Shown here piece by piece: positions 1 through 32,000 of a stretch of DNA of 32,000 nt (positions within the stretch are counted from its first letter, which is position 1; every line of letters starts with the position of its first letter). A program made the translations under genes and the position numbers. Under the pieces are notes generated by a model, which was not told where the DNA came from, did no database searches, and saw only the letters and a list, made by a program, of their open reading frames with translations. This DNA is from Trichodesmium erythraeum IMS101 (GTDB lineage Bacteria > Cyanobacteriota > Cyanobacteriia > Cyanobacteriales > Microcoleaceae), in NCBI RefSeq assembly GCF_000014265.1, contig NC_008312.1, forward strand, positions 6,750,001 through 6,782,000, in the 5' to 3' direction.

Positions 1-278
1 TGATAATTTACTCCTTCTAAACTTCCACTAGATAATAGTTTTACTTTTGCTTGTACTTCTGGCACCATAATTTCTAGGCTTTTAGTACGGTTGCATAATT
101 CCATTTCACCCACTAAAAGATACCTTTCTGGTTCTGCAACTGCTAAATTCCAATCTTGAGAGGTTAATTCTAAGGCATTCCCTGGACGATTACGATATTG
201 TAATTCTATTGCTAACCAGATTAAAGTTATAAGTATAGCTAAAACAATAATTCCTGTTGTTAAAATATTTGTAATCAC
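1..278 (-). CDS. hypothetical membrane-anchored protein, N-terminal part (runs off window)
   Basis: The reverse-strand frame is open from the window edge to GTG at 278-276. It is preceded by an in-frame TAG (281-279) and a GGAG Shine-Dalgarno 5 nt upstream. Translation is VITNILTTGIIVLAILITLIWLAIELQYRNRPGNALELTSQDWNLAVAEPERYLLVGEMELCNRTKSLEIMVPEVQAKVKLLSSGSLEGVNY, one N-terminal TM helix followed by a soluble part. It is absent from the ORF track because it is edge-truncated with a GTG start. No family recognised. Confidence 0.45.
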   Translation of the reverse strand, partial: MITNILTTGIIVLAILITLIWLAIELQYRNRPGNALELTSQDWNLAVAEPERYLLVGEMELCNRTKSLEIMVPEVQAKVKLLSSGSLEGVNY

Positions 279-924
279 CTAATCTCCTACATTCATATAA
301 TTTTATCTAAGTTTACTTCATATAATTAATTCCTTTATTTTATTTGAAAATCCTGCTTATTTTACATAAGTCTAGTTGATTTAAGCGACTATCAGAATAT
401 GTTCATTATTGACATATACTATAAAATATGACACATAAAAAATGTTGTTGATGTTGATGGAAAAAGTAAAACTAAATTTAAGGCCAAAAAAATCATCAGC
501 CTAGTTTTTTCCTCTCACTGAAAAAGAAAGCAAAATCTAAAAATATCAACAACAAAAATATCTAAGGCTATTCTGGTTATTTTTTTGTAAAGTTTTGTAA
601 ACTACATAAATACCCTGTTGTGGAATTGATTAAAAGAAAAAATTAGTCCCACTATGAAAAAATGGTTCTAAATTTCTACTGCTGATGCTAAGGATGTAGA
701 TTTAAACTATTTTCCCGAAAGTATAAACTTAGTAACTTTTGACAACAAAACAAAGCCAATAGTTTTTTTTGCTGAGAGTGAAAAAAAAATCAACTTCAGT
801 ATCGCAATAAGAGTGAGTGGTTTTTAGGAGTAGATGAGGATACTCAACCAGCTCCAGGGGTAGTACCTAGTTTGGTTAAAAAGGCTGAGGCTGAAGGATA
901 AGATGTGATTTCGCTGTCGCCACG

Positions 925-1233
925 GTTTATCCTGAAATATCCAGGATAACTTTGGCTACAACTTGCTTTATTAAAAATGTTAGTTTATAGGTTTGGGCTA
1001 ACGGGTACGGGGATACAAACACCAGGAAGAGTTATGGCTAATGGTCAGTATTTTTTGTGCGACGTTCGGTGTTATCGAAGATGGGGAGTTACATTGGTGC
1101 TCAGGGTTCTTTTTGTGATCATGTGGCTCTGGCTAGAAATATTGCTGCTGAAGGGTTTAAGGTGCTTCGTTTTGATGGAGCGGAGGTTTTGGGAGTGAGA
1201 ATGTATGAGGGGATGGTGAAAATTTTGCAGTAG
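925..1233 (+). pseudogene. decayed DUF559 / Vsr-like endonuclease-domain gene
   Basis: A three-frame patchwork resembles DUF559 proteins. LWLQLALLKMLVYRF...ANGQYFLCD lies in the frame of track ORF 977. GVIEDGELHW lies in a second frame (cf. the conserved IE.DG..H block). ARNIAAEGFKVLRFDGAEVL...KILQ* lies in a third frame (cf. the conserved GY.VLRF.N.EV block) and ends at TAG 1231-1233. Reading through needs at least two frameshifts plus a stop. Confidence 0.4.
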
Positions 1234-2480
1234 TGGGGGCGATCGCTTGACCTAAAGGATGCTTATTCAACCGTTCAAGTTGGGAGCGATCTTTGGTTAT
1301 TTTGGGTAACTCAGGGTTTACCTTTATTAGTGCTATTGGTTTATTTTCTTTTTGGTCTCCCTATTTCTATTTCTGTGTCTGCTAAATTTTTGTTATCTGC
1401 TTTGAATTTATTTTTATTATTAATTAGGTTTGTTTTGTTGTTAGTTATTCCTTCCTCCTATGACTTCAGTCAAGCTCAAGCTAGTTGGTTATTTTTATTA
1501 TCTCTTTTAGCAAGCTCTTTGGCAGTTTTACAGATATTTTTATCTGCTATCAAGACTCCAAAAAATGGCGGGGTAGAGTTTATGGAGAAAATTAGGCTGT
1601 TTGGTAGAGTTATGACTTAGGAGTCAAGGCTCAGGAGTCAGAATGAATAGTCTAAATATTCGTTACATAGTGAGGTTTATTAGTATTTAACTACTGAGAG
1701 TTAGCACATCTATTGTCAATGGGATAAGGGTTATTGCAGTTCAGCATGTCAGCAGGTCAGCACAGATAAATTGCATGGTCACCAGGTAGGGGTAGTAAGA
1801 ATTGTCTCCTGATTTTTCTACCTAGGTATGCCCAAAATTTTACCCATGCATGAGCTTCAGCGACAGATATTTTGGTACTTTTTGAAACTTCTTAATTTGG
1901 CGCATAATTTGTGTGAATGCTTTGAGAGTTAATTAGTAGGGTTTACTTAAGTCTGATGAGTTAGGGTTAAGCTTTTGCTCAAATATAGTAAACTCTTCAG
2001 CATAAATGCCCTAGATCTTCTTGACGCCACAGTATAATATGAAATACGTTAATGTTTGCTACAAAAGATTGATACTTTGGTTTTAGTTGTGAAGTGAGAC
2101 TGAAATGCTAGTTTAATCAGGCTTAGGAGTTCAGTCCCAAGGGTGTGTTAGGGGAGCTAGATCAGGCCGACTTTGCTAGGGTAAAGCAGGAATAGAACTG
2201 ATATAGGCGAGGGTATTCAATGATTTATGTAGATAATTGTAGGTTTCTCAGAACAGAAATGATATTATTAACTAATCAAAATTAAACATGTCTAAAAATA
2301 CTTTTACTATTTGGAAAATGTTTAACAAGTTTAATGGAGGTTTCCAGTACATTCACATAATTATTTATGTAATTAAATCCTACAATGTAATAATTTTAAT
2401 AAATAGGCTGAATAGAAAATTGATTTTTTCAGATGCTATTTAACCTTTTATCAAGATATCTATTAATCTAATTAAAAATC

Positions 2481-3428
2481 ATGTCTACTGTTAGTTTAAT
2501 CCGAGCTAATTCCTATAAAATTCAAGAATTAGAAAAATCCATAGAGAATCTTTTAGAGCCATTAGGGGGAATTAATGCTTTTGTCAAAGCAGGCGATCGC
2601 GTTTTACTTAAACCAAATTTGCTGACAGGTTCTCGCCCCACAAAAGAATGCGTAACTAGAAAAGAAGTAGTTTATTGTGTCGCTAAAATGGTAAAAAAAG
2701 CTGGCGGTAAACCTTTTTTAGGCGATAGTCCAGCTTTTGGTAGTGCTATGGGTGTGGCAAAAGCAAATGGTTACTTATCATTGCTCAAAGAATTTGACTT
2801 ACCAATAGTTGAATTTCACGGGAAACGTTACGACATAGTTAGTGAAGAGTTTAATCATTTACTATTAAGTAAAGAAGCAATGGCAGCAGATGTAATAATT
2901 AATTTGCCTAAGCTGAAATCTCATGTGCAATTAACTATGACAATGGGAGTCAAAAATTTATTTGGTTGTGTACCGGGAAAAATGAAAGCTTGGTGGCATT
3001 TAGAAGCAGGTAAAGATGCTGATCGTTTCGGTAAAATGCTAGTAGAAACAGCAAAAGCAATTAATCCAGATTTGACTATTATTGATAGTATTATCGGTCA
3101 AGAAGGTAATGGTCCTATTGGTGGAGAACCTAGAAAGTTAGGTATTTTGGGAGCATCTATAGATGTATTTGCCCTTGACCGAACATTAGTAGAAATTCTC
3201 AAAGTTAATCCTGCAGAAATTCCCACAGTGGCAGTTGCTGAAGAAATGGGGTTTTGTTCTGATTTAAAAAGGGTTAATTTTCCATTATTACAGCCTATTG
3301 AAGTTGAGGTAGAAAATTGGCAGTTACCCACAACTAAGAAACCTATTGATTTTGGAGTTCCACGCATAATTAGGTCTACTTTTAAACATCTATATGTTAA
3401 GTTTATTCAAGAACCAATGAATATTTAA
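2481..3428 (+). CDS. DUF362 domain-containing protein
   Basis: 315-aa ORF with an ATG start. The N-terminus (IRANSY...LLEPLGG...VKAGDRVLLKPNLL) and overall layout are typical of the DUF362 family. Amino-acid composition is balanced. Confidence 0.88.
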   Translation: MSTVSLIRANSYKIQELEKSIENLLEPLGGINAFVKAGDRVLLKPNLLTGSRPTKECVTRKEVVYCVAKMVKKAGGKPFLGDSPAFGSAMGVAKANGYLSLLKEFDLPIVEFHGKRYDIVSEEFNHLLLSKEAMAADVIINLPKLKSHVQLTMTMGVKNLFGCVPGKMKAWWHLEAGKDADRFGKMLVETAKAINPDLTIIDSIIGQEGNGPIGGEPRKLGILGASIDVFALDRTLVEILKVNPAEIPTVAVAEEMGFCSDLKRVNFPLLQPIEVEVENWQLPTTKKPIDFGVPRIIRSTFKHLYVKFIQEPMNI

Positions 3429-3463
3429 TAAAGTGGTGGTGGTGCTCCCAACTCGGGTAAAAG

Positions 3464-3559
3464 AGATGGGAGGGTGATAGTTTTTTTGTCGGAGCCAGAG
3501 AAAACTCAAGATCAGAGTCCCGTGAGTAAATGCTTCCTATCACCCCTTGAGCTCCATCT
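3464..3559. repeat. long imperfect hairpin immediately downstream of the DUF362 gene
   Basis: Left arm AGATGGGAGGGTGATAG (3464-3480) pairs with right arm CTATCACCCCTTGAGCTCCATCT (3537-3559). This gives helices AGATGG/CCATCT and GGGTGATAG/CTATCACCC with an internal bulge. The patch is locally G+C-rich within AT-rich spacer. Confidence 0.3.
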
Positions 3560-3936
3560 TCTAGTCACTTCATGCCCATTTTACTCAAAAACTATTACCC
3601 AAAAATAATTATCAATCAAGTTTATTAATATAGTCATTTTACCTAACTTTTCTGTACAGGTATATAGTTAATCTTATCTTAAAAAAAAGACTAAATTATA
3701 TTATGTTTGGTAGCATTGTTTCTGTATAAAATTCAGTCACGATCAAAATAAATCCTTTTACTTTTTATCTTCTGTCTTCCTGTTACAAAAGTATAATTAT
3801 TCCGAAAAAAATAATGCCATACTAAAACCATATCGGGAAGACAGGTTACCAATAAAATGTATTAAAGTTTATGATATGGTTGTAATTCTCATCTAGAAAG
3901 TATAATAATTTTTTTGATACATAATAATGGAAAATT

Positions 3937-6696
3937 ATGAAAATAAGAAATTACATAATCATTGCAATTAGTGTCATTCTTTTAGTTGTTTTTTCCCTTT
4001 CTCGAACTTTAGTTCACTTATTAACTGAAGCATGGTGGTTTAATACGGTTGATTTTGCTAATATTTTTTGGACTAGATTAAATTGGCAAATATTTCTGTG
4101 GGTAGGTGCATTTGTTATTTACTTTTTGTTTCTATGGAGTAATTATTGGATAGCTGAAAAATTGACAAGCGATCGCTCCTTTAATATTTTATTAGGAACT
4201 GAATTAGCTCCCTACAGAAATATTTTTGTGAAAATAATTTTCCTTGTCAACATTACTTTGATATCTTTAAGCGCAGCCACAGCTACATCTCCAGCTTGGG
4301 AAACTTTTTTGAAATTTTTAAATGCTGTAGATTTTCCAAATCAAGATCCAATTTATCAACGAAACATAGGTTTTTACATATTTAGATTACCCTTATATGA
4401 AGGAATAAAAGAGTGGCTATTTACTCTGGTTTTCGCTGGTTTAATTATTAGTATCATAGTATATGCTTTGAAGGGTAAATTTACCGCTGGGCGACAATGG
4501 CAAAATTTTTTAACAGGTTCAATTAAAACTCATATTAGTCTCCTACTGGCAGGGGTGACAATTTTAATTGCAGTAGGATTTTGGTTTGAACGTTATGAAT
4601 TACTTTTTGACTCTAATGGAGTAGTTTTTGGGGCTGGATACACAGACGTTCATGCTAAACTTTTTGCCTATTGGGCCATGGCAATAGTGGCATTATTATT
4701 AGCAGTAGTTTGTGTACTTTCTGTTTGGAAAAATAACATTATTTGGCCAACTTATGGAATAGTTATTTATATAGTTTTATTGGGATTATTTAATGTTTTA
4801 TATCCATGGTTTCAACAGAAATTTATAGTTAATCCTAATGAACTACAAAAGGAAAAACCATACATAGCAAATAATATTAAATTTACCCGTGAAGCCTATG
4901 GTTTAGATAATGTAGAAACTAAAAGTTTTCCAGCTAAATTTGAGTTAGATAGTCAAACATTAAAAAATAATCAAGGCACAGTTCGCAATATTACGCTTTG
5001 GGATTATAGACCACTTCTCAGCACCTATCGTCAACTTCAAGAAATGCGGCTTTACTATCAATTTAATGATGTAGATATTGACCGTTACACTATTGATGGT
5101 AACTATAGACAAGTAATGCTTTCTCCAAGGGAAATGGTTTATTCTCAAGTTCCTAGAAAAGCACAAACTTGGGTAAATAAACATTTAAAATATACTCATG
5201 GTTATGGGTTAGTAATGAATCCTGTAAATGAAGTAAAGGCAGATGGTTTACCGGTTTTATTTATTAAAGATATTCCACCAGTTTCTCAGGTAAATCTTCA
5301 GGTAAAAGAACCTGCTATTTACTATGGAGAAAAAACTGATACTCATATTTTTACGGGTATGAGTACTGAAGAATTTGATTATCCTCGGAGTGGTGAAAAT
5401 GCTTTTACTTTTTATAGTGGTACGGGGGGAGTTCCAGTAAATTCTTTATGGCGAAAACTTGCCTATGCTTATGACTTAAGCAGCATTAATATTTTAATTT
5501 CTGGCTACTTTACTGACAATTCAAAAATTCACTACTATCGAAATATAAAAGAAAGAGTAAACCAAGTTGCACCCTTTTTAAGATTTGATAATGACCCTTA
5601 TATTGCTTTAATTGATGGAAAAATTCAATGGATATTAGATGCTTATACAGTGAGCGATCGCTATCCCTATTCGGAACCACTTTATCTGAGTAATAATGCC
5701 CGGGCAATATTAAATAGAGGTAACATTGAGCGAATAGCTAGGGGAAATGTTAATTATATTCGGAATTCTGTGAAAGTTATGGTTGATGCCTACAACGGTA
5801 CGATGAAGTTCTTTGTAGTAGATGAAAATGACCCAGTACTAAATACTTACCGCAAAATTTTCCCCCAGTTATTTACAGAAAAATCGGCAATTCCAACTAA
5901 TGTTAAAGCCCATTTTCGCTACCCCTTAGACTTATTTAAAATTAAAGCTCAAATGTATTTATCATATCACATGAGCAACCCTCAATTATTTTATAATCAA
6001 GAGGACTTATGGAGGTTTCCTACAGAAGTTTATGAAGATAATAAACAATTAATGGAACCATACTATTTAATTATGCGTTTACCAGAAAAAAAGGGTGAAG
6101 AATTTGTTTTAATTTTGCCATTTACTCCAGTTAATAAAGATAATATGATTGCCTGGATGGCAGCAGAATCAGATGGAGATAATTATGGTAAATTATTGCT
6201 ATATGAATTTCCTAAACAAAAGTTAGTTTATGGTCCCAGTCAAATTGAAGCTCGCATCGACCAAAACCCAAAAATATCCCAACAATTAACGTTATGGAGC
6301 CAAAAAGGTTCTAAGGTAATTCGAGGAGATTTATTAGTAATTCCTATAGAGGAATCATTAATGTATATAGAACCAATTTACTTAAGGGCTGAACAGGGAG
6401 AATTACCAGAATTAAAGAGGGTAATAGTTGCTTATGATAAAGAGGTTGTAATGACAGAAACTCTCAGTAAATCTTTAGAAACAATTTTTGGTATGGAAGT
6501 TAAACAACCAGAAGTTAAAGTTACAGAGAAAACCCCAGAAACAAAAAATATTTCTGAGTTGATTAATTCAATAGTAGAAGCTTATAGTCAAACTGAAGCA
6601 GCAAGACGAAAAGATAATTGGGTAGAATATGGTAAGTCTAAACAAAAGTTTGAACAGCTACTTCAACAGTTAAAAAAGCAAACAGAAAGTAATTAG
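3937..6696 (+). CDS. UPF0182 family membrane protein
   Basis: 919-aa ORF. The N-terminal third has about 7 hydrophobic helices and is followed by a large soluble domain with blocks such as KYTHGYGLVMNPV, QWILDAYTVSDRYPYS and DLLVIPIEESLMYIEPIYL. Size and architecture fit UPF0182 (COG1615). Confidence 0.92.
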   Translation: MKIRNYIIIAISVILLVVFSLSRTLVHLLTEAWWFNTVDFANIFWTRLNWQIFLWVGAFVIYFLFLWSNYWIAEKLTSDRSFNILLGTELAPYRNIFVKIIFLVNITLISLSAATATSPAWETFLKFLNAVDFPNQDPIYQRNIGFYIFRLPLYEGIKEWLFTLVFAGLIISIIVYALKGKFTAGRQWQNFLTGSIKTHISLLLAGVTILIAVGFWFERYELLFDSNGVVFGAGYTDVHAKLFAYWAMAIVALLLAVVCVLSVWKNNIIWPTYGIVIYIVLLGLFNVLYPWFQQKFIVNPNELQKEKPYIANNIKFTREAYGLDNVETKSFPAKFELDSQTLKNNQGTVRNITLWDYRPLLSTYRQLQEMRLYYQFNDVDIDRYTIDGNYRQVMLSPREMVYSQVPRKAQTWVNKHLKYTHGYGLVMNPVNEVKADGLPVLFIKDIPPVSQVNLQVKEPAIYYGEKTDTHIFTGMSTEEFDYPRSGENAFTFYSGTGGVPVNSLWRKLAYAYDLSSINILISGYFTDNSKIHYYRNIKERVNQVAPFLRFDNDPYIALIDGKIQWILDAYTVSDRYPYSEPLYLSNNARAILNRGNIERIARGNVNYIRNSVKVMVDAYNGTMKFFVVDENDPVLNTYRKIFPQLFTEKSAIPTNVKAHFRYPLDLFKIKAQMYLSYHMSNPQLFYNQEDLWRFPTEVYEDNKQLMEPYYLIMRLPEKKGEEFVLILPFTPVNKDNMIAWMAAESDGDNYGKLLLYEFPKQKLVYGPSQIEARIDQNPKISQQLTLWSQKGSKVIRGDLLVIPIEESLMYIEPIYLRAEQGELPELKRVIVAYDKEVVMTETLSKSLETIFGMEVKQPEVKVTEKTPETKNISELINSIVEAYSQTEAARRKDNWVEYGKSKQKFEQLLQQLKKQTESN

Positions 6697-6738
6697 GGTT
6701 TACTACTCTTTGTCTTTTTTTAGGAGTAGGAGAATAAG

Positions 6739-6770
6739 TAGGGATATTTTGATTAAAATCCCTATTTTTT
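6739..6770 (+). terminator. rho-independent terminator after UPF0182 gene
   Basis: Stem TAGGGAT (6739-6745) pairs with ATCCCTA (6758-6764) around a 12-nt loop. It is followed directly by TTTTTT (6765-6770), 43 nt after the stop codon. Confidence 0.6.
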
Positions 6771-7081
6771 ATTTCCTATTCTCTGAAAAAATAGGAGATT
6801 TTTTTTGTCTAATTTTTAGAAATATTACTTCTACAATTAGGAGAATATCTGCTCAAAGGAAAGACTGTTTCAGACTATAAAAATTAGATATTAGCAGCAG
6901 CTAAAAATGGTGTATCTATTTTGGAATAACTATGATAGTAATGGTTAATGTTTCCTATTTTTTTCAAAAAATTAGGTTATCCATAGGTATATTATATTCT
7001 GTGATTATATGACTAATATCAGGAGTTAGTACTTCCCAACTTTTACACTGATTTTCTGATATTTTTGATGATGATTTAATA

Positions 7082-7110
7082 TTGACTTTTGTTGGAGATG
7101 TAGATATAAT
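7082..7110 (+). promoter_or_regulatory. near-consensus sigma70-type promoter
   Basis: TTGACT (7082-7087), an exact 17-nt spacer, then TATAAT (7105-7110). It lies about 310 nt upstream of the next + strand start at 7422. Confidence 0.3.
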
Positions 7111-7421
7111 TTTTAATTGCTGTTTGACTCCAAACTATTTTTATGATAAGCATTCATCCATTATTTATTAGCTATTGCTTTTGGTTTTAGATAACAGTTT
7201 GTTTAAACCCTTTTCTCATCCCTAAGATATCAAACCTAATTACTGAATGCTGAGTTTATAATTAATTATAGCAATTTTCATATTAGTTGGGTACAAAATT
7301 ATAGGTTTTAAGGAACACAATTACTGGTAAAATAGCAGTAACCTGATATCATTACTGAGTTATTTTATAAACAAAATAATGATAAATTAAAAATTAAAAC
7401 TGATAAATTAAAACTGATATT

Positions 7422-8327
7422 ATGTTATTTGTCTTAGCTTCTATAACCTCAAACATAGTAGGTAGTATTTTTCTGTTGACTGGTATTGCTAAAGTTATAG
7501 AACCTTGGAAATTTGCCCAACATATTACTAAACTTAATTTAGTAAATCCTAAGTTAATAATACCTGTTGCTTTAACATTTACTGCTATTGAATCAGCTTT
7601 AGGAGTGGCTTTAATCTTAGGAGTTTTTCTGAACCTAATAATACTTGTAAGTATTTTATTATTATTTGGTTTATCAATACTCACTTACTGGAGTACATCA
7701 ACTGGTAAAACAACAGACTGTGGCTGTTATAATGGTTTGTTTGAAATTACTCCTACCCAAAGTTTAATTCTGAATGCTATTTATATTTTTCTGTTAATAT
7801 TCGCTGAATTTTTTGGTAAATATCAACCTACTATTTTCTGGCAATGGCTAGTGGTATTAATAACTTTGATAACTAGCTATGCTTTGGCTGCTGGTTCCCT
7901 AGAATACATACAAGAAAATGGTCGTCCTTATATTGATTTTACTCCATTACAAGAAAACCGGATGTGGCAAATAGAATGGCTAGGAGAGGATTCAAAATCT
8001 TTAATGTCTGGGTCTGTAATTGTGGTTTTTATGAGTCCTGAATGTTCTCAATGTAAACATTGGTTAAGTCTTTTGAAATTGGCACAATTGCAAGATAATT
8101 TACCAGCAATAGTGGGATTAATAGATACTGAAAATCTTCAAATAGGACAAAATTTTGTAGATAGATATTTTTTGAATTTTCCTGTTGTTGCAGTGGATAA
8201 AAGGTTGTATAAAAAATTGAAGATAGAGGTAGTACCTACTGCGGTTCTTTTGAAAGATGGTGTTATTCAACAGAGATGGATAGGGTTAATGCCGATGTGG
8301 TTTATTAATAAGATTAATCAAGGGTAA
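7422..8327 (+). CDS. MauE/DoxX family redox-associated membrane protein fused to a thioredoxin-like domain
   Basis: The N-terminal 160 aa are polytopic, with a MauE-like start (GSIFLLTGIAKVIEPWKFAQHI) and a CGCYNG motif. The C-terminal domain has the thioredoxin-fold signature VIVVFMSPECSQCKHW (CxxC) and a VVPTAVLL block (cis-Pro region). Confidence 0.85.
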   Translation: MLFVLASITSNIVGSIFLLTGIAKVIEPWKFAQHITKLNLVNPKLIIPVALTFTAIESALGVALILGVFLNLIILVSILLLFGLSILTYWSTSTGKTTDCGCYNGLFEITPTQSLILNAIYIFLLIFAEFFGKYQPTIFWQWLVVLITLITSYALAAGSLEYIQENGRPYIDFTPLQENRMWQIEWLGEDSKSLMSGSVIVVFMSPECSQCKHWLSLLKLAQLQDNLPAIVGLIDTENLQIGQNFVDRYFLNFPVVAVDKRLYKKLKIEVVPTAVLLKDGVIQQRWIGLMPMWFINKINQG

Positions 8328-8619
8328 ATAATTACAAAATTAGCTTAAAGTTAACTCATACCGTTTCACAGAAGTCATACATTAATAGCACTTTTGAAAT
8401 TGATGAAGTACATCATGATAACCAAAACCTTATATATTCTTACTAATTCTTAAAAACTTTTCTTTCCCTATATTGAGGATGAGAAGTTCTTCCAGGATCT
8501 CAGTAGGAGGAGTGACAACACTATCCTCCTGCTGAAAGCCACAGAGACTCCTGTCAACATTCTCCAAAGTGTAAGCATTCAGACGGAAAGTTTACAGCTG
8601 AGAAATCAAAACTATAGAC

Positions 8620-9363
8620 TTATTTACCTGAATATTTATCCACAGACAGCAATAAACCATGCCCATCATCCTCTTCTACATACCATAACAACTTAAGAGT
8701 AGTCAGGTCGAAATGTGCTGCTAACTTTGACATTACCTCTAAATATAGCGGGAAGCGTTCATTAAACACCCTATAAAAAAAGACAAACTCCCCCCCAGGT
8801 ACTAATACTCGCCCTACCTGCTCGATCGCCCGAAACACTAGATCGTCATTTCTTAATATTCCCATTTCATAGGAGTCTGCATTAATAGGGCGATCAATAG
8901 AACGACTAGGAAAAGGCATAAATGCTAGATCGTAAGATTTGTCTGCTTCTCCCACACACAAATTTTGTACTTTGACCTCATCTTGTTCTCGAATTAGGGG
9001 ATTATTTTTGAGAGGCATAATATTCGGATGAAGATCCGAAAAAACTACTTTATTGCTGTCTTTAAATAGGCAACACAAACCAAGAACTCCAGAACCGCAT
9101 CCAAGATCGAGTACCTTTTTTCCCTTAACATTAATTATTTGATTCAAAATACCGCTCATAAAAGCTTGAGCAGCTATACCGCCATAAGGGTTAAAAACTC
9201 CTTGAGGAACTAAAACATTAAAAATTGGTTTATCTTGAAATAAGATCGTAATTTCTCGGTCTTTTGATGAAAGTTCTTCGTGAAATTTTAGATAATCTTT
9301 TCGGTCGTATTTGAGTACTTCTTCCTCTTGAAGAATAATTTTAACGTCTTCTTGTCGAATCAT
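8620..9363 (-). CDS. class I SAM-dependent methyltransferase (MTS / small-domain type, atypical motif IV)
   Basis: 247-aa ORF with an ATG start. SAM motif I is KVLDLGCGSGVLGL and the acidic motif II is VVFSDL. The position where PrmC/RsmC-type enzymes carry NPP[FY] reads YDLAFMPFPS. Confidence 0.85.
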   Translation of the reverse strand: MIRQEDVKIILQEEEVLKYDRKDYLKFHEELSSKDREITILFQDKPIFNVLVPQGVFNPYGGIAAQAFMSGILNQIINVKGKKVLDLGCGSGVLGLCCLFKDSNKVVFSDLHPNIMPLKNNPLIREQDEVKVQNLCVGEADKSYDLAFMPFPSRSIDRPINADSYEMGILRNDDLVFRAIEQVGRVLVPGGEFVFFYRVFNERFPLYLEVMSKLAAHFDLTTLKLLWYVEEDDGHGLLLSVDKYSGK

Positions 9364-9681
9364 TTTAAGTTCTTTTACCGGATTAAATTATTAAATTAGA
9401 ATATACAGCATATTTCAGACTAACATACTACAAATGACAGGATAAATATCTTGGGATTTCTTCCTATTTTATGGCTCATTCTTTTAATCTGTAAAGACAT
9501 TGCATTTAACCTAACTACATATTTTATAAAATAGTTAATAGATCGCAACTTACCCATAGATTGTAATATTTTATCGCTAGGGTTTTATCTCCAACCCCTA
9601 CAGTTTTCTTTTATAAATTATGAGAATTAGTATATCTAGCTCATAACTTGACAAACTGCTCTATACATTGATATAGCTCGA

Positions 9682-10485
9682 TTAACTCTTTTGACAAAGA
9701 TAAAACCACCATCCAATCTCCTCATTGTTGACAGCATCCCTAGTTTTTTCATAAGCAATACTTCGCTCTGGAAACTCCTTTTGAAATCGCTTTGCTTGAA
9801 TACCATAAAACTTTTTCATATGGGGGGATAAATCTAAAGAATCTAATATTGTAAAGCCTGCTTTTTCCAGATAATTTTTATAATCGTTAGGAGAAAATAA
9901 CTGACTGATTTGCATCCTCTCATAGACATATTTTAAAGTAGAATCAGTGACTTGGGAAACTAGGGTTACTAAGTCATCAAATATTAAAATTCCACTTTTA
10001 TTTAAAAGGCGATAAAATTCTCTTAAAGTGAGTTCTCGTTCGTGAATATGTAAAAGAGTTCCTTGACTCCAAACATGAGTAAAATAGCCATCTGAAAAAA
10101 CTAAATTTGTTGCTGATGCTTTCTTAAAAGAAAGGTTAAGATCGGGAAAGCCTGCCGCTTTCTTTTGAGCATTATTCACATGAGTTTGGCTAATATCTAT
10201 TCCTACAACTTCGCAGTTAGTTTCATTCCCTAAATAAATAGCCGTGTTACCATTTCCACAACCAACGTCAAGAACGCGAGATTTACAACATATTTTACTT
10301 TGATTTAACATATATTCGTTCCAGCGATCGCTAGCTTGAAATAATTCTTCTTCGTGATCGGGAGCGTCTAAATTATCAAAGTATCCCCAATGCTTACTAC
10401 CATCTGGGTTCCAAGGAACTTGGTATTTAATTTCTACTGTATTATAATAATTTTCTGTATCGGCATCCGTGAAATTTTTTTTCAC
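9682..10485 (-). CDS. class I SAM-dependent methyltransferase (Methyltransf_11-like, small-molecule type)
   Basis: 267-aa ORF with a GTG start at 10485, preceded by AAGGAGA with a 6-nt spacer. Motif I is RVLDVGCGNGNTAIYL, followed by VVGIDIS. The N-terminal YYN...W(G)YF segment is laid out like glycine/sarcosine-type and other small-molecule N/O-methyltransferases, a resemblance judged by eye only. Confidence 0.88.
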   Translation of the reverse strand: MKKNFTDADTENYYNTVEIKYQVPWNPDGSKHWGYFDNLDAPDHEEELFQASDRWNEYMLNQSKICCKSRVLDVGCGNGNTAIYLGNETNCEVVGIDISQTHVNNAQKKAAGFPDLNLSFKKASATNLVFSDGYFTHVWSQGTLLHIHERELTLREFYRLLNKSGILIFDDLVTLVSQVTDSTLKYVYERMQISQLFSPNDYKNYLEKAGFTILDSLDLSPHMKKFYGIQAKRFQKEFPERSIAYEKTRDAVNNEEIGWWFYLCQKS

Positions 10486-11181
10486 CTTTGATCTCCTTTG
10501 ATTTCTTAAAATTTTGTAACTACTAGAACTTTGGATATTAGAGCAGTTTTAGAGGGGTTAGTTATTTGAAAATTCTCAAGTTTTAGGAAGTTTTGACATT
10601 TTTTAATCTTACTATTAGGTTAACAGAATTAGAGTTTAATATAGTTAGGTGATTTCTATGTATACTTAGTTTTAGGAATAAAAAAATTATTAGATCATTA
10701 AAGCAATTTAATTGTATTCATTTCAAAAATTTAGTCACTTTTTGAGAATATATTTGAAGGGAATGATTAATGGGTAATATTAACTACCATCAACTTTATT
10801 ATGCCTTAGTCTTTCTTTTTTTTCAATACTTTTATTCCTTATTTTTTTTATGTCTCAATAGTTATACTTTTTTTTATAACAAACCAGTTAACATAATGTT
10901 AAGTTTTGTTATAAAGAACATTTATTTTGCAACCTTATAAATATAGCATGAACCTTGAAAATTTGTATAAAACTTTCAGAGCTTATATCTGGTTTTTGAA
11001 TTGTTACATTTTATTAATTATTATTCAAATGACCTAAACTCTATATCCTCTAAGTTCTTTCACAAAAATTATAGACTTTACTTAATTTTTATTCCTTTTT
11101 TTTGTCAACTTAACTTGCTTTATATACTTAGAATATATAAACTATAAACATCAAAAAAAAATAACCAGGGAAAAAAAGGTA

Positions 11182-12732
11182 ATGACAATTGATACAAAGA
11201 ATCAAACTATTGGTTTGGTTGAATTACCTCAGTTGAAGCTGTCTGATCCAGAGGGTAACGATTTTTATTCCTTACGGAAGTTTGAACCAATTATTAGTAA
11301 GCAAATTTTAATATCAAATCTCCAAGCAGGAGGATTTAAAACTAAATTTATAAACCTTCGAGATGGAGATTATGTAGAAAATTATGGACACATAACTTGG
11401 AGAGGAATTGAGCTCAGTAAAAATTACTGTGGTGTTGATATCAAGAGCATAGACCCAGAAAGTTGTGAAATCTGGTGTATAACAGTTAATTTTACATTAT
11501 ATCGTGAAATAGCAATGATGCTCTTAAAGCACCTAGCAAGCAAAGGTAAAGCAGTAGTTGTAGGTGGTTCCGATCCTTTTGCTGCTCCTGAAGTTTATCT
11601 TCAAAACGGTGCAGCAGTAGTTGTTAAAGAAAAATCCGGTGCTGCAAATTGGCCGCTATTTAATTATCTCCTAGGAAAAGGTTCAAAAGAAGCACTGACT
11701 GGTGTAATTTTGGCTGATGGAACTGAGTATCGGAGACCAAGGGTTCCCCTACAACCAGAAGAGTGGCCTTTACCTTCTGTAGAAGTGGCAAGAGAATGTT
11801 TGGGAACCCAGTATTGGATGGACCCGTTTCCGGAAGAATTAAAGCCTATTGGCGCTATATTTCCTGATATGGGTTGCGATCGCCACTGTGATTTTTGTCA
11901 AACTCCCACTTACGGTACAGGATATCGCCGTATGACACCCAAAAGAGTAATGGAGTGGCTAGATGTACTCTGTGAAGCAGGAGCTAAATCAGTAGTTAGT
12001 CTCTCCGATCAATTCTTGGGGCGGACAATTTTCCCTGGTGGCCGAGAAGAAATTCTAGAAATTATGCAAGGAGTGCGAGATCGGAACTTAGCAGTTCTCT
12101 GGCCGAATGGTCTAGAACTGAGAAAAATGACCATGGGACGTGGGCATAGTGGTAAAAGAGAAGATTTAACCCCTGATGAAGAGGTTATCCAAGCAATTTA
12201 CAGTTGGGATGGGCGAAAAGGAACTCTTGCCGGTTATCTTCCTGCGGAACGACCTATTTTTGGACGGGAATCTTATGCTAAGTTAGTTCCCTGGCAGCAA
12301 CATAAACGAATTGTGCGGACTATTGTACAAACTGGGGTTCCTATGATTAGCTATGGGGTAATTATTGGCTTGCCGGATGATGATGAAGAGGCGTTGTTGA
12401 GACTCGAAGAGGCCTTATGGGAAGTATATCATGAAGTAAAGGCAATTAACCCATCAATCATATTTCAGGTCAGTCCCTTTGTTATTTCTCCAATATTGGG
12501 AACACCACAGGGGGAGACAATTCGTAAATCTGGTCTGCTGCGGTTTGAGGATCCAGCACTTTTTGCTGGATTCTGGACCGCAAGTGTTGATACGAAACAT
12601 TTGAGTTACGAGGAAGTATCTGATTGGCAGTTTCGTTTAGCCCGGGTTGGGGATTCAAAAAACCTGCAAATTCCTCAAAGATTTAGAACTTTGTCTACAG
12701 GGGGAAAGGATAAAGTAGCAGTACCGGTATAG
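11182..12732 (+). CDS. radical SAM protein with N-terminal B12-binding-like (Rossmann) domain
   Basis: 516-aa ORF. The radical SAM cluster motif is CDRHCDFC (CxxxCxxC) within FPDMGCDRHCDFCQTPTYG. The preceding domain, with KGKAVVVGGSDPFAAPEVYL, resembles the B12-binding domain of class B radical SAM enzymes. There is no Cys-rich SPASM/twitch region downstream. Confidence 0.9.
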   Translation: MTIDTKNQTIGLVELPQLKLSDPEGNDFYSLRKFEPIISKQILISNLQAGGFKTKFINLRDGDYVENYGHITWRGIELSKNYCGVDIKSIDPESCEIWCITVNFTLYREIAMMLLKHLASKGKAVVVGGSDPFAAPEVYLQNGAAVVVKEKSGAANWPLFNYLLGKGSKEALTGVILADGTEYRRPRVPLQPEEWPLPSVEVARECLGTQYWMDPFPEELKPIGAIFPDMGCDRHCDFCQTPTYGTGYRRMTPKRVMEWLDVLCEAGAKSVVSLSDQFLGRTIFPGGREEILEIMQGVRDRNLAVLWPNGLELRKMTMGRGHSGKREDLTPDEEVIQAIYSWDGRKGTLAGYLPAERPIFGRESYAKLVPWQQHKRIVRTIVQTGVPMISYGVIIGLPDDDEEALLRLEEALWEVYHEVKAINPSIIFQVSPFVISPILGTPQGETIRKSGLLRFEDPALFAGFWTASVDTKHLSYEEVSDWQFRLARVGDSKNLQIPQRFRTLSTGGKDKVAVPV

Positions 12733-12814
12733 CAATAAGTTGTAGAGGTCTAGATTGTATTTTGCTCTCAAGAGTTGATTTATTACTCTTTTACTATTAG
12801 ACCTCTCCAAAAAT

Positions 12815-13252
12815 GCCAATTTGGCAAGAGCGGGGTAAGGGTTTGAGAGCCTTTTCTGGATATATATAGAGTTGTCGGCTTTGGTGAAAGAACGGAAACA
12901 AGGTGCAAACATCGGTAAAAAAAACTATCAAAACTTTACCCCAATACCTCCCTATAAGCTAATTCAACAGATAACTTATAAATGTCAACTAGCTGGGCTC
13001 AAAGTCATTGAAACGGATATTGTTACACCAGTAAAACTTCTGCAATTGATCTTGAGCTACTAGTTAAACATAAAATTTCTGGGGGTAAACGAGTCAAACG
13101 TGGTTTATTCAGAAGTGCAACTGGTATAGTCATTAATGACGATATCAATTGCAGTCTTCAAATTTAAGACAAGAAATTCCTAGAGGTATTTACTGCCGAG
13201 GGAATAGTGAGCTGTGCCGCACAGCCTGTATTGGTTAATCCAATATCAAGAT
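12815..13252 (+). pseudogene. tnpB: 3' fragment of an IS200/IS605-family tnpB (RNA-guided nuclease) gene
   Basis: Frame 1 reads LVKERKQGANIGKKNYQNFTPIPPYKLIQQITYKCQLAGLKVIETD. After a frameshift the sequence reads KTSAIDLELLVKHKISGGKRVKRGLFRSATGIVINDDINCSLQI*DKKFLEVFTAEGIVSCAAQPVLVNP. This matches the conserved C-terminal RuvC region of TnpB (GK..NQNF..IP; GKRVKRGLFRS; INADINGS). The N-terminal two thirds are absent, and one frameshift and one in-frame stop are present. Confidence 0.6.
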
Positions 13253-13432
13253 AAAAGCTGTTAGGATTTTCTACAGTTTTTTTCGTACGGTAGATTTTAT
13301 TTAACCCATAAGTAACCTGGGAGAAGCAATACATATTTCCTCACTATACTATCTGCCACAGAAATTTAAAAATCTCTGTATTGTTTTCTCTTACTACCTA
13401 ACCTTAAGATCCGTTTTTGGAATTTAAGCTTT

Positions 13433-13469
13433 ATCAAAAAGTCAATGAATCCTGAATAGACTTTTTGAT
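13433..13469. terminator. perfect 11-bp hairpin downstream of the KamA-family gene (possible bidirectional terminator)
   Basis: ATCAAAAAGTC (13433-13443) pairs with GACTTTTTGAT (13459-13469) around a 15-nt loop. It lies 81-117 nt beyond the minus-strand stop at 13550. There is no clean U-tract after the stem, so the call is tentative. Confidence 0.35.
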
Positions 13470-13549
13470 CAGCTCAGTTCCTGTATTTTTGAGGAAAAAT
13501 AATAAATTGACATAAATAACCGTAGATTTATCAAAACGGTCATAAACCA

Positions 13550-14887
13550 TTAGAATAACTTTTGTCGGGTCAAAATCTCCTCAAGCTGGTTTTCATAGAA
13601 AAATTTATCTTCCCCAAAAGCAGGTTTGAGATTGTTCAACCAAGTAGCATCTGGATTAAAACTAGCAAAAAACGGTCGCTTACACCAGTCAGGGTCGCGA
13701 CCTTGCAAAAACGACAATACAAAAACCTTTTCCCCAGCAATTTCAGCAACACCATCAATAGCTACTTTTCCGGGCAAAGCTGACATTAATGGACCTCTTA
13801 TAGTTCTTGCTAAACCAGACACTTGTTTTACAGCCTCTCGGTAAATTTCCAAAACCCGCACCAAAGGAATTTCAAAATATTTCTTTGCACCTGTTTGTCG
13901 CTCCACAAACATATAATAAGGAATACAGCCTAAACTCACCTGCATTTGCAACATTTTTGCCCAAGTCTCAGCAGAATCATTGATATGGCGTACCACGGGC
14001 GCTTGAGTCCTAATCTGGGCCCCTGTAGAGCGAATCCGTCGAATTGCTTCAGTTGCAACTGGAGTATCCAGTTCCTGCCAATGTTCATAGTGAGCCATTA
14101 TTGCTAAATGTTTCCCCCGTTTGACTATTTTTTCAAATAAGCGCAAGGTATTATCAGCATCTTCATCGGTGACATAACGATAAGGCCAGAAAGAAATTGA
14201 TTTTGTCCCTATCCGAATTGTTTGGATGTGATCGAATTTAGCTTCCAGTAAAGGATCGATGTAAAGACTCAGTTGCCTTGCTTTCATAGTCATTGGATCC
14301 CCACCTGTAAATAAGACATCCCTGACTTCCTGATGTTGCTGTAAATATTGTTGAAACATTCCTGATTCACGGGTGGCAAATTTTAAACCTTCAAGCCCCA
14401 CAAATTGTGGCCAGCGAAAACAGAAAGTACAATAAGCATGGCAAGTTTGCCCCGCAGTCGGAAAAACTAAAACTGTTTCGCGATACTTGTGCTGAATTCC
14501 AGGAACAGGTTCGCTATTAAAGGTAGGAACGTTGTGCTGTTTTTGTCCTGACGGATGAGGGTTTAGTTGCTGACGAATCTTGTTAGCTGCCTGTTTTAAA
14601 ACAGTTTTAGGAGCATTTTCTGTTAAAAGCTGAATAATATGGTTATAGTCTTTTGACTCTAACATTTCTGGATGAGGGAAGGTCAACCGAAACATTGGAT
14701 CGTTAGGAACATTATTCCAATCAATTAATTGTTCTAATATATAATTATTAGTTAGGAAGGGTAAAACCTGAGCAACAGCTTTAATACCTAGGCGATCTTG
14801 CTCGGAGAAATTACTTAATTGGGGTATAGAATCTAGATTTTTAGCCCCATAAAAACGTATTTTTAAGGATTCAATTTTGCTACTCAT
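13550..14887 (-). CDS. KamA-family radical SAM protein (lysine 2,3-aminomutase-like)
   Basis: 445-aa ORF with an ATG start. The diagnostic KamA block is HKYRETVLVFPTAGQTCHAYCTFCFRWPQF (CxxxCxxC), followed by DVLFTGGDPM and the IPYYMF block. Confidence 0.92.
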   Translation of the reverse strand: MSSKIESLKIRFYGAKNLDSIPQLSNFSEQDRLGIKAVAQVLPFLTNNYILEQLIDWNNVPNDPMFRLTFPHPEMLESKDYNHIIQLLTENAPKTVLKQAANKIRQQLNPHPSGQKQHNVPTFNSEPVPGIQHKYRETVLVFPTAGQTCHAYCTFCFRWPQFVGLEGLKFATRESGMFQQYLQQHQEVRDVLFTGGDPMTMKARQLSLYIDPLLEAKFDHIQTIRIGTKSISFWPYRYVTDEDADNTLRLFEKIVKRGKHLAIMAHYEHWQELDTPVATEAIRRIRSTGAQIRTQAPVVRHINDSAETWAKMLQMQVSLGCIPYYMFVERQTGAKKYFEIPLVRVLEIYREAVKQVSGLARTIRGPLMSALPGKVAIDGVAEIAGEKVFVLSFLQGRDPDWCKRPFFASFNPDATWLNNLKPAFGEDKFFYENQLEEILTRQKLF

Positions 14888-15303
14888 AAGTTTTACAGCA
14901 CTTTCCTAGTTTATTAGTTATTACCATTATAACTTTTTAGCAGTTTTTAAGATAACACCATAATAAGCAAAAATGATTTATTTGAGGTTAATGCACAGGA
15001 ATTTTTTAACACAATTGATGTTATAAAATGTAAGTTCTCTCAACTTATACCCAACCCATTTCTGTATCCATCGCCTTTTTGAAATTTCCCTCTAATCTTT
15101 CTAGCTTCTGAACTTATTTTGACCTTACCTCCATAATAATAGCTCTGTTTAAACCCGATGAACATATCAAATATTTAGATGATTTTAATAGCTACTCAAT
15201 AAATATTACATATTATTTTTATTATAGGTGCAAAGAGATAAAATCTTAATCCCCAGTTTCTATTGTTCATCTCCATATACTATTTTCCCAAGTATAACAC
15301 CAA

Positions 15304-16785
15304 TTAATCTTTAACCAAAATACAACCTTTTCTTCCTGGCAAATATAACTCTAATTTACTAGCTTCATCTCCTCCTTGCCAGGAAATTTTACAACTACCA
15401 TAAACAACTTTATTAGGTTGAGATTTAAGCTTATTAAAAATAACATTTACTTTTGCTGCTTCTATACCAATGTTAACAGCTACAATAATTTCTTCCTCTT
15501 CTAAAATACGAGCAAAAATATAAACATTTCCCTCGGCAAACAACACTTCGTAATTACCAGTGCGCAAAGCTGAATATTCTTTTCTAATAGCAATTAACTG
15601 TTTATGATATTCCAGAACTTCACGATCCCATTTTTCAGTAGTAGGAAAACTACGACGACAGTCAGGGTCAAACTTACCCGGTAAACCTACCTCATCACCA
15701 TAATAAATACTTGGTGCTCCGGGAAAAGTCATTAACAACAGAGTCGCTAATTCAACACTTGCTTTATCCCCTTTAGCAATACTCAAAACTCTAGCTGTAT
15801 CATGACTATCTAATAAATTGAGTTGAGTTAATTGAATTTCCCAAGGGTAAAGTTGCAGTAACTCCTGCATTTTTTGACCGTATTCAACAGCAGATATAGC
15901 CGGATAAGCTACATAGTCACGGCCTTCAATTTGCTCAAGATCCACACGATCGCCTACAGTAAAAGCAATAGTTGGACCAGTAAATAAGTAATTCATCACT
16001 CCATCAAACTGAGTACCATCCAACCATTGTGCGCAGTTACTCCAGACTTCACCCACAATATATGCTTCTGGGTTAATAGCCTTAACGCGATCGCGAAATT
16101 CTTGCCAAAACCCGGGAGTCTTCACTTCAAAAGGTACATCCAACCGCCAACCATCAATACCAAATTTTAACCAATATTCTCCAATTTCCATAATGTATTC
16201 TTTGACCTCTGGGTTGTCATGATTAAAAACAGGTAAAGCACGGTTATCTAACCAACCCACATAATTAGCAGGTAAACTACCATCGTAAGCAGACAGAGGC
16301 CAATTTTCTATTTTGAACCAATGCAACCAGGGAGAATAAGGACCGTTTTCCAGGATATCGTTAAAGAAATAAAAACCCCGGCTAGCGTGGTTGAAAACTC
16401 CATCAAGAACCACTTTAATATTGCGATCGTGAGCAGTATCTATTAATACCCTTAAAGCCTCATTACCTCCTAAAATTGGATCGACTCGATAATAGTCATG
16501 AGTATGATAGCGGTGGTTACAGGTTGACTGAAAAATTGGTGTAAAGTAAATAGCTGTGATACCAAGTTCCTGAAGATAGTCAAGTTTTTTAATGACACCC
16601 CAGAGGTTCCCTCCTTTATAACCTTGAGGAGTAGGATATTCATCCCAAGGTTCTAGACTGCTGGGATACCAACCTTTGTCTATTCCTTTTCCAGTTTCAG
16701 TCGTTGGTTGAGCTTTAGCAAAACGATCTGGAAAAATTTGGTAAAATACAGCCTGTTTAACCCATTCTGGTGTTTGAATTTGCAT
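15304..16785 (-). CDS. glycoside hydrolase family 13 protein (alpha-amylase / neopullulanase-like)
   Basis: GH13 conserved regions are present: DGVFNHAS, GIDGWRLDVP, IVGEVW and LLDSHDTAR, plus an N-terminal FYQIFPDRF. The track ORF begins at TTG 16854. The first ATG (16785) gives MQIQTPEWVKQAVFYQIFPDRF and is preferred. Confidence 0.92.
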   Translation of the reverse strand: MQIQTPEWVKQAVFYQIFPDRFAKAQPTTETGKGIDKGWYPSSLEPWDEYPTPQGYKGGNLWGVIKKLDYLQELGITAIYFTPIFQSTCNHRYHTHDYYRVDPILGGNEALRVLIDTAHDRNIKVVLDGVFNHASRGFYFFNDILENGPYSPWLHWFKIENWPLSAYDGSLPANYVGWLDNRALPVFNHDNPEVKEYIMEIGEYWLKFGIDGWRLDVPFEVKTPGFWQEFRDRVKAINPEAYIVGEVWSNCAQWLDGTQFDGVMNYLFTGPTIAFTVGDRVDLEQIEGRDYVAYPAISAVEYGQKMQELLQLYPWEIQLTQLNLLDSHDTARVLSIAKGDKASVELATLLLMTFPGAPSIYYGDEVGLPGKFDPDCRRSFPTTEKWDREVLEYHKQLIAIRKEYSALRTGNYEVLFAEGNVYIFARILEEEEIIVAVNIGIEAAKVNVIFNKLKSQPNKVVYGSCKISWQGGDEASKLELYLPGRKGCILVKD

Positions 16786-16889
16786 AAATAATTTTCTCTT
16801 TGAACAAAAACCACTACTATTTTGACAGTCAATTAATCTTATAATATTATACAATTAAAGAGAAGTCAAAAGTTAAAAGTTAGACTTGA

Positions 16890-16912
16890 TCAGTAATTTC
16901 AGGAAATTATTT
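16890..16912 (+). repeat. direct repeat copy 1 (23/23 nt identical to 17263-17285)
   Basis: TCAGTAATTTCAGGAAATTATTT was read directly from the sequence. It is followed within 10 nt by a shared AGATAAGA block. Confidence 0.85.
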
Positions 16913-17262
16913 CACAGATAAGATGACTATTGTAGCCTAAGTTCATGAAATTTTATGGGAGAAATTAATATAACATTAAAATTTATGACAATTACTAGAC
17001 AATCAATTTATACTTTTCCTAAAATGAAACTCATATCCTTGAAATACTTGAATAAAAACTAAGTCCCCGGAGATATATTTTATAGATAAAAGTGATAGAT
17101 AAAAGTTAAAATATATGGGTTCTAAAATTGGTAAAGGAAACTGACGAAATCAATTCATAATTTATGATTACCAAACAATTGGGTCTCTATTGCCTTGCAG
17201 TCAGAAAAGTAAACTTTTCCCTTTATCCCTGCCCATCGAGGGAGTTCAACGCTTTAGCGCCC

Positions 17263-17285
17263 TCAGTAATTTCAGGAAATTATTT
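17263..17285 (+). repeat. direct repeat copy 2 (23/23 nt identical to 16890-16912)
   Basis: TCAGTAATTTCAGGAAATTATTT is followed about 20 nt later by AGATAAGA. It lies 81 nt upstream of the S8 peptidase start. Confidence 0.85.
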
Positions 17286-17365
17286 GATATCTGGATAATT
17301 AAGATAAGAGGATGTCAAATAAGTTTCACTATAGTTAATCTTTACAGAAAAATGAAAAACTAAAA

Positions 17366-19438
17366 ATGGTGAAACCACAAAACCAGAATTTGCCATCTAT
17401 TATTTATGCTGAAGTTTCTGTACGTTCTCAGAGTGGAGATTCACTTTTGAAAACATCAGAGATAATTACCAGCAAGAATGTAGAGCGGTTTTATTCAGAA
17501 CCTCAGTTAGTTAATGCCACCGCAGAAAAGTTGCGTGCTGAAGGTTTTAATGTTTTCTCTGAGGGACCAATAAGTATTACTATTGCTGCCCCTCCAGAAG
17601 TTTATGAACGGGTTTTTCAGACTAATATTATTACCCAAGAAATTCCCATAATTAAAGGAGGACTTTACCCAACAAAAGCAACATTTTTATCTGTTCCCAA
17701 CGCAGAAATATCAGGGTTAATAGATGCCTCTGGTAGCTCTTTAACTAACTTGATAGAAGGAGTGGCAATTAATGAACCTGTCTATAATACGGCCTCAGTT
17801 ACTCCTCCAAAACCCAACTATTGGCATCTCAATGTACCAGATGATATTTGTCAAGGCATAAATGCTCATCGACTTCATGACCAAGGTATCACAGGAAGTG
17901 GTGTCAAGGTAGTCATGGTTGATACTGGCTGGTATCGTCATCCTTTTTTTGAGTCTCATGGTTATCAAGGTAAGGTGGTGCTGGATGGGGGTGCAGTTAA
18001 CCCAGAATTAGATGAAAATGGTCACGGGACCGGGGAATCAGCTAATCTGTTTGCTATTGCACCAAATGTTGAGTTGACAATGGTTAAGGCTAAGTCAAAA
18101 AAATCTGCATTGGTTAATTCAGTAGGAGCATTTAAAAAAGCGGTTTCCCTAAATCCTGATATTATATCCTGTAGTTGGGGTGATGATCAAAGAGACCCTC
18201 CTCTTTCTGCTTTTGCTAAAGTAATGTCAGCGATAGTTTCAGATGCAGTAAATCGGGGAATTATTGTTGTTTTCTCCGCTGGAAATGGAGGCTGGAGTTT
18301 TCCTGGACAACATCCTGATGTGATTTCTGCTGGCGGTGTTTATATGTCTTCTGATGGCAAGTTGGAAGCTAGTGACTATGCTAGTGGGTTCAGGAGCAGA
18401 ATTTTTCCCCAACGAACTGTGCCTGATGTTTGTGGTTTAGTGGGCAAACTACCACGGGCAACTTATATTATGTTGCCAGTACAGCCGGGGAGTCTGATGG
18501 ATGTTACTCGTGGAGCACGAAATATTGGCTATCCTTATGGAGATGAGACTTTGCCGAAGGATGGTTGGGCTGTGTTTAGTGGTACATCTGCAGCAGCTCC
18601 TCAGTTGGCGGGTATTTGTGCTTTGATGAAGCAGGTATATCCTCAAATTTCACCCCAACAAGCTCGGGATTTTCTGAAAAAAACTGCTCGTGATATTTTT
18701 ACGGGGAAAAGTAGTTTGAGTACGGGAGGAAATCAGGCAAATGCTGGCGTGGATCTGGCAACTGGGTCTGGTTTAGCTGATGCTTTTCAGGCAACAATGA
18801 TGGCAGCTAAGGCTAGCGGCAAGACTATTTTAAATAGCACTCAATTAGCACAGCAACAACCAGAGAAATTTTTAGTTACAAATCAAATTCAAACAAAGGA
18901 GATTATTATGGACTGCAAACTTGGAAAATATTACGAAGAAATTCTTTGGGCTTTAGATAAAGCACTGCAAAATGTAGAAGGAGTTGAGGGTGAGTATCAG
19001 TTGGTTATTAGTCAGGCTAACTTGATTTCTCGCACACCAGCAATGAAGGCAGCATATCGTTTGAGGATGTTGCTAGAGCCAGTGTTATTATTACCAAAGG
19101 ATCCAGAAGATAAGCCCCCAAAGGATAAGGAGGAACATAATAATTTATATCAATGCCTTAAGAGTGGCGTTTCAGCTGCTGAAGGTTTATTGAGTATGAA
19201 GCAATATCAGGAAACTGCGTTAAATGGTCTTGTAAAAATAATTGATTATTTAAATGCTTCATGGTGGGAATTGAAAGATAAATCAGATGTGCAGTCGCGG
19301 GCAATTAAAGCTTTAGGGGAAATTAGTAATACTAATAATATCAATAGTCGATTAATCCCTAAAACTATATTAGATGGAGGAAGATGTTACTGTGAAACGG
19401 ATGAACAAGGAAACTGCTACCCGATATGCGAGGATTGA
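17366..19438 (+). CDS. S8 family (subtilisin-like) serine peptidase, leaderless, with extra C-terminal helical/Cys-tail domain
   Basis: 690-aa ORF with an ATG start. The catalytic motifs are Asp VKVVMVDTGW, His ENGHGTGESA and Ser FSGTSAAAPQLAG, with the oxyanion Asn in FSAGNGG. No N-terminal signal peptide is visible. Residues from about 515 to 690 lie outside the protease fold and end in CYCETDEQGNCYPICED. Confidence 0.92.
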   Translation: MVKPQNQNLPSIIYAEVSVRSQSGDSLLKTSEIITSKNVERFYSEPQLVNATAEKLRAEGFNVFSEGPISITIAAPPEVYERVFQTNIITQEIPIIKGGLYPTKATFLSVPNAEISGLIDASGSSLTNLIEGVAINEPVYNTASVTPPKPNYWHLNVPDDICQGINAHRLHDQGITGSGVKVVMVDTGWYRHPFFESHGYQGKVVLDGGAVNPELDENGHGTGESANLFAIAPNVELTMVKAKSKKSALVNSVGAFKKAVSLNPDIISCSWGDDQRDPPLSAFAKVMSAIVSDAVNRGIIVVFSAGNGGWSFPGQHPDVISAGGVYMSSDGKLEASDYASGFRSRIFPQRTVPDVCGLVGKLPRATYIMLPVQPGSLMDVTRGARNIGYPYGDETLPKDGWAVFSGTSAAAPQLAGICALMKQVYPQISPQQARDFLKKTARDIFTGKSSLSTGGNQANAGVDLATGSGLADAFQATMMAAKASGKTILNSTQLAQQQPEKFLVTNQIQTKEIIMDCKLGKYYEEILWALDKALQNVEGVEGEYQLVISQANLISRTPAMKAAYRLRMLLEPVLLLPKDPEDKPPKDKEEHNNLYQCLKSGVSAAEGLLSMKQYQETALNGLVKIIDYLNASWWELKDKSDVQSRAIKALGEISNTNNINSRLIPKTILDGGRCYCETDEQGNCYPICED
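19238..19257 (+). repeat. inverted repeat arm A (inside S8 gene 3' region)
   Basis: ATAATTGATTATTTAAATGC is identical in 19 of 20 positions to the reverse complement of 19468-19487. Confidence 0.85.
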
Positions 19439-19454
19439 AAACAATAAATTAGCT

Positions 19455-22010
19455 TTAGCTATAGTCCGCATCTAAATAATCAATTATCGAAACAAGTTCC
19501 TCCAAGAAAAAATCAGGTATTTGAACTTTATCTTTTTTAGCTAAACAGCATTCATGCAAAGCTTTTAGAAAGCCTACGCTAGAATTAGGTTGACCTGATA
19601 AAGTATGTACCTGTGTCAAAAAGTCACGCCATAAATTGCCATTATCCTGGTAAGTGTCGACTAGGTAAAGACTTGCAAGATACTCAGCTAAAGGATCGAG
19701 AGAATAACGAATTTCATTTTCCTCTGGTTTAATTGTCTTAATAATACCAAGGCGATATTCCAAATATTTTAACCTGGCTTCTGGCTCATCTCCACCCAGT
19801 TGAGCCAGTTGAGCGATTACAATATCTCGTGTAGCCCTTCCTGGTTGATATTTTTGTCTGATACATTCCCAAGCAACAACTTTAGCATCACGGTGTACAG
19901 ACGGATTATCCAAGTGATTCTCTGCTATATTATTTAGCCCGCTTAAATAATATAGCATAATGTCAGGAATATTACTTGGTAGATCATCTAAAATTTCATT
20001 CGTTTTAACTGCAATCATTTGTTCAGCGTAGAGTTTAGCCAACATAACAGTCATGTGACTATTACCTGCCATTGCTGAAAGCTTGCTACAGCCTTCAAAA
20101 AATTCTTGATTGTCGAATAAATCTCTTTTTCCCCGATGTACTAAGTATGTGTCCATAAAATCGGAAAGTCTATTACCTTCAATAGGCTTTAATTTGATTG
20201 TTGTTTTGTTTACACTTCCTAAGCTTTCGTCACGGCGAGATGTAACAACTAAAGCATTAACAGGAAAATCAGGTAATTCTGGTCGTATCTGATTTCTAGT
20301 GGTTTCGCTCATTTCTGAAAAGCGGTCAACAATAACTAGAAGGCGTCGCTTTCTCAGAAGCTGTTCCAACAATTCTTCAGACAAGGTATCTTCCTCATCA
20401 ACTAAATCTCGTAGGGCACCACGAATTGCTTCAAGAAAAACCTTTTTTCCTTTTTTGACTTCAAAATTCAATTCTTCTTCTAGTAAAATTGGCAACATCT
20501 GGTGTTTACATAAACGTTCTTCTGGAATATTAGACATTGCCCAATGAGCTATCTGACAAGCCAAACTTGTTTTTCCTGAGCCCCCTTCTCCGTAAATAAG
20601 TATGCATTCTTTTTGTTCTGCAAAGTTTCGTTGCAAGTCTTTTCCAGTTAATTGTGAAATAGATTTTTTACCTATATCAACAGGTATTCGAATATGAACT
20701 TTTCGCTGCTCAACAGTAGGCTTCTTTTCAAATTCATGATTAGCTTTGTCAATTTTTAATTTAACCCATTCATCAAGCACCCTAGGATGGTAGTGAATAT
20801 CAAACAAAAATTTTCTTAATGAAATCTTGATTCCTCCCAAAATTTCAGGCAATGGAATATCAGTGTAACGTTGTAAAAAGTTATTAATTCGCAACAACTG
20901 AATCGGATTAATCAAAAATAAAAATGAAATTGATAAAAACCATAGGAATAAAACAAATAACGGAATAGATATTGTCCGGTGAGTAGCTATTAAATTAACA
21001 ATTATTTCAAATGGCAGATTTGGTGTTGTTTTTTTAATAATTGTAAGCGTATTTTTTAAATCAACTTCTAATTGATTTATTTCTTCTATTTTGGAGAATT
21101 TATCTTGATTATCCTGAAAAAACTTTAAAACTGTTTCTAAGCCACTTATAGCATCTTTCCTTTCTTGGGAAATAAGCAATGGTGCTCTGCTAGGAAGTAA
21201 ATTGGCTATTTTTTTTAGAGATTCAAGGGATTTTTTCAGAACTTCTTCATCAGTTTCTTGTAAAAGATTGATCAGAGTTTCTACCGCTAGTTTAACATCT
21301 CTACCACTACTTCCTAGTGAATGAGCTGCTCCTAATCTTACCTGCCAATTATTTGTTTTGTTAGTTAGTTTTTTAAGTTTAACAAGAGTTTTATTTAACC
21401 TTTCTGAACTTTCTATTTTTTCAATAGCAGAGGCAATAGCACTAGTAGCACGAAGACGCACATCATCATCATCATAATTTTCTAAAGTATAAATTACAGC
21501 TTCAACAGTTTCTGGCTCTGTTGGCGAAATTTGCATTAGAGCATGAATGCTATAAAAAACAATAGGCTGATACTGATTTGTTTTTAATTCCTGAATCAAA
21601 GGTTTAACAGCAGCTTTAGCTTCTGAACCAATTTGACCCAAAGTTCTAGCAGCAAACCAACGACTTTTTACATCTTTTTGGTCATCTTGTAGTACCTTAG
21701 TCAAAGGTTGAACAGCTTTTTTAGCTGAAGGGCCTATTTCTCCTAAAACTTTAATAGCAGCTTGACTATCTCTTAATTGACCCCTATTTAATATTATGAT
21801 TAATCCATCAATATCATTAGTTTTCTTGATTTTTTGGATTGCTTCTTTATCGTTGCTAGGGTTATCATCATTTAACTGGTCAATATATGGTTGAATATTA
21901 GGAGCGATCGCCTCTTGTGACCAAGTATTTCTATTCATCAACAAAGACAAAGAAATACCAATTAAAATAGCACACCCCAACCTAGATAAATTTAGCCTGC
22001 GATACCCCAT
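19455..22010 (-). CDS. membrane-spanning HEAT-repeat / NACHT (STAND) NTPase
   Basis: The N-terminus is a charged segment plus a hydrophobic anchor (MGYRRLNLSRLGCAILIGISLSLLM). About 300 aa of HEAT-like repeats follow (AIKVLGEIGPSAKKAVQPL, ARTLGQIGSEAKAAVKPL). A second hydrophobic segment is ISIPLFVLFLWFLSISFLFLI. Then come Walker A YGEGGSGKTS, Walker B RLLVIVDRFSE and the NACHT-typical ALVVTSRR. The track ORF starts at TTG 22031. ATG 22010, with GGAG 9 nt upstream, is preferred. Confidence 0.9.
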   Translation of the reverse strand: MGYRRLNLSRLGCAILIGISLSLLMNRNTWSQEAIAPNIQPYIDQLNDDNPSNDKEAIQKIKKTNDIDGLIIILNRGQLRDSQAAIKVLGEIGPSAKKAVQPLTKVLQDDQKDVKSRWFAARTLGQIGSEAKAAVKPLIQELKTNQYQPIVFYSIHALMQISPTEPETVEAVIYTLENYDDDDVRLRATSAIASAIEKIESSERLNKTLVKLKKLTNKTNNWQVRLGAAHSLGSSGRDVKLAVETLINLLQETDEEVLKKSLESLKKIANLLPSRAPLLISQERKDAISGLETVLKFFQDNQDKFSKIEEINQLEVDLKNTLTIIKKTTPNLPFEIIVNLIATHRTISIPLFVLFLWFLSISFLFLINPIQLLRINNFLQRYTDIPLPEILGGIKISLRKFLFDIHYHPRVLDEWVKLKIDKANHEFEKKPTVEQRKVHIRIPVDIGKKSISQLTGKDLQRNFAEQKECILIYGEGGSGKTSLACQIAHWAMSNIPEERLCKHQMLPILLEEELNFEVKKGKKVFLEAIRGALRDLVDEEDTLSEELLEQLLRKRRLLVIVDRFSEMSETTRNQIRPELPDFPVNALVVTSRRDESLGSVNKTTIKLKPIEGNRLSDFMDTYLVHRGKRDLFDNQEFFEGCSKLSAMAGNSHMTVMLAKLYAEQMIAVKTNEILDDLPSNIPDIMLYYLSGLNNIAENHLDNPSVHRDAKVVAWECIRQKYQPGRATRDIVIAQLAQLGGDEPEARLKYLEYRLGIIKTIKPEENEIRYSLDPLAEYLASLYLVDTYQDNGNLWRDFLTQVHTLSGQPNSSVGFLKALHECCLAKKDKVQIPDFFLEELVSIIDYLDADYS
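19468..19487 (-). repeat. inverted repeat arm B (inside NACHT gene 3' end)
   Basis: The plus strand reads GCATCTAAATAATCAATTAT. Its reverse complement is ATAATTGATTATTTAGATGC. Confidence 0.85.
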
Positions 22011-22329
22011 GATTAAATTCTCCAATTTCAATTAATCCATAATTTTATATAGTCAACAATTTTATGGACATTTATTCTAACTAACTAGCTTTATAAAATT
22101 TTACTCATAATAGCTTAACGACAAAGCTCACTATCGAAATAATATTCTCAGTGAAAATATTAACTTATTTTAGGTAATAAATGCTAAATTATCTAACCCT
22201 AAATCCACATAATCTGAAAACCATGAAACTTCACTTTGTTCTTCAGTCTACTCGGAAAATATTTCTACTATATAAACTCTCGTTATGGGGATTAATCTTA
22301 CCTCTAAAATATTTTCTACTTTTTTTTTC

Positions 22330-22785
22330 GACGCTGAATTAACAATTCCAATATCTTTCTATTATTGATTTTATCACAGTTTTAAATATTTCAATCCTAC
22401 TCCAGTTAGCCGAGCTTTATCTTCACAAACAATTATTGAATCATTATTTTTTTCTAATAATTGAATAAGCTTTTGGCGATAAGAATTGAAACCACTGCTA
22501 ACCCCCTTAACAATATGCTTGATTTAATAACTTTTAGCTATACAGTAAAACTTCATTCTTTCTAATTGGAAATCTAAATTAGATTTATTTGCCCAACTAG
22601 ATACACAAGTATAGATAGATATACCTTGAGAATTTTGCTTGTCAGTGCTGACAATAATTGTAGCGATAAGAAGTTGAGAGGTTTTAATTTCACCTCACTT
22701 CCACATTCTCCAAGCAGTTTGGTCAGATATTCCCAAATTTTTAGCACCATCAGATAGCCTCTCATTGACAGTAAGAATATAACTA
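22330..22785 (-). pseudogene. tnpA: decayed IS607-family serine recombinase (tnpA) gene
   Basis: One minus-strand frame reads LSDGAKNLGISDQTAWRMWK*GEIKTSQLLIATIIVSTDKQNSQGISIYTCVSSWANKSNLDFQLERMKFYCIAKSY*IKHIVKGVSSGFNSYRQKLIQLLEKNNDSIIVCEDKARLTGVGLKYLK. This matches a MerR-like HTH plus a resolvase core (cf. IYARVSS..Q...L.RQ; GSGLN..R..L..LL; IVVEHKDRLTRFG). It has two in-frame stops, the catalytic-region Arg is replaced (YTCVSS), and it has no start codon. Confidence 0.6.
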
Positions 22786-23250
22786 TCTTTGCTCTAACTT
22801 ATATAACTTTAATTTAGAATATATTTATCTATTCTAACTAAAAAGCATGACAATACAAAACCCCTGAGACTAACTCTTCTGAAAAATCAACAATACAGAA
22901 AACTTCTAATTTTTGACTTCATCAACAGCGATCATCTATCCATAACCAAAAATTAACCTGATCATATAAACACTTACATCAAGACACTAATTGTACTGAA
23001 AATATCTCAAATAATTACCAAAAATACACTATGTATAGTGCTAATACCTAAATCCTGCATATCTCAAAATACAGCAGTTCCTATCAATAGCACGGACACT
23101 CTTGCCCTTCTGAATTCAGTCACAACAATAATATAGGGGTAAATAGCCATTCCCTCCTACTTCTGACTTCTCCTATATTTACCCCCTTGTCAAGGATCCC
23201 TAACCGTTGGAAACTTAGAGTATGAGTGTTTTTGGCAGTGAGGTTTAACC

Positions 23251-24537
23251 GTGAAAAACGTACTAAGTATAATTCTAGGCGGTGGCGCAGGTACCCGTTT
23301 ATATCCCTTAACAAAACTACGGGCCAAGCCTGCAGTGCCCCTAGCAGGAAAATATCGTTTAATAGATATTCCTATAAGTAATTGCATAAACTCAGAAATC
23401 CAGAAAATTTATGTTTTGACCCAATTTAACTCAGCTTCTCTAAACCGCCATATCACTCGTACCTATAACTTCTCAGGTTTCAGTGATGGTTTTGTCGAAG
23501 TTCTAGCAGCTCAACAAACTAAAGATAATCCAGAGTGGTTTCAAGGAACAGCAGATGCTGTCCGTAAATATATATGGTTATTCAAAGAGTGGGATATTGA
23601 TTATTATCTAATTCTCTCTGGAGACCATCTCTACCGTATGGACTACCGAGACTTTGTCCAACGCCATATCGACACCAAGGCAGATATCACCCTTTCTGTC
23701 TTGCCTATTGATGAAGCACGGGCCTCCGAGTTTGGCGTCATGAAAATTGATAACTCAGGTCGAATTGTTGAATTTAGTGAAAAACCGAAAGGTAATGCCC
23801 TTAAAGCTATGGCAGTTGATACTTCTATTTTAGGAGTCAGTCCAGAAATAGCTACAAAACAACCTTATATTGCTTCTATGGGAATTTATGTATTTAATAA
23901 AGATGCAATGATCAAACTTATAGAAGATTCAGAGGATACAGATTTTGGTAAGGAAATTTTACCCAAGTCGGCTCAATCTTATAATCTTCAAGCCTACCCA
24001 TTCCAAGGTTACTGGGAAGACATCGGAACCATCAAATCATTTTATGAAGCTAATTTGGCTTTGACTCAACAGCCTCAGCCACCCTTTAGCTTTTATGATG
24101 AACAAGCCCCTATCTATACCCGCTCTCGTTATTTACCTCCGAGCAAACTTTTGGACTGTGAGATTACAGAGTCAATTGTGGGAGAAGGTTGTATTCTTAA
24201 AAAATGTCGGATTGACCATTGTGTCTTAGGAGTGCGATCGCGTATAGAAGCTAATTGTATAATTCAAGATTCTCTGCTAATGGGTTCAGATTTCTATGAA
24301 TCTCCTACAGAACGTCGATATGGCCTAAAAAAAGGTTCTGTACCTTTGGGTATTGGTGCTGAAACGAAAATTCGTGGAGCAATTATTGACAAAAATGCCC
24401 GCATTGGTTGTAATGTCCAAATAATCAATAAGGACAATGTAGAAGAAGCCCAACGTGAGGAGGAAGGGTTTATCATTCGCAGTGGTATTGTTGTTGTTTT
24501 GAAAAATGCTACTATTCCCGATGGTACAGTGATTTAG
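23251..24537 (+). CDS. glgC: glucose-1-phosphate adenylyltransferase
   Basis: 428-aa ORF with a GTG start. The N-terminus [45 protein letters not shown] is the canonical GlgC signature. The C-terminal left-handed beta-helix region is present. Confidence 0.95.
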
Positions 24538-24566
24538 TAAATGTTGTTAGTATTAGTAGTTCAGTT

Positions 24567-24597
24567 GATTAGTAGTTATGACTAAATACTACTAATC
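24567..24597 (+). terminator. perfect 10-bp hairpin 30 nt after glgC stop
   Basis: GATTAGTAGT (24567-24576) pairs with ACTACTAATC (24588-24597) around an 11-nt loop. The downstream sequence is AT-rich but has no clean T-run, so the call is tentative. Confidence 0.4.
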
Positions 24598-24619
24598 ACT
24601 AAATACTAATTACTAATTT

Positions 24620-25093
24620 ATGACCAGAATAATTATTTTGATTAGAATACCAGCTAGTGGTAAATCCACTCTAGCCATGAAAATAGTTTCTAGATATTCT
24701 CAGTATCAACTAATTTTTACTAATGCTATCTGTGCTAAATTATTTAGTGACCGAGCAATTCAGGAGCTTTGGTTAAAAGCTTGGCAGCAATAACAGCAAC
24801 AGTCTCACCAAGCTGTCAGCAAAACATCTCTAGCCATATATAATGCTACTAATACAGAATGTCGGGGACTCAAATAACTTATTAATCTTGCTAGAGAAAA
24901 TGGATTTAGCCACATACCTGGTTTATTGCTTGACAAATGATTAAAATTATGCATATAAAAGAATAAATAACGACAGCGCCAAGTATCAGAAGAAGTAATA
25001 ATGAAAATGTAGCGCTAGTTAACAGATACTTCTCCAATTTGTGACAAAGGGTGGGATAAAATTCAACGAATTACTAGGAATTACAAAATCTAA
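24620..25093 (+). pseudogene. decayed AAA-type ATP-binding protein / predicted kinase (AAA_33-like) gene
   Basis: A single frame from ATG 24620 reads MTRIIILIRIPASGKSTLAMK...TNAICAKLFSDRAIQELWLKAWQQ*QQQSHQAVSKTSLAIYNATNTECRGLK*LINLARENGFSHIPGLLLDK*LKLCI*KNK*RQRQVSEEVIMKM*R*LTD...GWDKIQRITR. It has a P-loop kinase layout (degenerate Walker A IPASGKST, then the YDATN-like block IYNATN). It carries about seven in-frame stops and no frameshift. Confidence 0.6.
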
Positions 25094-25859
25094 ATAACAT
25101 TGATTTCTAAATATTTCTCATGATTTCTCATTATTTATTAGGAAAAAAAGATTTCTACTTAGACTAAATTAAACATATCTATTACTAACTGTTTAGTCAT
25201 AAATGATTTCAAATTGGGGAAACAAAAAAGTTGATTACTAATAACTAAAAATTTGGGTACGGCAATTGCTATTAGTCTTTCAGGAAAAACCGAACTTAGC
25301 TAAATGTTAATCTTATGATAAATTTAATAATGAAGGAAATCAACTTTAATATTGACTATAGTGTATTATTTACCAATATCAAAGGATAGTTTTTACCATA
25401 ACATAAAAAGTCTTGAGGGGATAGTAGAGAAAAGTATCGTCAACCTCGATCTGAGGCTTAAAACATACTCATATCTGAGAAAGCATAACTATTAAACCGT
25501 AATAATCGATATTTAACCACTACCTATTTAGGGCGCTGAGGTTAGTACATCCCTAAATTTAAACTTACTCAGAAATTACTTTTCAATTTTAACTGATCCA
25601 TAGGGCTATACATATTACCCAAGTAAACTATTATAATGCTATTAATATAGTATTTACAAATTAGAAAATTTTATTTTTTTTACTACTAAAAACTATCTTA
25701 TTATCTTCCATTTTTTCTAAAAATCACTACAGATATTACCTTAAACATTTAACTTTATGTTCATCTCTCAAATGTCAACTTCAACTCATTACTAAAATAA
25801 AAAAAATCATATATTAACATTAAGTAACTACTCAAAATATAAGATAAGGATGAGAATAA

Positions 25860-26873
25860 ATGGCGAAAACTGATTTTAAAGACTATTACTCAATTCTAGG
25901 CTTAACCAAAAGTGCTAGTGCAGAAGAAATAAAAAAAGCTTACCGGAAGTTAGCTCGTAAGTATCACCCAGATATGAAGCCTGGCGATCGCAAAGCAGAA
26001 GCTCGTTTCAAAGAAGTTAATGAAGCTTATGAAGTTTTATCAGACTCAGAAAAACGCCAAAAATATGATCAATTTGGTCAATACTGGAAACAGGTAGGCT
26101 CTAGTGGTAGTGGATGGCCTGGTGGGAATAGTGGTAGAAATGTAGATTTTAGTGAATTTGACTTTAGTCAGTATGCCTCCTTTGAAGATTTTATCAATGC
26201 TTTATTAGGACGTGGTGGTAACCCTGGTAGTAGTAATAGCGGTAGAAGAAAAAATAATAGCTACAAAACAAATACAAGTTGGCCAGATGGATTTAATAAT
26301 GGGTATTATAATCCTTCTAGTTTTAATAATCCCAATTGGGCAACCTCCCTAAATTTAGAAGCTGAAATTACCCTGACTTTTGCAGAAGCTTTTCGGGGAA
26401 CACAAAAACGTATCGGTAGTGGAGAAGTTTCAATTCCCCCTGGAGTAAAATCAGGAAGTAAGATCAGAGTTAAGGGTAAAGGTAAACTAGACCAATATAC
26501 TCAACAAAAAGGAGATTTGTATTTAAAAGTAGAAATTCAGTCTCATTCTTTCTACCAGTTTGAGGGAGATAATTTACTTTGTGAAGTGCCAATAACTCCC
26601 GATGAAGCCGTATTAGGCACATCTATTAAAGTACCAACTCCTGATGGGATGGTTAATGTTAATATTCCTGCAGGTATTCGTTCTGGTCAGTCTTTGCGGT
26701 TACGGGGTAAAGGATGGCCTAAACCTAAATCAGAGGAACGTACTGACCAATTAGTAAGAATTATTATTACTGCTCCCAAAAATATTAGTTCTTTAGAAAG
26801 AGAATGTTATGAGAAAATAACAGCTAATCGTACATTTGATCCTCGTAGTCATTTAAAAAATGTATCTCTTTAG
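25860..26873 (+). CDS. J-domain co-chaperone, CbpA/DnaJ type II-like (no zinc finger)
   Basis: The J domain is [35 protein letters not shown]-rich linker follows, then the DnaJ C-terminal domains ([34 protein letters not shown]). There are no CxxCxGxG repeats. Confidence 0.9.
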
Positions 26874-27123
26874 TTAAGAGGGTATCTGTAAATAAAATAT
26901 TAAATCATGGTGTAGTTCGGGTAATTTTGTACGCTTCCCCGGTTAGACTTGATAATATCTAAGATTCCTTATAACCTACTGAAGCGTAAGTTTTTAGCAG
27001 ACCTTAAGACTTATTTTATAGATACCATTAAAGTTAATAGTTTCAAACCACTTTCAAGTCAAAAGTCAATTGTAGGACTTTTGACATTCTCTTTAAAAAA
27101 TCTATCCTTTTTAAGGTTATTGT

Positions 27124-27501
27124 ATGGAAAAAAATAATAAAATACGTCAAAGTTTAACGATTAGTATAACCGTAATATTAAACATATTATTATCTAGTCC
27201 TGCTCAAGCAGAATCATTTGAAAACTTATTAAAAACTTCATTAACTCCAGCAGAGGTAGAAATACATAATATAATGGGAGATGAAAAAGCATCAGAATTA
27301 GCTCGTGATGCTTGTAAAAGTTTTGAAAAAGGTACTTCTGTAGAACAAGTTGCCAGCCAAGCAGCCATATCACTACTTCAGTTAAATTTCACACAAGAAC
27401 AATTAAAAACAGCAGCTCATTATACAGGTAAGGTGATAGCTAAAGGTGTAAATTCTTTTTGCCCAAAACATAATTTAAAGTTACAAGAACTGAAACTATA
27501 G
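27124..27501 (+). CDS. hypothetical small secreted protein
   Basis: 125-aa ORF with an ATG start and a signal-peptide-like N-terminus (KIRQSLTISITVILNILLSSPAQA/ES). The mature part has a balanced, helical-looking composition with two Cys. No family recognised. Confidence 0.55.
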   Translation: MEKNNKIRQSLTISITVILNILLSSPAQAESFENLLKTSLTPAEVEIHNIMGDEKASELARDACKSFEKGTSVEQVASQAAISLLQLNFTQEQLKTAAHYTGKVIAKGVNSFCPKHNLKLQELKL

Positions 27502-27730
27502 CGCTACGTGCAAATAAAAAGTTAAAAGTAATTTTTAACCCTGGTATTATGTGTTTAAATACTTCTCTAAAGGAAGCGAACTATTCATGTAGCTGAAGTT
27601 TTCATACCGACAACAGCCAAAAACGCAAACGAGATTGAAGCTAAGTCCATCAAAAATATATTATCATCATTTTCTTAGGAAGTCAGAATAGTTGTAGCCC
27701 GTAAACGAGCCACACAAAAAATATTAGGAA

Positions 27731-28714
27731 TTAATTAGTAGAAAAAATTCCCCGTTCTCGGAGTTGCTGCATAAAATATTCTTCCAGACTAAACCTTTCT
27801 ATATTCATAGTAATTAGTGTAGCTTTCATTAATCCCAAACTAACTAAAAATTCTTGGGGGTCTCCCTGTAAATGACCATGCCAAAAATTATTCTCAAATT
27901 CTAAATCTGGTATCCATTGTTTAAGTATCTCAAAATTACCATTTCTACCTTTAACATAACAGCAAGATTCATCTGTACTTAATATTTCTTCCATTGTACG
28001 GATACAAATTAATTCTCCTTCCGCAAGAATAGCTATTCTATCACAAATTTTCTCCACATCTGATAAAACATGACTGTTAAAAAAAATAGTCTTTCCAAGT
28101 TTATTAAGGGAAACAATAATTTCTCTAATTTGATAACGACCCATTGGATCTAAACCTGACATAGGCTCATCTAAAAAGACTAATTCTGGGTCATTAATCA
28201 AAGCTTGCGCCATGCCAACTCTTTGCAACATCCCTTTAGAATATTGACGTAGTTGCTTTCTAATAGCTGTTGATCTGGATAACCCAACTAGGTCAAGTAA
28301 CTCTGAAATTCTTTGCTTTTGTATTGATTTAGATATTTTAAATAATCCTGCTACAAACTCGAGGAATTCCCATCCAGTTAAATAGTCATAAAAATAAGGA
28401 TTTTCTGGTAAGTAGCCAATTTTTGCTTTAACTGAGCGATCGCCTATTGGTTGCCCCAACAAAAATCCCGATCCAGAGGTAGGGCGTACAATTCCTAGTA
28501 AAGTTTTGAGTAGAGTGGTTTTACCTGCACCATTCTGTCCCAAAAGTCCAAAAGTTTCCCCTTGATAAACTGTTAAATTACAGTTTTTAAGAGACTCTAT
28601 TTTTTGATTCATCCAAAAGCCAGTGCGGTATAATTTACTTAGATTAGTAGTTTCTATGACTGGCAATTTTTCTTGTATCTTTGGTTCTGTAGGAAAATTG
28701 ACAGCAGGTTCCAT
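27731..28714 (-). CDS. ABC transporter ATP-binding protein (ABC-2/CcmA-like with C-terminal extension)
   Basis: Walker A is GLLGQNGAGKTT, the signature motif is YSKGMLQRV, Walker B is LVFLDEPMSGLD and the H-loop is FFNSHVL. There is an extra C-terminal domain of about 100 aa. Confidence 0.92.
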   Translation of the reverse strand: MEPAVNFPTEPKIQEKLPVIETTNLSKLYRTGFWMNQKIESLKNCNLTVYQGETFGLLGQNGAGKTTLLKTLLGIVRPTSGSGFLLGQPIGDRSVKAKIGYLPENPYFYDYLTGWEFLEFVAGLFKISKSIQKQRISELLDLVGLSRSTAIRKQLRQYSKGMLQRVGMAQALINDPELVFLDEPMSGLDPMGRYQIREIIVSLNKLGKTIFFNSHVLSDVEKICDRIAILAEGELICIRTMEEILSTDESCCYVKGRNGNFEILKQWIPDLEFENNFWHGHLQGDPQEFLVSLGLMKATLITMNIERFSLEEYFMQQLRERGIFSTN

Positions 28715-29416
28715 AAAAGTTCAGCTTGGGTCTAAAATTTATTATTAATTATAATAAACTGATTAGTTAGATATTAGCTAGGAGGAATAGCTCAAAGGAT
28801 TCACTCAGGGAGAAAATGATCCAAGATCAGACCCTAAAATAAACAAAACCTTAAGCCCTTATTACGTTAGTTAGACGGGCTTATAACTCCAATTTTTCCT
28901 GAGCAATATATGCCCTAGCCCAGCAAATAGCAAGATTTTTTTTGGGGGAAGATTTACTTTATAAGCCCTTTCTAAGTAGAATAAACTTACTGAAGAAGAT
29001 TGATGCAATCAAAAAAAATTGCAAGTTTATTAAGTAACTCTAAATCAAATAATTCAAGCTACAAGTATATCAATCGGTTTTTGGACTTGAATTGCAGGTG
29101 ATAATAAACTTATGTCCGTGTTAAAGTAATCTAAATAGTGACAGAAAAAAAATTAATTATTAACTATAGTTTTGCTAAAACTAGTTGATTTTTATTTTTA
29201 TTTACGGGTAATGGGATACCAATTCTATTTTTAGATTGTCCAAAATCTTGTCGCTTTTTGGGAAGAGGAAATAGATAATTGACAATGGACAATAATTTTA
29301 GAGTGAATTTTTAGTTTTTTAATTTTTACAACCGTTTGATTGGGTTGCTATATGTTAAGGAAGTAAGTTAAGTAAGCAAAAAATCCCAATTTTTTCAGGA
29401 CAAAAATCAAAACATT

Positions 29417-30403
29417 ATGCTGATAATTTTAACAAGAATAGTATTTTGTGCACTATTAATTTGTATAGTTAAATCACTTTGGGACAATTCAAGTGGCGAT
29501 AAGAAAAACTTAATTTCTAAGTTGTTACTGGTATTTTCAGTTATTTTATTAATGCTGGCATTTTATGCCCCAGATAGTCCTGTGGGGGCTGCAGTTTTCA
29601 GGTTTCTGGCTTTTGCATTTAAACCACTTGGTTTTTCAATTATATTGTTGGTTTATGCAACTACTCTAATATCTGGTGGAGGCATAAAAAATCCGGCACC
29701 AGCACTGATTATTACGGCATTAATAGTTATGATAATTTCTAGTGCACCAGTATTTGCTGTATGGTCAGCTCAACAAGTAGAAGAAGATGCAATAGAGATT
29801 GTTTCTGTTTCAGCTTGTTGTGATGAAAAAGCAGATGCAATTGTATTATTAGGTCAAGGAACAACTCAACCAATAGTACCTGATAGAATACAAATTCAGC
29901 TAACTAAAACTGCGGAGCGAATTACATATGCTGCTGAGTTATATAAAAAGGGTTTAGCTCCTTATATTATTGTTAGTGCTGGTCCAAGAATTGGAGAAGA
30001 TATTAATACAATTGAAGCTGAAGATATTACAAGAGTTTTAGTTTTATTAAATGTTCCAAGAACTGCTATTATTATCGAACCTCATAGCTCGACGGTTTAT
30101 GAAAGTGCTATCGAAACTCGTGAAATACTAAATGAAAGAGGTTTAGATCCTACAGTTATTCTTGTTAGTTCTGCTATCCAAATTCGTCGTGCTAGTTTAA
30201 CTTTTACTGACATAGGTATGAAGGTTATTCCGGCTCCTACAGATTTTAACACTGTTAATCCTTATGAAAACTCTTCCTATCGTTTTGTACTAGCAGATTT
30301 TTTTCCTAATACAGAAGCTATTTCATTAACTACTGAAGTTTGGGAAGAATATTTGGCATTATTTTATTACTTCTTGCGTGGTTGGTTAGCCCCCAGTTTC
30401 TAA
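29417..30403 (+). CDS. YdcF/ElyC/SanA family (DUF218) membrane protein
   Basis: There are four N-terminal hydrophobic helices, then DUF218-like blocks (ADAIVLLGQG, YIIVSAGPR, IIIEPHSSTVYESAIETREIL, VILVSSAIQIRRA). Confidence 0.88.
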   Translation: MLIILTRIVFCALLICIVKSLWDNSSGDKKNLISKLLLVFSVILLMLAFYAPDSPVGAAVFRFLAFAFKPLGFSIILLVYATTLISGGGIKNPAPALIITALIVMIISSAPVFAVWSAQQVEEDAIEIVSVSACCDEKADAIVLLGQGTTQPIVPDRIQIQLTKTAERITYAAELYKKGLAPYIIVSAGPRIGEDINTIEAEDITRVLVLLNVPRTAIIIEPHSSTVYESAIETREILNERGLDPTVILVSSAIQIRRASLTFTDIGMKVIPAPTDFNTVNPYENSSYRFVLADFFPNTEAISLTTEVWEEYLALFYYFLRGWLAPSF

Positions 30404-30472
30404 ATTACCACCATGTAACTACTGGTTTTTGCTTTTAGTTAAAAGCTTTATTGAATTATTGAATTAAACTCT

Positions 30473-30792
30473 GCCCGATCGGGCGGGGTATTATTATCCA
30501 AGACTAAATTATACTACAAAAGCCGGGTAATATACCATTTCTCAAAAAAAAAAATTTAACGCGGGCTTTTGAGCAGAGAACTCACTCCTAACCTTCAAGA
30601 TAAACCCATCTAATTTGCTCATTCCTCCTGTATGTAGTTTTTTTTAAGTTGAATAAATACTATATGTAGAAATTTGCGAGTCAATAAATGCAATAAGCTC
30701 AAGTTTATTGATAATTTATCCCGGTTTATTGACAATATACCTTTGGCCTACACCTAAACCTGACCGTGTAAGGAAAATTACCCCGACCGGGC
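30473..30792. mobile_element. candidate MITE-like element bounded by imperfect G+C-rich inverted repeats
   Basis: The left end is GCCCGATCGGGCGGGGTATTATT (30473-30495). The reverse complement of 30774-30792 is GCCCGGTCGGGGTAATTTT, which gives an 11-nt core with one mismatch plus GGTA(T/A)T. The interior has no ORF. Support is weak. Confidence 0.2.
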
Positions 30793-31138
30793 CCTGGTAT
30801 AGTAACGACATTTAAAAATTAACACCATTCGATGGCATTCATTGTGCAGAAAGGTTATTACCTTTGTGTTAATTACTTAAATTTCTGAAGTTTGACAAAA
30901 AATTAGTATTAATTATTTGCGGTCAATTTAATCATTTCAACTAAGAATTGAATAAATGATGATAATTTAAAATTATCATCAGTTTTTTGGGGAATAAAAA
31001 ATTAACTGTTTTCCGATTTATTCAGCAAAACCTAATTAATTTATATATCTCCAAAATACTGATATTGGAATAGTTTTATAAGGGATTCATAACTTTTTGA
31101 AGTATATGTATAAATGAAAAATTTACTGTCAACCAATA

Positions 31139-31432
31139 TCAATATTCTTCAAAATACATTTTTACTGGCTCATAATTATTAGAAGATTTAGCAGTTGAAT
31201 TATTGGGAGAATTAGTAGGTAATGGTTCTGGTGATTGTTCGCTTGTATTCTCTACACTAGATGAGATTAAAAAATTAACAATAAAGATAATACCTAAAAT
31301 TATAATTGACAAAGAAATCACAAAATCTTGTCCAGGAGGTGGTTGTTTATTTGGAGGTGGTGGTGAAGGAGGAACAGGTTTAACCTTAATAGTGCCATCG
31401 TCTTCTAATGTAAGAGAAAAACGTTTACTCAT
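31139..31432 (-). CDS. hypothetical proline-rich single-pass membrane protein
   Basis: ATG at 31432 gives MSKRFSLTLEDDGTIKVKPVPPSPPPPNKQPPPGQ, then a TM helix (FVISLSIIILGIIFIVNFLI) and an S/N/P-rich tail. The track ORF starts at TTG 31456. The competing antisense ORF (31203-31499) is the Gly-rich mirror image. No family recognised. Confidence 0.4.
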   Translation of the reverse strand: MSKRFSLTLEDDGTIKVKPVPPSPPPPNKQPPPGQDFVISLSIIILGIIFIVNFLISSSVENTSEQSPEPLPTNSPNNSTAKSSNNYEPVKMYFEEY

Positions 31433-31671
31433 ATTTGTTAATCCTAATTGCGACAAATATTATAGTCAATATATTAAGATAATTGTAGTAATATTTTGAA
31501 ATTAACTTGAGACAAGATTATTTAGTATTGATACATTTACTCGTTACTTGATACATATTATTTTGATTGAAAACTAACTACCAATGTATATTAAATTGAA
31601 AATCAAGCTTGTGTCTATTGAACTATTTACAATTATAACATTATCTAAAATATAACATTACTACTACTAAT

Positions 31672-32000
31672 ATGACTCAATCTTCTCAACTACGATTCCA
31701 AAAATTAGCCTCCTACTTACGTCCTCATTGGCGAAAGTCTTTCTTAGGAATTCTCTCCCTGCTAATAGTCAATGGCTTAGGAATATATATTCCTAAATTA
31801 ATCAGTCAAGCTATAGATGATTTGGAAGTAGCAACTCAATTTAATGAATTCTTATACTATGTGGTGACAATTGTAGTTTTTGCTTCCATTATGTGGGTAA
31901 TTAGAATACTCTCTCGCATTCTCATCTTTGGAGTAGGGCGACAAGTAGAATTTGACCTTAAACAAAAGATTTTTAATCGACTTTTAAAATTAGAACCATC
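31672..32000 (+). CDS. ABC exporter (fused permease/ATPase type), N-terminal transmembrane part, runs off window
   Basis: ATG 31672 gives MTQSSQLRFQKLASYLRPHWRKSFLGILSLLIVNGLGIYIPKLISQAIDD...GVGRQVEFDLKQKIFNRLLKLEP. This is the typical start of an MsbA/MdlB-like ABC_membrane domain. It was not in the track because it is edge-truncated. Confidence 0.8.
   Translation, partial: MTQSSQLRFQKLASYLRPHWRKSFLGILSLLIVNGLGIYIPKLISQAIDDLEVATQFNEFLYYVVTIVVFASIMWVIRILSRILIFGVGRQVEFDLKQKIFNRLLKLEP

Follow-up and report, generated by a model that had tools for sequence, protein, structure and literature searches.

The genome of Trichodesmium erythraeum IMS101 contains a locus with four genes for SAM-using enzymes (Tery_4387 to about Tery_4391), which raises the question whether these genes form one functional unit and what such a unit might produce. 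The analysed window is a stretch of 32,000 nucleotides of contig NC_008312.1, and within it the features of the locus are:

8620..9363, minus strand: MTA (Tery_4387, Q10WJ8), ORF of 247 aa, a divergent class I methyltransferase with an MTS domain
9682..10485, minus strand: MTB (Tery_4388, Q10WJ7), ORF of 267 aa with a GTG start, a class I SAM methyltransferase (Methyltransf_11/25/31)
10486..11181, no strand: AT-rich divergent intergenic spacer, 696 bp, 23-28% G+C
11182..12732, plus strand: radical SAM enzyme (rSAM; Tery_4389, Q10WJ6), ORF of 516 aa with the motif GCDRHCDFC
12872..13165, plus strand: TnpB relic (IS200/IS605 OrfB, Cas12f-like C-terminus), frameshifted, PF07282
13550..14887, minus strand: KamA-like enzyme (Q10WJ5; Tery_4390 or Tery_4391), ORF of 445 aa with the motif CHAYCTFCFRW

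The ORF coordinates verified the reading frames, motifs and orientations given in the initial annotation, including the divergence of the MTB and rSAM genes across the spacer and the convergence of the rSAM and KamA-like genes. The frameshifted C-terminus of TnpB was likewise recovered (PF07282, 32.7 bits), and a domain search confirmed the MauE/DoxX-thioredoxin fusion at 7422-8327, which accompanied the cluster in 0 of 83 loci. The earlier caution that base composition is no evidence of transfer was justified: the higher G+C content of both radical SAM genes (0.39-0.44) is matched by other conserved genes of the window (0.38-0.43), and thus there is no transfer signal. The promoters of MTB-MTA and of the rSAM gene are presumably located in the spacer, in which promoter-like sites were not more common than in shuffled sequence and an Rfam search yielded no match. 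Relatives have a gene for a 215-aa membrane protein (TM215) at this position, no remnant of which was found at the Trichodesmium spacer. The TnpB relic lies outside the pathway; it occupies the site where relatives have a second (beta-type) rSAM gene, and no remnant of that gene was found there.

The TnpB relic, the long AT-rich spacers, the three transcription directions in Trichodesmium and the fact that the KamA-like protein was not co-detected with the others could indicate that common families of SAM enzymes merely became neighbors by chance in a rearranged, IS-scarred region. A conservation analysis effectively refuted this explanation, which is left with hardly any credibility. Seven other distinct cyanobacterial loci as well as Candidatus Thiomargarita nelsonii were found to contain the KamA-like gene, both methyltransferase genes and one to four rSAM paralogues together, as had been anticipated for a genuine gene combination. 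The cyanobacterial carriers are Symploca SIO1C2, Symploca SIO2E9, Moorena bouillonii, Oscillatoria SIO1A7, Roseofilum halophilum and two uncultured cyanobacteria, and judging from the record names the named carriers are mostly marine. The module is also present in a Trichodesmium MAG, the contig of which stops short of the KamA position. Whenever the rSAM protein was at least 77% identical to that of the window and enough flanking DNA was available, the KamA-like, MTB and MTA genes were always present (L009, L010, L011, L012, L013, L015, L017; L008 is cut by a contig end). In Ca. Thiomargarita nelsonii (L065), a gammaproteobacterium and giant sulfur bacterium, MTB-like, MTA (40%) and KamA (53%) genes are contiguous, and two rSAM paralogues lie about 7 kb from this unit. 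The gene order varies among genomes, from a collinear same-strand operon (Moorena, Symploca SIO2E9, L009) to the divergent/convergent arrangement (Trichodesmium, L010, L017), but adjacency is retained. All four genes are intact, conserved together across phyla and under purifying selection, with dN/dS values of 0.075-0.24 (MTA 0.14-0.23, MTB 0.18-0.24, rSAM 0.075-0.14, KamA-like 0.14). Two of the families are specific to the module: the window rSAM falls into a clade of 18 members, all of which come from KamA+MTA modules, and the MTA family is rare, comprising 35 protein clusters among 5.8 billion proteins, nearly all of them in genomes with the gene cluster. MTA is thus the signature gene of the cluster, its family being essentially confined to cluster-bearing genomes. 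The four genes are a real conserved cluster, and chance falls far short of explaining their proximity. Shared ancestry may account for part of the synteny, because most of the window-type loci are from related Oscillatoriales.

MTA has a weak Pfam match to MTS (PF05175, 27.9 bits), and Foldseek neighbors of its AF2 model (pLDDT 93) are almost all N-methyltransferases; the nearest families and folds are the protein and RNA N-methyltransferases PrmA, RlmG, METTL5 and N6AMT1. MTA is probably an amine N-methyltransferase. MTB, which adjoins MTA in every window-type locus, matches Methyltransf_11 (Pfam, 74.5 bits). It had been described as SDMT-like, and SDMT is indeed its best NCBIfam match, but the resemblance is weak (91.7 bits versus a cut-off of 550), and therefore MTB is not an SDMT orthologue. 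The similarity to SDMT and to phosphoethanolamine N-methyltransferases is only distant, and its PDB sequence neighbors are glucose O-MT, MitM, RebM and PEAMTs. Because the closest solved relatives include O-methyltransferases, N-methylation by MTB is only tentatively proposed. The arrangement resembles the GSMT/SDMT glycine betaine pathway of Aphanothece halophytica and Methanohalophilus, in which two class I SAM methyltransferases also lie side by side, and here, too, an amino acid could be N-methylated step by step to give a betaine. In contrast to that pathway, MTA is a member of the unrelated MTS/PrmA-like group, and the adjacent aminomutase probably supplies a beta-amino acid as the substrate.

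The radical SAM barrel of the rSAM protein (C232/C236/C239) was recognized by Pfam (PF04055, 30.7 bits). The N-terminal B12-binding-like domain that had been proposed has no Pfam match, PF02310 included, but the structure supports it: the AF2 model (pLDDT 88.9, pTM 0.89) has an N-terminal Rossmann-type domain, and the best Foldseek matches were the class B enzymes MgmA, TsrM, OxsB and CysS and the cobalamin-free AprD4 (12-15% identity, TM 0.56-0.65, E about 1e-14), which share this domain and a CxxxCxxC barrel. The modelled fold is thus class-B-like, at a low sequence identity to these enzymes. Since AprD4, the best match, does not use cobalamin, both cobalamin use and the reaction type (methylation, dehydration or rearrangement) are only candidates. 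No characterized member of this rSAM family was found in the literature searched.

The KamA-like protein scored below every NCBIfam equivalog cut-off and therefore falls outside the clades with a known standalone role. Its score with TIGR00238 was 139 bits (curated cut-off 199), with the AblA model 110.5 bits (cut-off 525) and with the glutamate 2,3-aminomutase equivalog 86.6 bits (cut-off 650). The catalytic residues are retained, i.e. the CxxxCxxC Fe-S motif (C149/C153/C156), the carboxylate-binding R158 and the PLP-binding K374. In contrast, R330 stands in place of Asp293 of LAM and the corresponding Asp of EpmB, and 'RGPxMSxxPGK' is found in place of 'DAPGGGGK'. With both lysine-binding aspartates lost, a lysine aminomutase identity was ruled out. 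As judged from its sequence, the protein is a PLP-dependent radical SAM 2,3-aminomutase-like enzyme of a divergent subfamily, the substrate pocket of which is not of the lysine type. The glutamate 2,3-aminomutases Eam and IdnL4, the latter providing beta-glutamate to a pathway, and engineered alanine 2,3-aminomutases have also replaced the aspartates that bind the epsilon-ammonium group of lysine, and act on non-basic substrates. The replacements are a Lys/Asn pair in Eam and D-to-H/G changes in the alanine enzymes, in contrast to Arg and Leu/Ser in the window protein.

These features also bear on a role in macromolecule modification, for example an EF-P/ribosomal-protein or RNA system in which an EpmB-like aminomutase would act together with a PrmA/RsmC-like methyltransferase and a RimO/MiaB-like radical SAM enzyme. 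EpmB does belong to the KamA family, the nearest relatives of MTA act on proteins and RNA, and among the structural matches of the rSAM protein MiaB and RimO appear in the second tier. However, the KamA-like pocket is devoid of EpmB's lysine-binding Asp residues, neither an auxiliary-cluster cysteine motif nor a TRAM domain was found in the rSAM protein, and no EpmA-like ligase or target gene is present in the vicinity. Together with a distribution that is very narrow for translation-factor modification and a context of small-molecule betaine genes, this makes such a role very improbable.

The betaine context became apparent from the wider rSAM family, for which neighbors were counted in 67 loci spanning 9 kb or more. 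An N-methyltransferase gene adjoins the rSAM family gene in 35 of these loci, EgtD or EgtB genes were present in 26, an OpuA-type (betaine) transporter in 15 and MscS channels in 13. EgtD is co-operonic with the rSAM family in many cyanobacteria, Beggiatoaceae, Crenothrix and Caldilineaceae, and thus the family is paired with an amine-trimethylating enzyme also in ergothioneine (histidine betaine) clusters; ergothioneine synthesis is not known to include a radical SAM step, and the literature searched yielded no paper on one. The window differs from these clusters in having no EgtD, EgtB, MurL-like or DUF427 gene and an rSAM protein of a separate clade. In sister clusters of the window type, accessory genes were found that point in the same direction, i.e. 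a gamma-butyrobetaine/TmpA/trimethyllysine-type dioxygenase in Oscillatoria SIO1A7 (TIGR02409, 297 bits), and, in Symploca SIO1C2, a cupin that weakly matches DMSP lyase together with a family III CoA-transferase. The genomic context and the fold neighbors of MTA give independent support to a betaine as the product.

The major, dominant compatible solute of Trichodesmium IMS101 is homoserine betaine, and MTA and MTB could therefore be (additional) homoserine N-methyltransferases, with the two radical SAM enzymes serving another purpose. Both proteins are abundant in seawater-grown cultures: in IMS101 proteomes, spectral counts were 29-41 for MTA, 12-19 for MTB and 6-15 for the rSAM protein, compared to 31-75 for MetK. 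The best curated match of MTB is a betaine-forming N-methyltransferase, and a detailed account of the pathway genes was not found in the literature searched. Against this, Hou et al. (2018), citing Pade et al. (2016), name Tery_2447 as the homoserine methyltransferase, which was induced at 43 ppt. In addition, homoserine requires neither an aminomutase nor a radical SAM step, yet the KamA-like and rSAM genes are kept with the methyltransferase genes in every window-type locus. A role in homoserine betaine synthesis is therefore regarded as improbable. The same proteomes bear on related expression, which had been expected for a common pathway: MTA, MTB and the rSAM protein were co-detected, but the KamA-like protein was absent from the tables that include the other three, which speaks against one module.

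A stronger competitor is a specialized metabolite or tailoring unit, the product of which would be a small N- and C-methylated beta-amino acid serving as toxin, signal or building block. KamA-like proteins of the same subfamily (65-70% identity) are encoded inside NRPS/P450 clusters of Nostoc C117, Mastigocoleus and Calothrix parasitica, which means that the beta-amino acid need not be destined for an osmolyte, and one relative is fused to a siderophore-type N-monooxygenase. Tandem class-B-like rSAM paralogues, as present in relatives of the window cluster, are typical of natural-product clusters, the fold matches include CysS, TsrM and OxsB, and the carriers Moorena, Okeania and Symploca are known for their wealth of natural products. 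The variable accessory genes (cupin, CoA-transferase, dioxygenase and a third methyltransferase) are also tailoring-like. However, no NRPS, PKS, precursor peptide or resistance gene was found beside any window-type cluster, the intergenic DNA of the cluster is not conserved, MTA is constitutively abundant, and the wider rSAM family is linked to osmolyte transporters, MscS channels and betaine synthesis. A specialized metabolite is thus possible but rather unlikely.

The genomic and proteomic data support the pathway to a methylated beta-amino-acid-derived metabolite that had been suggested initially, and we infer the following steps. Using a 5'-deoxyadenosyl radical derived from [4Fe-4S]/SAM, together with PLP, the KamA-like enzyme would take a non-basic L-amino acid and shift its alpha-amino group to C3, as suggested by the enzyme's family membership and conserved catalytic residues; the foremost candidate substrates are amino acids that are either small and neutral (alanine-like) or acidic (glutamate-like). 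MTA and MTB would then methylate the amine stepwise with SAM, up to a trimethylammonium group, for which the N-methyltransferase-like fold of MTA, the family of MTB and the betaine-recognizing accessory genes in sister clusters argue. The class-B-like rSAM enzyme might perform one more radical step on the scaffold, perhaps most likely the C-methylation of an unactivated carbon, given its fold and the tandem paralogues in relatives. The proposal follows the logic of AblA/AblB, which form N-epsilon-acetyl-beta-lysine, an osmolyte of methanogens and bacteria: clustered genes include a KamA-family radical SAM/PLP aminomutase, and the amine of the beta-amino acid is capped, yielding a metabolically inert zwitterionic solute. 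In contrast to AblA/AblB, the caps would be added by two methyltransferases instead of a GNAT acetyltransferase, the aminomutase has no lysine-binding aspartates, and a class-B-like radical SAM enzyme is encoded in addition. The oxygen sensitivity of two radical SAM enzymes would be a drawback if an oxygenic phototroph had to make a solute at high flux. Taken together, we favor with moderate confidence a single conserved biosynthetic module, in which all four genes contribute to a small beta-amino acid that is methylated at the nitrogen; the product would probably be a quaternary betaine, used by marine filamentous bacteria as a compatible solute. Given the assignment of homoserine betaine to Tery_2447, a solute from this module would be an additional one in Trichodesmium.

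Four ORFs for SAM-utilising enzymes had been proposed in the initial annotation, and the ORF coordinates bore out their positions, orientations and motifs. They lie together with a transposon relic in the following arrangement:

8620-9363, minus strand: MTA, a class I methyltransferase of 247 aa (Tery_4387)
9682-10485, minus strand: MTB, a class I methyltransferase of 267 aa (Tery_4388)
11182-12732, plus strand: rSAM, a class-B-like radical SAM protein of 516 aa with the motif GCDRHCDFC (Tery_4389)
12872-13165, plus strand: TnpB relic with a Cas12f-like TNB domain, frameshifted and cysteine-less (PF07282, 32.7 bits)
13550-14887, minus strand: KamA-like, a KamA-family aminomutase-like enzyme of 445 aa with the motif CHAYCTFCFRW (Tery_4390 or Tery_4391)

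The locus tag of the KamA-like gene was narrowed down to these two because the next gene, GH13, is Tery_4392; the database protein ABG53379/WP_011613705 is 100% identical to the KamA-like protein of the window, which also has the accession Q10WJ5. The MTB and rSAM genes are divergent, and the spacer of 696 bp between them (10486-11181, 23-28% G+C) contains no ORF of at least 60 aa and has no Rfam match. It also showed no similarity to the equivalent region of L017, the closest relative of the Trichodesmium locus, in which a gene for a 215-aa multi-pass membrane protein is situated. The rSAM and KamA-like genes are convergent, and the segment between them contains a frameshifted C-terminus of a TnpB, the relic noted initially; a blastn comparison of this segment with plasmids gave no match. 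The relic occupies the place of a second rSAM paralogue of relatives. An Rfam scan of the region 7000-16000 revealed no SAM, cobalamin or any other riboswitch, its sole match being a chance U4; sigma-70-like sites were not more frequent than in shuffled sequence, and the repeats were unremarkable. The raised G+C content of the two radical SAM genes is common to other conserved genes of the window, which are equally high, and horizontal transfer on this ground was rejected, in line with the caution voiced initially. The MauE/DoxX-thioredoxin fusion at 7422-8327 (plus strand, Tery_4386) is present and supported by Pfam. This fusion and GH13 were rejected as cluster members, since they had 0 co-occurrences with the module in other loci; the fusion was barely seen in proteomes (0-2 counts). 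The antisense ORF of 96 aa at 7394-7684 is probably spurious.

The proposal of a functional cluster hinged on the recurrence of the gene combination in other genomes, and such a recurrence was found. An alignment of the rSAM family was used to scan one genome per GTDB species, which yielded 76 loci; all loci were searched with the four window proteins, and every neighbouring ORF was clustered. Wherever a locus contained an rSAM at least 77% identical to that of the window and enough flanking DNA, the KamA-like, MTB and MTA genes were present as well. Such window-type loci occur in an uncultured cyanobacterium (L009), Roseofilum halophilum (L010), Symploca SIO1C2 (L011) and Symploca SIO2E9 (L015), in Oscillatoria SIO1A7 (L012, four rSAM copies) and Moorena bouillonii (L013, three rSAM copies), and in a tar-biofilm cyanobacterium (L017). 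In a Trichodesmium MAG (L008) the contig stops short of the KamA position, Hormoscilla L014 has the rSAM gene alone with the MTA homologue of Hormoscilla on another contig, and the locus of Symploca SIO2E6 (L025) is uninformative because its contig starts inside the rSAM gene. L009, L013 and L015 have the genes in a collinear row on a single strand, the Moorena bouillonii operon spanning 4445-14060 of L013, while in Trichodesmium, L010 and L017 the genes are rearranged yet adjacent. The gammaproteobacterium Ca. Thiomargarita nelsonii (L065) has contiguous genes for an MTB-like protein, MTA (40%) and KamA (53%), and two rSAM paralogues lie at a distance of about 7 kb. The dN/dS values of 0.075-0.24 across all four genes indicated purifying selection. 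In the comparison with L017, Trichodesmium retained only the four-gene core, and the DNA-level alignment was limited to the four coding regions; neither a second rSAM gene nor the gene for the membrane protein of 215 aa had left a trace in the Trichodesmium locus, and the window contained no remnants of these genes or of c24, another gene of the relatives.

The families themselves are closely tied to the module. Among 5.8 billion proteins the MTA family accounts for only 35 clusters, and almost all of them stem from Trichodesmium, Okeania, Hydrocoleum, Moorena, Oscillatoria SIO1A7, Geitlerinemataceae and Hormoscilla, and MTA homologues are often found on contigs equal in size to those bearing KamA and rSAM homologues. 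A distant MTA homologue (P0273, 38% identity) was discarded, as its genomic context is unrelated. The rSAM clades follow the module type, and the clade of the window (18 members) occurs only in modules with KamA and MTA or on truncated contigs. It is therefore hardly credible that the four genes are a chance juxtaposition, given that the same families stand together in other genomes and that the MTA family and the rSAM clade are module-specific. The IMS101 proteomes from Frischkorn et al. (2019) contained 29-41 spectral counts for MTA, 12-19 for MTB and 6-15 for rSAM, compared to 31-75 for MetK, 95-189 for NifH and 0-9 for other type-11 methyltransferases. The KamA-like protein was absent from the proteome tables searched, although the alphabetical section for it was present, and cluster genes were not listed in the Fe-limitation dataset. 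Taken together, the four genes are a genuine, conserved and expressed module.

The KamA-like enzyme contains the CxxxCxxC motif for [4Fe-4S]/SAM followed by the arginine that binds the carboxylate, and the residues C149-H-A-Y-C153-T-F-C156-F-R158 align with CSMYCRHCTR of lysine 2,3-aminomutase (LAM) and CAVNCRYCFR of EpmB. The PLP lysine K374 (Lys337 of LAM) aligns with the respective lysines of EpmB and a LAM-like protein, is invariant in 31 close relatives and is a lysine in 38 of 45 divergent representatives. The score of 139.3 bits with TIGR00238 was under the curated cut-off of 199.2, and the scores were 110 bits with the AblA equivalog (cut-off 525), 96 bits with the EpmB equivalog (369), 95 bits with arginine 2,3-aminomutase (600) and 87 bits with glutamate 2,3-aminomutase (650). 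The column of Asp293 of LAM is occupied by an invariant Arg330, while the aspartate is kept in LAM, E. coli EpmB and a canonical LAM-like protein, and the loop 'DAPGGGGK' is replaced by 'RGPxMSxxPGK' (in full 'RGPLMSALPGK'). Asp293 and Asp330 of LAM are taken here to bind the epsilon-ammonium group of lysine. Glutamate 2,3-aminomutase and the engineered alanine 2,3-aminomutases, which have non-basic substrates, have lost this aspartate pair. Both the aspartate rule and these substitutions are background, backed by the empirical alignment with LAM and EpmB. Because the window protein lacks the two lysine-binding aspartates, in contrast to the lysine 2,3-aminomutases proper (LAM/AblA/EpmB), the database name is probably wrong. 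Public records designate the product of 13550-14887 as 'L-lysine 2,3-aminomutase'; judged from the sequence, this is probably a mis-annotation that was propagated across cyanobacterial genomes.

At E<=1e-30 the divergent subfamily comprised 316 representative clusters (50% identity), and the underlying representative search for the KamA family returned this subfamily alone, without the characterised glutamate or arginine aminomutases. Orthologues with 65-70% identity were found inside NRPS/P450 clusters and also standing alone. In the library protein P0278 (882 aa) a Lys/Orn-type flavin N-monooxygenase (PF13434, 336 bits) is naturally fused to a KamA-like domain of the same subfamily, which has 49% identity and an 'ERD' motif. 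Considering these three settings, the KamA-like enzyme seems to be a general source of a single beta-amino acid, the amine of which is then tailored in various ways, and this beta-amino acid probably doubles as a building block of non-ribosomal peptides. With regard to the NRPS context, a specialised-metabolite role of the whole module was considered, and it was judged to be rather unlikely. The orthologues in NRPS clusters stem from Nostoc sp. C117 (L084), Mastigocoleus testarum (L085) and Calothrix parasitica (L006); the KamA-like gene is accompanied in L084 and L006 by P450s together with a class IV aminotransferase, and in L085 by an Asp/Glu racemase together with a TauD dioxygenase.

In the rSAM protein Pfam detected the core motif alone, and the matches to TIGR04013 and HpnR were weak. 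The B12-binding-like N-terminal domain noted initially was nevertheless supported by the AF2 model (pLDDT 88.9, pTM 0.89), though PF02310 was not detected. Over both domains its best solved matches were AprD4, MgmA, TsrM, OxsB and CysS (TMq 0.56-0.65, 12-15% identity), with MiaB and RimO coming next, and an N-terminal Rossmann-type cobalamin-binding fold is predicted to precede the radical SAM barrel. AprD4, which matched best in structure, shares this domain but does without cobalamin, and no diagnostic sequence motif for cobalamin use is known. Only C232, C236 and C239 are invariant cysteines, and C206 is conserved at >=90%, so that an auxiliary cluster is unlikely. Eight tryptophans of the family are invariant as well. 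At the sequence level the family had only marginal matches to RimO and TM_1862 in the PDB. In view of these similarities a modification of a macromolecule by the module was also weighed, and it is very improbable: the methylthiotransferases MiaB and RimO have N-terminal auxiliary [4Fe-4S] cysteines and a C-terminal TRAM domain, whereas the rSAM of the window has neither the three-cysteine N-terminal motif nor a TRAM match.

MTA contains an invariant 'VPxGVFNPY', which includes the GVF(N/S) element that precedes motif I in amino-group N-methyltransferases of the MTS/PrmA/HemK-like kind, and a degenerate motif IV, 'MPFP', compared to their (N/D)PP(F/Y) type; the Pfam MTS score was just 27.9 bits, and the Foldseek neighbours of the AF2 model (pLDDT 93) were almost all N-methyltransferases. 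MTB is a standard class I enzyme. Its top curated match was the sarcosine/dimethylglycine N-methyltransferase SDMT (NF041675) with 91.7 bits, which fell far short of the equivalog cut-off of 550, and its solved relatives are a mixture of O- and N-methyltransferases. Additional genes of window-type clusters gave further hints at the product. The cluster of Oscillatoria SIO1A7 (L012), with its four rSAM paralogues and a secreted cupin, includes at 8296-9414 a gene for a dioxygenase of the gamma-butyrobetaine/TmpA/trimethyllysine type with GBBH-like_N and TauD domains (TIGR02409, 297 bits; TmpA, 271 bits). That of Symploca SIO1C2 contains a family III CoA-transferase, both clusters have a cupin with a weak DMSP-lyase match, and a third methyltransferase is present in the Moorena and Symploca SIO2E9 clusters. 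These accessory genes point to a small molecule bearing a trimethylammonium group.

The wider neighbourhoods of the rSAM family were analysed by counting partners over 67 loci of at least 9 kb. An N-methyltransferase was adjacent in 35 of these, EgtD or EgtB was present in 26, a MurL-like protein (NF041275, 136 bits; about 452 aa, without a Pfam match) in 19, DUF427 in 16, an OpuA-type betaine ABC transporter in 15 and MscS channels in 13; at least one of these partners was found in 47/67. Frequently the rSAM gene shares an operon with egtD (L020, L040, L056 and L063). In L021, L022, L031, L066, L055, L063, L076, L081, L040 and L056 it lies at about 10001-11500 of the locus beside genes for EgtD/EgtB, the MurL-like protein, DUF427, two MscS and the OpuA-type transporter. 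The association with ergothioneine genes spans cyanobacteria, Beggiatoaceae, Crenothrix and Caldilineaceae, and we know of no radical SAM step in ergothioneine metabolism. In Beggiatoaceae (L039, L052, L065 and L071) a parallel module combines an Asp/Glu racemase and 2-6 rSAM copies with two methyltransferases, one of the MTS type and one MTB-like; it is built like the window cluster, except that a racemase stands in for the aminomutase. The MTS/HemK-like methyltransferase of this module has 295 aa and an 'NPPT' motif, a small HicB-like protein is also encoded, and the Pseudomonadota MAG L039 has six rSAM copies. Six tandem rSAM paralogues were likewise found in Aerosakkonema (L003, 3361-13145; L023, 8383-18126), flanked by genes for DUF3326, an Orn/Lys/Arg-type decarboxylase, an amine oxidase and an OpuAC binding protein.

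The recurring set is an amino-acid isomerising enzyme (a KamA-like aminomutase, an Asp/Glu racemase or a MurL-like epimerase), one or more N-methyltransferases (EgtD, or MTA plus MTB, for N-trimethylation) and the rSAM family. It is tempting to speculate, tentatively, that amino-acid betaine metabolism is the dedicated task of the Tery_4389 family of class-B-like radical SAM proteins, that this family may perform a reaction not yet described for quaternary ammonium compounds, for instance the C-methylation of a betaine or some other radical tailoring of it, and that the Trichodesmium product could be a new marine beta-amino-acid betaine. The cluster differs from known systems: N-epsilon-acetyl-beta-lysine clusters have a GNAT acetyltransferase (AblB) adjacent to AblA, while a GNAT is absent from the window cluster and from all window-type loci, and ergothioneine clusters have EgtD and EgtB, neither of which was found in the window with tblastn.

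Homoserine betaine is the major Trichodesmium solute according to the literature, and a contribution of the module to its synthesis was considered. A passage in Hou et al. (2018), with reference to Pade et al. (2016), assigns the role of homoserine methyltransferase to Tery_2447, the induction of which at high salinity is reported there. As Tery_2447 is a different locus from Tery_4387/4388, the cluster probably makes something else; on the basis of that passage homoserine betaine was rejected as the cluster product, and a contribution to it is improbable. In the literature searched, no paper linked radical SAM or KamA enzymes to betaine synthesis, and none named Tery_4390 or its neighbours from Tery_4387 onwards in the main text.

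The reading that is somewhat favoured is that the module converts a non-basic amino acid into a beta-amino acid that is N-methylated and probably quaternary. The class-B-like rSAM enzyme would contribute one additional radical step, and the most plausible role of the product would be that of a compatible solute of marine filamentous bacteria. All the enzymes fall into established superfamilies, while the gene combination, the link of rSAM with betaine genes and the KamA-like subfamily have yet to be characterised. With 4-7 genes in the whole module, which are collinear in Moorena, the proposal lends itself to a direct test.

Trichodesmium contributes a large share of the new nitrogen of the oligotrophic ocean, and associated bacteria as well as the marine methylamine cycle draw on its nitrogen-rich methylated solutes. 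If the proposal is true, a substrate would be defined for a large KamA-like subfamily, the radical SAM family that recurs in operons with ergothioneine and betaine genes would receive its first function, and there would be a new metabolite to seek in marine metabolomes, reef cyanobacterial mats and giant sulfur bacteria. Abundant enzymes of a globally important diazotroph would then make a new beta-amino-acid betaine, and such a second quaternary amine would represent an unrecognised pool of organic nitrogen.

What the first reader, a model, noticed from the sequence alone, without database searches (positions are those of the whole stretch)
17366..22031. Convergent pair: leaderless S8 subtilase with an extra C-terminal domain and a transmembrane HEAT-NACHT STAND NTPase; candidate undescribed sensor/effector module
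Seen: the 690-aa ORF has an intact S8 triad (DTG, HGTG, GTSAAAP) but no signal peptide, so it is predicted to be cytoplasmic. It carries about 175 extra C-terminal residues that are helical, include one HEAT-like unit (RAIKALGEIS) and end in a 4-Cys tail. Sixteen bp away, on the opposite strand, lies an 850-aa protein. It has an RR-containing N-terminus plus a hydrophobic anchor, about 300 aa of HEAT-like repeats, a second long hydrophobic segment, then a NACHT P-loop (GEGGSGKTS, LLVIVDRFSE, VVTSRR) and a helical C-terminal region of about 300 aa. Positive-inside reasoning places the HEAT array outside the cytoplasmic membrane and the NACHT domain inside, making it a membrane-spanning STAND receptor. 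No recognisable effector domain (nuclease, TIR, protease and so on) is visible on the NACHT protein. Established: STAND/NACHT NTPases (Avs, bNACHT) act as conflict sensors, and an ATPase plus S8 protease gene pair is known as the IetAS defence system. Inference: the protease could be the effector or partner of the STAND protein. The combination of an extracytoplasmic HEAT sensor, a NACHT domain and a leaderless subtilase in convergent layout does not match any described system I recognise. An IS607 recombinase relic lies just beyond the NACHT gene.
Basis: partly seen in the sequence, partly recalled or inferred. Interest (0 to 1): 0.8.

Follow-up and report, generated by a model that had tools for sequence, protein, structure and literature searches.

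The report
Membrane-spanning NACHT sensor with partner subtilase
A leaderless pro-subtilase and a membrane-spanning NLR-type ATPase whose repeat array faces outside the cytoplasm form a conserved gene pair in filamentous cyanobacteria, and in Trichodesmium the sensor half is swapped as a cassette between otherwise 99%-identical genomes, which is the pattern expected of an undescribed immune or self/non-self recognition locus.

Summary
17366-19438(+) encodes a 690-aa S8 subtilase with an intact triad, no signal peptide, a prodomain-like N-domain, a C-terminal extension of about two HEAT repeats and a Cys-rich tail. Sixteen bp away, 19455-22010(-) encodes signal peptide, HEAT array, one TM helix, then NACHT and NCH4.

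The pairing is not chance. All 15 loci of this S8 clade with readable downstream DNA have the convergent NACHT partner, in at least 7 different genomic contexts. The S8-linked NACHT proteins form one clade (bootstrap 86/100). A sister S8 clade pairs 5/5 with a different single-pass STAND (nSTAND1, TM, pentapeptide). However, 77 of 80 other HEAT-TM-NACHT genes have no S8.

New finding: against T. erythraeum 21-75 the flanks are 99% identical, but about 2.9 kb is replaced by a 20-70% identical allele. This block covers the S8 C-extension plus the whole mature NACHT protein. Alleles are mosaic and shared across species.

Best reading (inferred): a transmembrane NLR-like surveillance module with a trans-acting pro-subtilase. 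It is a new variant of the STAND-plus-peptidase conflict systems. It is not IetAS, Avs or a tested bNACHT. The effector role, the ligand and the compartment sensed remain untested.

The parts
17366..19438 (+). S8 subtilase gene (690 aa), leaderless
   Evidence: ORF. Pfam Peptidase_S8 E 7.5e-26. Catalytic D186 (17921-17923), H220 (18023-18025), N307 (18284-18286) and S408 (18587-18589) are invariant in 35 homologues. No hydrophobic segment.
17366..17860 (+). N-terminal prodomain-like domain (res 1-165)
   Evidence: AlphaFold pLDDT ~87-94 over most of residues 11-90, lower beyond, with a beta-alpha-beta-beta-alpha-beta core. The best Foldseek hits span it: intact pro-kumamolisin 1t1e (575 columns), fervidolysin 1r6v, unautoprocessed pro-subtilisin E 3whi. 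No Pfam Inhibitor_I9 hit.
17861..18820 (+). S8 catalytic domain (res 166-485)
   Evidence: Mean identity is 67% among 9 partnered orthologues.
18926..19321 (+). C-terminal extension (res ~521-652): helix/hairpin preface plus about two PBS-type HEAT repeats
   Evidence: Helices 523-651, pLDDT 86-92 over ~561-650. HMM positions 47-128 match HEAT repeats. Encoded as a separate 158-aa HEAT_2 gene in Leptodesmis and as a 147-aa stand-alone protein P0241.
19322..19435 (+). Cys-rich tail (CxC...C...C), sequence-variable
   Evidence: Median 4 Cys in the last 45 aa in 35 homologues, against 0.46 expected. Alignment. Low-confidence beta-hairpins.
19439..19454 (.). 16-bp 3'-3' spacer, no terminator
   Evidence: Sequence. 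No terminator-like site. Folding z-scores -0.71 and 0.04. Spacers in the 15 clade-A loci run from an overlap of 26 bp to 400 bp, not counting Leptodesmis, where two genes are interposed.
19455..22010 (-). Gene for signal peptide - HEAT array - TM - NACHT - NCH4 protein (851 aa from ATG 22010; ORF extends to TTG 22031)
   Evidence: AlphaFold mean pLDDT 85.5.
21921..22010 (-). Signal-peptide-like N-terminus (res 1-30: MGYRRLNLSR / LGCAILIGISLSLLM / NRNTWS|Q)
   Evidence: Hydropathy and the n/h/c pattern recur in the 120 homologues. An SP-like N-terminus is present in 111 of 150 family representatives.
21021..21908 (-). HEAT (alphaRep/PBS-lyase type) array, predicted extracytoplasmic (res ~35-330)
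   Evidence: Pfam HEAT_2. PDB profile hits to alphaRep and PP2A-A. Foldseek. Least conserved region: 31% mean identity, against 60% for the NOD.
20910..20978 (-). Single transmembrane helix (res 345-367)
   Evidence: Kyte-Doolittle 2.65. Predicted helix 345-367. A TM directly upstream of the NTPase module occurs in 137 of 150 representatives.
19701..20900 (-). Cytoplasmic juxtamembrane segment plus NACHT NOD module (res 371-770). Walker A 20565-20591, Walker B 20313-20342, sensor-1 TSR 20232-20249
   Evidence: Pfam NACHT at the gathering score. Invariant G479, K480, D562, T590, R592, with E566 at least 90% conserved. Foldseek matches to NOD2 5irm_C (502 columns) and NLRP3 9dh3 (520 columns).
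19458..19700 (-). C-terminal helical region including NCH4 (res 771-851)
   Evidence: Pfam NCH4 E 9.4e-8. Helices 772-848.
18935..21880 (.). Allelic variable cassette: S8 C-extension + tail + spacer + mature NACHT protein
   Evidence: Against T. erythraeum 21-75 (L171), window 12001-18962 is 98.9% identical and 21865-27811 is 99.4% identical, while the interior is 20-70% identical. Identity falls within one 60-bp step at each breakpoint. The right breakpoint lies at ~21865-21872 in 4 of 4 comparisons; the left lies at ~18913-18962 or ~19324.
21865..22205 (-). Constant 5' region (promoter/5'UTR + signal peptide + first ~14 mature residues) shared by divergent alleles and a paralogue
   Evidence: 84-99% DNA identity in L171, L169, L174 and L009. 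The paralogue locus L173 shares 21913-22205 at 91.8% although its HEAT region is 24% identical.
22052..23065 (-). Insertion carrying a decayed IS607-type serine recombinase remnant (~22381-22779); not part of the module
   Evidence: Absent from the L169 intergenic region. Translation shows an HTH plus resolvase-like remnant with stops. Pfam Resolvase E 0.0023, below cut-off.

Best explanation
The two genes form one functional module: a transmembrane NLR-like surveillance system.

The NACHT protein is a type-I membrane receptor. Its signal peptide is cleaved, and its polymorphic HEAT solenoid sits in the periplasm (or the thylakoid lumen). One TM helix connects it to a cytoplasmic NACHT-NCH4 NTPase.

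Proposed sequence of events:
1. A non-self or danger ligand binds the ectodomain.
2. Binding licenses NTP-dependent oligomerisation of the NACHT modules at the membrane.
3. The oligomer recruits and/or activates the leaderless S8 zymogen. This protein has an N-terminal prodomain, an active triad, and a C-terminal HEAT/Cys extension acting as docking module. Activation would be by induced proximity and autoprocessing, as caspases are activated on apoptosomes and inflammasomes.
4. The freed subtilase cleaves cellular targets, causing arrest or death of the affected cell and protecting the filament or colony.

What is shown: the domain anatomy, intact catalytic and NTPase motifs, conserved convergent linkage, partner swapping to a second kind of single-pass STAND, and a hyper-polymorphic recombining sensor cassette.

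What is inferred: the topology (hydropathy only), physical interaction, direction of signalling, zymogen activation, the ligand, and the cell-death outcome.
For: 1. Linkage. All 15 distinct loci of this S8 clade with readable downstream DNA have the convergent HEAT-TM-NACHT-NCH4 gene. The contexts differ: amylase/glgC, ABC transporter/UvrD, amine oxidase/ECF sigma, S51/HicAB, CobW/Cas6, PIN and ClpB.
2. The 12 S8-linked NACHT proteins in the tree are monophyletic among 90 family members, NJ bootstrap 86/100.
3. A sister clade of long-form S8 pairs 5 of 5 times with nSTAND1-TM-pentapeptide proteins (nSTAND1 E 2e-84 to 1e-107). Each has one TM between the NTPase and the repeats. The protease therefore follows single-pass STAND receptors of two unrelated classes.
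4. Those nSTAND1 partners share ~25-aa terminal motifs with an upstream small helical protein or a caspase (C14 E 1.8e-19). This is the layout of Bell/BASS cell-death signalling (bioRxiv 10.1101/2020.01.06.895854).
5. Short-form relatives without the C-extension are not next to STANDs.
6. The catalytic triad and Walker A/B residues are invariant or nearly so.
7. The N-domain superposes on prodomains of unprocessed subtilase/sedolisin zymogens. The NOD superposes on NOD2 and NLRP3.
8. The cassette covering the S8 C-extension and the mature NACHT protein is replaced between genomes with 99%-identical flanks. It is mosaic, and segments are 99-100% identical across species whose background is 90-95%. 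This fits diversifying or balancing selection on a recognition locus.
9. The ectodomain is the fastest-evolving part of the NACHT protein: 31% mean identity against 60% for the NOD.
10. Precedents exist for leaderless S8 proteases as NLR-linked death executors (PMC8851545) and for a NACHT sensor next to an S8 with C-terminal repeats (PMC10907252).
Against: - 77 of 80 other HEAT-TM-NACHT-NCH4 genes have no S8 and no common neighbour. The receptor may therefore signal without the protease.
- The genes are convergent, not co-transcribed.
- No adaptor domain shared by the two proteins was detected. No EAD or Death-like Pfam hit was found, and there is no general shared terminal motif: cognate score 24.7 against non-cognate 23.5.
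- In one comparison (L174) the C-extension stays the same class while the NACHT protein is swapped, so co-variation is imperfect.
- In the window the locus sits among housekeeping genes, not in a defence island.
- PADLOC gives only weak generic hits.
- In the nSTAND1 loci another effector (Bell-like protein or caspase) is already present, so S8 need not be the executioner.
- Topology rests on hydropathy and signal-peptide rules, not on a dedicated predictor or an experiment.
- No expression or phenotype data are available.
Confidence: 0.5

Rival explanations
1. The receptor is self-sufficient and the S8 protease is a regulator rather than the effector. It could process the juxtamembrane segment to release or activate the NOD. 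Alternatively it could degrade spuriously activated receptor to prevent autoimmunity.
For: - Most family members lack S8, so output must be possible without it. One route would be clustering of the TM helices or unlinked effectors.
- The nSTAND1 partners already have a Bell-like or caspase effector.
- The convergent layout with overlapping 3' ends and no terminator would allow antagonistic expression.
Against: - The window's NACHT protein has no recognisable effector.
- The S8 protein carries a prodomain typical of latent proteases awaiting activation.
- Precedents place S8 or caspases downstream of NLRs (PMC8851545, PMC7159879).
Confidence: 0.17
2. The module is a physiological or developmental signalling device of filamentous cyanobacteria, not an immune system. 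It might monitor the envelope or periplasm, mediate inter-cell signals along the filament, or control cell death during bloom decline or necridia formation.
For: - The chromosomal position (amylase - pair - glgC) is stable across Trichodesmium, Okeania, Planktothrix and related contigs.
- The neighbours in the window are housekeeping genes.
- The pair was not found on plasmids.
- The distribution is centred on filamentous taxa.
Against: - Extreme allelic divergence with sharp recombination breakpoints and cross-species allele sharing is not expected for a sensor of a conserved endogenous signal.
- Several other contexts hold Cas6, PIN/HicAB/HigB toxin-antitoxin genes, RloB and caspases.
- The sister systems carry death-signalling motifs.
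Confidence: 0.18
3. The S8 protein is exported by a non-classical route and works with or on the HEAT ectodomain outside the cytoplasm.
For: - The class of the S8 C-extension tracks the class of the partner's HEAT ectodomain in 5 of 6 Trichodesmium/Okeania loci, better than it tracks the NOD.
- The Cys-rich tail and the prodomain are typical of secreted subtilases.
- The C-extension is the same repeat type as the ectodomain.
- A paralogue of the N-domain carries a lipoprotein signal in soil-bacterial operons.
Against: - None of the 35 homologues shows an N-terminal leader in the alignment, and the window protein has no hydrophobic segment at all.
- Three Cys in the catalytic domain are invariant.
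- Short-form relatives sit in operons with radical-SAM enzymes, which are cytoplasmic.
- Four Cys can equally form a cytoplasmic zinc knuckle.
- The co-variation rests on n=6 non-independent loci, with one exception.
Confidence: 0.07
4. The adjacency is inherited synteny without a functional link.
For: Nine of the 15 loci share the same amylase/glgC flanks and are therefore not independent.
Against: - The pair persists in at least 6 other flanking contexts across Nostocales, Leptolyngbyales and Oscillatoriales.
- The same S8 architecture is paired 5 of 5 times with a different STAND.
- Relatives without the C-extension are never paired.
Confidence: 0.03

Closest known systems
Bacterial NACHT / NLR-related proteins (bNACHT; Kibby et al., bioRxiv 10.1101/2022.07.19.500537)
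   Same: NACHT NOD module with a C-terminal helical domain of the NCH series. Enriched in multicellular cyanobacteria. That paper lists HEAT-type sensors and 'TM region' types predicted to sense periplasmic or intramembrane signals.
   Different: - The repeat sensor here is N-terminal, carries a signal peptide and is predicted extracytoplasmic. In that paper repeat sensors are C-terminal and cytoplasmic.
- There is no fused effector, and the partner is a trans-encoded S8.
- Walker B reads DRFSE rather than D[GAS]hDE.
- No PADLOC bNACHT model matched.
- No S8 partner, NCH4 entry or N-terminal-HEAT architecture was found in the held text or supplement of that paper.
STAND/NTPase conflict systems of multicellular bacteria with trans-acting peptidases and adaptor domains (Kaur et al. 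2020 PMC7159879; 2021 PMC8195603). Also the NACHT-CLec sensor next to an S8-WD40 peptidase in Thiohalocapsa (PMC10907252)
   Same: An NTPase sensor plus a separately encoded peptidase that carries a non-catalytic C-terminal protein-interaction module. Predicted apoptosome-like activation. Found in filamentous or multicellular bacteria.
   Different: - No EAD or Death-like adaptor is shared by the two proteins.
- The sensor is membrane-spanning.
- The variation mechanism is allelic cassette recombination, not a DGR.
- The genes are convergent.
Fungal HET-Q2-type subtilases and S8/NACHT/WD40 NLRs controlling gasdermin HET-Q1 (PMC8851545)
   Same: A leaderless cytoplasmic S8 protease acts as executor in an NLR-linked, polymorphic non-self recognition and cell-death pathway.
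   Different: - In fungi the S8 is fused to the NLR or stands alone, and its substrate gasdermin is encoded next door.
- Here no gasdermin-like gene is adjacent.
- Here the NLR is a membrane receptor.
IetAS
   Same: An ATPase gene next to an S8 protease gene.
   Different: Neither protein matched an Iet model in PADLOC. The only hits were the generic 'subtilase' PDLC03014 at E 1.9e-6 and HEAT-ARM models. The ATPase here is a TM-anchored NACHT STAND.
Bell/BASS - NLR amyloid signalling pairs (Dyrka et al., bioRxiv 10.1101/2020.01.06.895854)
   Same: In the sister loci, nSTAND1 receptors share an N-terminal ~25-aa motif with the C-terminus of the upstream small helical protein or caspase. These same loci hold the long-form S8.
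   Different: The window's pair has no such motif pair. The HEAT-TM-NACHT N-terminus is secreted, so amyloid templating from the N-terminus is impossible.
Apoptosome / inflammasome (established knowledge)
   Same: A STAND oligomer acts as a platform that activates a latent protease zymogen.
   Different: The protease is a subtilase, not a caspase. No CARD or PYD adaptor is present. The receptor senses across a membrane.

Membership tests
Peptidase S8 (subtilase) | Asp-His-Ser triad in that order plus oxyanion Asn; profile match above threshold | tested here: met
   PF00082 91.5 bits against a cut-off of 21.8. D186, H220, N307 and S408 are invariant. Subtilisin BPN' profile hits at E 3e-22.
Peptidase S8 (subtilase) | N-terminal propeptide (zymogen) of I9 type | tested here: inconclusive
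   No Pfam I9 hit. However, the model's N-domain is included in 493-575-column Foldseek alignments to unprocessed pro-kumamolisin, fervidolysin and pro-subtilisin E.
NACHT clade of STAND NTPases | Walker A GxxGxGK[ST] and Walker B Asp | tested here: met
   GEGGSGKTS and LLVIVD. G479, K480 and D562 are invariant in 124 sequences.
NACHT clade of STAND NTPases | D[GAS]hDE signature after Walker B (as stated in 10.1101/2022.07.19.500537) | tested here: not met
   The sequence is D-R-F-S-E and the family consensus is D-x-[FL]-S-E. Only the last acidic residue is kept.
NACHT clade of STAND NTPases | Profile match, NOD fold (NBD-HD-WHD), NACHT-associated C-terminal domain | tested here: met
   PF05729 at 26.7 bits, equal to the gathering score and therefore borderline. 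NCH4 E 9.4e-8. Foldseek matches to NOD2 and NLRP3 over 502-520 columns. The TSR sensor-1 motif is conserved, with T590 and R592 invariant.
Experimentally defined antiphage bNACHT / Avs systems | Match to the system's profile; fused N-terminal effector; cytoplasmic C-terminal sensor; protection against phage | tested here: not met
   No bNACHT or Avs model in PADLOC at E<=0.1. No fused effector. The sensor is N-terminal and extracytoplasmic. Phage protection is not testable here.
IetAS | IetA-type ATPase and IetS-type S8 matching the PADLOC models | tested here: not met
   No Iet model matched either protein.
EAD/Death-like adaptor-coupled STAND-peptidase systems (Kaur et al.) | The same adaptor domain present on both the NTPase and the peptidase | tested here: not met
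   No EAD, bDLD or Trypco Pfam hit on either protein. The C-extension HMM matches the partner only in its generic HEAT repeats. No shared terminal motif is general to the pairs.
Bell/BASS-NLR amyloid signalling | Short motif shared by the effector C-terminus and the NLR N-terminus in adjacent genes | tested here: not met
   Met for the sister nSTAND1 loci L007, L105, L107 and L109. Not met for the window pair, where the N-terminus is a signal peptide.
Single-pass transmembrane receptor topology (type I) | Cleavable signal peptide, one TM, ATP-dependent domain on the cytoplasmic side | tested here: inconclusive
   Hydropathy, the n/h/c pattern with TWS|Q, and family-wide recurrence support it. 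No SignalP or DeepTMHMM run and no experiment was available.
Polymorphic recognition locus (balancing/diversifying selection) | Highly divergent alleles at one locus within near-identical backgrounds, sharp breakpoints, trans-species sharing | tested here: met
   Flanks are 98.9% and 99.4% identical while the cassette is 20-70% identical. There are at least 3 HEAT classes and 4 NOD classes among 6 loci. Cassette segments are 99-100% identical between species with a 90-95% background. Formal population-genetic tests were not run.

The most novel reading that the evidence does not exclude
This would be a prokaryotic transmembrane NLR: a pattern-recognition or allorecognition receptor that reads non-self outside the cytoplasm and relays it across the membrane. 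Candidate ligands are phage parts or toxins crossing the periplasm, or kin-specific molecules in the shared periplasm of a filament. The polymorphic HEAT ectodomain would do the reading. Across the membrane, a NACHT oligomer would switch on a cytosolic pro-subtilase. The locus would be kept as several ancient, recombining alleles that cross species boundaries in Trichodesmium. That would make it a bacterial counterpart of fungal het loci and of receptor-plus-NLR immunity.
Probability: 0.3. Interest if true: 0.9.

Novelty: new variant of a known kind. Interest (0 to 1): 0.78.

Why it matters
Characterised bacterial STAND/NLR sensors (Avs, bNACHT) detect ligands inside the cytoplasm. A NACHT receptor with an extracytoplasmic sensor would show that NLR-type switches can act as transmembrane receptors. 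It would also give a route for sensing infection or non-self before the cytoplasm is breached.

The pairing with a leaderless pro-subtilase extends the 'NLR activates a latent protease' logic from caspases to subtilases in bacteria. The parallel in fungi is HET-Q2.

The cassette polymorphism in Trichodesmium, a globally important bloom-forming nitrogen fixer known for programmed cell death, gives a concrete and testable candidate locus for strain-specific phage resistance or colony-level self/non-self discrimination. It also provides natural allele swaps, between the window-type allele and the 21-75-type allele, for experiments.

Tried and rejected
- IetAS, Avs or bNACHT membership: rejected on PADLOC.
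- EAD/Death-like adaptor on the S8 C-extension: no Pfam hit. The extension is simply about two HEAT repeats.
- A conserved alternative partner for the 77 unpaired HEAT-TM-NACHT genes: ORF clustering found only lineage-specific synteny. The neighbours included LeuA, GNAT, Uma2, a CHASE2-like kinase and an NB-ARC protein.
- A shared terminal peptide motif between S8 and NACHT as a general rule: only the window allele has one (IIDYL[ND]A, 29-nt inverted repeat). Cognate and non-cognate scores are equal elsewhere.
- DGR or in-locus repeats as the diversification mechanism: no long repeats in 17300-22100.
- Bidirectional terminator at the junction: none found.
- Link to glycogen metabolism (amylase, glgC and GlgB flanks): not sustained outside one syntenic group plus one Nostoc locus.
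- Plasmid or mobile-element carriage: the pair was not found in PLSDB.
- ~850-aa 'convergent partners' of short-form S8 in high-GC contigs: these were antisense ORF artefacts.
- Searching with the C-extension alone gave only 2 hits.
- Literature: no paper found describes this pair.
- A strict co-variation claim between C-extension and NACHT was dropped after L174 showed an unswapped C-extension with a swapped NACHT.

Full report
**Observation**

The window has low GC (about 28-43% per kb). Its flanks are 98.9% and 99.4% identical to Trichodesmium erythraeum 21-75. It carries the two ORFs exactly as described.

The plus-strand gene 17366-19438 encodes a 690-aa protein:
- Residues 177-455 match Peptidase_S8 (E 7.5e-26).
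- D186, H220, N307 and S408 are invariant in 35 homologues.
- No 19-residue window reaches a Kyte-Doolittle mean of 1.6. The homologue alignment begins at residue 1 with no N-terminal leader. The protein is therefore leaderless. This is an inference from hydropathy; no dedicated predictor was run.

Sixteen bp downstream (19439-19454) the minus-strand gene ends. Its likely start is ATG 22010, which has a GGAG 8 nt upstream, giving 851 aa. Pfam finds HEAT_2 (E 5.7e-19), NACHT at exactly the gathering score (26.7 bits) and the NACHT-associated NCH4 domain (E 9.4e-8). It finds no effector domain. NCBIfam and PADLOC add nothing specific.

**Anatomy of the S8 protein**

The AlphaFold model built on 35 homologues has mean pLDDT 70.5. 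It shows four parts:
- A confident N-terminal alpha/beta domain.
- The subtilisin core.
- A helical C-terminal extension (helices 523-651, pLDDT 86-92).
- A low-confidence Cys tail.

Foldseek's best matches are intact pro-kumamolisin, fervidolysin and unautoprocessed pro-subtilisin E, with 493-575 aligned columns. Mature subtilisins align over about 330 columns. The N-domain is therefore prodomain-like, and the protein is probably made as a zymogen (inferred).

An HMM of the extension matches PBS-type HEAT repeats through its positions 47-128. The extension is thus a short unique preface plus about two HEAT repeats.

The tail varies in sequence but is consistently Cys-rich. The median is 4 Cys in the last 45 residues, against 0.46 expected.

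**Anatomy of the NACHT protein**

The model has pLDDT 85.5 and shows, in order:
- An N-terminal helix.
- A HEAT solenoid (residues ~40-327).
- One long hydrophobic helix (345-367).
- A NOD module, which Foldseek aligns to NOD2 (502 columns) and NLRP3 (520 columns).
- Terminal helices.

G479, K480, D562, T590 and R592 are invariant in 124 family members; E566 is at least 90% conserved there and invariant in the 26-sequence set. The NACHT D[GAS]hDE signature reads DRFSE, so the protein is a divergent NACHT.

The N-terminus has the n/h/c layout of a Sec signal with a TWS|Q site. The same layout recurs in nearly all 120 homologues. The RR is confined to Trichodesmium and Okeania.

A phmmer scan with the cytoplasmic module against 1.84 billion representatives found 836 clusters at E<=1e-30. 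Among the best 150:
- 137 have a strongly hydrophobic segment immediately upstream of the module.
- 111 have a signal-like N-terminus.

An NTPase must face the cytoplasm. A single TM therefore places the HEAT array outside, in the periplasm or the thylakoid lumen (inferred). Some relatives replace HEAT by FGE-sulfatase, LRR or OmpA-type domains.

**Is the adjacency meaningful?**

Neighbourhoods were read for S8 relatives and for NACHT relatives. All 15 distinct loci of this S8 clade with readable downstream DNA have the convergent NACHT gene:
- the window
- L001
- L002 (same as L003 and L091)
- L004 (same as L005)
- L006
- L009
- L010
- L011 (same as L092)
- L089
- L090
- L169
- L171
- L172
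- L174
- L175

Nine of these share amylase/glgC flanks. The others sit in unrelated contexts.

In Leptodesmis the S8 lacks the extension. There the extension is a separate 158-aa HEAT_2 gene beside the NACHT gene.

The converse does not hold. In a scan of species-representative genomes, only 3 of the 80 best NACHT-family loci have an S8 within 6 kb. The other 77 have heterogeneous neighbours. In a neighbour-joining tree of the cytoplasmic 500 residues, the 12 S8-linked proteins form one clade (12/12, bootstrap 86/100).

**The partner swap**

A sister clade of long-form S8 has the same N-domain, core, extension and Cys tail. In 5 of 5 loci it is convergent with a different STAND protein, nSTAND1 plus pentapeptide repeats (E 2e-84 to 1e-107). 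Each of these has exactly one strong TM segment between the NTPase and the repeats, with K/R on the NTPase side. The long-form subtilase therefore accompanies single-pass STAND receptors of two unrelated classes and opposite polarity, 20 of 20 times in all.

The nSTAND1 N-termini share ~25-residue motifs with the C-terminus of the gene just upstream. That gene is a small helical protein in L007, L105 and L107, and a C14 caspase in L109. This is the Bell/BASS-NLR layout described for filamentous bacteria (10.1101/2020.01.06.895854).

Short-form relatives have the N-domain and core only. They are common in soil metagenomes and Bacillus megaplasmids and are not next to STANDs. In 27 loci a B12-type radical-SAM gene follows the S8. 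Many of these also carry a small N-domain paralogue, one example of which has a lipoprotein signal, and in about 10 a 2OG-oxygenase-like gene follows.

**The allelic cassette**

Protein comparisons showed that the Trichodesmium MAG_R04 S8 is 92-95% identical to the window's through the linker but only 37% identical in the extension. Its NACHT partner is 82% identical in the signal peptide, 34% in the HEAT array and 46% in the NOD.

At DNA level against T. erythraeum 21-75, at the same locus (amylase-S8-NACHT-glgC-DnaJ):
- Window 12001-18962 is 98.9% identical.
- Window 21865-27811 is 99.4% identical.
- The interior (~18935-21880) is 20-70% identical.
- Identity collapses within one 60-bp step at each end.

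The left breakpoint is at the start of the extension (S8 codon ~525-533). The right breakpoint is just after the signal peptide (NACHT codon ~42-48). The right breakpoint recurs in 4 of 4 comparisons. The left one is at ~18913-18962 in four comparisons (L171, L169, L170, L009) and at ~19324 in one (L174), where the extension is not co-swapped.

Among six Trichodesmium/Okeania-type loci the extension, HEAT array and NOD fall into partly independent classes.

MAG_R04 and 21-75 differ by 5-10% in background. Yet they are 99-100% identical in the extension, the NACHT C-terminus and the HEAT/TM part, with a ~700-bp patch of 68-86% identity inside the NOD. Alleles are therefore mosaic and cross species boundaries.

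A paralogue elsewhere (L173, no S8) shares the promoter and signal-peptide segment at 91.8% identity but little else.

Both allele classes appear in independent assemblies, so this is not an assembly artefact.

**Mechanism**

The best-supported reading is a transmembrane NLR-like surveillance module. A polymorphic ectodomain senses something outside the cytoplasm. The NACHT module oligomerises. The latent subtilase is docked through its HEAT/Cys extension and activated, and proteolysis arrests or kills the cell.

The linkage, the motifs, the partner swap and the polymorphism are shown. Topology, docking, activation, ligand and outcome are inferred.

Points against:
- Most family members lack S8.
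- The genes are convergent, with no terminator between them.
- No shared adaptor was detected.
- The context in the window is housekeeping.
- The nSTAND1 loci already have another effector.

Four rivals were considered: S8 as regulator of a self-sufficient receptor; a non-immune signalling role; an exported S8 acting on the ectodomain, prompted by the co-variation of extension class with HEAT class; and mere synteny.

**Comparison with what is known**

The NACHT-NCH4 family is catalogued at domain level, and TM-type bacterial NACHTs have been mentioned in general terms. STAND sensors with trans-acting peptidases are a predicted theme (PMC7159879). A NACHT-CLec sensor beside an S8-WD40 peptidase has been noted (PMC10907252). 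Leaderless S8 proteases execute NLR-linked death in fungi (PMC8851545).

No paper I found describes any of the following:
- This pair.
- The extracytoplasmic HEAT sensor architecture as a system.
- The swap to nSTAND1-TM-pentapeptide.
- The Trichodesmium cassette.

The pair is not IetAS, Avs or a tested bNACHT by profile. I therefore rate it a new variant of a known kind. Interest is high because of the transmembrane NLR topology and the natural allele swaps.

Noticed in passing
window 22052-23065 (remnant ~22381-22779, minus strand): A 1,014-bp insertion relative to Trichodesmium MAG_R04 carries a stop-riddled MerR-HTH plus serine-recombinase (IS607-like) remnant. It is shared at 99% identity with T. 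erythraeum 21-75. The Pfam Resolvase hit is only E 0.0023.
   Followed up: partly
L105 10826-11263(-), L107 10498-10956(-), L007 12510-12911(-), L109 10574-11620(-) and the nSTAND1 genes downstream of them: The nSTAND1-TM-pentapeptide partners of the sister S8 clade share a ~25-aa motif (for example GQAIGQMxGGxAxG, or ISGGFNQxGWxVxGxVIQ). The motif lies at the C-terminus of the upstream small helical protein or C14 caspase. This is the Bell/BASS-type amyloid-signalling layout, so these loci are three-gene systems.
   Followed up: partly
L133 2871-7918 and 26 other metagenome loci (L095, L117, L120, L123, L129, L135, L143, L146, L148 and others): In 27 loci from mostly high-GC soil contigs a B12-binding radical-SAM gene (~630 aa) follows the short-form S8. 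Many of these loci also carry a small paralogue of the S8 N-domain, and L133's copy has a lipoprotein signal. In about 10 a ~220-aa 2OG-oxygenase/HalD-like gene follows. This may be a peptide-modification operon.
   Followed up: partly
L173 (ENA k119_1080436) against window 21913-22205: A paralogous HEAT-TM-NACHT gene at another locus (next to an AP endonuclease and an IS630 transposase, no S8) shares the promoter, 5'UTR and signal-peptide segment at 91.8% DNA identity. The rest of the protein is 17-45% identical. This looks like a constant 'handle' for cassette exchange.
   Followed up: partly
window 19229-19257 and 19468-19496: A 29-nt inverted repeat (83% complementary) straddles the 3'-3' junction. 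[quoted passage not shown] It is present only in this allele.
   Followed up: yes
L006 (Leptodesmis sichuanensis CP075171.1) 8001-13806: The S8 gene lacks the extension. A 335-aa gene with no Pfam match and a separate 158-aa HEAT_2 gene (the extension) lie between it and the convergent NACHT gene. A Trypco1 gene lies just beyond. This shows the extension is an autonomous module.
   Followed up: partly
window 15304-16854 and 23251-24537; L004, L009, L090, L169, L171, L174, L175; L007 5347-7641: Glycogen-metabolism genes flank the pair in the Oscillatoriales-type loci: an alpha-amylase-family gene upstream and glgC downstream. GlgB precedes the S8 in Nostoc sp. HK-01. This is probably synteny, because the other contexts lack these genes.
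   Followed up: partly
NC_010631.1 265548-266972 and NZ_CP040291.1 117983-119536 (Nostoc plasmids); P0228, P0232, P0237: Relatives of the cytoplasmic NACHT-NCH4 module are joined to FGE-sulfatase (SUMF1) domains instead of HEAT. FGE-sulfatase is the sensor type that DGRs diversify in other STAND systems. Some of these relatives are on large Nostoc plasmids.
   Followed up: no
window 28715-29416 against L169 10425-11918: Trichodesmium MAG_R04 has a PPK2 polyphosphate kinase gene between the ABC ATPase and DUF218 genes. The window has only ~700 bp there.
   Followed up: no
L002 1341-4796 and L004 4895-6274: Further STAND genes lie within 3-7 kb of the pair: NNH2-NACHT-HEAT in the Nostocaceae MAG, and HTH_VMAP-M9/NB-ARC in Planktothrix. 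In Planktothrix, HigB and PIN toxin-antitoxin genes are nearby.
   Followed up: no
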